Assembly (NCBI GenBank): GCA_044226015.1 | Contig: JBGAHS010000001.1 | Coordinates: forward strand, 320,001 to 384,000 | Reading direction: 5' to 3' | From: Candidatus Obscuribacteraceae bacterium | GTDB taxonomy: Bacteria; Cyanobacteriota; Vampirovibrionia; Obscuribacterales; Obscuribacteraceae | DNA: 64,000 bases | In this document: positions 1 through 64,000 of the stretch, piece by piece | Numbering within the stretch: the stretch's first letter is position 1 | How the letters are laid out: the number at the start of each line of letters is the position of its first letter | The notes under the pieces: model-generated | Database searches by the model: none | Told to the model about the DNA's origin: nothing | What the model saw: only the letters and a program-made list of their open reading frames with translations | Position numbers and translations under genes: made by a program

Positions 1-28
1 CTGATTTCTTATTCGACCGGCGTGCCTT

Positions 29-238
29 TTAGGGCTTGACTGGAAGAACGTGGATCGCTTTGATGAGAAGTTCCACAGTGTCACCTGGTTTGAGGTTCAA
101 TTCCTGTAGTGATTCTGTTGTAAGAACCGACGCCATCTCACACGGTCCCTTCACTTGAAACTTCACTAACGACATAATTTCGTCACTTTTGACATTGGTC
201 ACTTCTGCGTGAATCTTGTTTCTTGCTCCGTAGTTCAT
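29..238 (-). CDS. TOBE/Mop (molbindin-like) domain protein
   Basis: 69 aa with GARN at the N-terminus and SVLTTESLQELNLKPGDTVELLIKA, matching the Mop/TOBE pattern. Confidence 0.9.
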   Translation of the reverse strand: MNYGARNKIHAEVTNVKSDEIMSLVKFQVKGPCEMASVLTTESLQELNLKPGDTVELLIKAIHVLPVKP

Positions 239-276
239 TCTTATTTTTCCTGTAATAGCTGTAGTGTCGGGGATTC

Positions 277-519
277 CTAGTATTGGTCAAACTCTGCTTT
301 CGTCATTCTTGCTTGTCTGAGTATGCTGCGAACAACTGGAACAGAGAGTTCCTGATAGTGAGGAAGAATAGCCGTAATGATCTGGCCATCTTTCCTTTTT
401 ACGAATTTTGCGTGATTGCCCAGCTGTTTTATTTCGTTGAAACCAGCTGCTTCTAGCTTGAAACGCACCCGCCGAAAGCTTAGCGGTTCTTGTATTTCTG
501 CAAGTTTCAAATCACTCAT
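277..519 (-). CDS. hicA: HicA-family type II toxin (mRNA interferase)
   Basis: From the ATG at 519: LEAAGF..KQLGNHAKF..ILPHYQELSVPVVRSILRQA, the HicA pattern with its G-x-H motif; start overlaps the hicB stop (ATGAGTGA). Confidence 0.85.
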   Translation of the reverse strand: MSDLKLAEIQEPLSFRRVRFKLEAAGFNEIKQLGNHAKFVKRKDGQIITAILPHYQELSVPVVRSILRQARMTKAEFDQY

Positions 520-760
520 TTGTGTGCACCCATGAACGAATATTCGATTGTGGATGCAACAATTGTGCTTCAGTGAGATCGCCGCAATATGCAATTTGAG
601 CGCTGCTTGCCGGATTCTGAAATTGAAGCGTCAGAGACTCTTTAAGATTCTCAAATGCCTCTTCTTCATCGTTTCCCTGGCTTGCTACATCTACTTCTAT
701 GCATTGAGCAATGTACCAGCCTCTTTCAAAAAACAAGACTGCGCTCAATTGCATTTGCAT
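512..760 (-). CDS. hicB: HicB-family antitoxin (short, no obvious DNA-binding domain)
   Basis: WYIAQCIEVDVASQGNDEEEAFENLKESL fits the HicB N-terminal partial RNase H fold; translationally coupled to hicA. Confidence 0.8.
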   Translation of the reverse strand: MQMQLSAVLFFERGWYIAQCIEVDVASQGNDEEEAFENLKESLTLQFQNPASSAQIAYCGDLTEAQLLHPQSNIRSWVHTNE

Positions 761-772
761 GATTCTCTGCTT

Positions 773-1135
773 CTATTTAGCTTTTGATGCCGCTTTGAAG
801 AAATTACTGAAAAGGTCTTCATTGAAGCCCACCAGCAATTTGTCACCAACTTTTATGCTTGGTGCTCTCAGGTTGCCGGTAGGACCAACCAGAGCATCTT
901 TCAATTCCTGTTCTGAAGGACCATCTTTCAATTTTATGTGAGTGATGTTCTTTCCGCGCGCGCTGTAAATTTCGCTTACGCTTTCGGCGAGCTCAAGAGC
1001 TTCTTTAGCTCCCATGCTTTGCTTACGAGCATCAACCAGTTCACCAGATTCAATTTTGTTTCGCACAAGAAACTCTTGTGCCCGAGTGCAGGTGTTTCAA
1101 CCTTTACGATGATAGTGCCATTTGATTTGAGCCAT
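773..1135 (-). CDS. ArsC/Spx-family thioredoxin-fold selenoprotein (UxxC, Sec at codon 13)
   Basis: SD GGAGG at 1145-1149; ATG at 1135 reads MAQIKWHYHRKG-TGA-NTCTRAQEFL in frame with the 773..1066 ORF (GPTGNLRAPSIKVGDKLLVGFNE); hairpin directly downstream of the UGA. Confidence 0.88.
1063..1099 (-). promoter_or_regulatory. Putative bacterial SECIS element
   Basis: UGA at 1099-1097, a 15-nt spacer, then the perfect 8-bp stem GCACAAGA/TCTTGTGC with apical loop GUU. Confidence 0.8.
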
Positions 1136-1289
1136 TTTTATGTTCCTCCACTGAGACACATGGGCTACACAATGGAAGCATCATACGCCAAGCGGATTTG
1201 CACTACTCTAATTAAGTCTAAGATATGCTCAGGTGCATTGCTGGCAATCCAGTTATAATGCGCCTTTATTTGAATCAAAGGACCATCTT

Positions 1290-2057
1290 ATGTTACGGCT
1301 AACCAGGTTTTTGGCTATTTGTGCCAGTCTTCCACTTTGCTTGCAGCTCTCGGCGTCAGCACAGAGCGGGGTAAAAAGCGCTTCATCTTCAGCTGGCGAT
1401 GTCAATTCTAACGTAAGTGTCCAGGGAGCCTCTTCAATTCCTTTGCGTCCGGCTCCGCATGTAGCACCCGCTCAAGCATTTCCTCAGGCGCCAACTTCAA
1501 ATATCAATCAGCTTTCATCCCAGGGAATCTATTCCGAGTCACAGGGACACAAACACGGAGTTCTTGTGCGCGCACTGGGTGGCGCTGCTGCAGATGTGGG
1601 GCATGCGACTATTGGGTTGGTTTCTGCGATGGTTGCTAATCAAGGCATCGATTTGCCGCCAGATGATGCCAGTTCGCCTGAGTGGCCGTTCAACGAGCCC
1701 AATCGCAAAGCCATGTACTACATTACATGGGCTGATGGATCGACGGCGAAAATAAGTCGTCTTCCTGACGGGAGTCTGCAAATTCTTGGCTCGGGCAAGC
1801 GCTACGTAATGCAGCCCGAGGGGGAGGGCAGTTATGCAATGTTTGGTGATTTTGGAACAATGGCTTCGATGACTCCGCGCCCAGGTGGTGGTTACACAAT
1901 CGTCAAAGCTGATGGAACCACAGAACAAGTGATTCCTCGTGATGGCGGTGGTTTCGTAGTCGAAAATAAAAACGGCATAGTGGCTACTATTTTGCCAGGT
2001 GTGAACGGCTCAAGGCATATTCGTGGATCTGGCTACTCATCAGGTTTTATGCAGTAG
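1290..2057 (+). CDS. Exported hypothetical protein with Gly-rich beta-hairpin repeats
   Basis: Signal-peptide-like N-terminus (ASA-Q); C-terminal repeats P-x-x-GGG-Y/F. Confidence 0.7.
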   Translation: MLRLTRFLAICASLPLCLQLSASAQSGVKSASSSAGDVNSNVSVQGASSIPLRPAPHVAPAQAFPQAPTSNINQLSSQGIYSESQGHKHGVLVRALGGAAADVGHATIGLVSAMVANQGIDLPPDDASSPEWPFNEPNRKAMYYITWADGSTAKISRLPDGSLQILGSGKRYVMQPEGEGSYAMFGDFGTMASMTPRPGGGYTIVKADGTTEQVIPRDGGGFVVENKNGIVATILPGVNGSRHIRGSGYSSGFMQ

Positions 2058-2989
2058 TGAACACATTGTTTCGTCGCCCTTCGCGCAAGGTAGTCTTATT
2101 ACTTTTTGCATTGCTGCTCGTCATTGTGGGTGGACTGCAAGTAGCCAGGGTTGCGGCGAAAGCTAGAAAACATGAGCGGTTTCAAAATGTGCTCAAAGAT
2201 ATCAACTATGTGACTGACGGGCACGATCCGTTTCAAACGCTAGATTTGTATGTACCGAAGCATCCGATTCGAACACCGATTCCTGTGATTGTTTGGGTTC
2301 ATGGTGGAGCTTGGGTCGCTGGAGATAAGAATCACCCTCCAGCTGCTGCTATTGCTGACCGCGGGTTTGCTTGCGTCAGCATCAATTACAGGCTGAGCAA
2401 TCAGGCTCCGCACCCGGCGCAAATAAACGATTGCAAGGCTGCGATTCGTTATGTGCGCGCTCATGCGGCGGAATTTCAAATTGACCCAAGTCGAATTGCT
2501 GTATGGGGACACTCTGCTGGTGGGCACCTTTCTGCGCTTCTAGCGACAAGCGGTGATGTGAAGGAACTCGAAGGCGAAATTTTGGGCAACAAAGAGCAGT
2601 CCAGCCGCGTGCAAGCTGCCGCTGAATGGGCGGGTCCGACAGATTTGACGACCTGTGGGCAGCAGGCTCCTAAGAACTGCAAAATCGATTTTAGTTCTCC
2701 GAGCAATCCTGTGGCTGTTCTAATGGGGCCGAATCAGTCTCCCGTGGCTTATCTTGGCGCAAGTCCTGTGCAATACGTGAGTAAGGATGATCCACCTCTG
2801 CTTATTGTGCACGCTGAAGATGATGATGTTGTGCCGGTTGGACAGGCTAAAGAGCTTGACGCGCTCTACAAGAGAATTGGGCTGGCACAGCGAACCCATA
2901 TCGCAAATCATGGTGGGCACGCACTTTCTAACCCCGAATTTGTTGACGAAACCCTTCGTTTTCTCACAGATGAGTTGAGCAAGAAGTAG
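2057..2989 (+). CDS. Alpha/beta hydrolase (HSL/BD-FAE-like esterase), N-terminally anchored
   Basis: HGGAW oxyanion motif, GHSAG nucleophile elbow, D-x-x-VP and GGH; N-terminal hydrophobic helix. Confidence 0.92.
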   Translation: MNTLFRRPSRKVVLLLFALLLVIVGGLQVARVAAKARKHERFQNVLKDINYVTDGHDPFQTLDLYVPKHPIRTPIPVIVWVHGGAWVAGDKNHPPAAAIADRGFACVSINYRLSNQAPHPAQINDCKAAIRYVRAHAAEFQIDPSRIAVWGHSAGGHLSALLATSGDVKELEGEILGNKEQSSRVQAAAEWAGPTDLTTCGQQAPKNCKIDFSSPSNPVAVLMGPNQSPVAYLGASPVQYVSKDDPPLLIVHAEDDDVVPVGQAKELDALYKRIGLAQRTHIANHGGHALSNPEFVDETLRFLTDELSKK

Positions 2990-3286
2990 TTTCAAAATCT
3001 TTGCCTGCTGGAAATTTTGCTGCTTTTTCAAGCCATGAAAGCTGTGGCGCTCGCGGTTGAATGTCTGATGATGCTTTCTCTGAGAAGGTTTTGGGCTTGT
3101 GCGTTCTTGTGTTTCCTGGGCACCGAATGTAGTGTGCTTTCCCTAAACCCGCTCCCTTACAGTAAAGTCGCGAGCGCATTCCTTGACAACGCACCGCTTT
3201 TGATACTAAACTGTAATTAACCATGCCGAAAGAGCGGACTCAAAGCTTGTCCGACAGCTGGTTCCAAAATAAACAGGTAAACTAAA

Positions 3287-3487
3287 ATGAAAAAGATTGA
3301 TTTGATAGCCATGGTGCTTCTTCTAATTGGTGGCATCAATTGGGGCTTAGTAGGCGCATTCAATTACAATATCGTTGCGAATTTGCTGGGTGATGCTAGC
3401 ATGATGACCCGGGTTGTCTATGGGCTTGTTGGGCTTTGTGCGCTGTACTACGCGTATAAGTTCATGCAGAAAAAAGAAGCTGCTTAA
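3287..3487 (+). CDS. DUF378 family small membrane protein
   Basis: LLIGGINWGLVGAF...RVVYGLVGLCALY pattern. Confidence 0.9.
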   Translation: MKKIDLIAMVLLLIGGINWGLVGAFNYNIVANLLGDASMMTRVVYGLVGLCALYYAYKFMQKKEAA

Positions 3488-3614
3488 AAGCGAATTGGTT
3501 CATTTGAAATGCAGTTAGATTTGCGCAGCAAACTGAATTTGCTGAACGCCTGAATTGCGAAGGGCTTCCCTTAGAGGCTCGGATGCGTCGCGGTAATTTT
3601 TCCTGATGACTGCA

Positions 3615-3652
3615 AGCGGCCTGTCTATCTAGTACAGGCCGCTCTTTTTTTT
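3615..3652 (+). terminator. Intrinsic terminator
   Basis: AGCGGCCTGT/ACAGGCCGCT stem followed by T8. Confidence 0.75.
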
Positions 3653-3763
3653 GGGGATTGATCGCGCAATGGGCATGCCAAAAATATGCCAAAAATTTGA
3701 CCAGACTTTGCCAAGAGATAAAAGTAGTATCTCCTCATCGGGGTTTGGTTGGAGGATTTAGAG

Positions 3764-4273
3764 ATGGATTGGGAGCGTCAGTCACATTCGAACGATCAAT
3801 TTACCAGGAACGAAGGACGGCAAATTGCCAATGCCCTAGATAGTGGAAATTTGGGCTGGGCTCAGCAAATGATCAATCGCGACATGGACCTGTTTCGCGG
3901 TCAGCCCTGTGAGCAAGAGAAGTTATTGCATGCTATCGAACTTTATGATCGCAAGGGTGTCGGAGCCGATATTGAAGTTTACCGAGACAACTACAACCGA
4001 GTGAACTGGCAAGTCTCCGAAAACCGCCCCATGCCGTACAATGGGCAGTCCCCATGCGATCGTTATCAAAATTATCCCTGCCGTCCACCCCAGCCAGAAT
4101 ATCGTCCTTATTATGAAGGTCGCAACTACGGTTACCAGGGACGTGATTATGGATATCAAAGACCCGATGCCGGTTCGGCAATTGTTGAAGGGCTCGCCAT
4201 TGGTATGGGGGCAGCAATTGGCCAGCAAATTATTCGCGGTGCTTTCGGTGGTGGGCATCATCGCCACAGATAA
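3764..4273 (+). CDS. Hypothetical protein with Tyr/Gln/Arg-rich repeats and a C-terminal Gly-rich helix
   Basis: Long ORF with a GGAGG-like SD, YGYQGR repeats, and a downstream terminator. Confidence 0.7.
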   Translation: MDWERQSHSNDQFTRNEGRQIANALDSGNLGWAQQMINRDMDLFRGQPCEQEKLLHAIELYDRKGVGADIEVYRDNYNRVNWQVSENRPMPYNGQSPCDRYQNYPCRPPQPEYRPYYEGRNYGYQGRDYGYQRPDAGSAIVEGLAIGMGAAIGQQIIRGAFGGGHHRHR

Positions 4274-4323
4274 AATCAAGTTTCACTAACACATCAGCAC
4301 AGGCGAAAGCTTGTCTAATCCCC

Positions 4324-4359
4324 ACGAGCTGCGACCCCGAAACGCAGCTCGTACTTTTT
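4324..4359 (+). terminator. Intrinsic terminator
   Basis: ACGAGCTGCG/CGCAGCTCGT stem plus T tract. Confidence 0.7.
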
Positions 4360-4415
4360 GCTGTCTAAAGTCGCTCTGCTAGACTATATGTGCATCCGAC
4401 CGTTCTTGCCTCTTT

Positions 4416-5513
4416 ATGCATCACCAATTCACTGTACAAGATGATTTGAAAAACAAGGGCTGGCTTTTCAATCCTGTGATGGACTTGTTGTTTGCCTGCG
4501 GTGGGCTATTTTGGCTGCTTGTGCTAATCCATATAAGCTTGGTTTGGGCTCTTGGGCGAAAAGTCGTGGACTTTCCATTCGAGATGGCTTTACTTTTTCT
4601 TGGCAATGTTGTTTTGAGCAATGCACATATTTCCAGTACTCTTTTGCGCTTGTATGGTGACAGAGTTGTTCGAAAGCGATTGTGGTATCACTCTTACTTA
4701 ACTGCGCTGATTTTTGCTGTGCTCATGCTTGCAAGCTGCTGCAATCCTATTGTTTTCACTGTCGCGATTCTCCTCTATTTGTCCTTCCAAATAGATCACG
4801 TCAACTCTCAGAACTATGGCGTAAGCCTTTTGTATTGCTATCGTGCTGGTTTTATATTGTCTGCGCCGGAAAAGGCTATGTTTAAGGTTGTTCACCATGC
4901 ACTGGGCTGGTATGCGATTCTTCGAACTATGACTTACCCTGCCTTTATTCCTCAATCAGGATTTGGCATTGAGCTGCCAATGCTGGGACCTCTTCCAGAG
5001 CTAGTCGTGAATATTTCTGGAGCCGTTTTGCTTTGCTCACTAATTTCGTTTTTTGTGTTGCTAATCAAACGAAGTAAAAACTCTGAAATCAGTATGCCTT
5101 TGCCGGCTGCGGTACTCTTTCTGACGAATCTCTTGATGTTTACAGCGCCAATTGGGTTTGCTCAAGTGTTTTATCTGTTTGGTTCAACATTCTTCCACTC
5201 TGTGCAGTATGTGCTTGTCTCTGCATTTTATAAACAACGAGAACAACAGCTTCTGTCCTTTGAGAAAAGTCTCCTGGGCTCGCAGCTTCGTTATTTTGTC
5301 AGCGTTACTTTAGTCAGCAGTCTCTTCATCGCTATTCTGCCGTTCGTCTTATCAAAGCTTTTCGCGCTTGCTTACGACAAAAGCTGGGTGATTGTTTTGG
5401 TTAGCGTAAGCTTGCACCATTTCCTGGCTGACCGCGAACTCTGGAAATTTAAAGACCAGCACAACCAAGCCATTCTCCTCAATGATGTTCATGAAATGGC
5501 ATCGGTGGGCTGA
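4416..5513 (+). CDS. Polytopic membrane protein with His-containing motifs
   Basis: About 9-10 hydrophobic segments; motifs NAH, DHxxxQNYG, FHSVQY, HHFLADRELWK. Confidence 0.75.
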   Translation: MHHQFTVQDDLKNKGWLFNPVMDLLFACGGLFWLLVLIHISLVWALGRKVVDFPFEMALLFLGNVVLSNAHISSTLLRLYGDRVVRKRLWYHSYLTALIFAVLMLASCCNPIVFTVAILLYLSFQIDHVNSQNYGVSLLYCYRAGFILSAPEKAMFKVVHHALGWYAILRTMTYPAFIPQSGFGIELPMLGPLPELVVNISGAVLLCSLISFFVLLIKRSKNSEISMPLPAAVLFLTNLLMFTAPIGFAQVFYLFGSTFFHSVQYVLVSAFYKQREQQLLSFEKSLLGSQLRYFVSVTLVSSLFIAILPFVLSKLFALAYDKSWVIVLVSVSLHHFLADRELWKFKDQHNQAILLNDVHEMASVG

Positions 5514-5525
5514 AAAAATGTACCT

Positions 5526-5987
5526 TTACATCGTGGGAATTACTGTGGGGCAAACTTTAGCCTTTTCCAGAATGTCCTTGTGTAATTGTTGATACTTGTC
5601 GCCGCCCTGATTCGCTGGAATACGAACACATTCTTTTTCATAGGCCTCTGCCAGTGGGCTTTGCCATGTGTCGTATGGGAAATCGTGGCTCTTCTGGCGA
5701 CGGTACCAGATTTCCATATGGTCAGCCTTCCAGACGATAAGCAGCGGAATTGGCGTTCCCTCAGCATTCTTTTCCTGAAGTGTGCTGAGCCATGACTTAT
5801 TGATTTTCACGGGCGTACCGCCTGGGTAGACTTTAGCCTCCTTGTCTGAGAGCGCAACGATGATTTCAGGTGTACAAGGTTGAACAGCAACAAGAACAGA
5901 GTCGCCTTGCTTGCACCATCCCAGATTTTTGATGAAGTCAAGAAAACTGTCGAACATTAGGCTGGGACTACTTGTGGAATCTGTCAT
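5526..5987 (-). CDS. Hypothetical protein
   Basis: 153-aa ORF filling the gap between neighbours; AGGTG SD upstream. Confidence 0.6.
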   Translation of the reverse strand: MTDSTSSPSLMFDSFLDFIKNLGWCKQGDSVLVAVQPCTPEIIVALSDKEAKVYPGGTPVKINKSWLSTLQEKNAEGTPIPLLIVWKADHMEIWYRRQKSHDFPYDTWQSPLAEAYEKECVRIPANQGGDKYQQLHKDILEKAKVCPTVIPTM

Positions 5988-6091
5988 CGCTTATCACCTG
6001 CAAACGTCTTCGTAAGCTTAGCGCTTTCCTGCTAGAATTTCCTTAATCCTCGAAGCGAAAAATTATTAGCTTTGATTTTTTTGGGAGTGTT

Positions 6092-6427
6092 ATGGACAGC
6101 GAACTTATAAATCTCGATGAGTTGAGAAGCCTGTATGGTGAAGACTCCGTTAGAGAACTGCTTGAAATGTCATTGAAGGAAGGGCGAACTCTTATTGATT
6201 CGCTGAAGACGGCAGTTCCGGCAAAGAATGCTGCAGTTGTTGCTGCTGATGCGCACCAGCTGAAGGGGATGTCAGCCACAATGACAATGAACAAGCTATC
6301 TGCAGAAGCTTACAAACTTGAGATGGTTGGCAAAAATAACTCTTTTGATGGAAGCGATGTGATGCTTGCTAACATCGTTTCTATGTTCGCTGATATAGAA
6401 CAACTTGTTACTAAGGTGCTTGCTTAG
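6092..6427 (+). CDS. Standalone Hpt phosphotransfer protein
   Basis: AHQLKGMSATM Hpt motif; 111 aa, helical. Confidence 0.9.
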   Translation: MDSELINLDELRSLYGEDSVRELLEMSLKEGRTLIDSLKTAVPAKNAAVVAADAHQLKGMSATMTMNKLSAEAYKLEMVGKNNSFDGSDVMLANIVSMFADIEQLVTKVLA

Positions 6428-6674
6428 CGAACGTTTGACTCGCCGCTTCTCAAGCAAATTAATGACACTGTATTTGGTGCCTTGTGGATTTTGATTGTCC
6501 CTGGGCTGCGAACTTCTCTCCTTTACGTATTTGCTCACTTGTTTTAGATTTCTGAAAAAATAGCAAAGACTGCAAAGGAAATGACTGATTTAAGCGACTG
6601 TCAGGGTAGAATCAATACCCAATTACATAGGACTGCTTGCAAGGTTTTTAGAGCGAGCGGCTGCGGGACAAGAA

Positions 6675-7052
6675 ATGAAGATCGACAAAATATTAATAGT
6701 CGATGACGATGGTTACATCAGGAAAATCGCGGAAATCTCCTTGCGCAAGGTTGGCAAGTGGGATGTTCACATTGCTTGTTCAGGAACAGAAGCAATAGCG
6801 CTTGCGCAAGATTGCTGTCCCGATGTAATTGTCATGGATGTAACAATGCCTGAACTTGACGGACCTGCAACATTTGCGCGGCTTCGCGAGTGTGATCAGA
6901 CGGCGAGTATTCCGGTTATTTTTCTTACAGGTCGCGTACTTAATCAGGAAATTGAAGAATATCGTAAACTAGGGGTCGCCGGAGTGATCAACAAGCCCTT
7001 TGATCCCCTCAAGCTCCCAGAAGAGATCCGCAAGCTTTTGAACGCGGATTGA
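6675..7052 (+). CDS. Single-domain response regulator (CheY-like)
   Basis: ILIVDDD, MDVTMPELDG, FLTG, KPF. Confidence 0.95.
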   Translation: MKIDKILIVDDDGYIRKIAEISLRKVGKWDVHIACSGTEAIALAQDCCPDVIVMDVTMPELDGPATFARLRECDQTASIPVIFLTGRVLNQEIEEYRKLGVAGVINKPFDPLKLPEEIRKLLNAD

Positions 7053-7084
7053 GGAGCTATCTTCAGTCCGAGGTTGCTGAATCG

Positions 7085-8341
7085 ATGAAAGTTCATATTA
7101 TTGACCCAGATTTACGGTTTCGCCGTTTGCTGCTGGGGGCACTTGAACAATTTCCTGTGGTATGTTTGCAATCAACCAACTTAAAAGAGGCGGAACTCGA
7201 GCTTCCTGTCTCGCATCCAGATTTGATAGTTATGGATGGCATTCAACCTGACGGTGATGGGGTTGAATGGTTGCGGCAGAAGCGGAAAGCAGGTCTAAAG
7301 ACAGCTGTTTTCTTTTTCAGTTCTAGCTGCCATAGTACAGAGAACTTCTGTGAGTTGGTTAATGAGCTCGGCGTGAAAGTCGTTTTGCACAAGCCTGTTA
7401 CAGCTGCGTCATTGAACAGGTTGTTTGGAGAATATTTCACGGCGAAAAAAGAGCCGGTGAAATCTGCGCCGACAGATCTTGATGAAATCGAGCGTGAAAT
7501 CAAGGCGCTTTCCATTGAGTACATCAGAGAGCTGCCCGACAGATTTGCGGTTTTGAGCAGACAAGTGGCAGATTTGAAATTGGGTCGAGGCGAGCCTTCA
7601 ACTGCGAAAAATGAAGCTCACAAGATCAAAGGTACGGCTTCGTCTTACGGTGTTCATGATATTGGGGAACAGGCTGTAATAATTGATGACTGCCTCAAGA
7701 AAGTTTGCAACGAAAGTCAGGTAAACGCAGAGTTGTGGACCAGGCTGGAAGGCGCTTTGAAAGAGGCTTCCAGGCTTGCGGATAAGGCTGTGTCTAAATG
7801 TGATGATGGCTCAGCTGCTGCTCCTGCGGTGTATGACGAGCGAACCGCTATGTCAAATATTGGACTTTCGACATCGAAGGGACAGAGTATTGTTATCGTT
7901 GATGATGATGCTGATTTCACGCGAAGAGTGGCTTTGATTCTTGGTTACGAGGACATGAATGTGTACTCGTTTAATGACGCCCGGAAGATAATAGATGTTC
8001 TTGCTCATTTGAGGCCTGACCTGCTTATTCTCGACTTGAATATGCCAGATATGGACGGTTTTGAAGTCTGCAAGAAGATACGAATTGACGGTCGTTTTAG
8101 CAAGCTACCTATTGTGTTTTTGACTGCTCAAACGGGGTGGGAAACTCGCGTCGCAGCCTTTGATGCTGGTGCTGATGATTACATTCCAAAGCCTGTCGTA
8201 AATCAGGAACTCATTGCAAGAATCAGGGTGCGCGCTGAAAAGTCACGATTGCAAGAGGAAGTTATACGCGAGACTTCAGTCAATAAGTTGCTATGGCAAG
8301 CAATGTACCTTTTGCTAATGCAGCAAAGAGTGGCGAAGTAG
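7085..8341 (+). CDS. REC-Hpt-REC phosphorelay protein
   Basis: N-terminal REC (MDGIQPDGDG, HKP), Hpt motif AHKIKGTASSYG, C-terminal REC (VDDD, LDLNMP, PKP). Confidence 0.88.
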   Translation: MKVHIIDPDLRFRRLLLGALEQFPVVCLQSTNLKEAELELPVSHPDLIVMDGIQPDGDGVEWLRQKRKAGLKTAVFFFSSSCHSTENFCELVNELGVKVVLHKPVTAASLNRLFGEYFTAKKEPVKSAPTDLDEIEREIKALSIEYIRELPDRFAVLSRQVADLKLGRGEPSTAKNEAHKIKGTASSYGVHDIGEQAVIIDDCLKKVCNESQVNAELWTRLEGALKEASRLADKAVSKCDDGSAAAPAVYDERTAMSNIGLSTSKGQSIVIVDDDADFTRRVALILGYEDMNVYSFNDARKIIDVLAHLRPDLLILDLNMPDMDGFEVCKKIRIDGRFSKLPIVFLTAQTGWETRVAAFDAGADDYIPKPVVNQELIARIRVRAEKSRLQEEVIRETSVNKLLWQAMYLLLMQQRVAK

Positions 8342-8416
8342 TTTGAATTGTCTTCTTTCCTTGCGTGATTTTGCCCTAAGATAAGATTGAGCAAAACTTG
8401 CTAAACTTGGCACGTT

Positions 8417-9625
8417 TTGAGAAATACCTCAGCAATGATCTCTTGGAAACTCCCCGGACTCTGTACTATCTCACTTGTTGCCAGTTCACTGGCGCTTGGT
8501 ATTTTGGCACCACAGGTAGTGGCTGCTGATGATAAGGTGGATTCGCTGGCGCAATCAGTTAGTCCCGCGGAGCACCCCTGGGCAGATAGTCAATCAGAGC
8601 CGGGCAGTTATTCTTCTGGCAACTTCCAGTCACCACAAGGCAACTTCCAGTCACCACAAGGCAGCTACCAGTCACCACAAGGCAGCTACCAACCTCAGGC
8701 CTACAGTGCTCCTGCAGGTGGCTACTCTTCTCCATATGGTTATGCCCCGACAGGCAATTTCAGCGCTAATTTCAACTCGCAGCAGAATGCCCCAGCCCCT
8801 TTTTATGAGCAGCCATCCGCTGGTCTTATCAGTTCGCATGCAAATGCCTCTGTATTGCCTGATGGTCTCGTGCTGCCCTGTCAGCTGGATAGTTCAATTG
8901 ACACCAACAAAGTCGAAGAAGGCGATTCGGTGCAGGTGCACATAACGCAAAATATTTCATCGAGTGGCGTGGGTTATCTTCCTGGCGGAAGTCAATTTGC
9001 TGGCACCGTAGTGAAAGCCCCTGATGAAGGGCACTTCGGTAGGTCAGGAAAATTTGGTATTGAGTTTACTCAAGTTCGATTTCCCACCGGAACTTTGATA
9101 CCGTTGCGGGCTCATCTAGTTGGGCGCATCGGCACCTATATCTACAGACCTGAAGGCAGCGCGTCAGGCAATCTAATGAACTCTGCCTGGAGAAATGGTT
9201 TGGGTTCGGGGATGGGACGCGGGCTTGGTACCATGATGAGCGTCGGTTCTGACGGCGGCTATGGACCAGGTAATGGTGCTTATGTGGGCGCTTTTATGGC
9301 TGGCACATCGCAAATTCTCAACAGCATTTTTCTGCGCCGCCACCATGATGTTTTCTTGCATCCTGGAACAAAAATGCAGTTGCAGCTTGATGGACCTCTG
9401 AATTTACCAGGTTTCAACAATCGGCAAAATCTGCCGGGAACCGGGCCGAACACAGGCATATTTTTGTGTGTAGCTGATTTGCAAGCTGCTAAATCAATAG
9501 AAGAAGGTATTGATCAACTTGCGCAAGTTCAAAAGAATGAATGGCTTAAAGCCCATAGAAAAGCAAATGAGAGGTCTTGTCTGAAGATAGGCAAGAACAG
9601 CGTTAAAGACGGAGCGCAAATTTAG
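8417..9625 (+). CDS. Exported hypothetical protein (low-complexity N-terminus; beta-rich domain with Gly-zipper segment)
   Basis: Signal-like N-terminus; LPDGLVLPCQLDSSIDT...GHFGRSG...LHPGTKMQLQLD; start codon uncertain (8417 or 8434 region). Confidence 0.7.
   Translation: MRNTSAMISWKLPGLCTISLVASSLALGILAPQVVAADDKVDSLAQSVSPAEHPWADSQSEPGSYSSGNFQSPQGNFQSPQGSYQSPQGSYQPQAYSAPAGGYSSPYGYAPTGNFSANFNSQQNAPAPFYEQPSAGLISSHANASVLPDGLVLPCQLDSSIDTNKVEEGDSVQVHITQNISSSGVGYLPGGSQFAGTVVKAPDEGHFGRSGKFGIEFTQVRFPTGTLIPLRAHLVGRIGTYIYRPEGSASGNLMNSAWRNGLGSGMGRGLGTMMSVGSDGGYGPGNGAYVGAFMAGTSQILNSIFLRRHHDVFLHPGTKMQLQLDGPLNLPGFNNRQNLPGTGPNTGIFLCVADLQAAKSIEEGIDQLAQVQKNEWLKAHRKANERSCLKIGKNSVKDGAQI
8618..8691 (+). repeat. 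In-frame 21-bp tandem repeat (about 3.5 copies; G[NS][FY]QSPQ)
   Basis: GGCAACTTCCAGTCACCACAA x2, GGCAGCTACCAGTCACCACAA, then a partial copy. Confidence 0.9.
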
Positions 9626-9626
9626 T

Positions 9627-11609
9627 ATGCAGAAGAGAATCATACTCATACACGAAGACCCGAAAATTTGCGATAGCTTGAGACAGGCTTTTGTAAGTTA
9701 TGGATATGCAGTCACGCAGCTGCGTAAGACAGATGACGCTGTTGAATTGATTCAGGCAGAAAATCCAGATGCAATTATTGTTGCTCCGGAATTGATCAAA
9801 GACGACATCAAAGAACTGCTGGACAAATTGAATGGACGCAGAGCCGGTGAGGCCCCCGTAACCCTGGTGATGCCTGCGCCAACACAAGCCTCAACACCTG
9901 AGTCGGCCAAAGCTTCTGCACCAAATATAGAGGCAGCCGAAAAACTGAAGCAGTTCCAGAATCTATTTCTTGTTGTAAAAATCAAGTATGCCCGGAGTTT
10001 ACCCGCTAAGGTGGAAGAGCTCGGTAGGGACATCAGTTCATCGCGTGCTCAACCGGAAGAAGTTGAAGCGTTGGAGACAGTTCGTCAAGTTTCGCACAAG
10101 CTGGTCGGTACAGCTGGCTCTTATGGTTATGAAAAATTTGCGATGCTGATGCGAACCATAGAGCAGTTTTCAATTGAAATCGGAAAGACTGAAGTCGGCT
10201 CAGAGCAAATTCCCATTATGTGGAATACCATTGAAGAGAGTTTGCGTATGGCCATGGCCGAAGCTGAGCGCATCGCTCAAGAAGCTGCTGAAATGGAAGC
10301 CTCGAAACCTGTGGACGACAGCCGCCCACTCGGACCTGTCTTCGCAAGAGTTTTGATGGTTGATGAAGATGAGGCTTTTCTTGATGTTGTAGAGCACCTT
10401 GGTCGTCAAGCAAATGTTGCTGTTATCAAAGCCCCTAGCGATGGAGCCGCGATGAACGCTGCCTTGATGCATCAGCTGGATGCAGCAATAGTCGACGTGA
10501 AAGCCGACAATCCTGAAAAGGCGTTCAAGTTAGCAATTGATCTTCGCAGTCTGCCAGGATATGACACTTTGCCGCTGGCATTCATTTCTGCTGACGCTGG
10601 CATCAGACCTGCTGTTGAAGCAGCGCACGTCGGTGCCTCGCTGCATCTAGACAAGCCGCTTGATGCAACTGCTCTTGAAGCTGCAGTTCGACACCTGGTC
10701 GCTATCAGGCAAGGTGGTCGCCCTAAAGTTATGGTGGTCGATGACGACCCCGATTTCACTGCGAAAATTGCATTTGATTTGAGAAATGACAATTTGCTCG
10801 TGCGCACAGTGCACGATCCTCTGAAATTACTTGAAGCCTTGCAAGAATTTCCACCCGACGTAATGTTGCTCGATGTGATGATGCCTGGCATGAACGGTTT
10901 TGAAGTTTGCCAGATGCTTCGCGGAATGCCCAGATGGCGAGATTTGCCGATCATCTTTATCACTGCAGAAATACATATTGAGGCGAGAGTTAAGGCTTTC
11001 ACTTCCGGTGGTGATGATTATTTACCGAAGCCTGTGGTAACTGAGGAATTACTTGCTCGCGTGCGAGTTCGCCTTGAGAAGTCGCGCTTACTCAAAGAGC
11101 GTTCGGACAAAGACACGATTACCGGTTTGTTATTGCGTCGAGCATTCGTTGAGCAATTCAATGCGATGCTCGCAGACGTAGAACGCGCCAACTCTGTGAT
11201 GTCTATTTGCCTGATGGACGTTGACCATTTCAAAAAAGTCAACGACACTTACGGGCATATTGCTGGCGACCATGTTCTGGCTGGCTTCGGTGGATTGTTG
11301 CTTCGCCGCTTTCGAGTTGATGATTTGCGAGGACGTTGGGGCGGTGAAGAGTTCATCATCGCGTTCAGGCGTGAAAACAAAGAAACCATGAGGGCAGCAA
11401 TCAATCGAGTCCAGGAAGAGTTTTCGAAAATGGTTTTTGAAAGTGATGATTCCAGGCAGTTTAGTGTAACCTTCAGTGGTGGCGTTGCCAGTTATCCAGA
11501 TGATGGTAAAACCTTGCACGAGTTACTAACGGTGGCAGACAAACGACTTTATGACGCAAAACACGCTGGAAGACGCAGAATATTTATCGATGACAATGGA
11601 AAAGACTGA
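9627..11609 (+). CDS. Diguanylate cyclase, REC-Hpt-REC-REC-GGDEF
   Basis: Degenerate REC, Hpt SHKLVGTAGSYG, two REC domains, DVDHFKKVNDTYGH, RVDD I-site and GGEEF active site. Confidence 0.93.
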   Translation: MQKRIILIHEDPKICDSLRQAFVSYGYAVTQLRKTDDAVELIQAENPDAIIVAPELIKDDIKELLDKLNGRRAGEAPVTLVMPAPTQASTPESAKASAPNIEAAEKLKQFQNLFLVVKIKYARSLPAKVEELGRDISSSRAQPEEVEALETVRQVSHKLVGTAGSYGYEKFAMLMRTIEQFSIEIGKTEVGSEQIPIMWNTIEESLRMAMAEAERIAQEAAEMEASKPVDDSRPLGPVFARVLMVDEDEAFLDVVEHLGRQANVAVIKAPSDGAAMNAALMHQLDAAIVDVKADNPEKAFKLAIDLRSLPGYDTLPLAFISADAGIRPAVEAAHVGASLHLDKPLDATALEAAVRHLVAIRQGGRPKVMVVDDDPDFTAKIAFDLRNDNLLVRTVHDPLKLLEALQEFPPDVMLLDVMMPGMNGFEVCQMLRGMPRWRDLPIIFITAEIHIEARVKAFTSGGDDYLPKPVVTEELLARVRVRLEKSRLLKERSDKDTITGLLLRRAFVEQFNAMLADVERANSVMSICLMDVDHFKKVNDTYGHIAGDHVLAGFGGLLLRRFRVDDLRGRWGGEEFIIAFRRENKETMRAAINRVQEEFSKMVFESDDSRQFSVTFSGGVASYPDDGKTLHELLTVADKRLYDAKHAGRRRIFIDDNGKD

Positions 11610-11610
11610 T

Positions 11611-12660
11611 ATGACTAGCACGGTTGATCAAAACACAGAGACATCAACAATCGCAAAAGACTCGAAGGCGAAGTCTGCCATAAAGCAAATCGTCGGAATT
11701 GGGTTAGCTGGCGCAATGCTCTGGTTTTGTTTTAAGGATGCAGATCTAAACAAACTTTGGCAGTATGCGAAAGAAGCTGACATGACATTCATGATTGCTA
11801 CTTGTGCCAATTCTATTTTCTCTCATGTTATTAGAGCCTGGCGTTGGACTATACTTCTGCAACCGCTATCAGAAAAGAAAATAAGTCTGTGGAATTCATT
11901 TTGTGCAGTGATGTATGGCTATGCGGTAAATGTGGCAATTCCCCGTGGGGGCGAGGTTGCCAGGCTGGTTTCAATCAGTAAAACCGAACACATTTCATGG
12001 GCCGGAGTTCTGCCCACTATGTTCATTGATCGCTTGCTTGATCTTGCGATGTTAGTATTGCTCATGGGGGTAACTTTGAGCAAATTGCCTCCGGGCATTC
12101 TTGACCCTCGCCTCACGGGGCCGCTAGGCATCTTCATGTGTGTAGCCACATTTGCAGGGCTGTTCGCACTTCCTTTTGTCGGAAAGATTGGGCGTTTTGT
12201 TCTCGATCTGCCATTTTTGAATTCGAAAATTCCAGCTGGTCTTCGAAGCAAACTAGATGCACTACTTGCCCAGTTTGATGCGGGAACCAGAAGTTTGACC
12301 AGTTTGCCAAAGCTACTGGTGATTGCGCTCTCTTCAATAGCAATCTGGGCTTGCTACTGGCTCAACGGTTACCTGATGATTTTTGCTTTTCATCTAGACA
12401 AACTTGTTGATATTGCAAAGACTCTGGTCATATTTACGATAAGCTCAGTCAGCGTATTAGTACCTACTCCCGGTAGCGCTGGAAGCTATCACATTCTTTC
12501 AAGTCAAACTTTGCAGAAGGTTGCAGGCGTTGACCCAGCGCAGGCGCTTGCCTACGCGACTGTGACTCATTTGATTTGTTTTGTCATTGTTGCCTGTTTG
12601 CCTGCAGGCATCTGTTTCATAATTCAGAATGCACAGAATTCTTCCAAAGCAGCTGAGTGA
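11611..12660 (+). CDS. Lysylphosphatidylglycerol synthase TM / flippase-like (UPF0104) membrane protein
   Basis: RAWRW, N-x-x-IPRGGEVAR, DRLLD and PTPGSAGSYH motifs; multiple TM segments. Confidence 0.88.
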   Translation: MTSTVDQNTETSTIAKDSKAKSAIKQIVGIGLAGAMLWFCFKDADLNKLWQYAKEADMTFMIATCANSIFSHVIRAWRWTILLQPLSEKKISLWNSFCAVMYGYAVNVAIPRGGEVARLVSISKTEHISWAGVLPTMFIDRLLDLAMLVLLMGVTLSKLPPGILDPRLTGPLGIFMCVATFAGLFALPFVGKIGRFVLDLPFLNSKIPAGLRSKLDALLAQFDAGTRSLTSLPKLLVIALSSIAIWACYWLNGYLMIFAFHLDKLVDIAKTLVIFTISSVSVLVPTPGSAGSYHILSSQTLQKVAGVDPAQALAYATVTHLICFVIVACLPAGICFIIQNAQNSSKAAE

Positions 12661-12664
12661 GCTT

Positions 12665-13741
12665 TTACTGGTCGTGCTTTTGTAATGACCAGCGAGAAAT
12701 GCTTGCGCCGCCGTTTATCATTGATTGCATTTGTTCGCCGAAGAAAACGTACGGGTGTATTTTGGGCAGTGCGCTAACCTCTTCAAGTTCGCTCTGCGCT
12801 TTTTCATCGAGCGAAAAATCGAGTGAGGAAATGTTGTCTTGCAGTTGATGCAGCTTCGTGGCTCCGATTATCGTTGAGCTGATGCCCGGTCGATTTGCGA
12901 CCCAGTTCAAAGCGACTTGGGCGGCCGATTTGTTTAAGCGTTTTGCGTTCTCGCTTAGCGCATCAACAATCTTCCAGTTGCGCTCTGTGAATAGTTTGTC
13001 GAAACTTTCGTTGCCTGCATCTTTTACGGCACCAAGCCTGCCTTGCTTGCCCACGTCATCTCTTTTATATTTTCCTGTGAGCATGCCGCTTGCAAGAGGG
13101 CTCCACGGGCAGATTCCAACTCCCAGCTCATTGGCTGCTTCAACGAATTCGTATTCAATGCTTCTTTCGACAAGAGAATATTCAAGCTGCAACGAAATGG
13201 GTCCGTGTAATGAACGAGCTTGAGCCAGGGTTTGCATCTTCGCAATGTACCAGGATGGCACATCAGAGAGCCCGAAATATCTGATTTTTCCAGCGCGAAC
13301 CAGGTCATTCAATGTTAGTAGAACTTCTTCTACAGGAGTTGCGCGGTCCCACGCGTGCAACCAATACAGGTCGATGTAATCGGTTTGCAGTCGCTTTAGC
13401 GAAGCTTCCAGAGCGCGGTAAATATTTTTGCTGCCGTTGCCTCCAGCATTGGGATTCTTAGCCTGGGCGCTGAATGTAAACTTTGTCGCGAGCACCAACT
13501 GATCTCTGAGTTTCTTTTCTCTGGTGAATTTGCCTACCATTTCCTCGCTTTTGCCGTTTGTGTAGCCATCTGCAGTATCTATGAAGTTACCGCCTGCATT
13601 GACGTAAGCCGAAAATACTTCGTCCGCGGTAGATTCTGAACTGCCCCAGCCCCAGTCCTCACCAAATGTCATAGTTCCGAGGCAGAGAGGGCTGACTTTC
13701 AATCCTGAGCGACCTAATGTTCTGTACTTGCTCAATTGCAT
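12665..13741 (-). CDS. Aldo/keto reductase
   Basis: LGRSGLKVSPLCLGTM, DTADGY, LATK, DYIDLYWLH, WSPLASG; AGGAG SD before 13741. Confidence 0.96.
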   Translation of the reverse strand: MQLSKYRTLGRSGLKVSPLCLGTMTFGEDWGWGSSESTADEVFSAYVNAGGNFIDTADGYTNGKSEEMVGKFTREKKLRDQLVLATKFTFSAQAKNPNAGGNGSKNIYRALEASLKRLQTDYIDLYWLHAWDRATPVEEVLLTLNDLVRAGKIRYFGLSDVPSWYIAKMQTLAQARSLHGPISLQLEYSLVERSIEYEFVEAANELGVGICPWSPLASGMLTGKYKRDDVGKQGRLGAVKDAGNESFDKLFTERNWKIVDALSENAKRLNKSAAQVALNWVANRPGISSTIIGATKLHQLQDNISSLDFSLDEKAQSELEEVSALPKIHPYVFFGEQMQSMINGGASISRWSLQKHDQ

Positions 13742-14111
13742 GGGTTCTCTCCTAAGCATTGTGTCTGACTGTAATCTGCAGAGAATGCGCAAGTCTAGCA
13801 CTAAATTATTGAATCTCGACTTCTTTGATTACTCATACGAAACATTCGTGTTGCGTTTATTGAGAATGCTCTGTGTAAGGCGTAACAGAACATCGTTGAT
13901 CTAATCTTTGACTGATACTAAATGTGGTGCAGTTCGATTGCAAGTAAATGACGCTCTGTCCGCATATCGAACGCAAATGGCTTGAAAACTTATTCCTTAA
14001 CAATATGACATCTCGCGCTGCCAAGCTGGTAAATTATTAGCCACAATGCCTAACGCGACTTTCTTGCGGGTTACCAGGCGTTGTTTTAGAAGCTCAGCAA
14101 CACCGGATTCC

Positions 14112-15038
14112 ATGGTTAGACGCATAATTCATGACAACGATGGTCATGTAGATGACATTTTAAGCGCGCTCTTAATGTGGCTGTCGCCTGAGATTTCTAT
14201 GCAAGCAATTACAGTAACTGATGGTGATTGTTTTGCGATGCAGTCTTTTGAGTCCATGGTAAAGATTGCAACCTATCTTGATCTCGAAGGTGCCGAAATT
14301 GGTCTTAGCGAAGACCCCTGTCCCAATCCATTTCCAGATAACTGGCGCAGAGAGAGCTACATCATAAATGAGCTTCCCCTTTTTTCTGACAATGATTTGA
14401 AGTCGCCCTATCAAAGCTTTCGTCCTAGAAAATCACAAACCCTCATCACCGATATCTTAGCTAACTCAAAACAACCTGTGACGCTTGTTTGCACAGGACC
14501 ACTGACTAATGTGGCTCCGGTGTTTGAAGCCAGACCTGATCTCAAGTCGAAAGTTGAACATGTCTACATCATGGGCGGTGCCGTCTGGGTGCCCGGAAAT
14601 GTTGAAATGCCTGAGCACGATGGAAGTGCTGAGTGGAATTTTTACGCAGACCCACCCGCAGCAAAAAAGTTCATTGATACAGGCTTGCCCATCACATTGA
14701 TACCACTCGATGTTACCAACAACGTACCGGTAACTCGTGAGTTTCTACTGAAACTTGATGCGCAAGCTGAATACAGTAAGGCTTCTCAACTTGCTGCTCG
14801 ACTTTTTTCTCTGGTAAAAGGGTTCAATTATTATTTTTGGGATACACTCACGGCAGCAGCAGTTTTGAAACCAAATCTATTTACTTTCAAAGATCAGCGT
14901 GTAGATGTGGTGGCAAGCGGCAAAAGTCAGGGACGAACTCAAACTACCATGTTTGCTGGCAAGAAAATCAAAGTTGCAACTGCTGTTCAGGTTGAGCCTT
15001 TTGAACAAATGGTTCTGGAAATACTCGGAAGGAAGTAG
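14112..15038 (+). CDS. Nucleoside hydrolase (likely purine-preferring IAG type)
   Basis: DNDGHVDD Asp cluster, TGPLTN, MGG...GN, AEWNFYADP; NPFPDNW and YFWD tryptophans. Confidence 0.92.
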   Translation: MVRRIIHDNDGHVDDILSALLMWLSPEISMQAITVTDGDCFAMQSFESMVKIATYLDLEGAEIGLSEDPCPNPFPDNWRRESYIINELPLFSDNDLKSPYQSFRPRKSQTLITDILANSKQPVTLVCTGPLTNVAPVFEARPDLKSKVEHVYIMGGAVWVPGNVEMPEHDGSAEWNFYADPPAAKKFIDTGLPITLIPLDVTNNVPVTREFLLKLDAQAEYSKASQLAARLFSLVKGFNYYFWDTLTAAAVLKPNLFTFKDQRVDVVASGKSQGRTQTTMFAGKKIKVATAVQVEPFEQMVLEILGRK

Positions 15039-15046
15039 GACAAGCT

Positions 15047-15940
15047 GTGCCTTTTGAACTGTATCTAACTCGCTCGTTTGTCCCCGTCATTGAACGAACT
15101 CTAGAGTCTGAGCTTCCCCCATTGACGAGAGAAGAATTTGAGCTCTTAATGGATGGAGCTCCTTTGCGTTCTACGATGGAAGACGGTACGAGATGGTTCT
15201 GGCATCCATCCGGGGTTCCGTGGATGAGCGTACAGTTTCATGAGCCATCCAAAGAACACACTTATATTTCGCTTTCAATAAGTTATTCGCACAATCAGTT
15301 TCTGAAAGTATGGGCTTCAGCTTTTGAGCTAGCTCTTCGAATGGCTAAGAGTGTTCAAGCAAGAATTTTCGAAGATTCTAACTTCTATGAAGTTGATGCT
15401 GAGCGGATACAAGAATTGTTGGCACCTGACGGTGACTTCGTTTCTGAGCAGGCAAAGTTCTGGGAGCAGAATGTGACCTTGATAAATTCACAAATGAAGG
15501 CTCCTCTAGAATACCCAATTGCAAAACATGATGCGGTTACCGATTACTTTGTTTTATTTCTAGAGCCGGAGAAAAAACTCTCGACTGAAGAGTTAGCAAA
15601 AAAGCTGAATCTGAATATCTCTGTTGGTTCACTTTCGTCGGACAGATTTGCCGTAGAAGATCCAAAAGATGGAAGTGTCCTCAGCCGCGCTTTGATTCGT
15701 CCTAACGATAGCGCCTGGCAAATATGGCCATTTTACTGGATGGAACCGTTCTCTCGCGTTGCGAAGGAAACGCTGGAACTTGCAAGCAAACTGCACGCGG
15801 AACTGGGTGGGTCCTTATTCTTCAGAGAGCAGCCCTTAACGAGCGAATTGAAGAACGAAATTTGCGATCATATAGATGGGCTTGGAGTCGAATTCTTTTT
15901 GTGGTGGCAAGAGCGCCAAAAAATTACTTCGAAATCATAA
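15047..15940 (+). CDS. Hypothetical protein
   Basis: 297-aa ORF 8 bp downstream of the nucleoside hydrolase; probably co-transcribed. Confidence 0.75.
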   Translation: MPFELYLTRSFVPVIERTLESELPPLTREEFELLMDGAPLRSTMEDGTRWFWHPSGVPWMSVQFHEPSKEHTYISLSISYSHNQFLKVWASAFELALRMAKSVQARIFEDSNFYEVDAERIQELLAPDGDFVSEQAKFWEQNVTLINSQMKAPLEYPIAKHDAVTDYFVLFLEPEKKLSTEELAKKLNLNISVGSLSSDRFAVEDPKDGSVLSRALIRPNDSAWQIWPFYWMEPFSRVAKETLELASKLHAELGGSLFFREQPLTSELKNEICDHIDGLGVEFFLWWQERQKITSKS

Positions 15941-16094
15941 TTGGAAATCGCTGTCCAAAATCTTTCTCGTCTGTATACACCCACACAGACAGGAGAAAGG
16001 CGCAAGTTGTCGCCAAAATTGCATACGTTTTTTGCAGCCCGCATGATTAGTGCGGGCTAAGCGGCTTTAGTAATTTCCGCACTTATATCGCTTT

Positions 16095-16232
16095 CTTAAA
16101 AATTCAACTCATAGACAGTGCATATGGGTTGAGTTTACATTCGCAATGTTAAGGGATTTATACAGCGCAAGCAAACACCGACCACCGCAGAATCTTGCGG
16201 TGTCTAGCTTGGCGCATGGCGGGGATAGCAGC
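16095..16232 (+). promoter_or_regulatory. Conserved promoter/leader shared with 18440-18572
   Basis: Shared blocks CTTAAAA, ATRGACAGT, TTGAGTT, TGTTAAGGGATT, TACAGC, a hairpin followed by TCTAG, and GGGGATA SD. Confidence 0.6.
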
Positions 16233-18026
16233 ATGGAAAAACCGACAGATCTTCAGCTTGCGAAGTTTGATAGCAACGCAGGACAACGCAGTGAGCATGA
16301 CGCTCTAATCAACAAAGTAGCCATGGAAATGGCCGGCGGAGACAGCAAAGATCTTATGAGCTTTAACAAAGCTCCAGAAAATACACTGACCCGCTATGGA
16401 ATGGCTACAACTCAGGGACTTCTCAAAGTACCTGAAGGAGTGTTCAATGCGGTAAAGCAGAATGTCCAAAACCCAATTCAAGCACTCGAGACTGTCGGTA
16501 TGGGTGCCGGCATGGCAGTGGTACTGAAAACGGTGCTTCCTGAGGGGGGACCCGCCGGAAAGTTGGCAGCCGGTGCCATTGGCGCGTACCTTACTTACAA
16601 GGCTGCTGAGCCTATAGTTGATGGCTTCAAACAAGCCGGTGCTGCAAGCACAATGAAAGAAATGGCAAGCGCTTCTGACCAAATCGGCAATGCTGGTGGT
16701 GCCTTCATTGTTGATTCAGCTCTTGCTTTTGGTGGCTATAAGCTTGGTGCTCGCTTGAGTGATAGAGCCTTTTCGACTTCTCTAGGCAAGTCGTTTACAG
16801 AAGCCAAAAATGGAATGTACGACAATATAGGTAACAAGGTTTCTGACGCTTTAGGAGTAACTTCAGGCAATACTGTCGTGACCCCATTTGGTCCGCGCAG
16901 TCTTGCACGCAACTTCACCCCAAGCGGATATGGTGTGATTCCTCCATACATGTTGCAAGAATTGTCAGTTCGAAATCCAGGAGTCGATGCATTCGCAAAG
17001 ACTCACAACGCAACTATCGATATGCAGACCAAGCCAGGTCAATTCAAGCCAAATGCTGCCGGAGCTGATGCTGCTGCACCAGCGGTGCGTGAAGTGTACG
17101 ACGCGAAGGGTCGTGAAACGCAGCCAGGAACCAAAGCGCGTTTTGAGGGTGAGAAACCCACAGGCAATGTAGAGGTTGATAACGGCTACGATTACACAGG
17201 ATTTGTTCGTGACTTTTACGCGAAGGAATACGGACGCAATTCGATTGATGGAAAAGGCATGAAGTATGTCTCTACTGTAAATTATGGTCAAAACTATGAA
17301 AATGCGTTCTGGGACGGCAAGCAAATGACATACGGTCATCCTAGCGCTAACAGTCCATTCCGCACATTCGTTATTCTCGATGTGGCCGGTCACGAAATCA
17401 CACATGGTGTTACCGAAATGGAGTCTGGAATGAGATATTTCGGACAATCTGGCGCCTTGAACGAGCACCTTTCTGATGTTTTTGGTGTGATGATTGAGCA
17501 GTATTCGAAGGGGCACACAGCAGATAAAGCTAACTGGATTGTTGGCGAAAAAATTTGGAAAGATAACATCAATGGACGCGGTCTTCGTGACATGAGAAAT
17601 CCGGGAACTGCCTATGATGATCCGGCTATAGGCAAAGACCCACAACCTGCGCACATGAATGACTACTACAAAACCTGGGGTGACAACGGTGGTGTTCACT
17701 ACAATTCAGGTATTCCAAACAAGGCTTTTGCTACATTTGCAATTGATGTAGGTGGAAACGCATGGGATGCACCAGGACATATCTGGTTTGAAGCTCGCAA
17801 AAATGCAGGTAGCAATCCTAGCTTTGGTTCATTCGCTGCACACACGGTTGAAGCTGCGAAGAAACTAGGCCACACTGAACTTGTTCCAAAACTGGAAAAA
17901 GCCTGGAACGATGTTGGTGTCAAACCAGACATCAACGCTACCGACACGACAACTCCAGGTGGAGGTCGTGGTGGTGATGACGACAATGTAGGTTTCATGC
18001 GTCGTCTATTCAAGAAAGCTAGCTAG
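16233..18026 (+). CDS. Protealysin-like M4 metallopeptidase fused to the shared N-terminal domain
   Basis: Propeptide motif IPPYML, NAFWDG, HEITH, GALNEHLSD, DNGGVHYNSGIPN; N-terminal ~230 aa shared with three other ORFs. Confidence 0.93.
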   Translation: MEKPTDLQLAKFDSNAGQRSEHDALINKVAMEMAGGDSKDLMSFNKAPENTLTRYGMATTQGLLKVPEGVFNAVKQNVQNPIQALETVGMGAGMAVVLKTVLPEGGPAGKLAAGAIGAYLTYKAAEPIVDGFKQAGAASTMKEMASASDQIGNAGGAFIVDSALAFGGYKLGARLSDRAFSTSLGKSFTEAKNGMYDNIGNKVSDALGVTSGNTVVTPFGPRSLARNFTPSGYGVIPPYMLQELSVRNPGVDAFAKTHNATIDMQTKPGQFKPNAAGADAAAPAVREVYDAKGRETQPGTKARFEGEKPTGNVEVDNGYDYTGFVRDFYAKEYGRNSIDGKGMKYVSTVNYGQNYENAFWDGKQMTYGHPSANSPFRTFVILDVAGHEITHGVTEMESGMRYFGQSGALNEHLSDVFGVMIEQYSKGHTADKANWIVGEKIWKDNINGRGLRDMRNPGTAYDDPAIGKDPQPAHMNDYYKTWGDNGGVHYNSGIPNKAFATFAIDVGGNAWDAPGHIWFEARKNAGSNPSFGSFAAHTVEAAKKLGHTELVPKLEKAWNDVGVKPDINATDTTTPGGGRGGDDDNVGFMRRLFKKAS

Positions 18027-18080
18027 CTTGGGCAGGACTACAAATCGGTTGGCAGAGACTGATTTGTGAAAGAGAGTCCG

Positions 18081-18116
18081 GAAGGCGCTGTTGTGGTGAC
18101 GGCGCCTTCTTCATTT
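18081..18116 (+). terminator. Intrinsic terminator-like hairpin
   Basis: GAAGGCGCTGTT/GACGGCGCCTTC stem with a weak T tail after the stop. Confidence 0.6.
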
Positions 18117-18572
18117 ATAAAGAAGAACTTTCTACAGATTTGAGGAATTTTCCTGTTTGAGAAAGCATGATGAAAGGCAGACCACTTAGTATCCAGTTAT
18201 TGATTCCCATTCGATAGCCAAAAAAACGCAGATTCGATGAGGGTCTTTTGAGCCAGATAAAATGAGTGTTGCTTCATTTAGAGCAAACGTCAGTTGTAAA
18301 TACAAAATGGATCATCTATCCAGATCCGATCGATCTTTGGACAATTCTTAAAGCACTTAAATCCAGTTCTGATGCGGATCTTAACGCACGCTCATTCAGC
18401 GTGTATATCTGGCGTATTTACCGCACTGATCATGGAAACCTTAAAATCCGCACAATGGACAGTTGATTTGAGTTGAATTACAGTCAGATTGTTAAGGGAT
18501 TGTTTACAGCCATGTAACGGAGATGCACTGCCGAGAGCGCGGTGGTCTAGTGCTGTATTAGGGGATATGAAA

Positions 18573-20321
18573 ATGGAAAATTCGAAAGAGCTTCTTCTGA
18601 AGCATGAAGATACCAAAGGCGCAAATTCAAATGACGATGCTCTGATCAATAAAGTCGCTATGGAGATGATGGGCGGTAGCAGCAGCAACAAAGACCTGAT
18701 GTCTTTCCAGAAAGCTCCAGAAAGTTTGATTGCAAGATATGGCAATGTAACATTGAACGGATTGGGCTATGTACCTGAAGGCGTAGTCAATGCTGTGAAG
18801 GAAAATGTAAATCATCCAGGCAAGGCACTCGCAACGTTAGGCATGGGTGCTGGAATGGCAGTGGTACTGAAGACGGTGCTGCCAGAATCAGGACCTGCAG
18901 GCAAGATTGCCGGAGCAGCACTTGGCGCATACTTTACATACAAAGCTGCTGAGCCAATCATCGATGGATACAAACAAGCAACTCACGCTACTACCATGGC
19001 TCAACTCGACCACGCATCGCGACAAATTGGTAATGCTGGCGGTACCTTTATAGTTGATTCGGCAATTGCCGCAGTCGGTTACAAAGGCGGCGCAGCTCTG
19101 GCCGACAGAGCACTCGCAATGCCAGCCGCGACAGGTTTCAAAATTGCAAGAGAAAACTTCTATGACAACATGGGTGCTCGATTGAACCACTCTCTGGGAA
19201 TCACTTCCGAGTCAGCATTTGTCAAACCGGAAATGCAGGGTGTAGTTCCTCCCTACATGTTGGATGAACTGGCAAAGCGCAATCCCGGAAATTCAGACTT
19301 CCTCAAGACACGTAATCAGACTCTGGAAATGCAAACCAAGGGACACCACGGTCCAAACCAGCCACGAGCCGGACAAGACTTTAAGGGTGCTCGCGAAGTG
19401 TATGATGCGGGCGGTCAGGAAGTTCAACCAGGTACTAAGGTTCGCTTTGAAGGAGAGAAGCCTTCCGGCAATGTGGATGCTGACAAAGTTTATGAATACA
19501 CTGGTCAGATTCGTGAGTTCTACGAAAAAGTTCATGGAAGAAATTCCATTGACGGCAAGGGTATGAAGATGGTTTCGACCGTCAACTACGGCGAAAACTT
19601 CGAGAATGCTTTCTGGGATGGCAAGCAAATGACTTATGGTCGCCCAGGTGAAAATAGCCCCTTCAAGAGCTTCATCTTGCGTGATGTTACCGGGCATGAA
19701 ATCACCCACGGTATCACTGAAATGGAAGCTAACGAAAAGTATTATGGTCAATCTGGTGCATTGAACGAAAGTAACTCTGATATCTATGGCGCGCTGGTAG
19801 ATCAGTACGTCAAAGGTCAGACTGCAGACAAGGCTTCCTGGTTGGTTGGCGAAGGCATATGGAAAGAAAACGTCAAAGGACGTGCATTGCGTGACATGTT
19901 GAATCCAGGTACCGCATACAATGACGCTGCGGTTGGTAAAGACCCACAACCAGCTCACATGGACAAATACGTCAAGACCTGGGGCGACAATGGTGGCGTA
20001 CACATCAACTCTGGTATCCCGAATAAAGCATTTGCTACATTTGCACAATCGGTCGGTGGCAACGCGTGGGAAGCACCAGGGCACATCTGGTTTGAAGCTA
20101 GAAAAGCTGCCGGCAGTAATCCAAGCTTCTCATCATTTGCTGCTCATACGCTCGAAGCTGCAGGCAAGTTGCCTAACGCTGGTGAAGTTGTTCCAAAACT
20201 ACAAGCGGCATGGAAGGGCGTTGGAGTTGTTCCAAATATCAACGCAGTAGACACCATCTCTCCAGGAGCTACCGAAGGTGCCTTGAGCTTCATCGGCAAG
20301 TGGTTCAAGAAAGCTAGCTAA
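18573..20321 (+). CDS. Protealysin-like M4 metallopeptidase paralog with the shared N-terminal domain
   Basis: VPPYML, NAFWDG, HEITH, GALNESNSD, DNGGVHINSGIPN; colinear with 16233..18026; start may be 18567. Confidence 0.93.
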   Translation: MENSKELLLKHEDTKGANSNDDALINKVAMEMMGGSSSNKDLMSFQKAPESLIARYGNVTLNGLGYVPEGVVNAVKENVNHPGKALATLGMGAGMAVVLKTVLPESGPAGKIAGAALGAYFTYKAAEPIIDGYKQATHATTMAQLDHASRQIGNAGGTFIVDSAIAAVGYKGGAALADRALAMPAATGFKIARENFYDNMGARLNHSLGITSESAFVKPEMQGVVPPYMLDELAKRNPGNSDFLKTRNQTLEMQTKGHHGPNQPRAGQDFKGAREVYDAGGQEVQPGTKVRFEGEKPSGNVDADKVYEYTGQIREFYEKVHGRNSIDGKGMKMVSTVNYGENFENAFWDGKQMTYGRPGENSPFKSFILRDVTGHEITHGITEMEANEKYYGQSGALNESNSDIYGALVDQYVKGQTADKASWLVGEGIWKENVKGRALRDMLNPGTAYNDAAVGKDPQPAHMDKYVKTWGDNGGVHINSGIPNKAFATFAQSVGGNAWEAPGHIWFEARKAAGSNPSFSSFAAHTLEAAGKLPNAGEVVPKLQAAWKGVGVVPNINAVDTISPGATEGALSFIGKWFKKAS

Positions 20322-20355
20322 TAGTCCTTGGTCGCCAATCTGGCGGCACAATTAG

Positions 20356-20388
20356 GAAGGGAACTGTACTCCGGTTCCCTTCTTTGTT
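20356..20388 (+). terminator. Intrinsic terminator
   Basis: GAAGGGAACT/GGTTCCCTTC stem plus TTTGTT. Confidence 0.65.
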
Positions 20389-20689
20389 CATTGTGCAATT
20401 GAGTGAACCGCTTCCCGGCATCAATTTTTTTTGCTGCATCCAGTCCAATATTTCTAGTATCTGAACAAGGCGTCTGGCTTTCACAAAACTTGCTGGAAGC
20501 AGAATTTGTTCCTAAGTTACTGAAAGTGAGAAAAGGATATCCTGTGTATATGCGGTTTTCCGCACTGATCCCGCTTTCTGTGAGTTTCAGTTTCTGGACT
20601 CGGAGGCGCTTCCCCATTAAATTCGAAGTAGATTTATTCGGGGTAGGCAGAGGCACATACAAAGTCTTTGCACAGGAATCGAGTTAAGT

Positions 20690-23116
20690 ATGGAAGCGAA
20701 CGAGAGAGACCAGAACAAGGTAAGCGATCACAAAAATGAAGCAAATCGAGGTGAGCAAGATTCGCTGATTAACAAGGTTGCACGAGAAAGCTTGGGCGAA
20801 AATCCTGGGAGGCTATTGACCTTTCAGAGCGCGCCCGATAATACGCTAGTTCGCTACGGCATAGTTTCCATTAACGGATTGGAGAACATCCCTAAAGGCG
20901 TTGTTCATTCGATTTCTCATAACATCAAAAATCCACTTCATGCCTTAGAGACCGCTGGTACAGCAGCTGGAATGGCGGTTGTTTTGAAAACGGTGCTGCC
21001 GGAGGGAGGAATCGCAGGCAAGTTGGCTGGTGCAGCCATAGGTGCATATTTTACGTACAAAGCCGCAGAACCAATTTTTGGTGCTTACAAAATCGCGCAC
21101 AATGCCACCACGATGTCTCAGCTAGATTTCGCGTCTAAGCAGATAGGTGAAGCTGGTGGTGCTTTCATTGTTGATTCTGCAATCGCTGCTGCGGGTTACA
21201 AGCTAGGGTCACATTACACAGAACGAGTCCTTAGCAGTCAATCGATGGATGGCTTCTCTGATGCAAAAGCGAATTTTTATTCCAGGCTTGGCGAGAGCGG
21301 TAAACGGTTTACTGACAGCTTAGGTGTCACCGCGCCCGACCAGAGTGGTCGGTATTCCTTTAAGAGTTCTGATGGATTGTCCAGCCGTGTTCGTTTGGGA
21401 GCCTCCGAGAGAACCGCTCCTAATGGAGTGTTGAAGGGTGAGCTGGACCCGACTGTTGAGATGGATGTCACCGTCATGCTCAAATCAAAAGGAAGCGATT
21501 TGCGTATGGATCGCACCCTTGCTCGAATTGCACAGGGGCGACAGGCGCCTTTGACAGAAGCACAATTTACCGAGCAATTTTCTGCAAAACCCGAGTCATT
21601 AAAAGCTGTGAGCCAGTTTGCTGAAACTAACGGATTGAAAGTCACTGAGTCAGACTTGCGTTCTGGTCGCGTTGTTTTGCACGGAAAAGTTGGCGATTTT
21701 TCAAACGCTTTTGAAACCAGGCTTGCCCAATATGAAAATTCAGGTTCAGTGTTTCGTGGACGCGAAGGTAGTTTGTCCGTGCCCTCAGATGTAGCTACAC
21801 ATATCGAGGGAGTTTTAGGGATGGACAATCGTCCTCAAGCGAGATCTTACGCAATAAGCAATTTGATAGAAGCGGAAAGACCGGCGATAAATAAGCTTGT
21901 GAATCCGAAAGGACCTGGTGATGTGCCTCCTTCCGGACCAACTCCGACTGAGCCAGGTCCCTCATTACCCAACGCTAAGCGTGGTGGTGTCATGCCAAAT
22001 GAAGTGGCTGATGCCTACAATTTTCCAAAGCAAACTACGGGTGAAGGTCAGGCAGTGGCGATTATTGAGCTTGGCGGCGGGCTTGATAAGGCTGAAAACA
22101 CTAAATACTACCAGCAGAATTCTTTGCCAGAGCCGAAGATCAATATTATTGAAATGAACGGAGTGAAGAACAAGCCTGGAATAGACTCAAGAGCAGACGC
22201 CGAAGTTCATTTGGATTCCCAGGTTATTGGTGTTGTCGCTTCTAAAGCTGAGCAGAATTTGATTTTTACTGAGAACTCAGACAAGGGGTTTATTGACGCT
22301 ATTACTCGTGCAACTTTCCCCGAGCCTGGTGATAAGCCCAGCTCAGCAATTAGCATAAGTTGGGGTGCGCCTGAAGAACTCTGGTCAAAACAGGGCATGG
22401 AAGGAATGAGTACTGCCTTGAAAAAGGCTGCACTCAAAGGTCTTTCGGTCTTCGCGGCGTCTGGAGATGATGGCGCTATCGACAATTCACGTTCTGGAAG
22501 TTTTCAGGTTGATTTTCCGGCATCTGAGCCTACCGTCACCGGCACTGGTGGCACCAGGCTGAATTTGAAAGATGGCGCTGTTGAGTCCGAAGTCGCCTGG
22601 AACAACGGCAGCAACAGCTCAGGTGGTGGTGGCGTTAGCCAGCAGTTCTCTATTCCCGAATATCAAAAGGGTGTAAATATTCCTGCCAATGCAAACAGAA
22701 GCGGCGGGGCCGGTCGTGGTGTTCCGGATGTTGCTGGAAATGCAGACCCCGTGACGGGCTATCGCATAAGAGTACCCGGCGGAGATTCGGTCACCGGCGG
22801 AACAAGCGCAGTTGCTCCACTATACGCTGCACTGACCATGCGTTTGAATGAAAGCCTCGGAAAACCGATTGGTAGTTTGAATCCGTGGCTCTACAAAAAT
22901 ACTGGAATATTCAACGACATTGTTCAAGGACACAATAATGGCTATAAGACTGCACCTGGTTGGGACGCAGTGACTGGTTGGGGATCGATCGATGGAACGA
23001 AAATGTTGGAAACATTGAAAACAAATCCGAATGTGAACCCCAGCTTTGGTCAATTTCAGTTTGTTGGTCCAAGTCAGGCTAACCTGCTTTCTCCACCAGA
23101 TCAAAGCCGTAAATAG
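20690..23116 (+). CDS. Kumamolisin/sedolisin-like S53 peptidase (with pro-domain) fused to the shared N-terminal domain
   Basis: Pro-domain, AIIELGGG, EVHLD (Glu/Asp), ISISWG, ASGDDG, RGVPDVAGNADP, GGTSA (Ser), GWDAVTGWGS. Confidence 0.93.
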   Translation: MEANERDQNKVSDHKNEANRGEQDSLINKVARESLGENPGRLLTFQSAPDNTLVRYGIVSINGLENIPKGVVHSISHNIKNPLHALETAGTAAGMAVVLKTVLPEGGIAGKLAGAAIGAYFTYKAAEPIFGAYKIAHNATTMSQLDFASKQIGEAGGAFIVDSAIAAAGYKLGSHYTERVLSSQSMDGFSDAKANFYSRLGESGKRFTDSLGVTAPDQSGRYSFKSSDGLSSRVRLGASERTAPNGVLKGELDPTVEMDVTVMLKSKGSDLRMDRTLARIAQGRQAPLTEAQFTEQFSAKPESLKAVSQFAETNGLKVTESDLRSGRVVLHGKVGDFSNAFETRLAQYENSGSVFRGREGSLSVPSDVATHIEGVLGMDNRPQARSYAISNLIEAERPAINKLVNPKGPGDVPPSGPTPTEPGPSLPNAKRGGVMPNEVADAYNFPKQTTGEGQAVAIIELGGGLDKAENTKYYQQNSLPEPKINIIEMNGVKNKPGIDSRADAEVHLDSQVIGVVASKAEQNLIFTENSDKGFIDAITRATFPEPGDKPSSAISISWGAPEELWSKQGMEGMSTALKKAALKGLSVFAASGDDGAIDNSRSGSFQVDFPASEPTVTGTGGTRLNLKDGAVESEVAWNNGSNSSGGGGVSQQFSIPEYQKGVNIPANANRSGGAGRGVPDVAGNADPVTGYRIRVPGGDSVTGGTSAVAPLYAALTMRLNESLGKPIGSLNPWLYKNTGIFNDIVQGHNNGYKTAPGWDAVTGWGSIDGTKMLETLKTNPNVNPSFGQFQFVGPSQANLLSPPDQSRK

Positions 23117-23207
23117 GGATGATTCTCTATCACTAGTCAATCTTGCGATCTTGCCAGAAGAATCGTCTAGAAAAATACGAAGTCAGATTTTGCTGGACAA
23201 TGTCGAC

Positions 23208-23237
23208 AAAAAGGGCGGTTCGAAAACCGCCCGAAAA
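23208..23237. terminator. Hairpin between convergent genes (T tract on the minus strand)
   Basis: AAAAA-GGGCGGTT/AACCGCCC. Confidence 0.6.
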
Positions 23238-23288
23238 GTCTCGGTGAATAATTTTTCCCGCTTGCTCAGCGAATGTGCCCGTTGGTTT

Positions 23289-23582
23289 TTAGCTGGCGAT
23301 GCAAATCATTGCGCCGAGTATGGCTGACGAAATGGCTCCCAGAGCAACTGTTGTTTTCAGTTTGCCTCTTACCCCTGCACCCAGCATGGGCAGCGCCAGG
23401 CAAGCAATTGTCAGCATTCCAGCGCTTACAATTGCGCTTGGTGTATACGGTACGTAGACGTTTCCAGCTTCGACGCATTTTGCCAGAGCAAATCCAAGCG
23501 CGAGCATGCCCGCGAACGATCCCGTCGCGATTACAACTCCCTTTGGAAGATTCCCTTCGTTTAGTGCCATTGCGTTTGACAT
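23289..23582 (-). CDS. Small membrane protein (3 TM)
   Basis: 97 aa with three hydrophobic segments; AAGGGA SD. Confidence 0.65.
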   Translation of the reverse strand: MSNAMALNEGNLPKGVVIATGSFAGMLALGFALAKCVEAGNVYVPYTPSAIVSAGMLTIACLALPMLGAGVRGKLKTTVALGAISSAILGAMICIAS

Positions 23583-23782
23583 AATGCAAATCCCTTTTGT
23601 TCTTAACCTTGACCCTATTGTAATGTTGAAAAGGGTTTTCTGCCTATTCTTGAAAACTTTCCAATCTACCAGTAGTCGGCTTTTTCGAGGTTCTGCTTTG
23701 GACAAAATGCAGTGTTTTTACTGGAGTCTTCTGCCTGAAGGTCTTGATAAACTTGCTGCTATTGGAAGCTGGGAGTTATGAA

Positions 23783-25564
23783 ATGAAGCGAATACGCCGG
23801 TTTGCTTGTGCCGCCATTCTTTCGTGCACGTTGTCGATGAACTTTAATTTAGCGAATGCGGAAAAGCCACAAGCTCTAAGTGCGCTGGCCCAGATGCCTG
23901 TGAAGGAAGTAACTGTCTTCAAAGACGGGCACGCCTTCGTCATGCACGAAGGAAAAATGCCTACCGATGAGCAGGGCGATGTGTTGATGGATTACTTGCC
24001 TGCACCTGTCTTGGGCACGTTCTGGTCGTATTCGCTGGAGAAAGATGCCAAATTGAGTTCAGTTCTTGCTAGTAGGCATAAGGTTCTTGTGCCGCAGAGT
24101 GCCTTAAGAGTGGCCGAGTTTATTCGGGCTAATCCCGGTGCGCAAGTCGAGGTAGTAGAAGTTCGAAATCGCGGCTCTGCTAACGCCAGCACGATAACCT
24201 ATGATGCACAAATTGTAGGAACGCCAGAACGCAGCTCAGAAGAAATTGAGTCCACCTTGCCTCCAAACTCTGGTGAGCATTTACCGGAATACGGCGATTG
24301 TGTCTTGCTGAAGACAGCCGCTGGAGTCGCTCCTGTGCCATTGCAAAACATCGAATACGTCACATTCAAATCAGGTTTTCAATCGAAACTATCCAACGAG
24401 GAGTTTCGAAATCTTTTGCGTTTGAGATTGGATTGGTCAGGAAAGTCCGCAAGCAAGAATGCAGAAGTCGGAATGGCTTACTTGCAGTCAGGCATGCGTT
24501 GGATTCCCGAATACAGAATAAACATAGATGGGGCTGGGAATGCTCAATTGCGCTTGCAAGCGACATTGGTGAACGACCTTACTGATTTGAAAGATGTGGT
24601 ATGTCACTTCGTAGTGGGTGTGCCGTCGTTCTCTTTCAAGGACCAGGTCGACCCAATTTCATTGCAAGAAACAATAGTCAATGTTGCCTCTCATGCAAAT
24701 GGTTATGCCATGCAAAATCGCCTGTCGAACGCCATTATGAGCCAATCAGTGCAGTATGCCGACATGTCCTCAGTAGAGCCTGCGGCAAGCAGCACGCCAG
24801 AACTTAGTGGCTCGGCAAAAAATGAAGACCTTTATGTCTTCACCGTAAAACATGTCAGCTTGCGGAAGGGACAACGAATGGTTGTGCCTGTTTACGAGAC
24901 AACTCTAAAATACAAAGATATTTATACGCTGAACCTTCCATTCAGTCCGCCACCAGATGTGGTGCGTAATTTTAATCAGTCGCAGCAAAGCGAAATCGAA
25001 CGGATGTTGAAGGCTCCTAAATTTGTGCACAAGATAAGGCTTATGAATAAGTCCGATTACCCGCTGACCACGGCGCCTGCTTTGTTATTGAGAGATGATA
25101 AAGTTTTGGCGCAAGGCATGACTACTTATACAGCCGCAGGTGCAAAGAGTGATTTGACCTTAACTACCGCTGTAGATTTGAAAGTGAAGAAGCAGGACAA
25201 GGAAACGTCGCGTACACCAAATGCAGTGTCGTGGCAGGGCGATCAATATGGACGAATTGATTTGAGTGGTACTGTTAGTGTGACCAATTTTGGATCTAAC
25301 CCAGCCGATATTGAAGTGACACGCTTTGTGCTTGGCAAAACCGGTAAGGCAAGCAACGATGGCGTTTCCGAGATGGTGAATGTGTTTGAAGATTATGAGT
25401 TCTTGCCAGATGGAGGAAGTATTTATCCTGTCTGGTGGAGCTGGTACAACTGGCCCAATTGGTGGAGTCGAGTTAATGGGGTCGGCAAAATAAGTTGGAA
25501 CAAAACAATTGCACCGAAAGAGTCAATTGATCTCAACTATAACTGGAGCTACTTCTGGCGTTAG
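23783..25564 (+). CDS. Exported DUF4139/DUF4140-like protein
   Basis: Signal peptide; VKEVTVFKDGHAFV, YLQSGMRWIPEYRI, VSLRKGQ and PLTTAPA segments resemble DUF4139. Confidence 0.65.
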   Translation: MKRIRRFACAAILSCTLSMNFNLANAEKPQALSALAQMPVKEVTVFKDGHAFVMHEGKMPTDEQGDVLMDYLPAPVLGTFWSYSLEKDAKLSSVLASRHKVLVPQSALRVAEFIRANPGAQVEVVEVRNRGSANASTITYDAQIVGTPERSSEEIESTLPPNSGEHLPEYGDCVLLKTAAGVAPVPLQNIEYVTFKSGFQSKLSNEEFRNLLRLRLDWSGKSASKNAEVGMAYLQSGMRWIPEYRINIDGAGNAQLRLQATLVNDLTDLKDVVCHFVVGVPSFSFKDQVDPISLQETIVNVASHANGYAMQNRLSNAIMSQSVQYADMSSVEPAASSTPELSGSAKNEDLYVFTVKHVSLRKGQRMVVPVYETTLKYKDIYTLNLPFSPPPDVVRNFNQSQQSEIERMLKAPKFVHKIRLMNKSDYPLTTAPALLLRDDKVLAQGMTTYTAAGAKSDLTLTTAVDLKVKKQDKETSRTPNAVSWQGDQYGRIDLSGTVSVTNFGSNPADIEVTRFVLGKTGKASNDGVSEMVNVFEDYEFLPDGGSIYPVWWSWYNWPNWWSRVNGVGKISWNKTIAPKESIDLNYNWSYFWR

Positions 25565-25580
25565 ACGCAGATCCCTTAAG

Positions 25581-26249
25581 CTATTTGATGAAGTACATCT
25601 TGTTTGGTAGCTTTTCACAGTCTTCGGCATGCCCGCCAGCAAGATCGGAATATTGATCGCCAATTGAAACTACGATCTTAAATCCCATATCCTCTATCTG
25701 TTTTCGAAAATTAGTTTTCATAACAGTCGCTGGACTGCTGTCATTGTCTGGTCTCATATAAAGTCCGTCATATGAAATGCCAGCGCCAATCAAATTATTA
25801 ATGGTTGAGCGACGGTCACTTTCATTCCTTCCGGTAATAAAGAAAATTGCAAACCCGTTCTTTCGAGCCCAGCTAAGAAATTCAGCGGTAGGCTTAAGAG
25901 GAGTGTCCTTTTCAGAGTCCAGCCATTTGTCCCAATCGGCCCAACCAGATTGTGGGTGTGCTTTGAAGTAAGCGCTATTGTCCAGGCAGGTTTCGTCGAT
26001 ATCGGATACGATTGCCAGATTTTTCTCACCCTTGTGTTTTTCACAAACCTTTCTTGCAGAAGCAACTGCGGCAGAAAACTCCTTCTTATACTCTGGAGTC
26101 TTCATGTACTTTAGCCCGTCTTCAATCGTGAATGTGTTTGGCTGCTCAGGCACTTTTACATCCGAGCATGGGCAAGCTATCGTTGCCGCAGCAATAAGAT
26201 TGCTCGCGATTACAGCGATACTAAATGCGGTGCTGAGAGACTTCATCAC
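25581..26249 (-). CDS. Secreted HAD-family acid phosphatase (class IIIB)
   Basis: DIDET, ITGR, K, IGDQYSDL, KLPNKMY motifs; signal peptide. Confidence 0.93.
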   Translation of the reverse strand: MMKSLSTAFSIAVIASNLIAAATIACPCSDVKVPEQPNTFTIEDGLKYMKTPEYKKEFSAAVASARKVCEKHKGEKNLAIVSDIDETCLDNSAYFKAHPQSGWADWDKWLDSEKDTPLKPTAEFLSWARKNGFAIFFITGRNESDRRSTINNLIGAGISYDGLYMRPDNDSSPATVMKTNFRKQIEDMGFKIVVSIGDQYSDLAGGHAEDCEKLPNKMYFIK

Positions 26250-26287
26250 TAATCTCCATCGTCAGAATTGAGGAGATTATTGTACTG

Positions 26288-26953
26288 CTATTTCTTTTTT
26301 TTCGCCGAGCGATGTGTAAGAACGTCGAACTTATTATCTTTGCTATTCCAAACGATTGAAATGACTGATTTCTCGGACTGTCCAGCTCCAGTCTCATTTA
26401 TTACCGAAGGTCCACCAATCTGGGTGACATTGACATTTGAGCGTTGTGCGCGACCGCCAGTATCAATCATTAGAGCTTTACTATCCTTATCCCACCGGGT
26501 TGAGACGATATTTGTGGCGTTTGGCAAAAGTTCATGCAAAAGCACTTTTTGCTTGCCATCGTCGTCAGCAGTTGTGATTAGAATATAGAACTCCTTGCCA
26601 AGCATCATTTTAGGGTTGTCTTTTTCCAGGATGACGGCTTCATCCGTCCGCCCGTCTCCATTGAAATCACCGCTGAAGAGGCGTCCATCCTTATATATTT
26701 CCAGCTTTTCTTTGTGCCAGAGATCGATGCAGACCTGGTCTAAGCCGCAAAGCCGTTCCGAGCCGTCGCCATTTAAGGGGTCTAGCATTGCCTTGTAGAG
26801 GTCAAAGTCAAAGACCTTTTCTTGAGCCTGGCTAGCGCCAGCGCCGGAAGGGCTCGGTGAAGCAGCTTCCTCGGCATAGCTTCTGCCGCAGGTAATCAGC
26901 GCCAACATTGCGACGCTCAGGCTGATGGATTTTGCGAGTCTCATAGTAAACAT
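26288..26953 (-). CDS. Exported hypothetical protein with an FG-GAP-like DxDxDG motif
   Basis: Signal peptide; GDFNGDGRTDEAV. Confidence 0.7.
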   Translation of the reverse strand: MFTMRLAKSISLSVAMLALITCGRSYAEEAASPSPSGAGASQAQEKVFDFDLYKAMLDPLNGDGSERLCGLDQVCIDLWHKEKLEIYKDGRLFSGDFNGDGRTDEAVILEKDNPKMMLGKEFYILITTADDDGKQKVLLHELLPNATNIVSTRWDKDSKALMIDTGGRAQRSNVNVTQIGGPSVINETGAGQSEKSVISIVWNSKDNKFDVLTHRSAKKKK

Positions 26954-27102
26954 CCGATAAGGTCCACAATATCAATTTTACAGAAAACCTTCGATTGCGG
27001 TAGCATCCATGACCAAAGTTGGATTGACATCATGACTATGAGAGAATTAAGCTGAGTTAAAGACTCTTTTGAGTCATTTGCACCATTGGTGGTATCAAAA
27101 AA

Positions 27103-28455
27103 ATGGATCAGAAGGCGGCGCACGGCAGTGATAAATGGGAGGAGTTGAAAGAGGCTCGAGCCACACTGCAAGCGTTTCTCAATCATCCTCAGTATAGAAA
27201 AACTCAGCGAATCGTTTTTGCTGTCTGTATAATTTGGGCTGCTTGCATTGTCGCGCAAAGTATTCCCTATTACATTTATATCCAGGAAGGTAAGAAGGCT
27301 GCGCTTTCTGGAAAGTTCGAGCAAGCTGAAGAGTTGTTCAATTCTGCTCTGAGTGAATCTAAGAATGACGATCCTACAGATCCCCGCCTGGCAAACGCTT
27401 TGAACAATCTTGGTGAACTCTATCGAAAGCGCGGTCAGTTCTCTAAAGCTGAACCGGTCTATAAGCAGCTTGCAGCTCTTGTCGAAAAGTTGGATAAAAA
27501 GAAGCAAGAACAAGTGATTGGCTTGAACAATATCGCGGCTTTCTACAGAGACAAAGGTGACTTTCAAAAAGCACAGTCCTTGCTTTCAAGAGCGAAAGAT
27601 ATTTGGGAGTCTTCAGTCAAAAAGATGAAGGACCCGAATTATGCCGCAGTGCTTGCGTCTCTGGGAAGGGTCTACAAAGAGCAGGGGCGATACTCAGAAT
27701 CTGAGCAGCTCTACAAGCAAGCCGTGGAAATAAGAGAAGCAGCTCAGGGCAAAAATCATGTCGATGTAGCTTCAGTGCTAGTAAGCCTCTCTGGGCTTTA
27801 CAGGAAAGAAGCGAAGTATGCTGAGGCAGAGCAAATTCTTGTGCGTGCCTTTCAAATTGATTCCGCTGAGCTGGGATTGCAGCATCCAGACACTGCCGCC
27901 GATGAAGCTGCTCTTGCTGGACTTTATCGCGAAACTCACAGGTACAAAGAAGCTGAACCTCTCTATGTGCAGTCGTTAAATACCCGTCGATTGCTACTCG
28001 GAGACAATCCGCAGACTGCAAAGAGTTTGCTCGGTCTGGGCGAGTTATACAAAGAAGAGAAGAAATTTGCGCTGGCGGAAAAGTTTGTACTGGAAGCACT
28101 TCAAATGGACAAAACCGTTTTTGGTAGTGATAAGCACCCCGACTGCGCCGATTGCTACAACTCGCTTAGCCAGATTTATCTTGCAGAGGGCAAGCGGGCT
28201 CAGGCTGAGCAAAGCATTGAACGTTGTTTGCAGCTGCGAAATGAGTTCTTGCCGCCCACGCACCCTGATATTGCAGAGTCATTGTTCAATAAGGCTGAGA
28301 TTCTGCGCGCTGATGGCAAGATTTCTGAAGCCGCGACCTGCTATGTCGATGCCGAGCGAATACAGGAAAAAGTCCTCGGAAAGGACCACCCGGCTTATCG
28401 CTGCACGATTCAGGCTCTTGAGCTTGTTCACGGCAATCAAAAGCGCCCCGGGTAA
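27103..28455 (+). CDS. Membrane-anchored TPR protein (42-aa kinesin-light-chain-type repeats)
   Basis: One TM segment, then repeats such as LANALNNLGELY and HPDTA, HPDIA. Confidence 0.9.
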   Translation: MDQKAAHGSDKWEELKEARATLQAFLNHPQYRKTQRIVFAVCIIWAACIVAQSIPYYIYIQEGKKAALSGKFEQAEELFNSALSESKNDDPTDPRLANALNNLGELYRKRGQFSKAEPVYKQLAALVEKLDKKKQEQVIGLNNIAAFYRDKGDFQKAQSLLSRAKDIWESSVKKMKDPNYAAVLASLGRVYKEQGRYSESEQLYKQAVEIREAAQGKNHVDVASVLVSLSGLYRKEAKYAEAEQILVRAFQIDSAELGLQHPDTAADEAALAGLYRETHRYKEAEPLYVQSLNTRRLLLGDNPQTAKSLLGLGELYKEEKKFALAEKFVLEALQMDKTVFGSDKHPDCADCYNSLSQIYLAEGKRAQAEQSIERCLQLRNEFLPPTHPDIAESLFNKAEILRADGKISEAATCYVDAERIQEKVLGKDHPAYRCTIQALELVHGNQKRPG

Positions 28456-28549
28456 AGAAGTTCCTCTTAATATATGCTTAGAACGGTCATTTCGGGCTGA
28501 AAAGGTCTTATGATCTCCTTTTGGAATGGCTTTCAACAGGACAGAACGC

Positions 28550-29629
28550 ATGTTTGGCAAGAAAAAAGGCGAAAAGGTTACCCAAGAGCAGGTATTGGCA
28601 GCTCTTTCGAAGGTGATGGACCCCGATTTGCATACGGACATCGTCACGCTCGGAATGATTTCCGACATTGCCATTAATGGAAGCAAAGTACACTTCAAGC
28701 TTACGCTGACAACACCAGCTTGTCCGGTGAAAGAAAAGCTCGAACAGGAAGCTAAAGAATCAGTGGCTGCTATTCCTGGTGTTGAAGAAGTGACAATGGA
28801 ATCAACAGCAACTGTCTCTTCACGCGGGAAGGTTGCAGGCAGAGAAGATGTGCCTGGCATCAGCCAAATCATAGCTGTGACATCGGGCAAGGGTGGCGTT
28901 GGAAAAACCACTGTTTCTATCAATCTTGCTGTAGCCCTTTCCAAGCTCGGCGCAAAAGTTGGCTTGTTGGATGCTGATATTACCGGTCCTAACGCACCGC
29001 TGATGCTTGGTGTCGGAGGGTATGAACCAACAACCCATGATAATAAGATTGTTCCGGCTGAGAATTTTGGGGTTAAGTGCATCTCGATGGCATTTTTTGT
29101 TTCGAGTGACACTCCTGTCATTTGGCGCGGACCAATGCTTGATAAAGCAATCAGACAATTTTTGAGAGATGTTGATTGGGGTGAACTCGATTATCTCGTG
29201 GTGGACATGCCTCCGGGCACTGGTGACGCTCAATTGACGATGTGCCAGGCTACTAATCTTGCTGGCGGTCTGGTTGTGACGACACCACAGGGAGTGGCAT
29301 GCTTGGACGCTCGAAAGGGTGTAGCGATGTTCCAGCAGATGCATGTGCCAGTTCTCGGAATGGTAGAGAACATGAGCTATTTCCTCAGCCCGCAAGGTGA
29401 GCGACTTGATATTTTTGGACATGGTGGTGGCAAGGCTCTGGCTGAAGAGTTGGAAATTCCATTCATTGGTGAAATTCCGCTGGAAACGGCAGTTCGTGTT
29501 GGTGGTGACACTGGCGCACCGATAGCCGCTACAGACCCAGACTCCGCTGCATCACAAGCGTTTCTCGAAATCGCTAAGAAGCTAGCTGCTCAAGTAAGTA
29601 TTCAGGCAATGCAGCCTGTTACTTGTTAG
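28550..29629 (+). CDS. apbC: Mrp/NBP35 Fe-S carrier ATPase
   Basis: TTPACP domain, SGKGGVGKTT, WRGPM, DMPPGTGD, ENMS. Confidence 0.95.
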   Translation: MFGKKKGEKVTQEQVLAALSKVMDPDLHTDIVTLGMISDIAINGSKVHFKLTLTTPACPVKEKLEQEAKESVAAIPGVEEVTMESTATVSSRGKVAGREDVPGISQIIAVTSGKGGVGKTTVSINLAVALSKLGAKVGLLDADITGPNAPLMLGVGGYEPTTHDNKIVPAENFGVKCISMAFFVSSDTPVIWRGPMLDKAIRQFLRDVDWGELDYLVVDMPPGTGDAQLTMCQATNLAGGLVVTTPQGVACLDARKGVAMFQQMHVPVLGMVENMSYFLSPQGERLDIFGHGGGKALAEELEIPFIGEIPLETAVRVGGDTGAPIAATDPDSAASQAFLEIAKKLAAQVSIQAMQPVTC

Positions 29630-29684
29630 GCGAACGATCTGTCTTAAGGACTAAGTCCTTTTGAATATTGCAGTCATATTGAGT

Positions 29685-29860
29685 GAAACTTCGCAGTTCA
29701 GCTCACATTTGTTGCGATCCCGACTTGGGTTCCCGCTGCGAGCTTGAGGGACCGAGTTGCGATCCAGAGCTGGCTTACCGGTAGTTGGGAGCCACGCCAA
29801 CCGAACTGTGGCAAGGGATGAAAACTCGGAAAGCTGTCTCAGCAGCTGAACTCGTGTTTT
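29685..29860 (+). ncRNA. ssrS: Probable 6S RNA (cyanobacterial type)
   Basis: About 176 nt; closing stem AGTTCAGCT/AGCTGAACT, internal bubble, CCGAGTT/AACTCGG stem, branched apex; GATCCCGACTTG and CCACGCCAACCGAACTGTGGC resemble cyanobacterial 6S as I recall it; strand less certain. Confidence 0.65.
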
Positions 29861-29873
29861 GAGTTTATTTTCT

Positions 29874-32800
29874 CTACGCTCTGTTGCTTTTGGCGGAGTT
29901 CTGCGCTTGGAGCAAAATGGAAATTTTATTGCCAGTTTCATTTGAGAAAATGACGAACTTTCCATCGTGACTTTCGATTATGCGAAATGCCAGAGTCAAT
30001 AGCAGCCAGGCATTTGCTTCGGCTGCTGGGGCGCTGCTAATAGCTGTGGCGCTGTCTCGGTCAAGCAGGCTTGCTCTTTGCTCTGCGCTCAGTGGAGCTG
30101 CATCGTCTCGCAGGGTTACTGAAATTCCTTCGGGCAGCTTTTGTATTGTTAGCTTTTGTCTTCGTGCCTTGCGAGCAGCGCTGAAAGCTATAATTCCACT
30201 TACAGCTCGAGTAAGTCTTTCTGGGTCTGCCTCAACCGAATTAGATGCTGCGTTTTCAATGTTTTCTATTTGAATTTGGCGACCCGATTGCTCAACTGCT
30301 TTCTTCAGCATATCTTTCAGCACGACGGTCTCTTTTGAGAGCTGCATCTTGCCTGCTTCAATTTTGTCAATATCCAGGAGGTCATTGATCAAGTCGATCA
30401 GTCTTCCGCAGTTTTGGCTGGCGTCTTGCAAGAATGGCTTGTCTTCCTCTGGAACGGGACCCACTGCTCCAACAGAAATGAGGTCGATTGCGCCCAAAAT
30501 CGATGTTAGCGGTGTTCTCAAATCATGACTGACCATGGCCAGGAATTCTTTCTTCATACCTTCTAGTTGTTTGCGCGCTGTTATATCGTGAGCTACGCAA
30601 AACAAGAAGGGCTCGCCTTCTTTTTTCGCAATGCTCCATAAAGTGTTGACTTCTTTTCCGTTTGCGTGGCGCACTCTGCTTTCGAAATTGGCATGGGGAG
30701 TCTGATTCTCTTCCGAAAAAGCTTTTCGTGTAGTTTCAATGTCTTCGGCGTTGGTAAGCGAAAAAAGGTCTTTCTCTTTGAGGTCATCTTTGCTATAGCC
30801 CCAGATTTTTTCGCAAGCCGGGTTGAAACTAAGCCACTTGCCACTCGGCTCCATAACACAGATTGCGTCTTGAGAGTTATCAAAAATAGAGCGTTCTTTT
30901 CTTCTGGCTTCTGCAAGAATGTTTGCGCTCTGGTGAAAGGATTGATCAAGCTTCGCGATTTCATCTGAACCTTCTAGAACAGCGTTAAGTTCTTTATCGT
31001 TGGCTAGTCTGTTTGCATTATCAACTAAAACCATTAATCGAGAATTGATATCTTTACTGAAAAATACTACGAGCAAAAGCGAAGCTAGTATATTTGTGGC
31101 GAACCCTGTGAGCAAGACTCCTTCTTGCAAACGTCGCAGTTCAAGCTGTTTCGCGGGGCTTGATGATTCGCGGTGCTCGACCTGTACTGCCATTTTTTCC
31201 AGGCTGTGAAAAAATGTGATGGATGCTGCGATGCCACCACTTCTTTTCATTGTCCCAAGTGTTCGCGTCATCTCGGGGCTGGCACCCGGTGGCATAGGTG
31301 TGCCACCTTCCTCCGAATCATCACTTTGGCTTGGGGCTTCAACTGCTTCGACCTCGTCAACTCTTCGGCGGTGACGGCGACGGTGACGCTTGTTTCTATC
31401 TTGTGGCAGGCTGAAGAAGTTCTCTTTCTCGGCTAACTTTTTATCAACAATTTGCTCACATTTTGTTAGCACAGGGTCGTCTCTTACCAGCTCTTTTAGC
31501 TCGGTTTCAGCAACTCTTGCTCGTATCAAGTCTTCCTTGGCTATAAGAAGGTTTTGCTGTTTGCCGGAACCGTAAAGGCGTGAGAGTCGAACCTGCGCAT
31601 CGGAGGTATTGGATAAAATGATGAATGCTTTGATTGAAATCATGCGATTGTGCGCTTGTTGTAATCTCTCGTTTTCAACTTGCCAGAATAAATACGCCAG
31701 GCTTCCGGCAAGCACGATTTCACACAAAATTGGCACGCTGACAAGCAGCATGCCCTTTCCTGTTAATCCAATCTTGCTGAAGGGTGACTGCTTAACTGTT
31801 CCTTTTGCAGAATTTAGTTTGGCCGATTCGCGCAGAGACGGCTTTAAAGATGCTGCTGTTATAGATTTGGATTTTGGGCGAGCGACAAGTTTATTTGTTT
31901 GGTTATCGTAAAGGGGAATGGTGAACCAAAAGGTAGAACCTTTACCGTCACTTTCGACATCTATAGTGCCACCATGTTTTTCAATAATTGTTTTGCAAAT
32001 AGGTAGTCCTAGTCCCGTTCCTGCAGAGCGCTTTCCATCAGCGACTTCTGTCTGCGAGAATCGTTCGAAGATTTTTCCGCGTTGTTCTTCTGGAATTCCT
32101 CGACCCTGATCTTGCACAGAGCACTTTATGTATTCTCCGTCTATTTGAGAGCTTATGAGAATTGTCGAACCTTCCGGAGAAAATTTGATTGCGTTGGAGA
32201 TGAGGTTTACGAGAACCTGCACGATTCTGTTGGGATCTACCATCCATCGCATATTTGCTGAGTTGACTTTTAGTTCAATTCGCTTCTTTTGAGCAAGGCT
32301 TTCTACATCTTGAGCAGCTCGCCTGATCACGTCGTCAACGGTGGACTCAATCTTCTTTACTTGAATATCTGCTGTGTTGCTAGCGTTTAGTTCAAACAGT
32401 TCATCGACCAGAGAGACCAGGCGCTCAAGATTGCTGCTGGCTGAGTTCAAACGCTTTGCCGCTTTCTCTGAGAGACGACTTGGCTGGCGTTTTACAATCG
32501 CTTGCAACGAGTTGGAAATTGAATGGAGCGGCGCCATTAGATTAGAGCTAATCATTGATAGAAATCGCTGCTTAGATTTCTCGATTTGCTTGGCTTCAGT
32601 TTGATCTTGCGCGACGCCGAATAATCGTTGATCAGAATCAGACCAACTAACTGACCAGCGCATTTCGCGCTCTTTTCCATCTTTTGTAAGAACGGGCGCT
32701 TCGAAAATAACTGACTCTTGCTGAGTCAACGCTCTGTCCAATGATTCTCTGATAGTGGTGTCGTTGCTGGTGGCTATTTCCTGTAGGCGTCTTCCCTGAA

Positions 32801-33698
32801 GCTCATCCGCATCGTATCCCCACAGGGTTTTGCTTGAGGGATTTATTTTTGTTATTCGCCCTTCTCTGTCGCAAGCAAAAATGATTTCGCTTGCATTCTC
32901 AAATAAAAGCCTTTCCCGATCGGACGCAGCTACGAGCTGTCTGTGCATATGATGAATTGCGTTGTCCACAAGTGCAATTTCGTCACCATATTCGAGTACC
33001 GGATGCATTCGCTTTCCCCGAGAAAGCGCAAATGCATTCTCCGAAATTTGATTGACGCGATCCACAATGCTGCGGCGGAAATAGAAGAGCAAAGCCATTC
33101 CCGCGATAATGTTGGCTAGCAATCCTAGTGCCAGCACGATTTGCTCTGCCAGGTGAATTTCGCTTTGATGTCTGCGGATGTCGTCGGTTAACTGGTTTGC
33201 TACAGCGCAGAGCTCCTGAAGGCGGCTTGGCTTGTCCCCAATCATTTCATCCATCTCTGTCAGGCGCGCTTGAATCTCATCCATGTGCTCAAGGGCATTA
33301 CCCCTTCTGGCGATGTCAGCGAGGCTGTCAACCTTCTCCAGAATGCTTGTATGTTGCTGCCACTCTGAGTCGTCGCGATCGACCTCGGGAATTTTTTTCC
33401 AGAGTTCGCGCGCTTCTTTGAATAAATCGAGGGTTTGTTGTCGTTTGCGCTCATACGTTTCTAGCAGGACAGGCGAGTTGAACTGCAACGAGGCCATAGC
33501 TAGTAAGGGAAGCTGAGCTGTGATACTCATGAGGCGCAATCCAAGGTTTGCCCCTTGTCTGTGTATTGTTTCCTGCTCTCTTTGCTTCTCGGAGATCTCG
33601 AGCAGAATTCCAAGACCGCCGATGAAAGCAGTGCTGATCAAAAGTGGAACTCCGACCAGCACCAAGCCCTTCTGGAAAACTTTTAGTTTGACAGCCAT
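29874..33698 (-). CDS. Internally duplicated sensor histidine kinase, 2x (TM-sensor-TM-HAMP-PAS-DHp-CA)
   Basis: Two colinear modules: module 1 has ISSNLMAPL plus intact N/G1/F/G2 boxes; module 2 has VSHDLRTPL plus a degenerate ATPase. Confidence 0.9.
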   Translation of the reverse strand: MAVKLKVFQKGLVLVGVPLLISTAFIGGLGILLEISEKQREQETIHRQGANLGLRLMSITAQLPLLAMASLQFNSPVLLETYERKRQQTLDLFKEARELWKKIPEVDRDDSEWQQHTSILEKVDSLADIARRGNALEHMDEIQARLTEMDEMIGDKPSRLQELCAVANQLTDDIRRHQSEIHLAEQIVLALGLLANIIAGMALLFYFRRSIVDRVNQISENAFALSRGKRMHPVLEYGDEIALVDNAIHHMHRQLVAASDRERLLFENASEIIFACDREGRITKINPSSKTLWGYDADELQGRRLQEIATSNDTTIRESLDRALTQQESVIFEAPVLTKDGKEREMRWSVSWSDSDQRLFGVAQDQTEAKQIEKSKQRFLSMISSNLMAPLHSISNSLQAIVKRQPSRLSEKAAKRLNSASSNLERLVSLVDELFELNASNTADIQVKKIESTVDDVIRRAAQDVESLAQKKRIELKVNSANMRWMVDPNRIVQVLVNLISNAIKFSPEGSTILISSQIDGEYIKCSVQDQGRGIPEEQRGKIFERFSQTEVADGKRSAGTGLGLPICKTIIEKHGGTIDVESDGKGSTFWFTIPLYDNQTNKLVARPKSKSITAASLKPSLRESAKLNSAKGTVKQSPFSKIGLTGKGMLLVSVPILCEIVLAGSLAYLFWQVENERLQQAHNRMISIKAFIILSNTSDAQVRLSRLYGSGKQQNLLIAKEDLIRARVAETELKELVRDDPVLTKCEQIVDKKLAEKENFFSLPQDRNKRHRRRHRRRVDEVEAVEAPSQSDDSEEGGTPMPPGASPEMTRTLGTMKRSGGIAASITFFHSLEKMAVQVEHRESSSPAKQLELRRLQEGVLLTGFATNILASLLLVVFFSKDINSRLMVLVDNANRLANDKELNAVLEGSDEIAKLDQSFHQSANILAEARRKERSIFDNSQDAICVMEPSGKWLSFNPACEKIWGYSKDDLKEKDLFSLTNAEDIETTRKAFSEENQTPHANFESRVRHANGKEVNTLWSIAKKEGEPFLFCVAHDITARKQLEGMKKEFLAMVSHDLRTPLTSILGAIDLISVGAVGPVPEEDKPFLQDASQNCGRLIDLINDLLDIDKIEAGKMQLSKETVVLKDMLKKAVEQSGRQIQIENIENAASNSVEADPERLTRAVSGIIAFSAARKARRQKLTIQKLPEGISVTLRDDAAPLSAEQRASLLDRDSATAISSAPAAEANAWLLLTLAFRIIESHDGKFVIFSNETGNKISILLQAQNSAKSNRA

Positions 33699-33773
33699 GC
33701 CATGTATATACCCGGCGGATGGCTAAAACTGCGGTCGCCGAAGATTACTTGATAGACAGGGCTTTTGAGGATT

Positions 33774-34907
33774 TTAATTTGCTTTGAGGATCTTGTAGAC
33801 ATCGCGGAAAACCACACTGGCATTTATTTCAGCGCTTGAGGAAAAAACTATAATTCCCAGCTTACGTTTCGGTGAAAATCCGACATAGCTGCTTGTGCCA
33901 TTAAGCATTCCGTTCTTTCCATAAACGTCGAGCGCGTCGTCTCGAAGCCATGCGATGCAGCTAGTCGATTGCCCAGCCTTCGTTTTTGCTCGTCTTTTGC
34001 ACATTTCTATTATGTTCTCCGCAATTCTTCTTGATGCTGCAGGTGTCGCGGTATTTGATGGCGTGAACTTGATAATGCAATCAAGCAGTTTGTACATATC
34101 TTCCGTGGTTGATTTAAGTCCACCGGCTGCGCCCCCAGAGAAGGGAGCATTTTGCAGCTCTGCTCCATTTTCATCGTGTCCGACTGCTAGTCTGCTTACG
34201 GCTTCGGGTGCAATGCGCAATTTAGTTTCGTTCAAACCAAGTGGTTCCAGTATTTTTTCTTTGAGAAACTGCTCGTAAGTTTCCTGACTGACAGATTCAA
34301 TTATCTCCCCAATCAGGCGATAGCCGACATTGCTATAGCTATACTTTTCGCCAGGCAAAAACTCCAGTTTGCAGTTTGCCAGAAATTGATGGAACTGCTC
34401 AATTCCGTATTTCTCGCGATTGTTCATGTTATCTGGATTAGCTGGCAGCCCTGATGTATGTGTCGCAAGCTGGAAAACTGTAATTAGCTTGCCATTTTTT
34501 TGAGGCAAGCTCACAGTCTTTGGTAATAGTTTTTCCGCATTATCGTTGAAAGATAGTTTGTTCTCTCGCCAGAGTTCTGTAAGCAATATGCCTGTGAAAA
34601 CTTTGGTAATTGAAGCAATTTCGAAAATTGTTTTTTCGTCCGGCCTGACTACGCTTGCTCCTTTTATCGTGCCTATGCATACAGTTTTGTGTTGCTCACC
34701 ATTTGTGATGCCGATCACCAGTGCGCCTTTTTTATTCCGGCTTACAGTAGACGCAAGTTTTTCAACTTGTTTTACTAGCGATTCATCTATGCTTTTCTTT
34801 TGTGCCATCGCGCGGCAACTAAAATGAAAGGCAGCTATGAGCATCGCGCATGCAACAAGGCACTTTATTTTTAAGGAGAGGCGATTCTGAAAGCGAATTG
34901 AAAGCAT
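33774..34907 (-). CDS. Serine hydrolase, beta-lactamase (AmpC-like) family
   Basis: FEIASITK (SxxK), LATHTSGLP, YSYSN, KNG. Confidence 0.92.
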   Translation of the reverse strand: MLSIRFQNRLSLKIKCLVACAMLIAAFHFSCRAMAQKKSIDESLVKQVEKLASTVSRNKKGALVIGITNGEQHKTVCIGTIKGASVVRPDEKTIFEIASITKVFTGILLTELWRENKLSFNDNAEKLLPKTVSLPQKNGKLITVFQLATHTSGLPANPDNMNNREKYGIEQFHQFLANCKLEFLPGEKYSYSNVGYRLIGEIIESVSQETYEQFLKEKILEPLGLNETKLRIAPEAVSRLAVGHDENGAELQNAPFSGGAAGGLKSTTEDMYKLLDCIIKFTPSNTATPAASRRIAENIIEMCKRRAKTKAGQSTSCIAWLRDDALDVYGKNGMLNGTSSYVGFSPKRKLGIIVFSSSAEINASVVFRDVYKILKAN

Positions 34908-35027
34908 CGAAGGGTAGGCTCAATCTTAAGGAGAAGATTTCTCTTTTCGGGCTTGCTGACAACGTCGGCGATGTATAATTGTCCGGACATTTCGGGTAAT
35001 GATTTCATATTTTAGCGGAGCATTCCA

Positions 35028-35930
35028 ATGAAAATACTGGCGGCGGTTGACACTACCAAGCACTCTCAGAATGCTCTCAAATGCTTGAAGGGGCTAAACC
35101 TTAATCAAGATAGTGAAGTCAAGCTTGTCAAAGTTAGGAAGGGCGACCCCGGCAAAGGTGAAGCAGAGTCATACCTGCAGAAACTAACCGAGCAGTTAAA
35201 GAATGAACTCAACTGTAGTGTAAGTTACGAGGTTTTAGAGGGAGATCCCAAAAACAAGATTGTTGAAGCAATCAAAAGCTTCACAGCCGACCTTGCACTG
35301 TTGGGAACCCGTGGTCATAAGGGCATGGAATTGATGCTCTTAGGGAGCGTTTCGCAAGGCGTGTTGATGCAATCTCCTTGCCCTGTTCTCATAGTGAAAA
35401 ACAATGATGAGGACGAGTCGGGCTTGGGAAGTTTCCAGCGCATCATTCTAGCTGCAGATAATTCTGATTACTCGCAAGCTGCGTTGAATTGGCTCAAGAG
35501 ATTCAAGTGGAATGCGGATGCCTCGTTCAAAATTATTACTGTGATTCCGCATCTTTTTGAAAGCTTCGAAGATGAACACACTACCAGTATGACCAGCATT
35601 TTGGATCAGCAGCAAAGATTGCGTGAAGCTGCTGAGCGGCAACTGGAGTCTATGGCACGTTCTCTGGAGTCTCATTGTGGCTCTGAAGTGAGCATTGAAA
35701 TCACAGAAGGTGATCCCCGCGAAGAGGTTCTTCGTAGCGCCTCTGCTTGGAATGCCGATCTGATCGTAATGGGCTCTCATGGACGCACTGGACTTACCAA
35801 GCTCTTGTTGGGCAGCGTATCGCAGGCTGTTGCTCTTCATTCCGATTGCGCCGTAGCTATCGTTCGTGGGTTGGTGCAAAAGTCTAAAGTGATGCAGCAG
35901 ACAGGACGCTTCATCAAGCCTGGTAAGTAA
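35028..35930 (+). CDS. Tandem-domain universal stress protein
   Basis: Two USP domains with GTRG...LGSVS and GSHGRTG...LGSVS. Confidence 0.95.
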   Translation: MKILAAVDTTKHSQNALKCLKGLNLNQDSEVKLVKVRKGDPGKGEAESYLQKLTEQLKNELNCSVSYEVLEGDPKNKIVEAIKSFTADLALLGTRGHKGMELMLLGSVSQGVLMQSPCPVLIVKNNDEDESGLGSFQRIILAADNSDYSQAALNWLKRFKWNADASFKIITVIPHLFESFEDEHTTSMTSILDQQQRLREAAERQLESMARSLESHCGSEVSIEITEGDPREEVLRSASAWNADLIVMGSHGRTGLTKLLLGSVSQAVALHSDCAVAIVRGLVQKSKVMQQTGRFIKPGK

Positions 35931-36032
35931 AGCAAGATCGTCCCTTACTCGCGAAGAGATTTAAAATACGAAACCCCGCTTGTGGCAGGGTTCCGTAAAG
36001 GGTAAAGGCTTGGGTTCGTTTGTAGTAATAGA

Positions 36033-36095
36033 TTAGCCGAATGGGTTTAGATTCAAAATGTAGAAGAGAGCAATCTTGCTTGCATAAATCTGCAC
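36033..36095 (-). CDS. 20-aa peptide, element copy 1 (MQIYASKIALFYILNLNPFG, GTG start)
   Basis: AAGGGTG SD-like sequence upstream; ORF length conserved across all five copies. Confidence 0.5.
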   Translation of the reverse strand: MQIYASKIALFYILNLNPFG

Positions 36096-36308
36096 GGTAT
36101 ACACCCTTTGAAAAAAACAGATTGCCTGGCGCTGCATTGCAGCAGGCTCTCGTTCCGTTTGATGTTTCGATTGCTTTTATTAGCGGCTAGCACTGCTTAG
36201 AAGAATTCGATCCCCTCGGTACACTCTATTAAAGCTTTAAAATACGAAACCCCGCTTGTGGCAGGGTTTCGTAAAGGGTAAAGGCTTGGGTTCGTTTGTA
36301 GAAGTAGA

Positions 36309-36371
36309 TTAGCCGAATGGGTTTAGATTCAAAATGTAGAAGAGAGCAATCTTGCTTGCATAAATCTGCAC
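36309..36371 (-). CDS. 20-aa peptide, element copy 2 (identical to copy 1)
   Basis: Same sequence and context as copy 1. Confidence 0.5.
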   Translation of the reverse strand: MQIYASKIALFYILNLNPFG

Positions 36372-36595
36372 GGTATACACCCTTTGAAAAAAAAAACAGA
36401 TTGCCTGGCGCTGCGCAGGCACATTACAGCAGGCTCTCGTTCCGTTTGATGTTTCGATTGCTTTTGTTAGCGGCTAGCGCTGATTAGAAGAATTCGATTT
36501 CTTCGGTACACTCTATTGAAGCTTTAAAATACGAAACCCCGCTTGTGGCAGGGTTCCGTAAAGGGTAAAGGCTTGGGTTCGTTTGTAGTAATAGG

Positions 36596-36658
36596 TTAGC
36601 TGAATGGGTTTGGATTCAAAATGTAGAAGAGAGCAAACTTGCTTGCATAAATCTGCAT
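36596..36658 (-). CDS. 20-aa peptide, element copy 3 (MQIYASKFALFYILNPNPFS)
   Basis: ATG at the position equivalent to the other copies; TAA just before the conserved core. Confidence 0.5.
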   Translation of the reverse strand: MQIYASKFALFYILNPNPFS

Positions 36659-36722
36659 CATGGGCCAGTCAGAATACAAAGTAGCTGTACTTCTATGATA
36701 TGCTGGCAGTGCTAGTTGCTGG

Positions 36723-37022
36723 ATGCTGAGCGCAATGTCGTCACCTGGATATTCTGCTTTGACCGATTGGTACCTCGCGCGGCTGCGAATTGCTGCGCAG
36801 GAAATGAAAGACGCAAACTTAACTCCACGAACTCTGTTGGAAGCTGATTTCGATCTCATCAGAAAGTTAGTTCAAAGTCGCGCCGAAATTCAAGATAAGC
36901 AATATGAACAGATTGTAGCCAGGTTCAGAGCGGAAAATCGCTTGATGTGGATAGCAGAGCTGGTGATATATCTTGTCGGATTTCTTGGAACCGTGGTTTT
37001 TTGTGTTCTGTATTTGATTTGA
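36723..37022 (+). CDS. Small hypothetical protein with a C-terminal TM helix (possibly a fragment)
   Basis: 99-aa ORF ending in a hydrophobic helix; start uncertain. Confidence 0.4.
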   Translation: MLSAMSSPGYSALTDWYLARLRIAAQEMKDANLTPRTLLEADFDLIRKLVQSRAEIQDKQYEQIVARFRAENRLMWIAELVIYLVGFLGTVVFCVLYLI

Positions 37023-37026
37023 ATTT

Positions 37027-38436
37027 TTAGTCTGTTTGTAGATCTTCGTTTTTGACACGTTTGAGATTGAACGAAAATGCTGCACCGCCCGTGGTTGCGT
37101 CTTCGACCCAGATTTTTCCGCCTTGAAGTTCTATGAGTTGTCGACATATGTATAGTCCCAGTCCTGTCCCTGTGATCACATGGTTAGAGCCCACATCTTC
37201 GGATTTGAATCTCTCAAAGATACTCTTCTTCCTTGCGTCGGGCACCCCAGGTCCTTCGTCCGTGATCGTAATAGTCACAGTCTCTGCTAACACATTTTCT
37301 GTTACAACAACGGCAGAGTTGCTGGGCGAGAACTTAATCGCATTTGATATCAGGTTTGAGAAAATGTGCGATAGGTGCCCAAAGTCTGCCAGCACTATTG
37401 TTGAAGATTCTGGAAACACCACTCGAATTTGTTTTAGAGCAGCAAAATTGGAAAGCATTGTGTTGCATTGTTCATACAAATCTGTAAGAGGAATGTACTC
37501 AAATGATGCCTGCTGGTCTCCTCCTTCCAGCTTTTCAGCTTCGAGCAGCTGATTTATCATTGCCAGGATGTTTTCGGTTCCCAATTTTGCTTTAGTAATT
37601 TCTGCTTGCATCTTTTCTGGAAGTTCTCCATAGAGTCCTTTTGATAAGGATTCCATGAAGTAGCTGATGCCTGTTATGGGAGCGCGAAGGTCGTGCGTTA
37701 CCATCGCAGCAACTTCTGCTTTTAGACGCTGGTTTTGCTTCCGTTCGCTAATATCTTTGCAAAGGCAGAAATAGCAACTTAAATTGTTTGACCATTCCGA
37801 TTGAATCTCGAGGTCAATGAGTTTGGCATGTGCAGATTTTGCGCGAACTTCTAAGGTCTTTTTGTTGTCGCCTTCTTTCACTGTCTTAAAAAAGTTGAGG
37901 AATGTGGTTGAGTCCTCTTCAGCTATTATTGAGCGCGCCGGTGTACCGAGCAATGAAGCGACACTGTAACCAAGCAAACTTTCAGCTCTCAAATTGGCTT
38001 CAATGATCTTTATTTCTTCATTGAGGCATAAGAGCAGGTCCGAGCTGTAATCTGCGATCAATCTCTCGCGTTGTCTGGCGAGTTCCAGTTCTTGAACAAT
38101 ATTTTTACTGACTTCTTCCAGATTCATGTCCTCTGATTTTTCTTTGAGTTGAGCTAACAGTTTCGCCTTCGCTTCAAGTTGGGGTTCTAGAATTTCCTTT
38201 TGAAGGATTCTTGCCGTTCGGGCACAAAGAAAAGTGAGTAGCAGCCAGCTAGCAATGCATAGTAGTGTCACCCCCAGCTGTTTGTCTGAGTTTGTGGGTG
38301 CTAACTGCAGGTTTAAAGACAGAAGGGACACAAATCCAAGCAACATTATTGCAATCAACAGCAAAAGAGGATTCTTCACAAACTTACTCGCCTCGGAATG
38401 ATTCAAGTATAGTGGACATTGATGTTCCTTGAACAA
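37027..38436 (-). CDS. PAS sensor histidine kinase
   Basis: 2 TM, PAS, VTHDLRAP, NLISNAIKFS, DEGPG, GTGLGL. Confidence 0.93.
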   Translation of the reverse strand: MFKEHQCPLYLNHSEASKFVKNPLLLLIAIMLLGFVSLLSLNLQLAPTNSDKQLGVTLLCIASWLLLTFLCARTARILQKEILEPQLEAKAKLLAQLKEKSEDMNLEEVSKNIVQELELARQRERLIADYSSDLLLCLNEEIKIIEANLRAESLLGYSVASLLGTPARSIIAEEDSTTFLNFFKTVKEGDNKKTLEVRAKSAHAKLIDLEIQSEWSNNLSCYFCLCKDISERKQNQRLKAEVAAMVTHDLRAPITGISYFMESLSKGLYGELPEKMQAEITKAKLGTENILAMINQLLEAEKLEGGDQQASFEYIPLTDLYEQCNTMLSNFAALKQIRVVFPESSTIVLADFGHLSHIFSNLISNAIKFSPSNSAVVVTENVLAETVTITITDEGPGVPDARKKSIFERFKSEDVGSNHVITGTGLGLYICRQLIELQGGKIWVEDATTGGAAFSFNLKRVKNEDLQTD

Positions 38437-38499
38437 GTTAGAAAATTGAATACCAGCTAAGGCTGATTATCATAATTCTTATGACTCTGGTGCATAATT

Positions 38500-39186
38500 T
38501 TGGCAAAAATAATTCTCGTTGAAGACGAACAGTTCATTGCTAACAGTGTCAAAAACTGGTTGGAGAATGAAAATCACACAGTCGATGTTGTAAGCAATGG
38601 CGACGATGGACTTTATCGTTTGTTGAATTATTCATACGATTTGGCGATTCTAGATTGGCAACTCCCCGGCATGCAAGGTGCCGATATTTGTCGTGAACTA
38701 CGTGCAAAACAATACGAGATTCCAATATTGATGCTGACGTCGAGATCTAGCCTGCCTGACCGATTGGAAGGCATAGAAAGTGGAGCCTTCGACTACATGG
38801 TGAAGCCCGCGTCACTGGAGGAATTGAGTGCGCGGGTAAGGGCACTTCTTCGAAGAATAACTCCTCCAGAACTTGCAAGTGTGATTGTCGCGAATCTCGA
38901 ATTGAAGAAGGAGTCGCATGAAGCATTTGTAAACAACGAAAAGCTAGCGCTCTCCCCTATAGAGTTTCAACTTCTGGAATTGTTTTGTGAAAATCTTGAT
39001 AGAACCATCACTGCCGACAGTATTGTAAGAAAATTATGGGCTGGAAAAGAAACTCAATCCAGGCAACACTTACGTGTGCATATGACACATTTACGGCAAA
39101 AGCTGAAGTCAGCCCAGTGCCAGCTTGTAATAGTCAGCCCCAGTGGTGGTGGCTATTTGGCGCAAAAACAGAGCGAGTCAGGCTAG
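38500..39186 (+). CDS. OmpR-family response regulator
   Basis: LVEDE, LDWQLPG, KP, winged-helix C-terminus; divergent from the kinase gene. Confidence 0.93.
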   Translation: MAKIILVEDEQFIANSVKNWLENENHTVDVVSNGDDGLYRLLNYSYDLAILDWQLPGMQGADICRELRAKQYEIPILMLTSRSSLPDRLEGIESGAFDYMVKPASLEELSARVRALLRRITPPELASVIVANLELKKESHEAFVNNEKLALSPIEFQLLELFCENLDRTITADSIVRKLWAGKETQSRQHLRVHMTHLRQKLKSAQCQLVIVSPSGGGYLAQKQSESG

Positions 39187-40961
39187 TTAGATTTGCCAGT
39201 GAGTTTCTTTTCAATAGCAACCAATTGGGCTCTGGCAGCTTTTCTTGCTGAAATAAATTCTTCCTTGTCAGCCTCTGTTAGCTCAAGTACCTGTTTGTAA
39301 GAGTCCTGCGCACCTTTTAGGTCATTACACTCCATCTGGCAGAAACCCAAGTTTGTATAATTGGAGGTTAGTGCCCGGCTGAGGTTCAATCTCGCTTCCT
39401 TCTCCGCGTAAGATCTTCCCATCGAACCGCCAAAGTATTGGATCGCTCCTTGGTAATTGCTGCCATCTGTACGCAGAATGTTGATGCTGCGATTGAAGAA
39501 TGGTCTTGCTTCATCATAGTGTTTCATTAGCATCTCAGTGTCTGCTGCCGATTCAAGTGCTCCTAATAAAGCCAGTCTTCGTTGACCATTCGACTTCTCT
39601 GTGAGGGCGATTACTTTCTCGTACACTTTCATTGCCTCGGGCAGTTTATTTTGAAATCGATAGTTGCTTGCCAGGGACAAAAGCAGGCTTTCGTCTGTAG
39701 TTAAGTTCAGTTTCTCGAAATCATTGGACGCATGAGCTAGTTCTCGCAGTTTGAGAGCTCTAATGCGCAGTGGTACGGCGGCTTTGTAGTTTTGAACATC
39801 GTCATATATCTGGGCAAGATCTTCCAGCGGTGAGATGAGATAGGGGCTGTTGCCGCCATATCTTTTTTCTTTCATTGCAAGAATTCTCTTTTGAGCTTCG
39901 ATGCTTGAAAGCTTTATTTTTTTTCCGTGGTCTTGCGGAATCGAATCTCTGTGCACTGCCTTTTCGGGCATCAATTTTAAGCGAAAAAGCATCGTCATCG
40001 ATGTAATTGCAAGAAGGAATACAAACGGTACGGACTGAAGAAAAATGCTCTTATTGGTTCTCGTGGTGAACTTCTTGTTCCAGCTAGTGCAACGGCGTGG
40101 CAGTATTTTATGGAGATCGAGATTACCTTTTATTGCTTCCGTTATCTCATCGCAGCGGGAGAATCGGTCCTCTGATTCCTTTTGAATGCACCTCAAGATA
40201 ATCGCCTTAAATAAAGAATCTTTTGTGTGATTTGTTAACCGAAATTCTGGTTCGGAGGGGAAAAGATTTTGGTGGAAATAGAATGATGTTAGTGGTGTTT
40301 CCGATTCGAAGTTGGACTTTCCACTTAGAAGTTCCATCATGATGTAACCAAAAGCATAAATATCCCAACTGGCATCAACATTCGGCAGTGAAAGAATTTG
40401 TTGGGGGCTCATATATCGATAATTTCCGACCAGAGCCCCAGTCCTTGTAAGTTTCTGAATTTCAGGGTCAAGAAGTTTAGCAAGCCCGAAATCTATCAAA
40501 CGAACGCGAAAGCCGTCAGCATCTTTTTGCAAGTAAATATTAGATGGACTCAAATCGCGATGAATAATTCCACAACTATGTAGATATGTGAGCGCCTTCA
40601 ACGATTGCAGCAAAATAGATTCAGCAAGTTCTAAATCCAGCGGCTCTTGCCGAATCAACTTACTGAGAGCTTGTCCCTCCAGGTGCTCCATAACCAGAAA
40701 TGGCGTGCTTTCGTCAAAAAAATCCATTGTGTAAATTGACACGATGTTCGGATGTGAAAGTTGAGCAAGAATTTGAGCTTCTCGTTTATATCGGTCAATA
40801 TCAGATATATCAATTAACTTCAGTAGCTTGATTGCTACTTTTCGGTTGAGCTTCTCGTCAACGGCCGTATAAACGTAGGCGAATCCGCCCTCACCGATAA
40901 AATCGACAATGCGATAGTGGCTACCAATTACGGTACCTGGCGTTAGTTTAACGAGGCTCAT
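39183..40961 (-). CDS. Hanks-type Ser/Thr kinase with TM and C-terminal TPRs
   Basis: GEGGFA, VAIK, HRDLSPSN, DFG, YMSPQQ; TM segment; TPR repeats. Confidence 0.92.
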   Translation of the reverse strand: MSLVKLTPGTVIGSHYRIVDFIGEGGFAYVYTAVDEKLNRKVAIKLLKLIDISDIDRYKREAQILAQLSHPNIVSIYTMDFFDESTPFLVMEHLEGQALSKLIRQEPLDLELAESILLQSLKALTYLHSCGIIHRDLSPSNIYLQKDADGFRVRLIDFGLAKLLDPEIQKLTRTGALVGNYRYMSPQQILSLPNVDASWDIYAFGYIMMELLSGKSNFESETPLTSFYFHQNLFPSEPEFRLTNHTKDSLFKAIILRCIQKESEDRFSRCDEITEAIKGNLDLHKILPRRCTSWNKKFTTRTNKSIFLQSVPFVFLLAITSMTMLFRLKLMPEKAVHRDSIPQDHGKKIKLSSIEAQKRILAMKEKRYGGNSPYLISPLEDLAQIYDDVQNYKAAVPLRIRALKLRELAHASNDFEKLNLTTDESLLLSLASNYRFQNKLPEAMKVYEKVIALTEKSNGQRRLALLGALESAADTEMLMKHYDEARPFFNRSINILRTDGSNYQGAIQYFGGSMGRSYAEKEARLNLSRALTSNYTNLGFCQMECNDLKGAQDSYKQVLELTEADKEEFISARKAARAQLVAIEKKLTGKSN

Positions 40962-41273
40962 CGATGCTTCACAGGCTTGTGAATGATCTATTCCCTGTTT
41001 TGGATTTTCGTTAGCGCAGATCTTCATAGGACCCTTTGAACACCCTTTCAAACACTAAAGCAGACCGCGGGTTGGTCTGCTTTGTGCGGAGTTTGATGCT
41101 CTTTCATCTTATTCAAGGGGCATTAATTTTTTGTGGCATGAGTGCACACGTGATTTCACGATTTCCTTCCACAATTTATTAATCCCCGAAGTTGTTCAAT
41201 TCCAACAGTTCGACATCCCCATTTGAAGGCAACAAAGGGCGTTTGCATTTCTCTATAATTAAGGAGTCTTCGC

Positions 41274-43372
41274 ATGGACAGACACTCACCCCGGGACAAT
41301 GAAACGCAATCGCACGAGGTTTCTGGTGCAAGCAAGGAATTCCCATCACAAGTTCGTGGTGAACTACACAATGCTGCTTATGAAGGGGCGATCAAAAATC
41401 TAAAGTGGCGTCCCCAAAATGACCCTGCTAATAAGGTTTTGAGTACACTTTCCTTTATTGATAAATCAGCGATTGTGGCAAAGGAGGGCGGCGCTGCGCT
41501 GAAAGATTCTGTTGTTGATTCTATTGTGGGCGTTCATAACATACATCTTGGTAAAGATGTTGATTTGCCTGTACCTAAGGCACTGGAGACAGTGGCTGCA
41601 GGTGCTGCAATTGGTTTCGCCTCTCGCACACTGCTTCCTCAGCTAGGTGTATTTGGTAAGTTGGGCAATGCTGCGTTGGCAGTGGCTCTTACTGCTCCGG
41701 TGGCAAAGCAGGCTTTTGATGCAGCCAATGAATTCAAGCATGCCAGAATGGAAAATGACCTTCGACATGCTTCACATGAAATGGGCGCAGTAGTTGGTAG
41801 TCTTGCAGCAAGCACACCCCTTGGTATTGCAGGCTTTAGAGCTGGTACTTTAGCTGCTGATCGCGTTCTAGTTTTGCCTTCAATGGCTGAATTCAATTCC
41901 AGCAAGGCTCAAAAATTCGATGCTGTGAATGATTGGATGCGTGAAAGAATAAATGATGGTGCGGCACATGCAAAAAATTTCGCTGTAGGTGAGAGCCGAT
42001 ATCCGGGCTCTCATGGCGTCGCTGAACAGTTCCCGCAAATTACCGATTCCTTGCGCAATGGAATTAAGGGGACTGATTACGCTTTGCCGACAGTCAAGCT
42101 GTCTGAAAATATAGGAAAGGACGCCCGCGTGTTGGTTGTTACAGGTCATGGTGTTGAGGCACCGGAATTTACTGAAGTCGTGAAAGCCATGAAAGGTGCC
42201 GGTGCTGAGGTTACTGTAGCAACTCCAGATTGGACATGGGATTATCAACCAAAAAATCCTGGTAAAGTCACACTGGCTCAATGGTTAGCGAATGACCACG
42301 TTCTGCAGGGCGATATCTCGGTTTCGAATGCGGCCAAGATGATGAGTGAGGGTAAATTTGATGCGATGTATATTCCAGGCGGCGCTGGAAACACTGCGGC
42401 TATAAGAACAGATTCGGCGATTCAAGCTCTAGTCAGGCAGTCACTTCAACAGAAGCTCGACACATGGACAATCTGTCATGGAGGCCAGGTCTTTGTTAGT
42501 GCTTTAGAGAAAAACTCGGGCATTAAGCTAACCGGTTCTGGCGATATAACTGCTCAAGATTTGCCAAACGCAGGTTTCGTTGTTCCGAAGGATCCTGTTG
42601 TGTTTGACTCGACTCATAAAATACTGAGTGGGAAGGATCCAAGTGTCTTGAACGAATTCATCACCGCCATTGGTGACAGATTCAAGAGTATACAAGAACG
42701 GAAACTTAGTCCGGTAGCAGCTGCTCCTAAGCCGTTCTCAACACCAGTTGAGCTGCTGGCGCAATCAATTGCAGAGCGTCCTCCTGTGCCATCGGCTTCA
42801 GAGCTTCGCTACCCTGGAGCAGCGCCAAGTTATCCTCGTGGTCTTCGAGCCGAGTCCTCTGCTGTTTCGGGATATCCAGAAGGGCTGGACAGTTGGAAGA
42901 GAACGGGACCCCGAGATACCGCCGTTGATACCAGTGCTGCGAAGATTCCACAGGGTGATACCAGATATCCTCAAAATAATCCCAACTATCCAAAAGAATT
43001 AGGTGGACCCGGTGCAGCAGCAGAAGTTCCCGTTCCAGCTGTTTCGGGATATCCAGAAGGGTTGGACAGTTGGAAGAGAACGGGACCCCGAGATACCGCC
43101 GTTGATACCAGTGCTGCGAAGATTCCACAGGGTGATACCAGATATCCTCAAAATAATCCCAACTATCCAAAAGAATTAGGTGGACCCGGTGCAGCAGCAG
43201 AAGTTCCTGTTCCAGCTGTTTCGGGATATCCAGAAGGGTTGGACAGTTGGAAGAGAACGGACCCCGAGATACCGCCGTTGATACCAGTGCTGCGAAGATT
43301 CCACAGGCTGATACCAGATATCCTCAAAATAATCCCAACTATCCAAAAGAATTAGGTGGTCCACGCAAATAG
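41274..43372 (+). CDS. DJ-1/PfpI-family domain fused to a divergent copy of the shared N-terminal domain, with C-terminal 59-aa repeats (1-bp frameshift near 43260)
   Basis: GVEAPEF, FDAMYIPGG, ICHG; the ORF as given stops at 43355, while restoring one G gives ...KELGGPRK-TAG at 43372. Confidence 0.85.
42861..43359 (+). repeat. 177-bp near-perfect tandem repeat (about 2.8 copies)
   Basis: Units start at 42861, 43038 and 43215 (GCTGTTTCGGGATATCCAGAAGGG...). Confidence 0.95.
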
Positions 43373-43393
43373 TTTTTTTTCCGAAACGAAACG

Positions 43394-43429
43394 AGAGAAG
43401 GTCCCAGCTTTGGCTGGGACTTTTTCTTT
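43394..43429 (+). terminator. Intrinsic terminator
   Basis: GTCCCAGC/GCTGGGAC stem plus TTTTTCTTT. Confidence 0.8.
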
Positions 43430-43571
43430 GCCTTCTATGGAACTTTTTCCTTGCCTTAAATGGAGTTCGTGCTGTCTGCTCGGCCGACTTGGTAGAGATT
43501 TAAAATACGAAACCCCGCTTTTGGCAGGGTTACGTAAAGGGTAAAGGCTTGGGTTCGTTTGTAGTAATAGA

Positions 43572-43634
43572 TTAGCTGATTGCTAATGCTATCGAAATGT
43601 AGAAGAGAGCAAAATTGTTTGCATGAATCTGCAT
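43572..43634 (-). CDS. 20-aa peptide, element copy 4 (MQIHANNFALFYISIALAIS)
   Basis: ATG..TAA, 63 bp, homologous to copies 1-3. Confidence 0.5.
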   Translation of the reverse strand: MQIHANNFALFYISIALAIS

Positions 43635-43782
43635 TGGTTTCTTCGTTCCTCAGTTGCTAATGGTTTGTCCTTGAATTTGTGCTGGTCCGGTCGGTTGACT
43701 TGGTAGAGATTTAAAATACGAAACCCCGCTTGTGGCAGGGTTCCGTAAAGGGTAAAGGCTTGGGTTCGTTTGTAGTCTAATA

Positions 43783-43845
43783 TTAGGCTGAGCTAAGTAA
43801 TCGAAGTAGGTGTAAGTGAGCAAAATAGCCTGTGTATTTCCACAT
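43783..43845 (-). CDS. 20-aa peptide, element copy 5 (MWKYTGYFAHLHLLRLLSSA)
   Basis: ATG..TAA, again 63 bp despite strong divergence; retains F8-A9. Confidence 0.45.
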   Translation of the reverse strand: MWKYTGYFAHLHLLRLLSSA

Positions 43846-44032
43846 CAGGAGTTAGTAGAAGTATCGCATTGTCCACCCTGAAAGAACTTGTTCGATTAAA
43901 CCTTGCTTTAAACCTCGCGCTATGGAAGCAATGAAACGGTTCCACCGAGCAGTGGGATGCCCTGCCGATAGCTTGAAGTGAATTCAGTTGAGTTAGTGTT
44001 TTACAATAAGGTCTTCATCTCTGGAGCTTGGA

Positions 44033-44461
44033 ATGGAACCACGAATTGATCACATTCAAATTACAGTAAAGGACATTAGCAAAGCTGAGTTGTTTTACGA
44101 CCAGGTGTTACCCTTGCTGGGGTTTGATCCCACTAAAAAGAGCAGCGCCATCCTTGATTCACACGAGTTTCATGTGGTCGAGTGGAAGCACCCTGTGCTT
44201 TGCTTTGCTATTACTTCTCCCCGACAGACTTTTGCCAACGATATTGTAAATCGGAGAAAACCTGGTGCGTTACATCACCTGGCGTTCAAAGCCTCCACTC
44301 GAGCAGAGGTAAATTCAATTTTTGAGAAGCTCAAAAATCTTGGTGTCAATATTGTTAGTGCACCACGAGAGTATCCAGAATATACTCCGGCAGGATACTA
44401 CGCTCTGTTTTTTAAGGATCCCGATGGCATCAAATTTGAGGTCGTAAGCTATCCAACCTGA
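44033..44461 (+). CDS. VOC/glyoxalase family protein
   Basis: IDHIQITV, LHHLAF, YALFFKDPDGIKFE. Confidence 0.92.
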   Translation: MEPRIDHIQITVKDISKAELFYDQVLPLLGFDPTKKSSAILDSHEFHVVEWKHPVLCFAITSPRQTFANDIVNRRKPGALHHLAFKASTRAEVNSIFEKLKNLGVNIVSAPREYPEYTPAGYYALFFKDPDGIKFEVVSYPT

Positions 44462-44505
44462 GCATTAGCGACAACCGTCTCGATTTCCTTCCTGTTGAAT
44501 GTCCA

Positions 44506-44674
44506 GGAAAATCTGCGCTTTGAAGTCATTGCCGTGAACACGGAAAATCTTCGATTGCTATGAAAGCACGGAAAATCTCTGCACACGTGTTTTTCTTTTC
44601 CGGAAAATCATCGGGATATCAATTTTCTTTGATCAGATCCATCTCATGATTCAGCCCGACCCGTAAGATTTTCC
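44506..44674. promoter_or_regulatory. Array of GGAAAATC motifs upstream of recN
   Basis: Direct copies at 44506, 44542, 44570 and 44602; inverted copy at 44667. Confidence 0.5.
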
Positions 44675-44787
44675 GGGAAATGGTATCACTCAAAAATAAT
44701 CTTTATCCATTGGATATATTTTTTGCTGACATTTTTTTTGATGAGGTTATGATTAGTAGTGTTGGCTGATTTGGCTGGTTAAAACTT

Positions 44788-46503
44788 ATGCTTCTAGAGC
44801 TCGAAATTAAAGACTTTGCACTGGTAGAACATGTTCGGGTTCCATTTGCCTGGGGACTGAATGTTCTTACCGGCGAAACTGGCGCTGGAAAATCGATAAT
44901 TATGGATGCACTAAACGCGGTGCTTGGTGGCAAAGTTAGTGCTTCCGTTATCCGACCTCAGGCTGAGCGCGCTAACATCGAAGCGACCTTCAAAGTGACA
45001 CCGGAATTGCTCGGCTGGCTCAAAGAGCATGAGCTTTGTGAAGATGAAGAAGAGACATTCACGCTGAGCAGAGAGATAAGTAAGACTGCTTCGAAGCTCC
45101 GTATAAATGGAACGCTTGTAAACCTCTCTGTTATGGCAGATTTTCGCCAGCGCCTGGTCACAGTTCACGCTCAACATGAATCACGCACGTTGATGTCACC
45201 TCAAGCGCAGTTGGAATTGCTTGATGCTCTTGGAGACACTGAGCACAAGAAAATTCTTACTAAATTGAAAACCGTTTACGCTCGTCGCAAACAATTGGAT
45301 GCAGAACTCGATGAGTTGCGAAAAACAGAAGCTGACCGCGAGCGCCGTCTCGATTTTGCTCGTTTTCAAATGCAAGAGTTAGAGGCTGCTAACTTAGAAG
45401 ACCCCAATGAAGATGAGAGTGTGAACGAGCAGCGAAAGCTGCTTTCGAATGTCTCAGAATTAGAAAACTATCTCTCAAATTCTCAATCGATGCTAAGAGG
45501 GCACGATGGGGATGGTGAGGTTGGTGCTCTTGAACTAATTCAAAAAGCTCTCGCTGAATTGTCTAAGGCTGCCGAATGTGACAGCCGTTTAGTTGAAATG
45601 GAGTCTTCGCTGAATGAAGTTCTTGTTCGGCTTGAAGATGAAAGTCGAGCAATCAGAAAATACCTCGATGCACTGGATAGTGACCCAGAAACTCTTGCTC
45701 AACTAGATGAGCGTGCAGCAATGCTTGCGACAATTAAGCGCAAATACGGACCTGAACTTGCTCAGGCCATCGAGCGTCAGGGAGAGCTAGAAATTGAAAT
45801 TGAAAGGCTTACGAATACTGAGAACGAGATCCATGAGCTAGAATCTGAGCTGAGTTCCACAAATGGTGAACTTCTTGAATTAGCTAAGCTGCTATCCCAA
45901 ATGCGTGGAGTTCTTGCTGCTGATCTCTCACAGAGGATACACAAAGAGCTCAGTGATCTTGGAATGGCGAACTGTCGGTTCGAAGTAACTTTGAGCCGCC
46001 TTGAAGGAGCTGATTCGGAGGGGCTTGTAGGTCCATCGGGATCTGACAAGTGTGAATTTCTGATTTGTCCAAATCCTGGTCAACCTATGTTGCCCCTTGC
46101 AAAAATTGCTTCGGGTGGCGAGTTGAGCAGGGTGATGCTTGCGGTCAAAACCATTTTCGCCGGCGCAGAAAAAGCGTCGACTGTTGTGTTCGACGAGATT
46201 GATACAGGGCTGTCTGGTCGGGTGCTTCAGACCATGCGCGATAAGTTGGCCCGTCTGGCCCTCTCGCAACAGATTTTGTGCGTCACCCATCAGCCCATCA
46301 TTGCTTCAATAGCGGATGCTCACATTTACGTCAGCAAAGAACAAGGGTCGTCAAGCACTAGGACCTCAGTCAATATTTTGGACCAGAATGGCAGGCTCAA
46401 GGCTCTGGCTTCAATGGCTAGCGGACACGAAAACCAAGAAGTCGCACTAAGTTTTGCTCAGTCGCTTTTTGATGAAAGCATGCGTGTGAAAAAGGCTTTC
46501 TAG
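44788..46503 (+). CDS. recN: DNA repair protein RecN
   Basis: LTGETGAGKS, coiled coil, ASGGELSR, VFDEID, VTHQP. Confidence 0.97.
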   Translation: MLLELEIKDFALVEHVRVPFAWGLNVLTGETGAGKSIIMDALNAVLGGKVSASVIRPQAERANIEATFKVTPELLGWLKEHELCEDEEETFTLSREISKTASKLRINGTLVNLSVMADFRQRLVTVHAQHESRTLMSPQAQLELLDALGDTEHKKILTKLKTVYARRKQLDAELDELRKTEADRERRLDFARFQMQELEAANLEDPNEDESVNEQRKLLSNVSELENYLSNSQSMLRGHDGDGEVGALELIQKALAELSKAAECDSRLVEMESSLNEVLVRLEDESRAIRKYLDALDSDPETLAQLDERAAMLATIKRKYGPELAQAIERQGELEIEIERLTNTENEIHELESELSSTNGELLELAKLLSQMRGVLAADLSQRIHKELSDLGMANCRFEVTLSRLEGADSEGLVGPSGSDKCEFLICPNPGQPMLPLAKIASGGELSRVMLAVKTIFAGAEKASTVVFDEIDTGLSGRVLQTMRDKLARLALSQQILCVTHQPIIASIADAHIYVSKEQGSSSTRTSVNILDQNGRLKALASMASGHENQEVALSFAQSLFDESMRVKKAF

Positions 46504-46681
46504 GCTTTTAACGGACCTCTGCGAAGAAAAATTCCTTTTCAGGATTTATTGAACTACACAATTTGATCTCAAAGTTACCTCTGAACCTTTGGGATACAAA
46601 TGTTGCAGCGATCTTATATATGCTTATCATAAAGTTGACAATCATGCTTGAGGTTCAATAAAATCGTCTCTTGGCTCACTT

Positions 46682-46753
46682 TGGGGTGTCGCCAAGTGGT
46701 AAGGCAGCTGGTTTTGGTCCAGCCATTCCGAGGTTCGAATCCTTGCACCCCAG
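46682..46753 (+). tRNA. tRNA-Gln (TTG)
   Basis: Acceptor stem TGGGGTG/CACCCCA, anticodon arm GCTGG-TTTTGGT-CCAGC, T-loop GGTTCGAATCC; CCA not encoded. Confidence 0.97.
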
Positions 46754-46825
46754 CTCTTCCGCCATTCCGGTGCCAGTAGCCGGACAGGTGGCGGGTTTAA
46801 GCTCATTTCATTTAGAGGATTAGTC

Positions 46826-47404
46826 ATGGAAAGGATCTCGCTGAAGCTCGAAGGTCGTGAACCAAAGAAGCCAAATCAGCTAAGACGTGGTGGAATGATT
46901 CCGGTGACAGTTTATGGTCCCGAAACCAAGGCTGCTTCGTTTCAAGTAGCTCGCGAAACATTTAGTCGTTTGCCCGCAGCAGCTTTCAGTCAGATCGTCG
47001 ACCTCGAAACTCCGAGCGGCGCAGTGAAAGCCCTCATCAGACACGTTCAACGTAAGCACGTCACTAGTGAAGTACTGAACATCGAGTTCTATCAAGTGGC
47101 AAGTAATCGCAAGTTGACCGTGACAGTTCCATTGAAGTTTGTTGGAGTTTCACCAGCCGTTGCTAAAGGCGGACTTCTTGTTGAAATGCAACAGACCGTC
47201 GTTCTGGAATGCCTTCCAGGTGACATTCCTGAGTTTATTCAAGTCGATATCAGCAAGATTGAAGAAATCGATCATGGTATTCACTTCTCAGAATTGAGCA
47301 CCGGTAGTGGTGTCAAAATTCTGAATCCAGCAGAAGAACTTGTTGCTCGTGTTGTTCCGAAGAAGGGTGGCGGCGGCGGAGCTGCTGCACCAGAAAAGAA
47401 ATAA
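46826..47404 (+). CDS. rplY: 50S ribosomal protein L25/Ctc
   Basis: LRRGGMIPVTVYG, VPLKFVG, CLPGDIPEFIQVDIS. Confidence 0.93.
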   Translation: MERISLKLEGREPKKPNQLRRGGMIPVTVYGPETKAASFQVARETFSRLPAAAFSQIVDLETPSGAVKALIRHVQRKHVTSEVLNIEFYQVASNRKLTVTVPLKFVGVSPAVAKGGLLVEMQQTVVLECLPGDIPEFIQVDISKIEEIDHGIHFSELSTGSGVKILNPAEELVARVVPKKGGGGGAAAPEKK

Positions 47405-47432
47405 GCGGAATCGCGCAGCAAATGAAATCGAG

Positions 47433-47464
47433 AAACCGTCTCTTCGTGAGGCGGTTTTTTGTTT
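47433..47464 (+). terminator. Intrinsic terminator
   Basis: AAACCGTCTC/GAGGCGGTTT stem plus T tract after rplY. Confidence 0.8.
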
Positions 47465-47590
47465 GGCGAATGATTTGTTGCCGCTACAAGTTCTGTGTAA
47501 ACAACGCTGCCCTAGCAACCTTTTTTTGTTATTTCCGGAATTTGCGAGTAGGATTGTATTGGCTCTCTGCCAAGTTCTTTAATGCAATTG

Positions 47591-50230
47591 ATGAACGATT
47601 CAACAGATAACTACGCCTTGAATAAGAATGACTGGGACTACCTCACAAGGGAGTTTGCCAAGTTAGGTGTTGCTATCGAAAGCCAGATTTCAAATGGGGC
47701 AAATTCTCAGCTATTCAAGGCAAGGCAATCAAATTTGCAAAGAGAAGCTGTTGTCAAAGTACTGGCAAACGGACTTTTACCGACTGATGTTGCTTATTTG
47801 CGCTTCCAGGAAGAGTCGAAGATTCTTGGTTCATTGTCTCATGCCAATATTGTTCAGTTGTATGGTGTAGGCCGTCTTCCTGATGGACGTTCATACATGA
47901 TCATGGAGTATCTAGAGGGGAAGACTCTAGAGCAAATTATCGCAAGTGGAGAAGTATTAGATGAGCCTGCAATTCGTGGTTATTGTGCCAACCTCTGTGA
48001 AGCGCTGATCGCGGCTCATCAGCATAAAATCATCCACCGAGATCTGAAGCCTTCAAACGTAGTCATTTCTGATACCGAAAGTGGTGGCAAGATCGCGCGC
48101 CTGATCGATTTTGGAATTTTCAAGAAAACTGACGGCATTGATGGTGGAATGCAACTGACGCAGCTCGGAAGCTTGCCTGGCACACCTAACTACATGAGTC
48201 CAGAACAATGCAGCAAACAAGAAGTGGATGAGCGTTCAGATATTTACTCACTAGGTTGTTTGCTTTATGAACTTATTGCAGGGACGCCGCCGATGAATGC
48301 GGAGACTGACATGGTGATCATGTCTAACCATTTGAACAAGAAGATCACGCATGTTCCATCGAATCGTCCCATATCCTATGAACTAAAAAAGATTGTTTTG
48401 AGATGCCTTGAGAAAGACAAAACTCTGCGTTTTCCTGACGTGCCTGCTCTTATGGAGCAGTTAAATAAAGCATATGATTCCAAGAGTATTGATTATCGTG
48501 CAAAGCATATAGCCTTAGTGGGGCTTGGTTTGCTTGCACTTTTGGCATTTGGATGGTTCGCATTTTCAGTGATTAATGAACGCCGAACCGAACAATACAC
48601 TGCTCGTCGCGTCGATTACTTGTATGTGGATAAGGCTCTCGGGCTGCGCACTCGTGGGTGGGATGAGTTCTATGACAAGCTGAACAAGTTGGATAAGACT
48701 GATGAGGAGAAAGATTCGGCAATGCGTAGATGGGGACTTGACCATATCGAGAATCCAGATACGTGTTTTATCGATTTACAAAAGTCCCGGGTGGTGATGA
48801 AGATTTTGCCGCTCGACTCATTACCAGCCTTGTTAAAGAAAGTAAACGCTCGCTTAGAAGACATCGCAAACAATCCAAACAAAGGTAATTCGCACTTGAA
48901 TGTCCTCTTAAGAGATCCAAAATCACAAGAGCTATTTTGTTTGCTAGATTTGAAGTTCTATGCGGCTTTGCGCGCAAAACTGTTTGCTCAGTGTGTAAGC
49001 GCGGCTGAGCGTATTTACAGCACAAATAGTTTGAATACCTTTTTTGCAAATGAACAATACGCGGCTTACGCTAACGATCTCCTTAAGAATCTTACTGATT
49101 CACAGGAGCCTAGCGATGCTATTTTTCGCCGCCTGCGAAAAGTCCTTAATGACCGAGAAAAAGCGATTAAGCTTGGACTTACTTATGCTGAACTTCTTCG
49201 CAATCAAGAGCGCTTTGCCGTGATAATGCAAGCTTACAATGAGTTGATGGAACAACGGACCATTTCAGATCGTAAGATTCTTGGTTCGATGCTGGCTCTG
49301 CTTACAGAGCAGGGGTACATCAGTGAGGCTGTGGATGTGGTAAAGAAATTTCCTCTGCAACGTGGCGATGAAAATGGTGTTGTGCTGAATTATTTCTATG
49401 TTTTTCTAGCAATCAATGATTTGAAATCGGCCGTTGGTGTTTTAGATATGATCAAGAGCAATGAAGTGTCTGATTCTGAGCAGCAAAAAGTGACTATTCT
49501 GGCCTGCGATCTGCAGCTTGCTGTGGCTAGACGTCAAAACAGTAAAGCAGTAGAAATTGCCAAGAAAATTTTCGAGCAATACGGGAAGCGAATTCTCGAA
49601 ATCACGCCGCTAAAATTTGCGCTCATTCAAGCAGTGCCCTCAAATGGCGCGTTATTGCAACTCTGCGATGATTATTTACGAGATGAGCCACAATCTCTGG
49701 CTATTTTGCACGCTTCCCGAGGGCACACCTTGCGCACCCTGGGTAAGGACAGGGATGCTATTCGCCAGTACGAGCTTTCCCATCATTACTTTGACGTAGA
49801 CAAGCGAGTTTTTGCAGGTCGGCGGAATGTCTATATAGGAGAGTGCGAGTCGTACCTTCACCTTAAAGAGTTCGATAGTGCGAAATCCATTTTTCAAAAA
49901 GCTATTAACTACGGTGATAAGCACGTGACTCCTGATAGGTTCGCATTGGAATCAACCCGGGGGATCATTTCGAGAAGTGAAGGAAAATATGAGGAGGCTG
50001 CTCGCGTTCACGCAGCACTAATGAGGTCTTTTAGCAAAGAAGAAAAGAAGCTTTATTCCGAATTCTATTGCAATATCGTTGGAGAGCTCTGCCTTGATCA
50101 CTACCTGAATAAGAATAGGACTGCGCTGGATTCTGTAATCAAGGACGAAGGACCTTTCCTGAAACAAGCGGGACCTCATGGAACCTATATGATAGGTTAC
50201 ATCAGCGGTATGCTTAAGAACTTGAATTAG
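47591..50230 (+). CDS. Hanks-type Ser/Thr kinase with TM and a large helical (TPR-like) C-terminus
   Basis: VVK, HRDLKPSN, DFG, GTPNYMSPEQ, SDIYSLG; TM near residue 310; Gly-rich loop degenerate (SNGANS). Confidence 0.92.
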   Translation: MNDSTDNYALNKNDWDYLTREFAKLGVAIESQISNGANSQLFKARQSNLQREAVVKVLANGLLPTDVAYLRFQEESKILGSLSHANIVQLYGVGRLPDGRSYMIMEYLEGKTLEQIIASGEVLDEPAIRGYCANLCEALIAAHQHKIIHRDLKPSNVVISDTESGGKIARLIDFGIFKKTDGIDGGMQLTQLGSLPGTPNYMSPEQCSKQEVDERSDIYSLGCLLYELIAGTPPMNAETDMVIMSNHLNKKITHVPSNRPISYELKKIVLRCLEKDKTLRFPDVPALMEQLNKAYDSKSIDYRAKHIALVGLGLLALLAFGWFAFSVINERRTEQYTARRVDYLYVDKALGLRTRGWDEFYDKLNKLDKTDEEKDSAMRRWGLDHIENPDTCFIDLQKSRVVMKILPLDSLPALLKKVNARLEDIANNPNKGNSHLNVLLRDPKSQELFCLLDLKFYAALRAKLFAQCVSAAERIYSTNSLNTFFANEQYAAYANDLLKNLTDSQEPSDAIFRRLRKVLNDREKAIKLGLTYAELLRNQERFAVIMQAYNELMEQRTISDRKILGSMLALLTEQGYISEAVDVVKKFPLQRGDENGVVLNYFYVFLAINDLKSAVGVLDMIKSNEVSDSEQQKVTILACDLQLAVARRQNSKAVEIAKKIFEQYGKRILEITPLKFALIQAVPSNGALLQLCDDYLRDEPQSLAILHASRGHTLRTLGKDRDAIRQYELSHHYFDVDKRVFAGRRNVYIGECESYLHLKEFDSAKSIFQKAINYGDKHVTPDRFALESTRGIISRSEGKYEEAARVHAALMRSFSKEEKKLYSEFYCNIVGELCLDHYLNKNRTALDSVIKDEGPFLKQAGPHGTYMIGYISGMLKNLN

Positions 50231-50234
50231 CCGG

Positions 50235-51332
50235 TTAGACCAATTCTGGTTCGTCTGGAACTTCTTTGCCCGCTTTGATTAGCTCTTCTCTATCGGCCAG
50301 CGGCAATCTAACAGTAAATGTAGAGCCTTTGTTGAGTTCGGACTCTAATTCGATGCCGCCGCCGTGAGCTTTAACAATCGCAAGCGCAATTGCTAACCCT
50401 AAACCTGTGCCACCACCGTAAACGCGGCTTCTAGTGCGCGATCTCTCGACCCGATAAAAGCGATCAAATATTCGTTGTTGGTCTGCCGGAGCGATACCAA
50501 TACCGGTATCAATCACTCGGATGATTGCTTCGTTATTATTGCATCTCAGTGTTACTGTGACCTTTCCTCCGCCTTGCGTAGCCTTGATTGCATTATTGGT
50601 AAGATTGAGGAAAATTTGTTTCAGCTTATCGAGATCTGCAAGCACCCATACAGGTTTTTGCGGCGTAATAAATTGAATCTCGATTTGCTCAGGTGCTATG
50701 ACCATTACTGTGTCTTCGACACCTTCCAATGCTTGCCGCAGATCAATAAGATTCTTTTGCGCTATCAAAGGTTGTCCAGCGTCGGCGCGCGCCAACTGAA
50801 GAAGGTCACTGACCAGGCGTATAAGTCTTCCGCTCTCATCAGAAATTGTTTGAAGTGCTTCCGATAACAAGGTGGAATCAATATTTGCACCACGTCTCTG
50901 CAGCAGTTTTGTGTAGCCTTGAATTGAGGTTAGCGGAGTTCTCAATTCATGACTTGCATCGCCAACGAACTGACACTGAATATTCAGTGATTCCTCAAGA
51001 CGATTGAGCAATCGATTAAATGCTTTTCTAAGTTCCATTATTTCAGCAGAGTCTGTCTGGTCGACTTCCAGTCGCTGCCTGATGTCCATCGATGCCAACT
51101 TATTGGTCGATGAAATCAAATCGGTAAGTGGAACCATGATTACACTTGCCAAATACCAGTTGTTTATTGCCAGTAAAGGTAAAAGAGGAATGTACCAGAG
51201 GAGATCAATTAGATTGAAACCATGTAAGCGGCAAGCGATCACGTGACAAATGATTATTGGCACGATGCTGTTTACGGTCATGACTATTGCCATGCGACCG
51301 CGAACTGTATTTGACCACTTTAGCCGGCTCAT
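50235..51332 (-). CDS. HAMP-domain histidine kinase with a minimal sensor loop
   Basis: 2 closely spaced TMs, HAMP, ASHELRTPL, NNAIK, DTGIGI, GGTGLGL. Confidence 0.95.
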   Translation of the reverse strand: MSRLKWSNTVRGRMAIVMTVNSIVPIIICHVIACRLHGFNLIDLLWYIPLLPLLAINNWYLASVIMVPLTDLISSTNKLASMDIRQRLEVDQTDSAEIMELRKAFNRLLNRLEESLNIQCQFVGDASHELRTPLTSIQGYTKLLQRRGANIDSTLLSEALQTISDESGRLIRLVSDLLQLARADAGQPLIAQKNLIDLRQALEGVEDTVMVIAPEQIEIQFITPQKPVWVLADLDKLKQIFLNLTNNAIKATQGGGKVTVTLRCNNNEAIIRVIDTGIGIAPADQQRIFDRFYRVERSRTRSRVYGGGTGLGLAIALAIVKAHGGGIELESELNKGSTFTVRLPLADREELIKAGKEVPDEPELV

Positions 51333-51371
51333 CTTGCTCCTCCCGGCAGCATTTTAACGCTGTATATGGAT

Positions 51372-52160
51372 CTATGGCAGTTTGAGTAAGCTCAAATATG
51401 CTTCATGCAATTTACCATTGCTAACCAGGCAATGCCCCGAATAAATTGATGGATTGCCTCTCAGGTCTGTGAATTTCCCACCAGCCTCTTCTGCAATTAT
51501 TTTCATGGGCGCGAAATCCCACGGTTTTAAACCGACTTCAATCATTGCTTCTGCTTTCCCTTCAAAAACAAAAGAGAAGTCAAGGTAATCGCCGAGCCCT
51601 CGCTGTCTATAGCTTTGGCGAATAGCCTCGGTGAACCCATTCCAGGGACCCTTTTCTAGAATTCGATTAATTCCCCCAAACAAAAACATGGAGTTTTCGA
51701 TTTCAGATATTTTCGATACGCAAATGGACTGGCCGTTTCGGAAAGCGCCAGCGCCTCGGGCAGCGTAGAAAATTTCTTCGTTTGAAGGGTTGTAAACAAC
51801 ACCTAGTTCGACTTCTCCATCGATTTCAAGAGCGAGTAAGACAGAGAATATCGGAATTCCGCGTGAGAAGTTGTAGGTGCCATCTATCGGATCGATGATC
51901 CATTTTCGATTGGATTTAAAAGCCTGAAGGCTTTCACCCTCCTCCTCACCCAATAACGCATCATTGGGGAATTTAGAGCTGATTCTGTTTCTGATTTGTG
52001 TTTCACATTGCTCATCAGCAATAGTTACCGGAGTGTTGTCTGGCTTCTTCGTGACCTGAACTCCACGATTGAAGTGAAACATTGCAAGTTGTCCCGCGTC
52101 CTTGCAAAGCTCAAGTGCGAATTCCAGCTCTTCTTTCAAAGCGCATTCTGGAACACTCAT
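51372..52160 (-). CDS. Inositol monophosphatase family (HisN-like histidinol phosphatase)
   Basis: TPVTIAD, GEE, WIIDPIDGT, WD, EAGG. Confidence 0.9.
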   Translation of the reverse strand: MSVPECALKEELEFALELCKDAGQLAMFHFNRGVQVTKKPDNTPVTIADEQCETQIRNRISSKFPNDALLGEEEGESLQAFKSNRKWIIDPIDGTYNFSRGIPIFSVLLALEIDGEVELGVVYNPSNEEIFYAARGAGAFRNGQSICVSKISEIENSMFLFGGINRILEKGPWNGFTEAIRQSYRQRGLGDYLDFSFVFEGKAEAMIEVGLKPWDFAPMKIIAEEAGGKFTDLRGNPSIYSGHCLVSNGKLHEAYLSLLKLP

Positions 52161-52236
52161 GTGATTTCCCGTTTTTCTGACTGAGAACTAAAGACGAGAG
52201 ACTGATCTTGTCCCATGACTACTTTACATAGCTAAA

Positions 52237-52275
52237 CGGAAGCTCCCGCCAGCGATTGCCAGGCGAGAGCTTCCG
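52237..52275 (-). terminator. Hairpin downstream of the SLH gene
   Basis: CGGAAGCTC/GAGCTTCCG stem with a short T tail on the minus strand. Confidence 0.5.
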
Positions 52276-52311
52276 AGGAGATCAGGCCGAATAGAGCTAC
52301 CTTGGTCCTTA

Positions 52312-52878
52312 TTAGAACAAGTAGGTGTAGATGGCGCGTGCTCCGCGACCAACGCCCACCCCTATGTCTCTAATGTCGATGAATGTCCCTTTTACGAGAC
52401 GCTCATACAAGAAACCTTTTTGCCTTTCAGCATAAGCAAGTCTCATGTCTTGTTCGATGTTCTTTTCTTCGACTGCTTTCATTCGTCTTTCTAGATCATC
52501 GACACGAGCCTTGAGTTGATTTAGTTCACCACGGAACTCTTCAAGAAGAGCTGCAAACTTTTCCAAGTCAGCTTTATCAGCCTTTTGAGCCAAACGCTCA
52601 GCCACACATTGTTCGTACTTGTAGAGAGCTGCTGCCAGCTCAAAACGTGTTGTGGACTTTTGTCCACGGTATGTGCGGTCCGGATATCCTACCAGTACGT
52701 GGCAGGGATTGTTAACAAGATCTTTCAACGCATTGTATGCCCACTCGTTGCCTACAACGTCGGTGAGTTCACTGACGTTTTGTGCGCCCTGAGCATTCGC
52801 CGGCGTAATAGTAAAAACAGTGCTTGCACCTAGTGCAACAACAACTGCAGAAAGCAAGGTTGCCAACCTTTTCTTCAT
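52312..52878 (-). CDS. Exported SLH-domain plus coiled-coil protein (porin-type N-terminus, no beta-barrel)
   Basis: Signal peptide; VSELTDV...WAY...GYPDRTYRG...TRFELAAAL; heptad coiled coil. Confidence 0.88.
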   Translation of the reverse strand: MKKRLATLLSAVVVALGASTVFTITPANAQGAQNVSELTDVVGNEWAYNALKDLVNNPCHVLVGYPDRTYRGQKSTTRFELAAALYKYEQCVAERLAQKADKADLEKFAALLEEFRGELNQLKARVDDLERRMKAVEEKNIEQDMRLAYAERQKGFLYERLVKGTFIDIRDIGVGVGRGARAIYTYLF

Positions 52879-53494
52879 ACCAGTTATCACTCCCGTAAAT
52901 AATTGACCTGACTCCTACGAAGAGCAATATACCCCAAGTGCTTCGGTGATTAGTAGTAGATTGATCAGTAAAAGTAACCCATCTATGTACGATAAGCTCA
53001 AGATGCAGTGTAGGAGCTGATGTCGAACGGCTTAAATAACATTAATAAATTAACATCAGTGTTGACGATATATGCAATGCAAATCTGGAAAGCCCTGTCA
53101 TGAGCCTTGTTTCCGTGTTCTGTGTTCTTGACGAGTCCATGGATTTTTGTTGTGCGACCGATAAATCACTGTCCAAAAACTAGCGAGGATGCAGCTTTTG
53201 GCAGTCATCAGAAATCAAGCGAATCGGAGAAATCAAGTGATGCGTGACACCGCCGACGGTGCAGTCTGTGGTGGTCAAGTGTCCGGTATCACGCGTGGTA
53301 TCAAGGAGCGTCTGCGTTTTCGGCGTTTTGCTCTGCACCACTTTCGCTGACGCTGACATTTAGAGAATGCTCTCTCTTGGGCAAGACATTGCACACAATA
53401 AGATGAGCATGTTTACTATTAAGAGATAGAAGGATCCTGAGGATTCAAGACGCGTTGCTAAACTTCTAGTAGAAAAGCAGGAGTTATTTGTCAT

Positions 53495-54232
53495 ATGGTT
53501 GCCCAAAAGTTGCGGATTGCTCATTTATACGCTCACTTCCTCAACATATATGGTGATAGGGGAAACATAGTCAGTCTTGTAAAACGATGTCAGTGGCGTG
53601 GCATTGAAGTCGAAGTCAAACCTACCTTGCTGAATGAAAAAATCGATCCTGAATATTTCGACGTTTACTTCATTGGTGGCGGGCAAGACAAACAGCAACA
53701 AGTGATCGCTGAGGATTTACTTGCACAAAAAGAGGCGTTGCGTAGATCTATAGAAGGGGGCGCAGTCATTCTTGCAATTTGTGGCGGTTACCAGTTGCTC
53801 GGGCATTACTATCGACCGCATGAAGGTCCAGAGTTGAAAGGAATATCACTTGTTGACGTGCATACGGTTGCTGGAAATAGAAGGATGATCGGCAACGTTC
53901 TAATTAAGCGAGAAGATGGCAGCACCCTAGTAGGATTTGAAAATCACAGCGGCAAGACATTTCTTGGCAAGGATTGTTCACCATTGGGAACTGTTGTGAC
54001 GGGAAATGGCAACAATGGTGAAGACGGTAAAGAGGGTCTTGCTCAGCGGGTTGGAAGCGGCATGGTTTATGGAACCTATTTACACGGTTCGTTGCTTCCT
54101 AAGAATCCTGAGTTCGCCGATGAGATAATCAAGCATGGACTGCAACGTCGTCATGGCAATGTGGACTTGGCAAGGCTTGACGACCACACCGAACAGAGAG
54201 CTCATGAATACGCCAGTTCTCTTAAAGCTTAG
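53495..54232 (+). CDS. GatD/CobQ-like type 1 glutamine amidotransferase
   Basis: YGDRGN, GGGQD, ICGGYQ, GFENH, YLHGSLLPKN. Confidence 0.92.
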   Translation: MVAQKLRIAHLYAHFLNIYGDRGNIVSLVKRCQWRGIEVEVKPTLLNEKIDPEYFDVYFIGGGQDKQQQVIAEDLLAQKEALRRSIEGGAVILAICGGYQLLGHYYRPHEGPELKGISLVDVHTVAGNRRMIGNVLIKREDGSTLVGFENHSGKTFLGKDCSPLGTVVTGNGNNGEDGKEGLAQRVGSGMVYGTYLHGSLLPKNPEFADEIIKHGLQRRHGNVDLARLDDHTEQRAHEYASSLKA

Positions 54233-54244
54233 TGGGACATTCAA

Positions 54245-54946
54245 TTGAAAAAACTTACTATTCTCATCCCCGTTTACAATGAAGTAAAGACTCTCGTCCA
54301 GGTGCTGGAGGCTGTTTCAAATGCCGACACTGTCGGGCTAGAAAAAGAATTGATTCTTGTTGACGACGGGTCGACTGATGGCACAAGAGACTTGATGAAA
54401 ACTCTTGATGCTGACAAGTACAGCGCAAAAATCTATTTTCACGAGAAAAATCAAGGAAAGGGTGCTGCTCTTCGTACCGGTCAGGGGTACGCGACTGGCG
54501 ACATCATAATGATTCAGGACGCTGACCTCGAATACAGCCCTGACGAGTACCCAGGCTTGCTAAGACCTATTATCGAGGGGAAGGCTGATGTGGTTTATGG
54601 CTCGAGGCTCAGCGGAGGCAAAACTACCAGGGCTTTCAAGTTCACCCATTACGTCGGCAATAAGTTCTTGAGCTTTCTAACAAATTTGCTTTACGACTGC
54701 ACGCTCACTGACATGGAGACCTGTTACAAGGTTTTCAAAGCTGAAGTCTTCAAGAAAGTGACTATTAAATCGAACCGCTTTGACTTTGAGCCGGAAATTA
54801 CAGCTAAGGTTCTCAAGCAAGGGGTTCGAATTTACGAACTTCCCATCTCTTACTATGGGCGTGACTATGCCGAAGGCAAGAAAATTACATGGGTGGATGG
54901 GTTCGGGGCAATCGCTGCCCTGGTGAGATTTCGATTCTTTGATTAA
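54245..54946 (+). CDS. Glycosyltransferase family 2 (DPM synthase-like)
   Basis: [29 protein letters not shown]. Confidence 0.95.
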
Positions 54947-55080
54947 AACTGACCGAAAAGTCAGGGTTTTGGATAGACACAAACCTTTCCACGACAATTT
55001 AAGTTTCATTTATTTTCACTTTCGGGTACACTGATGTCATGTGGTGAGCTTCGGCTCGGTTTACTAGGGTTATAAAAACG

Positions 55081-55572
55081 ATGAAACAGCTAATCGCGAT
55101 TTTGGGTCTTTCGATTCTCACAGTCAGCTTGCCTGCGCAGGCTCAGTATCATCAGAACTACGGCGGTAGCCGTGTAACTCATCAAAATCAAACAGGTTTA
55201 TTTCATTCCGACCCGAGCTATATCAGTGCGGGCACGATGAGCCGTTCAGCTCAGGGCAAGGCCGCCGGTATGTCTACTGGTGGGCTTCCTAATACTAGCT
55301 GGGGCGGTTACATCAGAAATCCGGGCGATGACATTTACACCGGAAACAACGGCGCCATGCGCATGCAGAATGGTTCGATGGTTTATGGTGATGAAATCAT
55401 GCGGGCTAATCAAATGGCAGCAATGAAGCAGCAACAAATGATGTATCGTAATCGCATGCGCCAGATGCAAAATATGCAACAGCCACAGGGCAACTTCTAC
55501 GTGCCTGGCTCTAACGGCGGAGCCGCCAACTACGGTGCCGGTGGCGCTGCAAGCTACGGAAGCTACAGGTAG
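55081..55572 (+). CDS. Exported Gly/Gln/Met-rich low-complexity protein
   Basis: Signal peptide (AQA-Q); low-complexity composition. Confidence 0.75.
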   Translation: MKQLIAILGLSILTVSLPAQAQYHQNYGGSRVTHQNQTGLFHSDPSYISAGTMSRSAQGKAAGMSTGGLPNTSWGGYIRNPGDDIYTGNNGAMRMQNGSMVYGDEIMRANQMAAMKQQQMMYRNRMRQMQNMQQPQGNFYVPGSNGGAANYGAGGAASYGSYR

Positions 55573-55630
55573 CTACAGGTCTACAGGTAGCTACAGGTAG
55601 CTACAGGTAGCTACAGGTAACTACAGGTAC
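55552..55630 (+). repeat. 10-bp tandem repeat (AGCTACAGGT, about 7 copies) spanning the stop codon
   Basis: Directly visible; one unit lacks AG. Confidence 0.92.
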
Positions 55631-55644
55631 TGCTGTTGAACTTT

Positions 55645-55681
55645 GGGGCGTGTCTTTCTCGGAAGGCGCGCCTTTTGTTTT
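55645..55681 (+). terminator. Intrinsic terminator
   Basis: GGCGTGTCTT/AAGGCGCGCC stem plus TTTTGTTTT. Confidence 0.75.
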
Positions 55682-55845
55682 GCACTAATTCCGTGATTGC
55701 GTTAAAACCGTTTTCTCTGGGGTCCTGCTTGCTCTTGTCCTATATAAGTTGTGCAACGGACCATGATTAGGTCAAGATGATAAACTGGCAGCAAATCGAG
55801 TATGAGCGCTAGTCCAAGCGCCCATCTTTGTAGCTTTTAGGTGAG

Positions 55846-57054
55846 GTGCTTGTGAAGATAGTCGTTTTGGGTGCAGGTGCGATGGGCCAGGTTACGATTC
55901 GCGATTTGTGTGAATCGGCGGCCGTAAAGGAAGTCCTGATTGCTGATTTGAATCTGGATCGAGTTGAGTATCTAAGAAAACTCTTTGGAAGCTCGAAGCT
56001 GAAAACCGCCAAAGCTGATGTTACCGACATTGAGGGACTTGCATCCATTCTCAACGGGTACGAGGCGGTAATAAATTGCTCGCCCTACATATTCAATTTG
56101 AATGTCATGGAAGCGGCTCTAAAAGCAGGTTCTCATTATCTTGATCTCGGTGGTCTTTTCCATTACACAAGAAAACAAATGGAATTGCACAAATCTTTCG
56201 AAGCGAAAAATTTGCTTGCCGTACTTGGTATGGGCGCCGCACCGGGCATGACAAATGTTATGGCAGCAGCCGCTGCTAATGATTTTGATGAAGTTGATTA
56301 CATTGATATTTATGCTGCATCTGTGGATTTGATTGCAAATGAGCATCCGTTCTTGCCTCCATATGCTCTCGATACTATTCTCGATGAGTACTTCCTCAAA
56401 CCATTTGTGTTCGAAGCGGGCGAATTCAAGGAAGTCGAACCCATGTCAGGTGAACAGGTTCTCGACTTTCCTCACCCGGTAGGACGCGCATCTTCGTTTT
56501 TGACTTTGCATTCTGAGGTTGCGACTCTTCCTTTGAGTTACAAGAGCAAGGGCATAAAAAGGGTGACCTATCGTCTTGGTTTGCCGACTGTGTTTCACGT
56601 AAGATGCAAATTTCTTGTCGACCTTGGCTTTGGAACAAAGGAGAGTGTCAAAATTGATGGTGTTGAGTTCAAGCCGCGCAAAATTCTGCAAGCGATGATT
56701 GATCAGCATCCTGTTCCTGAGCTTGACCCAGATGATTGTGAAGTTGTTCGTGTCGATATTGGCGGACGCAAAGGCGGAAGACAGGTGCTCAGTAGGCTTG
56801 AAACCACTGTCCTGGCACACAAAGAATGGAAAGTATCTTGTGGTGCGCTCGATACAGGTGTGCCACCGTCTATAGTGGCGCAAATGATTTGCTCGGGGCA
56901 AGTAAAGGCACGCGGAGTTCATGCCCCTGAGACTTGTGTTCCTCCACAACCATTCTTCGAAGAGCTAGCTAAACGAGGAATGGAGATGCGACGAATAACC
57001 GACGAAGTGCTTGCTAGCTCTTGCCAAAATAGGAAGCAAGAAGTCCAAGTCTAG
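55846..57054 (+). CDS. Saccharopine dehydrogenase-like oxidoreductase
   Basis: VLGAGAMG Rossmann motif, HYLDLGG, GAAPGMTN, HSEV, TGVPPSI, GVHAPE. Confidence 0.92.
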   Translation: MLVKIVVLGAGAMGQVTIRDLCESAAVKEVLIADLNLDRVEYLRKLFGSSKLKTAKADVTDIEGLASILNGYEAVINCSPYIFNLNVMEAALKAGSHYLDLGGLFHYTRKQMELHKSFEAKNLLAVLGMGAAPGMTNVMAAAAANDFDEVDYIDIYAASVDLIANEHPFLPPYALDTILDEYFLKPFVFEAGEFKEVEPMSGEQVLDFPHPVGRASSFLTLHSEVATLPLSYKSKGIKRVTYRLGLPTVFHVRCKFLVDLGFGTKESVKIDGVEFKPRKILQAMIDQHPVPELDPDDCEVVRVDIGGRKGGRQVLSRLETTVLAHKEWKVSCGALDTGVPPSIVAQMICSGQVKARGVHAPETCVPPQPFFEELAKRGMEMRRITDEVLASSCQNRKQEVQV

Positions 57055-57182
57055 GTAGTGTGGTCAAATACGCAGTGTTAGATCCACCTCTTGGTAATTA
57101 CCTTTACTAAAGTTGGATCTAGAAATAAGTCTATTTTATAATTGTTCCAATTAATTCCCAATTATGGCATCTTGCATCTGAA

Positions 57183-58142
57183 ATGCATCGCCGTCAGAGG
57201 CTAAGCGGACACTTGGAAAAGCTAGATTCTAGTAAGGCTAATGCAGGCGCAAAGCGCTCATGGTGGGTGCTTGAGTTCGATGTCGATGCTGCTCATGAAG
57301 ACATGGCTTCATGGCTGATGATTCACATCGGAGCGAATGGTTGTCAGTTTATAAACAGTGAAAACGGAATTGTGACGCTGCAAGCAAGCTTTGAGGAAGA
57401 TCGAATCACCCCCGATAATTTGCAAGCTGTCTATGCCTCGCTAGACGAATATGGTTTAGGTGCGGTCGCCGGAACGATTCGAGTCAATAAGTTAGAAGAA
57501 GAAGATTGGTTAGCTGAATGGAAGAAAGGCATGACGCCTTTGCGTCTCGGCGAACGGTTTCTTGTTAGCCCTCCGTGGTTCGAAGGAAAGATTGCCGAAG
57601 AAGATTTGGCAGGGCGAAACGTAATTTGGATTGAGCCTGGTATGGCTTTTGGTACTGGCTTTCATGCCACGACTCAGTTTTGCATGCAAGCAATTGAGTC
57701 GCATCTGTCATCTTTGAGCAAGAAAAAATTGGAAGTTTTGGATGTCGGCACGGGGTCCGGAATTTTAGCAATAGCAGCAGCTCAGCTACTCCCAGATGCA
57801 CATATTCTTGCAGTTGAAATCGACCCAACTGCATGTAAGGTCGCAGAAGAGAATTTGGTACTTAATAAGGCCGACCATCAAGTTGAGCTTATCGAAGGCA
57901 GCACCGAGAAAGTGCAAGGCAAGAAGTTCGACGCAATATTGTCCAATTTGACTTGCGAAGATAACGTGGCGTTATTGAAGGAATATGAGGAAATGTTGTT
58001 GCCGGGCGGCAAGCTCATTCTCTCTGGTATTTTATTGGAGAAGAAACCGATTATAGAAGCTGCTATAAATCAGTATGCGCTGCGAATTGTCGAGCATCAG
58101 GCGCGTGAGATTTGGTCTGGACTTGTTGTTGAGCGTGTTTGA
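57183..58142 (+). CDS. prmA: Ribosomal protein L11 methyltransferase
   Basis: EEDWLAEWK, IEPGMAFGTGFHATT, LDVGTGSGIL, LILSGIL. Confidence 0.95.
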   Translation: MHRRQRLSGHLEKLDSSKANAGAKRSWWVLEFDVDAAHEDMASWLMIHIGANGCQFINSENGIVTLQASFEEDRITPDNLQAVYASLDEYGLGAVAGTIRVNKLEEEDWLAEWKKGMTPLRLGERFLVSPPWFEGKIAEEDLAGRNVIWIEPGMAFGTGFHATTQFCMQAIESHLSSLSKKKLEVLDVGTGSGILAIAAAQLLPDAHILAVEIDPTACKVAEENLVLNKADHQVELIEGSTEKVQGKKFDAILSNLTCEDNVALLKEYEEMLLPGGKLILSGILLEKKPIIEAAINQYALRIVEHQAREIWSGLVVERV

Positions 58143-58151
58143 GAAGTGAAG

Positions 58152-59915
58152 ATGGAACCCGACGACAGTCAATCAAAAGGCAAGCAATTAGGCTCAGAAG
58201 ATTTGGAAAAAATCGCTGGCGAAATGTCAGAGGCGTTGATCAAAAATCCTCGCTTGATGGATGAGCTTTCGTCGCGATTGCCAACAGAGTTCAGTTTTGT
58301 ATTGCGTCAATTGCCTCACGATCAGGAGGCAATGGAAACTTTCGTTTCTGCGATTATGCCTCTGCTCGAAAAAGAAAAGCGCTTGAGCGAAAAAATGAAC
58401 GAGGGTGACAAAATTGATTTCTTCCTCGACTTGATGGACAAACCCGAATTTATCAATTGGATAATTCAAGCAATTACTGGTAAAGATGCGGCGGAGATTC
58501 AAGAGTTCGGCTCGCCAACGTGGTTGAGTAAATCACAAAAAGGCGCAGATTTGCTTGAGCAAAGACAGTTTGAAGAGGCAAAAGATTTGCTCTTGCAAGC
58601 CCTCGAAGAATGCGATCGCGACCGTCCTAACAGTTTGTGGAGTTTTGCTATTCTTCGTGCTTTGGCTGTCGCTTGCGGCGGCGCGGGCGATGTTGATCGG
58701 CTTGAGCCACTTCTTAAAAGATGGATTGATTCTGCTGAAAGCAAATTGGGTGGATGGCACCCAGAGCTGGCCTATCCCTATTCTATGATGGCTCTGGTTC
58801 GTGAAGAAAATGGAAATCTTGTTGAGGCTGAGACTTTATACAAAAAAGCTGTAGCCATTCTTGAGCGCTCTGAGGGACCTCAAGACGAAGACCTGATGAA
58901 CTCTATTCATGAGCTGGGGTTCTTCTACTTTAGGCAGAAGCGATTCGATGAGGCTCGACCTTTACTAAAGCGCGTGTTGGAAACACTTGAGAGCATCGGA
59001 CAAGTTGAAGAAATCAAAATTGAATATCTCGAAGCACTCGCCGTAATGGACGCTGAGGAAGGCAAGTTTGAGAGTATAGAGGGATATTGTCGGAGAATTC
59101 TCACTTTTTGCGAGCAAAATCCTGCCGAGTTTGAAGATTCCTGGTATCCGTTGGGCTTGCTGGCTTGTTCGTTTTTGGCTAAAGACAAATTCGGTGAGGC
59201 CGCCGTTGCCTTCGATGTGGTTCTTGAAAAAATGCAAGCTGCCACCATTGAAGACAATGAGAAGTTGGCTCTGGTATTGAATTCTTATATAGATTTGCTG
59301 AAGGCTAAGGGGCGCGAGCGAGAAGCTTCTTTGGTAAATGCGCAGGCTCAGAGAATCGTTTATCAAGAACTGGAAATCAAAACTCAGACCGATGAAATTG
59401 TTTCGGATGAACTTCCAATTGAAATCGTTGCGTATAGTTTTTATCGTCTGGCAGGAAACGACGCCGCTGATGCTTGGAAATTTATGGATCCCGAAGAGCG
59501 TGATCAGAAGCTCAGGCAAGTGCTGGTTTCTTCTCTCCAGGCTTTCTTCATCAGCACTGATTTCTTGAGAATATGTACCGATTTCAAAGAAATTGAAGAG
59601 GAGTTTCAAGATATCATTTCGTCTCATCCCGATCTCAAAGGACTGGAAGTCGTTTTCCAGTTTCGAGAGTTCAGTGATAAAGGTGGGTTCTTGCAGATAT
59701 TGGGTAAACTTCAACGAGCCATTCAGCTTTCATCGTCGGGTCAAAGTGATGAAGCAGAATCTCTGTACGAGGAGTCGCTGAATGATTCAATGCGCTTTCC
59801 GCGTTCTGATTTGAATAAATATGTCAAAGAGATCTTCATCGATTACCTCGTGAATTCTGGTCAGGAAGACCGAGCAAGTGACCTTCGTCGGCAGGATGAG
59901 TCTGAGTCTGATTAG
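58152..59915 (+). CDS. Acidic TPR-containing protein
   Basis: Repeats such as HPELA..EAETLYKKAV and ELGFFYFRQKRFDEA. Confidence 0.85.
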   Translation: MEPDDSQSKGKQLGSEDLEKIAGEMSEALIKNPRLMDELSSRLPTEFSFVLRQLPHDQEAMETFVSAIMPLLEKEKRLSEKMNEGDKIDFFLDLMDKPEFINWIIQAITGKDAAEIQEFGSPTWLSKSQKGADLLEQRQFEEAKDLLLQALEECDRDRPNSLWSFAILRALAVACGGAGDVDRLEPLLKRWIDSAESKLGGWHPELAYPYSMMALVREENGNLVEAETLYKKAVAILERSEGPQDEDLMNSIHELGFFYFRQKRFDEARPLLKRVLETLESIGQVEEIKIEYLEALAVMDAEEGKFESIEGYCRRILTFCEQNPAEFEDSWYPLGLLACSFLAKDKFGEAAVAFDVVLEKMQAATIEDNEKLALVLNSYIDLLKAKGREREASLVNAQAQRIVYQELEIKTQTDEIVSDELPIEIVAYSFYRLAGNDAADAWKFMDPEERDQKLRQVLVSSLQAFFISTDFLRICTDFKEIEEEFQDIISSHPDLKGLEVVFQFREFSDKGGFLQILGKLQRAIQLSSSGQSDEAESLYEESLNDSMRFPRSDLNKYVKEIFIDYLVNSGQEDRASDLRRQDESESD

Positions 59916-60232
59916 CTGCCTGCAATATTTCACTTTCATGTCAGTTGGTATTGATAAATTGCAGTAACGATTGGGCTGCTTTTTTGCTCCGCTCAATCTT
60001 GTTTGCTAACGACAATGAGCCGGAACCGCTTAAAGAAAGGGTGGTTCGGAGGATGAGGCTAAAAATTGCTTTTGATGAATTCGGTCTAAACCCTTGGGAC
60101 GCAAGGCTTTTGGAAGTTGATTCTGTGATTCATTTAATGCGGTTTCCCCCATTCTTTTCCTGAATCTTTCGGGCACTTTAGTTAGACTCAGATGTCAGTT
60201 GGTTGGGAAGTTCTGATTGGAGTCTTAGGGAC

Positions 60233-61252
60233 ATGAGTCATGGCGGTTTGGGAGGTGGCGGAAGCCACGGTCACGGTGGGCACGGCGCGGCAGCCATGGG
60301 TATGCATGCTGACCAATCTCCTAGTTGGAATATGGCTATGCAAGCCGAAAAGTCTGAGAAGGATCTCTCTAAGAGAATGTCCCTCTTTGACCCAAGATTG
60401 GTAATCGTCATTTCATTGATTGTTTTTGTCACACTCATCACTTTGCCTTACACCATGGATTATATGCAGAGCCAGGGTATGGGCGGCGGCAATTCTGAGC
60501 CTGTGCCTGACTCAAGCGGACCTTCGCTTGCGGCTCTTTCGATGGTAGGAACTACCATGATGGGTGGACACGTAGAACTTCCCGAGAGCGCAATGGAGAA
60601 AATCGCCGAGGCTCAAGGTGGTCATAATCGTGGGCGCGAGCGAATGAGAGAGCTGGTTTCAACAGACCAATCATCACAACTCAATGAGAATAGTTCGGTT
60701 GCTGATCAGCAATCGGAGGCTGCGCGCTCAGCAGCGGAATATGTCCATGATGCACCAGAACTGGCATCAAAGTCAGCAAACGATACCGTTGCTGCAATGG
60801 TAGAAGCTTCGGGTTTGAATCATGGGGCTAGCCGTTCTGCGGCTGCTAGCTCACAAGCTGCACTATCTAGTTTTGGAGCACCGATGCAAGCTGGCGCGAT
60901 TCAGTCTGTTCAAGCGGCACCTGCTGTTGCCATCGAATATGGTGGCGCAATGAAGAGTGCAACCCAGGACTACTACGTTTACATACCAGGGCAGGCTCCT
61001 GCTGAGGCTGCCCTTCCGCAAACTGCTGCTCTTGTTCGGACAAGGCAGCAAGTGGCTATGGCTGAACCTAGAGTAGAACAGATGGCTCCTCAGATTCCAT
61101 ATGATCCAAGTTCGCCCTTCAATCCATCAACAAGTGCTATGGTTGCTCCTATGGGACTGCGCAATCATGCTGGGGCGCCGACTATGCCATTAGTGCCAAG
61201 CACTAGAGGGCAAGATGGTTCGACTCGATTTAAAGTACTTGTTTCGAAATAG
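60233..61252 (+). CDS. Single-pass membrane hypothetical protein with a His/Gly-rich N-terminus
   Basis: SHGGLGGGGSHGHGGHG, one TM, Ala/Ser/Pro-rich tail. Confidence 0.7.
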   Translation: MSHGGLGGGGSHGHGGHGAAAMGMHADQSPSWNMAMQAEKSEKDLSKRMSLFDPRLVIVISLIVFVTLITLPYTMDYMQSQGMGGGNSEPVPDSSGPSLAALSMVGTTMMGGHVELPESAMEKIAEAQGGHNRGRERMRELVSTDQSSQLNENSSVADQQSEAARSAAEYVHDAPELASKSANDTVAAMVEASGLNHGASRSAAASSQAALSSFGAPMQAGAIQSVQAAPAVAIEYGGAMKSATQDYYVYIPGQAPAEAALPQTAALVRTRQQVAMAEPRVEQMAPQIPYDPSSPFNPSTSAMVAPMGLRNHAGAPTMPLVPSTRGQDGSTRFKVLVSK

Positions 61253-62138
61253 TCCGCCAGGCTTTTGTGGGAAAGTAATCTGAATTAGGCCATTGCGACG
61301 GAACTCTTTCCAGAATTCCGTCAGCAAAAACTGTTTGCAGATCTAGCTCATTTAGATAGACATATCCAATATGGCAGCCGCAAGTTTTAGCGCTGCATGG
61401 GCGTTCTTTCAAGATAGTGTGCAGTGGGTCGCTGTAAAGATTTCCAAGTACACTCTCGATGAAGTGGCATCGACGAATATTCCCGTCGCCATCGACCGAG
61501 ATAACGTCCTTTCCTGTCTTGCAAACTTTTCCTTCGCTTTTGTGGTACTGGTTGTTTAGTTCAAAGAGAGGGTCTATCTCACTCAACTCTGTAATCTCAG
61601 AATCAGAATAGTAGTTGGCTTCTCTTTTGAACGCATTGACCCATAAATACACAGATTCTGGAAGTGTTTCTCGCAGTGTTCGAATTGCCTCGAAGTTTTC
61701 TTTCAGCCCCACTATTCCAACACTGTATTTTATGCCTTGGGCGCTGAGCTGTGAGCACTGCTTCAGAAATTTGCTTTCAGTGACTTCGCCTGGGTGATAA
61801 GTCGCCCATATTCCTACTTTGTCGCGATTGCAATCTTTCAACCAGTCGAGTTTGCAAGATAGATTTGTCTGCACCGCAACTTTTTGCACGTTGGGTAAGT
61901 TGGTCAATTCTACAAAGGCTTGCTGATATCGAGGATGAATCAGGGCTTCTCCCCAGGGCGTGAAAAAAATGGAAAAGGCGATGTCTTTGCTTCGCTTGAT
62001 GAAGTCCGTAAATCTTTTTAGTGCTGCTTCATCTTTTTCGTGCTCTTCACGTGTTTCAAGATGCTTTGCAAATGGGCAGTAGGGGCAGCCGTAATTGCAG
62101 CTTGAGAGCGGTCCTCGGTACAGAATTGACAAATCCAT
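61230..62138 (-). CDS. STM4011-family radical SAM protein
   Basis: LSILYRGPLSSCNYGCPYCPFAK, FTPWGE, C-terminal CxCHIGY. Confidence 0.9.
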   Translation of the reverse strand: MDLSILYRGPLSSCNYGCPYCPFAKHLETREEHEKDEAALKRFTDFIKRSKDIAFSIFFTPWGEALIHPRYQQAFVELTNLPNVQKVAVQTNLSCKLDWLKDCNRDKVGIWATYHPGEVTESKFLKQCSQLSAQGIKYSVGIVGLKENFEAIRTLRETLPESVYLWVNAFKREANYYSDSEITELSEIDPLFELNNQYHKSEGKVCKTGKDVISVDGDGNIRRCHFIESVLGNLYSDPLHTILKERPCSAKTCGCHIGYVYLNELDLQTVFADGILERVPSQWPNSDYFPTKAWRTISKQVL

Positions 62139-62141
62139 ATT

Positions 62142-63488
62142 CTATTTTGCCTCATATGAATTCATCAGTTCTTTGATTTCTTCAGAATAAAGTGCGTAGC
62201 TGATCGAGTCGGATAGGCTCAGTCCAAGCGCATTCAATTTTATGAAGCCAGATTCCTCGTAAGCTATTCCTTCGGCAATAAACCCATTCAGAATGTTTAT
62301 GTCGCTGAGAGGATTTGATGCGAATTCCGCCTGGTAAGCGTCAATGGAAAGCCCGTCACTCTGCAGTAAAGACTGAATGATAAAACGACGCTTACGTTCT
62401 GTTTGGTCTAGCTCAATTCCGTAAGAAACAAATGAAAAGTCGCGCTCAGTCAATTGGATGTATCTGTCAATTATTGACTTTACTTCTTCTTTCTGGACAG
62501 CGTATGCGCCTGAGTAGTGGATGCTTTTGGTGTATGAACGTGCTCCTGCGCCGATGCCGATCATGCCATCTACCTGGCAACAATATTTTGTGCTTCCGCT
62601 TGCTGCTGTTGTTTTGCGCCTGAACATGCGCATTGATAATTGCTCGTAATCATGTTGTTTCAAAAAACTGCAGGCGATGCTATAGAGTTTGTCTCTGCTG
62701 TCTTCCCATTCTTTGCCCCTTCTACCCATGCCGGTAAGTGGTCTGACGTAGAGGGGGTAGATGAAGATTTCTTCCGGGTTGAATTGCATACTTCGTTCAA
62801 GAGAATAAAGCCATGATTCTTGTGTTTGTGATGGCAACCCGTAAATCAGGTCGATGTTGAATATTGGAAACGCCTGCTCTTTGATGGCTGCTAGCGCATT
62901 TTCCAGCTCTCTGAGGTTTGTGCCTCGCCCTACTTCTTTTAGCTCGGACTCTACAAAGCTCTGAACGCCGATGCTAACTCGGTGGACGTTTTTTCGCTTT
63001 AGTAATTCCAGTTTTTCTGGGTTGGCAGTACCGGGAGATGTTTCTATACCAATCGGTATTTCGTGTCCTTTGACGCCAAAAGTTCTTTCTGCAATTTCAA
63101 ACAATTCTTCCAATGATTCCAATGACAGGAAGGTAGGCGTGCCACCACCAATAGCCACGTTGGCTACTTGAGCGGCCGAAATACTCGCTTTTACAGCTCT
63201 AGCCTGTAGCGCAAGTGATTGCATGTACAGTCTCTCCTGCTCGGAAGCTGGATGTGCAGTTGTGAAAAGATTACAGAAACCACAACGCATCTCGCAAAAA
63301 GGTATGTGAAAGTAGAGGAATAGAGATGAGCACTTCTCGTTTTTCCAAACGTCTGAAAGTTGCCTGGGTGCCTCGAAAGTTCTATATGCCGTTTTGTGCG
63401 GATATGAGTAAGCGTAAGCACAATAGCGATTGTCTTTGAGTCGTTCTAAGAGGCTTTCTGAATGCAATGTGGAATTAATTACTGTCAT
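62142..63488 (-). CDS. STM4012-family (HemN-like) radical SAM protein
   Basis: YAYSYPHKTAY, HIPFCEMRCGFCNLF, GGGTPT, YPLYVRPLTG, YCCQVDGMIG. Confidence 0.9.
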   Translation of the reverse strand: MTVINSTLHSESLLERLKDNRYCAYAYSYPHKTAYRTFEAPRQLSDVWKNEKCSSLFLYFHIPFCEMRCGFCNLFTTAHPASEQERLYMQSLALQARAVKASISAAQVANVAIGGGTPTFLSLESLEELFEIAERTFGVKGHEIPIGIETSPGTANPEKLELLKRKNVHRVSIGVQSFVESELKEVGRGTNLRELENALAAIKEQAFPIFNIDLIYGLPSQTQESWLYSLERSMQFNPEEIFIYPLYVRPLTGMGRRGKEWEDSRDKLYSIACSFLKQHDYEQLSMRMFRRKTTAASGSTKYCCQVDGMIGIGAGARSYTKSIHYSGAYAVQKEEVKSIIDRYIQLTERDFSFVSYGIELDQTERKRRFIIQSLLQSDGLSIDAYQAEFASNPLSDINILNGFIAEGIAYEESGFIKLNALGLSLSDSISYALYSEEIKELMNSYEAK

Positions 63489-64000
63489 TCTGATGTCCTC
63501 GGTCGGCAGGAACAATCAGCTCCAGGTAGGGCACATTCCAGATGACAGGGTGGTTGATGCGATGTCCGGTGAATCCATCTTCACCGTATGCGGTGCCGTG
63601 GTCTGAGCATATGATGGCGAGGAATGCACCGCGGGCAGACATGGCATTGAAAAGCGCTGACATTTGAGAATCGACATATGCCAATGCAGCTTTCTGTGTT
63701 TCCGTTGAATCGCTCTTCGCGCCCGGCATGAAGATGCAGTTTGGCTGATGCAGCGCAGAAACATTCATGAAAAGAAAAAGTCTTTGCTTGCTTTCAATTG
63801 CCTCTATGGACTGCACTGCTTGTACAACCTGATGCCTCGTACTTTCGTTGTTTGTAACACCCATTTCGCTGCACCAATAGCTGTCCTGAAAAAGGCTCGG
63901 TAGCACGTTTCCCAGAGGGTTCTGCTTGTTGAAGAAGCCGACACCACCAATACAGATGGTTCGATATTGATGCGCTGCGAACCCCGATATTATGTCGGGG
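63475..64000 (-). CDS. STM4013/SEN3800-family hydrolase (alkaline phosphatase superfamily), 5' end outside the window
   Basis: Frame open to the window edge: TICIGGVGFFNK, ALHQPN, SDHGTAYGEDGFTGHR. Confidence 0.88.
   Translation of the reverse strand, partial: PDIISGFAAHQYRTICIGGVGFFNKQNPLGNVLPSLFQDSYWCSEMGVTNNESTRHQVVQAVQSIEAIESKQRLFLFMNVSALHQPNCIFMPGAKSDSTETQKAALAYVDSQMSALFNAMSARGAFLAIICSDHGTAYGEDGFTGHRINHPVIWNVPYLELIVPADRGHQNDSN

Follow-up and report, generated by a model that had tools for sequence, protein, structure and literature searches.

The type VI effectors Tse6, Rhs1 and Tre1 have transmembrane hairpins and Eag chaperones, and the Inc proteins of Chlamydia display a hydrophobic helical hairpin between the export signal and the effector domain. 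Proteases of the S53 kumamolisin/sedolisin family are active in acid; as a rule they have a signal peptide and are secreted. The Obscuribacterales are uncultured, large-genome, non-photosynthetic cyanobacterial relatives. Little is known of how they live; Vampirovibrio, a relative that has been cultured, is predatory. Of the type VI delivery domains, PIX is described as mainly found in Enterobacterales, with a reported type VI co-occurrence of 92.4% (bioRxiv 10.1101/2023.07.16.549128). Protealysin, with its inhibitor emfourin, has been proposed to act in competition among bacteria (PMC9505478).

Three adjacent protease genes

The window analyzed is a 64,000 nt stretch of DNA from a Candidatus Obscuribacteraceae bacterium. 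Three adjacent genes, all on the plus strand, encode two M4 metalloproteases and one S53 serine protease, as had been read from the sequence alone; Pfam assigns M4 to genes A and B and a pro-kumamolisin domain to gene C. Gene A (positions 16233–18026, + strand) encodes a 597 aa protein with a leader, the shared module, a protealysin-type propeptide and an M4 metalloprotease whose catalytic domain is at 17094–17921 (+), with HEITH at residue 387 and NEHLSD at residue 410. Gene B (18573–20321, +) encodes 582 aa with a leader, the module, a propeptide and an M4 metalloprotease; an alternative start is located 6 nt upstream. Gene C (20690–23116, +) encodes 808 aa, in which the module is followed by a pro-kumamolisin activation domain at residues 247–380 (21428–21829, +; PF09286, E-value = 5.6e-19) and by the S53 serine protease.

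Genes A and B display the protealysin-like M4 features, i.e. a PPYML-type motif in a short propeptide, HExxH and the third zinc ligand. Both match PDB 2vqx, which we take to be the protealysin precursor, with an E-value of 2.3e-89, and the match starts at 2vqx residue 6 and includes the propeptide. The Glu, Asp and Ser catalytic motifs of gene C are predicted at EVHLD 505, ASGD 590 and GTS 704. Judged from their sequences, genes A to C encode complete proteases, each headed by the same helical module of about 190 residues. Gene A ends in an amphipathic helix (17988–18020, +) which is a possible membrane-binding tail, and gene B has one too; the hydrophobic moments of the C-terminal helix are 1.81 and 1.74 in genes A and B vs 0.93 in gene C.

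An upstream element with a CCGCACT core is present about 156 nt before gene A (16074–16096, +), and also before gene B (18417–18432, +) and gene C (20557–20579, +). No family-wide promoter motif is found among the 27 genes counted, two of which later failed the module profile; CCGCACT is confined to five close paralogues.

The shared module

The module spans residues 16–206 of gene A (16278–16850, +), where it is predicted to be all-helical, and is at 18627–19190 (+) in gene B and 20753–21325 (+) in gene C. When residues 1–215 of the three proteins are aligned locally, the identities are 61%, 54% and 57% over 197–210 columns; the cargo parts, M4 and S53, can be aligned over 13 and 29 columns only. 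Every motif quoted in the sequence-only reading is present in this alignment. That reading put the common region at about 230 aa; the sharing is real, however the length is about 190–200 residues and the M4 propeptide starts at residue 232. The DNA identity of the module core is about 70% among the three genes, thus these are old duplicates. A fourth, more distant member in the window (41274–43355, +) shows the module with a DJ-1/PfpI domain and repeats.

Two Gly/Ala-rich hydrophobic segments had been proposed. These correspond in gene A to a helical hairpin at residues 81–101 and 107–124 (16473–16604, +), however there is also a third apolar stretch (about 151–177) and the hydrophobicity is only moderate, the best 19-residue Kyte-Doolittle means for genes A, B and C being 1.44, 1.70 and 1.29. 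Signal peptides appear to be absent from the three proteins, as judged from their charged N-termini.

The module has no match in Pfam, NCBIfam or PDB, in agreement with the sequence-only reading, in which it was not recognised as a named family. Pfam shows nothing on the N-terminal part of genes A to C, and the best E-values against PDB sequences are 0.92 and 0.48, with no family assigned. Comparison of the predicted structure with known folds, with colicin-like and other pore-forming or translocator folds in question, gives a best Foldseek E-value of 1.3 and a best VIA-align Z of 5.8, and the ESM Atlas returns leads below 0.9 or clusters without a name. The PT-TG pre-toxin (PF14449) is such a lead at 0.88, below the 0.9 bar; by Pfam, PF14449 has no match on the window proteins or the cargo set, nor among the best 25 of the 37 families listed. 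DUF6861, presumably the Tre1-like N-terminal domain, was rejected as a homologue: hhalign gives 1.4% for the module and 22.8% for the SHxFGVGE family described below, with a single DUF6861 sequence as target.

Distribution and exchange of cargo

An HMM search of the source genome and its relatives gives many matches with diverse C-termini. The module is found on 25 proteins of the source genome. Two of 26 initial rows (C11:715418 and C12:212530) were removed as self-trained artefacts; C7:172760 and C9:200446 failed the module profile. In total there are 139 clusters at 50% identity (141 before removal of the repeat-protein false matches P0063 and P0142), and the module is always near the N-terminus. 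It is carried by 95 of 107 Obscuribacterales genomes and by 0 of 143 genomes from other orders of the same class, so that it is not a feature of recent duplicates only. Copies per genome range from 0 to 25 and the cargo swaps are lineage-specific.

Proteases are the commonest identifiable cargo. The cargoes include M4, S53, M13, S9, trypsin-like, DJ-1/PfpI and HExxH types. Six S53 and two M4 module-bearing proteases are present in the source genome, and a word-based homologue search with deep alignment shows at least nine S53 fusions among the matches listed. The cargo had been taken as limited to protease domains, which is incorrect: phosphatases, phospholipase D and oxidoreductase are also carried (PLD, HAD, PHP, NADAR-like and FAD oxidoreductase cargoes), and many C-termini have no known family. 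The HAD, DJ-1, NADAR-like, oxidoreductase and ABM cargoes are ordinary metabolic or repair enzymes, and so is the ABC1 kinase carried in another class. One HExxH family member has 925 residues. The module also occurs alone, without cargo.

The predominance of proteases would suit a module that helps them to fold as a chaperone or serves as an additional pro-domain. However each protease retains its own family propeptide besides the module, close paralogues lack the module, and the module is found on non-proteases and by itself. A role of this kind is very improbable, and the module is not a characterised propeptide.

A tree of 54 modules has 15 cargo labels, of which “GHlike” and “kinase” were assigned by eye and not by a tool match, and 18 changes are needed (minimum 14). 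The S53 cargo changes 8 times, at least three of these being forced by well-supported branches, and the M4 and S53 modules of the window share one 100/99 clade. On the evidence of the tree, cargo has been repeatedly swapped behind a constant module. The 25 copies, the diverse cargoes and the tree thus bear out the initial proposal that one unnamed N-terminal module stays constant and the C-termini are exchanged.

The leader

The leader helix of gene A is at residues 24–37 (16302–16343, +) and scores 10.8 bits on a genome-wide leader profile, which places it in the top 1.2% of N-termini. Gene C scores 2.1 bits, not above background. With held-out halves, 12 and 14 N-termini exceed 13 bits vs 0–3 internal windows, and the comparison with composition shuffles gives 12 vs 0–3 and 15 vs 0–2. 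Simple leader patterns show no enrichment; only the profile does. The leader marks many non-housekeeping proteins, including three M4 and two S53 proteases without the module, and giant proteins share it too. In five genomes that lack the module, S53 is found in 0/5 and the two M4 proteins found begin at the propeptide, with no leader. A common C-terminal signal was also considered; the counts of 4/27 and 5/73 vs 64/4,909 are too few to call it general.

A remote homologue linked to type VI secretion

Alignment by hhalign of the module with a second unnamed domain, which has the motif SHxFGVGE, gives 93.3%, 96.9% and 94.0% over 114–121 columns. The score is 62.7 for the real alignment vs 12.7 for the reversed one and at most 25.1 in 30 block shuffles, and the block-shuffle probability is at most 19% vs 97% for the real case. 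With reciprocal HMMs the other family ranks above every non-family ORF of the 7,269 ORFs of the genome. By profile comparison, the module is a remote homologue of the SHxFGVGE domain, and the motif itself is not retained in the module. No Pfam or NCBIfam model matches the SHxFGVGE domain, i.e. these are two related domains without a name in either library.

The SHxFGVGE domain heads nuclease and metalloprotease toxins (Ntox30, Ntox46/TNT-like, Ntox50, colicin E3-like, EndoU, CdiA_C and Tox-REase-5 types are represented), one of which adjoins Imm52. Of 54 loci, 8 adjoin Hcp, TssG/ClpV or VgrG, and the type VI sheath gene TssC is present in 46 of 50 genomes carrying the domain. The suggested kinship of the module with polymorphic toxins is therefore upheld, in the form of remote homology to a domain heading toxins of type VI-bearing bacteria. 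Because it is a distant relative of a type VI-linked toxin domain, the module may well tag enzymes for delivery to other cells. Type VI is almost absent from the order, however: VgrG is present in 1 of 107 Obscuribacterales genomes, and TssC, Hcp, TssE, TssF, TssG and VgrG are not found in the source genome (92% complete). Neither was a contractile-sheath, type III (FlhA/SctV) or WXG100 marker found there.

The two families differ in the hairpin. The median of the best window is 1.43 in the module family vs 2.32 in the type VI-linked family, and the best window exceeds 1.6 in 22% of 151 module proteins vs 100% of 91 SHxFGVGE-family proteins. This modest hydrophobicity suits a shallow anchor, and it is conceivable, though unlikely, that the proteins are exported and kept at the surface of the producing cell or on its vesicles, where the hairpin tethers enzymes digesting dead biomass or biofilm polymers and nothing is delivered into living cells. 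The many broad hydrolases among the cargoes and the absence of immunity genes would fit, and protealysin-type proteases are reported in outer-membrane vesicles (PMC9505478). However the homologous domain heads nucleases, which need entry to a target cell. The NADAR-like, HAD, DJ-1 and kinase-like cargoes belong to families that act on cytoplasmic substrates and are better suited to a cell interior.

Candidate export machinery and immunity

VirB4 is present in 106/107 and secretins in 105/107 Obscuribacterales genomes. Genomes that lack the module have both as well, thus co-occurrence singles out no route. A PF03135 search missed VirB4 in the source genome, although the genome does encode diverged VirB4 proteins; genes resembling VirD4, VirB4 and a relaxase are clustered there at G000:C10:63–71 kb. 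The relaxase-like member of this cluster suggests DNA transfer. Signals for type IV secretion are usually located at the C-terminus.

No plausible immunity ORF lies in the intergenic DNA that follows gene A or gene C, and no plus-strand ORF of 90 aa or more follows gene B. No recurring partner is seen among the neighbours of the 25 listed module genes. The genome has a single emfourin gene (G000:C12:75595), on a contig other than that of the window, and no M4 gene is seen next to it. The polymorphic effector system put forward in the sequence-only reading is thus matched in its constant module and varied C-termini, but not by an adjacent immunity gene or by a type III, type VI, sheath or WXG100 marker. 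As toxins, the protease and PLD cargoes would fit, the HAD, DJ-1, NADAR-like and oxidoreductase cargoes less obviously.

The lack of a known injection system and of signal peptides would also agree with a module that never leaves the cell, i.e. an intracellular anchor at the inner membrane face, a storage body or a compartment of the producer, its toxin ancestry being mere history. The metabolic cargoes, the amphipathic helix that ends both M4 proteins, and a distant homologue from another class that carries an ABC1/UbiB kinase, a family which works at membranes, are in its favor. However the six S53 and two M4 proteases would be hard to use in a cytoplasm, the varying copy number and lineage-specific swaps are as in conflict systems, and the leader is shared by many non-housekeeping proteins. 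Such an anchor is rather improbable.

Proposed function and significance

The reading preferred here, held tentatively and at a little short of even, is that the module is an export and membrane-insertion tag which takes its enzymes to nearby cells, either prey or competitors, by some means other than type VI. The charged leader and a short helix (residues about 15–40) would be read by a Sec-independent export machine. Given export, the chromosomal VirB4/VirD4 (type IV-like) system would be the best candidate, at clearly less than an even chance; the remaining share would fall to Tad or type IV pili or to an unknown machine. The Gly/Ala hairpin would insert in the target membrane and hold the enzyme there or pass it through. 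Each protease may be kept inactive until delivery by its own propeptide, and this would make adjacent immunity genes unnecessary. The mix of peptidases, lipase and phosphatases would represent a digestive or disarming cocktail and not a kin-recognition toxin set. The weaker hairpin, the missing motif, the lack of an immunity ORF, the metabolic cargoes and the leader score of gene C are points against delivery.

A more far-reaching version is doubtful. In it, a type VI effector domain would have been freed from its injection machine and would now provide membrane entry for a lineage-wide delivery system not described before, one that has an N-terminal leader of its own and is driven by a non-conjugative VirB4/VirD4 engine; the Obscuribacterales would be contact-dependent predators or parasites with up to 25 swappable enzymes, and SHxFGVGE would be a new type VI effector marker across at least six phyla. 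A literature search found no paper describing predation in Obscuribacterales. If the re-routing is true, a delivery domain has moved between secretion systems.

The order-wide effector-like repertoire with its shared leader may offer a handle on how Obscuribacterales feed and on an export route missed by current markers. As search tools, the module lists candidate delivered enzymes of the order, and new type VI toxins are predicted across many phyla by the SHxFGVGE domain (46/50 carriers with the sheath gene).

Comparison with known systems

Genes A and B resemble protealysin in having a matching propeptide and no signal peptide, and differ from it by about 230 extra N-terminal residues and the lack of an operon emfourin gene. 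Gene C has the pro-kumamolisin domain and Glu-Asp-Ser type motifs of the kumamolisin/sedolisin S53 enzymes, however the shared module stands in place of the usual signal peptide.

A constant N-terminal trafficking part with a variable C-terminal enzyme is also the plan of polymorphic toxin systems, as outlined by Zhang et al. 2012 (PMC3482391). Some of the SHxFGVGE homologues are textbook toxin-immunity pairs of this kind. In contrast, neither an immunity gene nor a cassette array adjoins the Obscuribacterales genes, whose cargoes are large metabolic or proteolytic enzymes and not small nuclease tips.

By Pfam and NCBIfam, neither domain is matched by MIX, FIX, RIX, PIX or WHIX, although these libraries possibly lack a model for each. 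The lineage of the window lacks type VI genes. The likeness to the MIX, FIX, RIX, PIX and WHIX domains is in the shared N-terminal domain, the orphan genes and the varied C-termini, and the SHxFGVGE domain co-occurs with type VI (46/50) in the same manner as PIX is reported to do.

The module proteins have no PAAR or adjacent chaperone and are less hydrophobic than Tse6, Rhs1 and Tre1, and the source genome shows no type III marker as would fit the Chlamydia Inc setting. What they have in common with both groups is a hydrophobic helical hairpin located between a putative export signal and the effector domain.

Three adjacent protease genes with a common N-terminal module

The window lies at C11:320001–384000 of G000, a genome of 8.19 Mb that is 92% complete, and carries three adjacent protease genes on the + strand. 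By Pfam, gene A (16233–18026) and gene B (18573–20321) encode M4 metalloproteases and gene C (20690–23116) encodes an S53 protease with its own pro-kumamolisin domain; intact catalytic motifs were seen in all three on sequence inspection. Alignment of the first 215 residues gives 54–61% identity among the three, and the M4 and S53 cargo parts do not align. This bears out the sequence-only reading, which had claimed one N-terminal region common to two M4 neighbors and one S53 neighbor. The three-gene run recurs in a relative, as three adjoining matches of 631, 588 and 799 aa in G007; locus L053 shows a pair of M4 genes with the beginning of a third.

The PDB 2vqx match in gene A begins at query residue 232 and covers the propeptide, and gene C keeps its pro-kumamolisin domain; thus the shared region, termed here the module, is additional to the propeptides. 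The alternative that it matches a known propeptide is not borne out, since both protease types retain their own, and the reading of the module as a pro-domain is very improbable.

Upstream elements with a CCGCACT core are found at window positions 16074–16158, 18417–18501 and 20557–20579, and a second box, TTAAGGG, is present before genes A and B. Two S53 paralogues on different contigs are also preceded by elements of the CCGCACT type; duplication of the module seems to have taken the promoter region with it. The gene directly downstream of the cluster (23783–25564) encodes a secreted protein of 593 aa without a Pfam match. At 39183–41051 and 47582–50230 lie genes for two membrane Ser/Thr kinases whose C-termini are helical repeats, a type frequent in the genome.

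Copies, cargo and lineage range

Iterated HMM searches of all six-frame open reading frames of G000 converged at 24 module genes; two artefact rows were dropped from the converged list, and the best reversed decoy had an E-value of 0.3. A deeper profile added one further gene, for a total of 25. A fourth copy in the window is at 41274–43355. Tandem repeats rich in Pro and Gly, about 60 residues each, make up the C-terminus of its protein; the final residues appear to be out of frame, perhaps through an assembly error.

A Pfam scan of genes A–C and 23 genes from the rest of the genome and window shows the cargoes S53 (six), M4 (two) and HAD (two), together with single trypsin-like, DJ-1/PfpI, NADAR-like and PHP domains, the PHP match being below the cut-off. 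The remaining module genes in the scan have no Pfam match, and one family gene in G000 is almost module alone. Among 1.84 billion representative sequences there are 141 matches, or 139 once two repeat proteins are removed; M13, S9, phospholipase D and FAD oxidoreductase cargoes were added by the 43 representatives scanned. The module is found in 95 of 107 Obscuribacterales genomes, with at most 25 matches per genome. None of the 143 genomes searched from the class's other orders gave a match. The expectation of many copies with varied C-termini, beyond recent duplicates, therefore holds in this genome and its relatives. The limitation of cargo to proteases does not, as phosphatase-type HAD, DJ-1/PfpI, NADAR-like, phospholipase D and oxidoreductase domains are also carried.

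A single cluster accounts for 43 of the 139 representatives; its proteins are approximately 1,000 residues long and conserve an HExxH motif. C8:263353–266145 of G000 belongs to this order-wide family (module plus HExxH), with no match in Pfam or NCBIfam. Probably it is the most ancient member and represents a metalloprotease fold or subfamily not yet described.

A tree was built from only those 54 modules whose cargo has a label; on it, 15 labels give 18 changes (minimum 14). The S53 label changes eight times, at least three of these forced by strong branches, and the M4 label three times, at least two forced, so cargo exchange happened on more than one occasion. The window M4 and S53 modules group with three other S53 proteins (clade support 100/99).

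Predicted structure of the module

The AlphaFold2 model (103-row alignment, pLDDT 84, pTM 0.62) is all-helical, with a hairpin formed by protein residues 81–101 and 107–124 and a long helix at 141–180. Hydrophobicity of the hairpin is only moderate. The model gave no convincing match with Foldseek (best E 1.3) or VIA-align (best Z 5.8). The hairpin may insert into a membrane at the target; the module as an intracellular anchor is an unlikely alternative.

A remote homologue tied to type VI secretion

A phylum-wide search shows weak module matches in seven genomes of other classes; two of these matches carry an ABC1 kinase. In L047:3768–6017 and L048:3744–5960, which come from a different class in the phylum, a short form of the module is joined to an atypical kinase of the ABC1/UbiB type. 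Four other weak matches were fetched. Of these, three have a C-terminal nuclease domain of the Ntox30, Ntox50 or colicin E3-like type, and a small gene comes after three. The motif SHxFGVGE marks a domain common to all four.

Of 7,996 candidates scored, 91 are homologues of this domain; their source names place them in Sericytochromatia, Proteobacteria, Acidobacteriota and Polyangia. Their tips include EndoU, WHH, CdiA_C and Ntox, and many also have a peptidoglycan-binding domain. Profile comparison of the module with the SHxFGVGE domain gives probabilities of 93.3%, 96.9% and 94.0% over 114–121 columns. The score is 62.7; the reversed control reaches 12.7 and the best of 30 block shuffles 25.1. 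When each family's HMM was run reciprocally against a genome set of 7,269 ORFs, the top 37 and 87 rows contained the two families only, ranked above other open reading frames. Identity is 13–19% and the SHxFGVGE motif is not retained in the module, thus the relationship is one of remote homology.

Hcp, TssE/F/G, ClpV or VgrG is within the fetched flank in 8 of 54 loci from named genomes (L065–L117 set), a floor because many contigs are short, and several SHxFGVGE genes sit between ClpV and VgrG. TssC is found in 46 of 50 distinct carrier genomes, a figure that overstates independence as some carriers are related (three are Variovorax); two of the four misses are Sericytochromatia records. For scale, one preprint puts the type VI-positive share of sequenced bacteria at 19% (bioRxiv 10.64898/2026.09.28.754971), and in another 92.4% co-occurrence was the basis for calling PIX type VI-associated (bioRxiv 10.1101/2023.07.16.549128). 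The SHxFGVGE domain is by itself a candidate for a new marker of type VI effectors. In these named genomes, which span several phyla, it also heads HExxH-metalloprotease toxins, and it lies within type VI clusters in several taxa. No published description of the module, the SHxFGVGE domain or effectors in Obscuribacterales was found in a literature search covering few subscription journals; the domain tables of the polymorphic-toxin survey (PMC3482391) and of type VI surveys may list the SHxFGVGE family under another name.

Leader and secretion machinery

In G000 the leader was picked out as a charged N-terminus whose short helix follows the pattern A-x-x-x-L-x-x-E/D-A. With a refined profile, trained on leaders of module-family members in the representative library, 38 G000 genes score above 15 bits. 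The leader is enriched at N-termini: held-out halves give 12 and 14 versus 0–3 for internal windows, and 12 versus 0–3 and 15 versus 0–2 for composition shuffles. Genes A and B are in the top 1.2% by leader score; gene C, at 2.1 bits, does not rise above background, though it aligns in the same segment. Five module-free proteases (three M4, two S53) and proteins of 1,000–5,000 residues also have the leader. Of the eleven G000 genes with the M4 motif, nine were classified: leader and module occur together in two, a leader-like N-terminus in five (three by score, two by eye), and two begin at the propeptide. Searches of five module-free genomes, a small sample, found no S53 gene, and M4 in two, both leaderless.

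About 40 leader proteins lack signal peptides, giants of 2,500–5,000 aa among them; examples are at C11:406378–421578, C11:21502–29250 and C1:928632–936509. An LPxLxL-type motif follows the leader in 9 of 46 (background 6.5%). C7:172760–176560 and C9:200446–203286, the latter with a 5′-nucleotidase domain, encode the leader followed by other Gly/Ala-rich helical N-terminal regions with no module-profile match; these are possibly further modules of the same system.

TssC, Hcp, TssE, TssF, TssG and VgrG were not found in G000 (92% complete), nor were FlhA/SctV, a sheath or WXG100. VgrG was found in 1 of 107 Obscuribacterales genomes and in none of five carriers from other classes. G000 has two secretins and a Tad-like locus. 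Relaxase-like, VirD4-like and VirB4-like genes cluster at C10:63035–71109, and a second VirB4-like gene (C1:183271–185976) is split over two frames in the G000 assembly; relatives have it as a single frame of about 910 residues. As to the suggested co-occurrence with a secretion or injection system, VirB4 matches occur in 106 of 107 Obscuribacterales genomes, module-free ones among them, and so do not discriminate by module; type III and type VI markers were not found in G000. VirB4 is thus a candidate route, not proof.

Across most Obscuribacterales genomes one VirB4-like protein keeps 74–95% identity, conservation of a kind unusual in mobile conjugation systems. At C6:245238–271155, at least five near-identical small secreted proteins are spread over 26 kb; they have two apolar C-terminal helices and by eye resemble VirB2/TrbC-type pilins, and one searched against Pfam gave no match.

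The leader may direct Sec-independent export. Export with tethering to the producer is rather improbable, slightly less so than the intracellular anchor. The reading tentatively preferred, at a little short of an even chance, is export by the leader and insertion of the hairpin at the target, where the protease zymogens would become active after delivery and the delivered enzymes could have a digestive or disarming role.

Comparison with known systems

The protealysin operon includes emfourin (PMC9505478). The sole emfourin gene of G000 differs in being located elsewhere, apart from M4 genes A and B and outside the protease cluster. In Vampirovibrio, a cultured relative, attack on prey by a type IV system has been proposed (PMC4451040), but searches of other orders did not find the module. 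Against a toxin reading, several module cargoes are ordinary enzymes, and no recurring partner was found beside the module paralogues in G000. Unlike a polymorphic effector system, genes A–C have no immunity gene found after them and the module is without a cognate known secretion system; the likeness to such a system is in the constant N-terminus joined to varied cargo.

Follow-up and report, generated by a model that had tools for sequence, protein, structure and literature searches.

Three near-identical units lie in tandem on the minus strand of the window (the whole 64,000-nt stretch of DNA analysed) at 35956-36661, with start-to-start spacings of 276 and 287 nt and 93-96% identity. The first-pass annotation had flagged this threefold element, and the core and hairpin sequences it quoted match exactly. 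Each unit appears to be a stand-alone small RNA (sRNA) gene with its own promoter and intrinsic terminator. The predicted RNAs occupy 36526..36586 (5' arm 36563-36586, hairpin 36530-36560, then a U-tract; covariance model 87.2 bits), 36239..36299 (arm 36276-36299, hairpin 36243-36273; 88.5 bits) and 35963..36023 (arm 36000-36023, hairpin 35967-35997, also found by terminator scan; 87.2 bits), all on the minus strand; their +1 positions, 36586, 36299 and 36023, were inferred from the -10 box. The covariance model placed two further copies, both missed at first pass, on the same strand within 43502-43773, one at 43713..43773 behind a diverged promoter (43780-43845) and one at 43502..43562 with a promoter at 43569-43634, convergent with a DJ-1/PfpI gene. 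Together with one copy on contig C3 and one on C1, the source genome (8.19 Mb, 13 contigs) holds seven core copies.

The array lies in an mrp-usp-recN region. The usp gene (35028..35930, plus strand; Pfam Usp), used as a synteny marker, is convergent to the array, as had been claimed. Upstream are a PAS histidine kinase gene (37027..38436, minus strand) and, divergent from it, an OmpR-type regulator gene (38500..39186, plus strand), both identified by family-library matches; no evidence supports this pair as the controller of the array, and the copies of other carriers have different neighbours. A terminator scan also found a second, weak hairpin with a T-tract in the spacer (36392..36421, hairpin 36402-36421, minus strand; counterpart near 36111-36135). 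It was reported earlier and is present, yet its fold is not better than that of shuffled sequence (z -0.5). It has no match in relatives by BLAST over 41 genomes and is possibly a lineage-specific, insulating terminator. The DJ-1/PfpI gene (42740-43355) ends in tandem repeats of about 60 codons, the last of which seems to change frame.

The predicted RNA is an exposed arm on a terminator hairpin. It would run for 61 nt from +1, beginning with 26 unpaired bases and continuing through a 13-bp hairpin to four U. For two array copies the minus strand folds at -20.9 and -21.4 kcal/mol (z -4.2 for 36526..36586 and -6.2 for 36239..36299; 0 of 200 shuffles as good), against z +0.3 and -1.6 for the plus strand, and the frequent G-U pairs in the stem fix the strand. 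The fold agrees with the minus-strand RNA proposed at first pass, and the middle copy does swap one G-U pair for A-U. Across copies the terminator stem covaries, with 96.9% of cells paired and two-sided changes at 13 of 13 pairs, compared with 0 of 500 shuffles and 35-52% in slid controls; the alignment behind these figures was fitted to the covariance model and includes two partial reverse-strand rows among 50. Arm positions 1-18 are near-invariant and 19-24 vary a little, an invariance that arises partly by selection, the copies having been collected with positions 3-18. The arm keeps its sequence unpaired while stem, spacer and neighbours diverge.

A cis role for the RNA is unlikely. As an attenuator or regulated 5' leader it would control read-through into the next gene, a role that would suit the short U-tracts of the terminators and the same-strand gene that comes next for 12 of 39 genomic copies (13 once one spurious ORF is removed), in 7-8 cases within 135 nt. 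The other copies do not fit: another copy follows 19 of them, a convergent gene 7 (or 6), and nothing called 1. The same-strand genes are mutually unrelated in family and sequence appearance, leaving no constant downstream gene, and the earlier statement that no same-strand gene lies downstream holds in the window but fails for the relatives' copies. The alternative fold suggested for the upstream segment can be drawn, but the terminator fold beats it by 4-9 kcal/mol, and no leader peptide is conserved. An attenuator is therefore very unlikely.

The core is preceded by a sigma70-type promoter with two operator-like boxes. In a gap-free alignment on the first A of the core, a -10 box (TAnnnT; 36593..36598, equivalents at 36306-36311 and 36030-36035, minus strand) stands six bases before +1, the sigma70 signature; T-12, A-11 and T-7 reach 98, 98 and 100% (genome-weighted, 46 unique copies), and the middle positions vary. 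The proximal box, TG..N9..ACAT, spans -50 to -35 with its centre at about -42.5 (36621..36636, equivalents 36334-36349 and 36058-36073, minus strand); ACAT at -38..-35 is kept at 93-98% per position, and TG lies at -49/-48, with G-48 at 83%. The distal palindromic box, of CTGC-N8-GCAG type, spans -72 to -57 with its centre at about -64.5 (36643..36658, equivalents 36356-36371 and 36080-36095, minus strand) and differs in genomes G003 and G005. The sRNA promoters contain no recognisable -35 box. Box centres at -42.5 and -64.5 without a -35 hexamer fit an activator-dependent promoter of class I/II activation.

This promoter bears directly on the peptide gene that the first-pass annotation placed ahead of each array copy. 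The 63-bp frame it described (ATG or GTG to TAA; 36596..36658, 36309-36371 and 36033-36095, minus strand) does exist, and a 20-codon frame is open in all five window copies, but its supposed start and stop codons are the opening triplets of the distal and -10 boxes, respectively, at a distance of 60 nt. A type I toxin-antitoxin or small-peptide locus of the Ibs/Sib or Ldr/Rdl kind would nevertheless look similar. SIB/ibs and LDR/ldr of E. coli are tandem intergenic repeats with a short ORF and a terminator, an arrangement the array outwardly shares; its four distinct peptides have GRAVY values of 0.31-1.19, two being fairly hydrophobic (0.93 and 1.19), and an SD-like stretch precedes some copies. 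Unlike those loci, however, the array's ORF is not conserved. Among 34 promoter regions taken from other genomes, 0 combine start, stop and open frame; CTG occupies the start position in 16, a stop at -12 is found in 6, and 9 carry internal stops. The first-pass annotation had itself proposed asking whether the frame survives elsewhere, and in most other copies it is lost. Alignable copies in the own genome show 3, 9 and 11 non-synonymous codon differences and 0 synonymous ones, and conservation by codon position (0.65, 0.61 and 0.51 bits) has no codon-position pattern. The RNA is on the strand of the frame and downstream of it rather than antisense, and the plus strand does not fold. A promoter scan gave no promoter on either strand. 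Since the conserved positions inside the supposed ORF are those of the sigma70-type promoter, we reject it as a gene: judged by its sequence, the 20-codon frame is a promoter read as codons. With the upstream frame not conserved, the predicted 61-nt transcript would be non-coding, and a toxin-antitoxin or peptide locus becomes highly improbable. The array is a case of promoter sequence passing for a conserved peptide ORF.

The promoter signature is recovered independently of the source genome. A matrix trained on 34 promoters of other genomes, with the own genome held out, ranked four window copies first genome-wide and in register; the fifth window copy scored 17.8, and the copy on C3 fell below the cut-off of 13. 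Matches above 15, 17 and 20 number 22, 12 and 5 in the own genome versus 7, 2 and 2 on the reversed sequence. About 14 protein genes share the two-box architecture, against 2 in the reversed control, and by the starts of their sequences they look mostly unannotated. The regions upstream of recA and recN have no obvious copy of the boxes, and a crude pattern search caught no lexA-like gene. Two variant copies (L146:5778-5847 and L175:1493-1561) have the -10 box about 5 nt nearer the core and would lack the first ACAAA bases, which suggests that the working part of the sRNA is positions 6-24.

The RNA occurs in seven of eight genomes of one Obscuribacterales genus, with 1-8 copies each over up to four loci. 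By BLAST over 41 genomes, the core is present in six of the seven other genomes of the genus and in 0 of 33 others. Six of the seven carriers have 3-8 copies, the fragmented G004 yielded one, and G001 (same genus, 4.2 Mb, 91% complete) yielded none. An exact 17-mer search of a species-level collection returned 75 stretches, 16 of which continue into the motif, all titled Obscuribacterales or Obscuribacteraceae; the other 59 lack the rest of the motif, and chance alone would yield about 69. Five more stretches came from a metagenome scan. The collected copies number 48 (46 unique), plus one more in G007. With the covariance model on 101 family genomes, full-length matches above 37 bits are confined to the seven carriers apart from a single one in G071; we rejected this 41-bit match as a homolog, the 62 nt available holding no promoter signature. 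Matches outside the genus are mostly terminator-only, the region behind hslO in five non-carriers holds no copy, and a promoter-plus-seed pattern run over 107 genomes gave only scattered single matches outside the genus, near control level. Rfam gave no match at E up to 5 for the window stretch or up to 1 for five loci. The Rfam, genome-wide and relatives' searches proposed at first pass were thus carried out, with no Rfam family found and copies in one genus.

Two other sets of matches surfaced in these searches. The 17-mer matches in intergenic DNA of Acidobacteria and Planctomycetes (L037, L049, L066, L069, L085, L091, L100) often share a few upstream bases, which suggests an unrelated repeated element. 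The covariance-model search also met, in other genera, three further non-coding blocks that are conserved and end in terminators (L189 and L190; L195, L196, L198 and L199; L201, L202 and L204).

Copies recur at the same loci and have multiplied at different ones. The mrp-usp-recN region carries them in the own genome, G006 and G007; a position behind hslO or before an MglA-like GTPase gene carries them in G002, G003, G005, G006 and G007. Five carriers each have a single variant copy with six extra conserved bases before the hairpin. Arrays of 3-6 copies lie at the mrp-usp-recN locus in two species and at the hslO/MglA-like locus in three, so that, judging from synteny, expansion took place more than once. 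Recent tandem duplication at 93-96% identity would also be expected of a mobile or neutral repeat (a MITE, IS end or REP-like element). Against this stand the mere seven copies in 8.2 Mb, the syntenic loci common to several species, the selective pattern of conservation and the lack of a terminal inverted repeat around the unit. The first-pass annotation had named a match to a MITE or IS end as evidence against its reading. Searches of 72,556 plasmids and 50,697 phages returned no match, and 24 viral 16-mer matches all score under 20 bits. A mobile or neutral repeat is scarcely credible, and stand-alone sRNA genes remain our reading of the units.

Conserved complementarity points to ribosome-binding regions of mRNAs. 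We computed duplexes of the 24-nt arm against -60..+40 of each start for 5961 crudely called own-genome genes (mean -10.5, sd 3.3). This ranking alone does not go beyond shuffles, and nine candidate genes were followed into relatives. There the pairing persisted for two families and was intermediate for HU; the remaining six genes failed or gave weak sites. The target statistics are subject to related genomes, mononucleotide shuffles and crude gene calls, and G-rich leaders favour any C-rich RNA.

Family 1 has predicted sites in all seven carriers. Its proteins, about 110 aa long, end in a zinc-finger-like C-x3-H...C-x2-C pattern; the own-genome member is C11:946413-946739 (108 aa), and at the 50% cluster level the family has 193 relatives. 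Duplexes in all seven carriers reach -24.1, -22.0, -22.2, -19.7, -20.8, -30.9 and -30.1 kcal/mol; in the seven nearest homologs from non-carriers the range is -7.6 to -18.9 kcal/mol. When the own genome is excluded, the mean is matched by 0 of 1000 shuffled arms and the worst value by 1 of 1000. The sites in G003 and G005 form 16-bp helices ending 4 nt before the ATG. All six site differences between the own genome and G005 improve pairing, which is not explained by choosing candidates on the own genome. The helices in G002, G006 and G007 are only 7-8 bp. With accessibility included, carriers range from -10.3 to -21.0, overlapping the non-carrier G041 at -11.7. A family-1 paralog in the non-carrier G001 has a site of -20.2, which is mostly absent from the carrier orthologs of that paralog.

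Family 2 comprises proteins of about 145 aa with a glycine-rich C-terminal helix (own gene C4:272721, 145 aa). Its duplexes, scored in carriers only, run from -15.1 to -31.1 kcal/mol, with a 15-bp helix in a G002 paralog. The window itself holds a candidate target from this family, a plus-strand paralog at 3764..4273 (169 aa) preceded by four TGCC/TGAC repeats at an 11-bp period (3676-3713) and a 9-nt complementary site beside the SD (3740-3748); its duplex of -15.7 kcal/mol ranks 402 of 5961. Neither family has a Pfam, NCBIfam or PDB assignment, and Atlas leads are below 0.9. On this comparative pairing we lean towards both small-protein families being true targets.

The same RNA genes could instead make a protein-binding decoy, following CsrB/RsmY-like logic, with copy number setting the titration capacity. 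The repeated expansion of dose and the two ACCC motifs in the arm would suit such a role, as would near-invariance over 18 nt, which exceeds the usual need of one seed. A decoy would not account for the complementary sites of 15-16 bp at ribosome-binding regions in three genomes, ending 4-13 nt before the ATG; nor is there a repeated hairpin-loop motif or an RNA-binding-protein gene constantly beside the copies. We regard the decoy as rather unlikely and retain base pairing with mRNAs as the working reading.

The other candidates fared less well in relatives. The strongest own-genome site, C8:65477, reaches -31.5 kcal/mol (with accessibility -27.7, against -17.2 for the next), where the best matches of eight shuffled arms span -24.6 to -29.7 kcal/mol. 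Its gene has a homolog in only one of seven relatives, with a site of -19.4, so it cannot explain genus-wide invariance of the arm and was rejected as a genus-wide target. The leader concerned (C8:65420-65477; L137:3420-3480) precedes an unannotated 130-aa gene and has five GGGT motifs, with 20 of 23 positions complementary to the arm; GGGT multiplicity in leaders is not clearly exceptional. It could be a lineage-specific target or a sponge. For HU, five carriers give -17.1 to -21.5 and 28 non-carrier homologs average -10.6, but the non-carrier G001 reaches -16.7. Fur and fabF were dropped, their sites not being kept in relatives; gltA and C9:96594 are weak there, and the site in an S1-like gene exists in the own genome and G007 only. 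An 11-nt match to 16S rRNA is no better than shuffles and is broken in carriers G002, G005 and G006, and was set aside. Next to fur lies a gene for a 427-aa protein (C4:349159; L140:2160-3440). This protein occurs in 21 of 21 tested genomes of the order and in 0 of 9 others from the class; it has several paralogs and matches no Pfam family.

Families 1 and 2 share a promoter of their own. Three to four TGCCA repeats at an 11-bp period precede a -10 box, also in non-carrier genera, a feature noticed after both families had been picked. The TGCCA-repeat motif is undescribed; it has few sites per genome, occurs in several Obscuribacteraceae genera and has 0 matches in reversed controls (loci L338-L355 and L465-L502). 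Such repeat geometry is OmpR/PhoB-like. Only three called own-genome genes have the promoter, and they rank 4, 34 and 402 of 5961 as targets. Picking genes by the TGCCA promoter alone in five carriers gave 30 matches, of which 26 distinct sites were examined and 20 had an ORF. Their mean duplex is -18.7 versus -14.3 for shuffles (1 of 500), and 7 non-carrier genes average -14.2. Ten of the 20 reach -19 or better and three reach -30 or better; of the 5961 own-genome genes, 85 and 1 do so. Any site at -30 arises in 0 of 400 shuffles, and ten sites at -19 arise in 2 of 400. The two families supply the signal; the remaining ten genes show no excess (72 of 500 shuffles), and two of these ten look like distant family-2 members. 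G001 has neither the RNA nor an exact TGCCA match, and a single TTTGCCA box defines no enriched set (p 0.11).

A separate block behind a TGCCA-repeat promoter lies near the family-1 gene in two genomes. At G005:C13:46268 (L481) and G003:C132:11782 (L484) the promoter is followed by about 130 nt without an ORF, a conserved block that carries the same-sense ACGAACCC motif, and a long terminator-like hairpin. The G003 block has no Rfam match. This block, seen in G005 and G003 only, is a possible second small RNA.

These observations define a real and undescribed family of multicopy genes, predicted to encode small RNAs, in one Obscuribacterales genus. We found no published description of this RNA or of sRNAs of this lineage in Rfam or in the literature searched, which excluded supplements and most subscription journals; the motif itself appears in no paper there. 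Of the options left at first pass, the evidence supports the sRNA family and does not support a peptide, a type I toxin-antitoxin locus or an attenuator. Most probably the genes form a family of base-pairing translational repressors of the anti-Shine-Dalgarno type. An activator would bind the two boxes at about -64 and -42 and turn on the sigma70-type promoter; the C/U-rich 24-nt arm, exposed on its terminator hairpin, would pair with G-rich ribosome-binding regions and block translation. A cyanobacterial-type Hfq (Pfam Hfq_1) is encoded. The best-supported predicted targets, families 1 and 2, are both expressed from TGCCA-repeat promoters, and one signal would thereby silence the output of a second regulon, with tandem duplication raising the RNA dose. 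We put forward more tentatively a two-regulon RNA switch, in which an activator-induced, dose-amplified sRNA would shut off the small proteins of the TGCCA regulon while copies expand independently and sites re-evolve toward 15-16 bp.

Computationally, the genes have the attributes of the sibling sRNA class: multiple similar copies, own promoter and terminator, a non-coding product and conserved complementarity to trans-encoded mRNAs. Sibling sRNAs such as Qrr1-5, csRNA1-5, OmrA/B and PrrF1/2 are several near-identical genes per genome under shared regulation (PMC4211561). As far as the parts of that account drawn on here go, the present family differs in having no sequence relationship to them detected through Rfam and in its restriction to one uncultured genus. 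LhrC1-5 of Listeria monocytogenes are also multicopy, with activator-dependent promoters that have conserved upstream elements, and a C/U-rich single-stranded motif pairs with SD regions (PMC4132741). The family resembles LhrC, so far as the portion of that source used describes it, in copy number, predicted activator dependence and a C/U-rich anti-SD motif. LhrC has two stem-loops, three UCCC sites and LisRK as regulator, whereas here there is one hairpin, one continuous 24-nt arm and no UCCC.

NsiR1 of Nostoc/Anabaena is an sRNA of about 60 nt from a tandem array in which each copy has its own promoter with a regulator motif, and it pairs with 5' UTRs (PMC9045159). It is HetR-dependent and heterocyst-specific; its 12 copies share one locus, and one of them is antisense to hetF (PMC9045159). 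Within what the consulted part of that account covers, our family is alike in its predicted length of about 60 nt, tandem copies, own promoters and 5' UTR pairing, in a relative at phylum level. It is unlike NsiR1 in its 1-8 copies over up to four loci, its promoter boxes and consensus, which differ from a HetR/DIF1 promoter, its unlinked predicted targets, and its neighbours, which are usp, a kinase, PfpI, hslO and recN rather than hetF. Rfam holds an NsiR1 model, and the family has no Rfam match; that search and the description in the consulted part of the account set the two apart. The kind of system is well known and its range is one genus, yet it would be a compact circuit from an uncultured, non-photosynthetic sister group of the photosynthetic cyanobacteria. 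If the two-regulon switch is true, it would give a first handle on two unannotated protein families and hint at a lineage-specific state or developmental switch paralleling NsiR1.

Follow-up and report, generated by a model that had tools for sequence, protein, structure and literature searches.

A DJ-1/PfpI domain carried behind a widely shuffled, predicted membrane-like N-terminal module in the Obscuribacterales

The window, i.e., the whole stretch of 64,000 nucleotides that was analysed (contig JBGAHS010000001.1, positions 320,001 to 384,000), contains a gene starting at 41274 in which a Gly/Ala-rich N-terminal module is fused to a DJ-1/PfpI domain, as well as three clustered genes (paralogues A, B, and C) in which the same module precedes peptidases. 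The features are:

41274..43355, + strand: fusion open reading frame (ORF), 693 aa as assembled, with a charged N-terminus, a Gly/Ala module of predicted helices, DJ-1/PfpI, and Pro-rich repeats
41274..41393, + strand: charged N-terminal segment that lacks a Sec-like hydrophobic stretch and closes with a weak copy of A-S-x-[RKA]-L-x-x-E-A (L31)
41454..41984, + strand: shared module (family I), residues ~61-237
41532..41576, + strand: beta-hairpin insertion, residues 87-101, typical of the 41274 subfamily
42000..42119, + strand: linker kept in all orthologues (GSH, L..G.DY.LP)
42126..42671, + strand: divergent DJ-1/PfpI domain with Glu295 (42156), Glu298 (42165), Cys401 (42474), His402, and PGGAGNT
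42861..43359, + strand: Pro/Gly-rich tandem repeat of 177 bp (59 aa), 2.8 copies, not common to the orthologues
16146..18026, + strand: paralogue A, module (16290-16847) and M4 metallopeptidase, HEITH intact
18489..20321, + strand: paralogue B, module (18627-19190) and M4 metallopeptidase, HEITH intact
20690..23116, + strand: paralogue C, module (20750-21307), Pro-kumamolisin prodomain, and S53 peptidase with E..LD, SGD, and GGTS present

The first-pass annotation had ended the fusion ORF at 42720, which is too short, as the frame continues through a Pro-rich linker and the tandem repeat. The last repeat copy lacks one G that is carried by contigs from two out of four runs, the other two not spanning the position; the terminal 29 residues of the assembled ORF are therefore probably the product of an assembly frameshift, and the true stop probably lies at 43370-43372, giving a protein of ~699 aa. 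The copy number of the 59-aa repeat differs between assemblies: P0002, from another assembly, is 640 aa long, has one copy fewer of the repeat, and ends in GGPRK. The Pro-rich tails of several orthologues are unrelated to this repeat. The fusion of module and DJ-1 domain is real, since 41200-42915 is matched without a difference by one short-read contig. Both parts are retained in ten orthologues (39-64% identity). The linker between them possibly belongs to the enzyme fold or to a dimer surface. A partial second copy, consisting of the C-terminal half of the DJ-1 domain, lies 3 kb upstream of a 41274 orthologue (L020:1453-1827), and a non-coding repeat with a palindromic core (287 bp, 2.5 copies) occupies 35960-36657 of the window, with a similar element at ~43500-43750.

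The proposal that the cargo is a DJ-1/PfpI domain with a catalytic Glu and Cys was borne out: residues 285-466 match PF01965 (E 2e-14; 54.2 bits against a gathering score of 26.6), with GVEAPE at 293-298 and ICHG at 400-403. E295, E298, and H402 are invariant in 12 out of 12 alignment rows and C401 in 11 out of 12; we take the Glu and Cys401, both intact, to be the equivalents of Glu18 and Cys106 of DJ-1. The domain resembles other members of the superfamily (YhbO, DJ-1D, and the Pyrococcus PfpI type) in this Glu, in the Cys-His-Gly of the nucleophile elbow, and in its PGG motif. However, it is divergent, it is fused to a membrane-like module, and it has PGGAGNT (368-374, with N and T invariant in orthologues) in place of the PGGRAPE of PfpI-type enzymes. 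The acid of PGGRAPE is presumably the triad residue of the PfpI protease, and PfpI-type protease activity is doubtful because this acid is absent. Within the DJ-1 family, this replacement would favour a glyoxalase or metabolite-repair hydrolase activity over PfpI-type proteolysis. The score for TIGR01382 (PfpI/YhbO subfamily) was 47.4 against a cut-off of 139.05, and the domain fell below all NCBIfam cut-offs; the nearest solved structures are Arabidopsis DJ-1D (4ofw) and E. coli YhbO (1oi4), the best PDB match having an E of 4e-6. In a phmmer search, which has low sensitivity, this was the only DJ-1 domain to be detected among the genome's proteins.

All five motif pairs previously aligned by eye between the 41274 protein and the cluster are present and in register, including FNSSKAQKFD/FTEAKNGMYD, which is in register in the MAFFT alignment and where the pairwise alignment to the 16146 protein places a gap; the stated distance of 18 kb also holds (18.2 kb from the cluster end at 23116 to 41274). 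When the first 260 residues were aligned with each of the three clustered proteins by Smith-Waterman, the scores were 138, 165, and 152, compared with maxima per pair of 62-73 for 1,000 full shuffles and 77-89 for 1,000 local 10-residue shuffles, and with 33-49 for reversed sequences. A profile built from the three clustered modules alone gave the 41274 protein 58.3 bits (E 1e-15), whereas the best of 1,000 full shuffles reached 9.5 bits and the best local shuffle out of 1,000 reached 18.5; the protein still scored 54 bits when its whole subfamily was left out. The homology thus withstands the comparison with shuffled Gly/Ala-rich controls that the first-pass annotation had named as decisive, its scores lying far above them. 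Convergent composition might be suspected in a region of ~30% Gly+Ala with only 21-25% identity to the clustered three, but all three kinds of control score far lower and no reversed-proteome decoy matched under E 0.014, so that we give this explanation practically no credence. In the module tree (11 out of 20 inner branches unresolved) the 41274 module groups (98/97) with two members having unrelated C-termini and not with the clustered three, which shows shuffling directly. Directly after the peptidase cluster, at 23744-25564 of the window, lies a gene whose 606-aa product begins like a signal peptide and matches nothing in Pfam.

An iterative profile search of all six-frame ORFs of the genome assigned 23 members on 8 contigs to family I; with a deeper profile there were 24 members, with one more found via its paralogue. 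The module profile matched 770 sequence clusters at 50% identity. The module was found in 16 out of 21 other genomes of the order (1-27 copies) and in none of nine genomes of other orders, while a wider sample of the same phylum contained one weak match in each of 8 out of 300 genomes. Six of these eight distant copies were examined and scored 17.8-45.7 bits, compared with at most 8.7-19.3 for shuffles; two copies outside the order carry ABC1 kinases. The distant copies (L104-L109) occur on ABC1 kinases, HEREH-motif proteins, and a Pro/Lys-rich protein, their N-termini differ, and one matches DUF4781 below cut-off. The earlier view of an old, dispersed module that is not merely a local duplication therefore holds and was, if anything, understated. 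Family I copy number tracks genome size (rho 0.74), and the family is absent from the near-complete relatives G001 (91%) and G011 (96%). Some members are syntenic across two families of the order, beside genes that we read from their sequences as fabG/fabF/gatA-like (G009, G010, G012, and G019). A 925-1,070-aa member with an HExxH-like motif and no Pfam match (L007, G000:C8:263353-266130; L089; L091-L093) is likewise syntenic across both families and is possibly the core member.

The module comprises ~180 residues, is Gly/Ala-rich and N-terminal, and yielded no Pfam, PDB, or fold match. Its predicted fold is helical and membrane-like: AlphaFold gave long Gly/Ala-rich helices (pLDDT 84.5), and in the 41274 protein the predicted helices (61-85, 102-120, 126-155, 160-199, and 202-237) are moderately hydrophobic with conserved Gly/small positions. 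None of 154 module carriers has a Sec-like signal ahead of the module. No description of the module was found in the literature on the order; it represents an uncatalogued domain family, new in itself but of an architectural kind that is already known.

The three enzyme folds proposed as a minimum were also an understatement, as the recognisable cargoes belong to more than ten Pfam families. An enzyme was recognised in 13 out of 23 members in this genome (M4 in two, S53 in six, and DJ-1, trypsin, HAD, NADAR-like, or PHP in one each, PHP narrowly missing its cut-off). Scanning of 125 of 150 listed homologues identified an enzyme family in 36 (S53, 16; HD-GYP, 6; trypsin, 5; NADAR-like, 3; DJ-1, 2; M13, S9, PHP, and DAO, 1 each) and nothing useful in the remainder, some of which are probably fragments. 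The constant N-terminal position and the many hydrolase cargoes would suit a prodomain that acts generally as an inhibitor or chaperone, holding its cargo inactive until cleavage. This is very unlikely: the S53 cargoes retain a prodomain of their own, a single domain inhibiting ten unrelated folds is implausible, several members have no recognisable cargo, and module-less paralogues exist.

Three further families of Gly/Ala-rich N-terminal leaders (19, 9, and 6 members; e.g., L023-L060) were found from a motif upstream of the module, and of all N-terminal clusters in the genome, families I, II, and IV rank with the richest in Gly/Ala. Homology to family I is detectable for family III but for neither II nor IV. 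Cargoes behind the further leaders include PLD, patatin, isoamylase, beta-amylase, GGDEF, and Macro domains. Family II is present in 17 of the 21 further Obscuribacterales genomes and in none of nine others, and is absent or almost so wherever family I is absent (rho 0.79, to be read beside the rho of 0.74 between family I and genome size). The 2.8-Mb genomes of the sister family still contain 16-19 family II copies.

The motif, a charged segment followed by A-S-x-[RKA]-L-x-x-E-A, converged on 79 sites when trained without module proteins. It scored above 8 in 28 out of 154 module carriers (3 out of 154 shuffles), in 12 out of 59 leader proteins of the genome, and in 6 out of 10 orthologues of the 41274 protein, which itself scored 6.3 against the threshold of 8; paralogues A, B, and C scored below 0. 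By these counts, the motif is enriched but far from universal. It is also present in giant module-less proteins (5,065, 2,618, and 2,569 aa) and in M4/S53 paralogues. The M4 and S53 peptidases are greatly expanded in the genome, with 11 genes each, and most of them lack a Sec-like signal; nine of the M4 and five of the S53 paralogues are module-less, and most of these start with a charged segment and xxLxxE[AL]. The charged N-terminal motif is a candidate export signal. Together, the three leader families and a motif common to ~79 module-less proteins suggest a two-tier design consisting of export signal, membrane module, and cargo.

A constant helical N-terminus, interchangeable enzymatic C-termini, and the lack of a Sec signal are shared with polymorphic toxins and modular effectors (LXG/PT-TG, MuF, and prePAAR-TMD). 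LXG/PT-TG and prePAAR-TMD effectors carry N-terminal trafficking or membrane domains. The available text of one source describes MuF as a modular effector with such a domain, and an N-terminal helical injection region in the N4 virion polymerase (PMC5512222). If these were polymorphic toxins acting between bacteria, and the module a pre-toxin or translocation domain, the constant N-terminus and variable C-terminal enzymes would be accounted for, and the Atlas lead to PT-TG reached 0.85, under the lead level of 0.9. In contrast to such toxins, the module has no Pfam match, its genes are dispersed and vertically inherited, its cargoes are mainly digestive or signalling enzymes rather than the usual nucleases or deaminases, and no T6SS or T7SS machine was found. 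No immunity-type family is common to the downstream neighbours at the 23 loci (three neighbours per side, ORFs from 60 aa), no small downstream gene is shared, and no neighbour gene is conserved, the neighbours being housekeeping genes or on the opposite strand. No small inhibitor gene is evident beside the two M4 genes of the window, and no orphan C-terminal cassettes were noticed. We regard a toxin system as quite unlikely.

Among known secretion routes, membership in polymorphic toxin, T3SS, T6SS, and T7SS systems was rejected for lack of an immunity gene and of the respective components: an FlhA/SctV-type gate is present in 9 out of 9 other genomes of the class and in 0 out of 22 of the order, sheath (PF04984) and VgrG (PF05954) have no match in G000 (92% complete), and 0 out of 23 members match PT-TG, LXG, or WXG100 in Pfam at E up to 1. 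PF01580, used to look for an EssC-type ATPase, gave two weak matches in the genome, one of them a VirB4-like gene, and two secretins are encoded. Two candidate machines and a further ATPase cassette were located:

G000:C10:63035-71720: operon with VirB4-like, VirD4-like, and Replic_Relax genes (L062)
G000:C1:182285-185976: second VirB4-type operon, VirB4 interrupted in this assembly (L101)
G000:C3:263646-274430: HerA/TrwB-like large ATPase cassette, one ATPase weakly like NF033849 (L061)

A PF03135 search of the genome missed the VirB4-like operons. A VirB4-like match exists in 22 out of 22 genomes of the order, both operons are conserved order-wide in their chromosomal context, and the genome encodes both VirB4 and the VirD4 coupling protein expected of a T4SS. 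Each VirB4-type operon is accompanied by small membrane genes and by one large Gly-rich gene. The HerA-like cassette was found in 20 of the 22 Obscuribacterales genomes and in none of the nine others, with 82-95% identity within the family; it is triplicated in two sister-family genomes and adjoins large low-complexity proteins. Neither the VirB4 operons nor the cassette is tied to the module, because both persist in genomes with zero or one leader match (G001, G011, and G016); moreover, leader genes are dispersed and mostly do not adjoin either machine. The available text of PMC4451040 proposes that hydrolases of Vampirovibrio chlorellavorus pass into prey via a T4SS, and describes no leader domain for it. 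Vampirovibrio belongs to the same class but to a different order and has a different VirB4 type; none of the nine genomes of other orders matched the VirB4 type of the Obscuribacterales at E 1e-10.

We put at roughly an even chance the reading that these proteins are exported effector or digestive enzymes, the 41274 protein being a DJ-1/PfpI cysteine enzyme behind a shuffled membrane-inserting module. The charged N-terminal motif would act as the signal for a probably non-Sec export from the producer, for which the order-wide VirB4/VirD4-type machine is the leading candidate, and the optional helical module would insert into the membrane of another cell, putatively prey or host, tethering the enzyme or carrying it across. 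Against export stand the typically cytoplasmic functions of DJ-1, HD-GYP, GGDEF, HAD, and receiver domains, the failure to find a delivery machine tied to the module, the low motif scores of the 41274 protein and of paralogues A, B, and C, the correlation of family I copy number with genome size, and the lack of detectable homology between family I and families II and IV; no demonstration of predation was found in the literature on the order. The main rival is an anchor within the producing cell, a hydrophobic hairpin by which enzymes would be sorted either to the inner membrane or to a lipid, polyhydroxyalkanoate, or glycogen granule serving as storage body, whose contents they would turn over. 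DJ-1, HD-GYP, and GGDEF cargoes fit such an anchor as well as or better than export. HAD and receiver cargoes, the missing signal peptide and immunity genes, the vertical, syntenic inheritance, and the 41274 DJ-1 domain being the sole one found in the genome also speak for it, as do the ABC1 kinases carried by two distant members, which have a membrane and lipid-body role. However, the producer itself would be endangered by eight M4/S53 proteases with the module and 14 lacking it, as well as by the PLD and patatin of a sister leader, and neither the complete loss of the family from G001 and G011 nor the N-terminal motif shared with giant module-less proteins is expected of an anchor. We consider it possible but doubtful; if correct, the module would be a new bacterial sorting tag.

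With the module and the N-terminal motif, candidate substrates can be listed directly and enzyme injection into other cells can be put to the test, a question that bears on the lifestyle of the order and on the role of its two conserved VirB4 operons. The module family structures a considerable arsenal of enzymes in an order of non-photosynthetic Cyanobacteriota that has received little study, and a portable module able to bring many unrelated folds to a membrane or across it would be a useful tool. A bolder proposal, which we hold to be unlikely, is that the Obscuribacterales run an undescribed export system with its own N-terminal signal, well over 100 substrates per genome, and interchangeable, self-contained Gly/Ala membrane-crossing modules (one Tim22-like in shape) that bring proteases, lipases, starch-degrading enzymes, and c-di-GMP enzymes into prey or host. 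If this were true, a common uncultured sister order of the cyanobacteria would consist of cryptic predators or parasites.

The family II leader model (L027:49-792; pLDDT 85.1), with four Gly-rich helices, gave repeated but sub-threshold matches to Tim22, Tim23, and NDUFA11 chains of the Tim17 family (Foldseek probability up to 0.82, target TM 0.57, rmsd 4.5, E-values of 1-5). None of 17 family II members has a Tim17-family Pfam match and Tim-type matches were not seen for family I, and the likeness is probably an analogy. To our knowledge, the Tim17 family is restricted to eukaryotes. The available text of PMC5072337 reports for bacteria only a glycine-zipper resemblance to it. Gly/Ala-rich helical N-terminal regions are also a feature of phage proteins that are delivered into cells, namely ejection proteins and large polyvalent proteins (P22 gp16, LPD14, LPD22, and the N4 virion polymerase). 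Family II resembles phage LPD and ejection-protein clusters (Atlas 0.87-0.93) in language-model features only, while family I had no significant match in a viral structure library and no virion context was seen.

At the other end of the proteins, a basic tail such as T4SS effectors have is only weakly enriched: the net charge of the last five residues was +0.93 compared with +0.36 (p 6e-4), but over 15 residues the difference lacked significance, and 46 homologues from outside had +0.61. Many family I members with unrelated cargoes were also seen, by eye, to have a short hydrophobic stretch flanked by Pro at 10-25 residues from the C-terminus.
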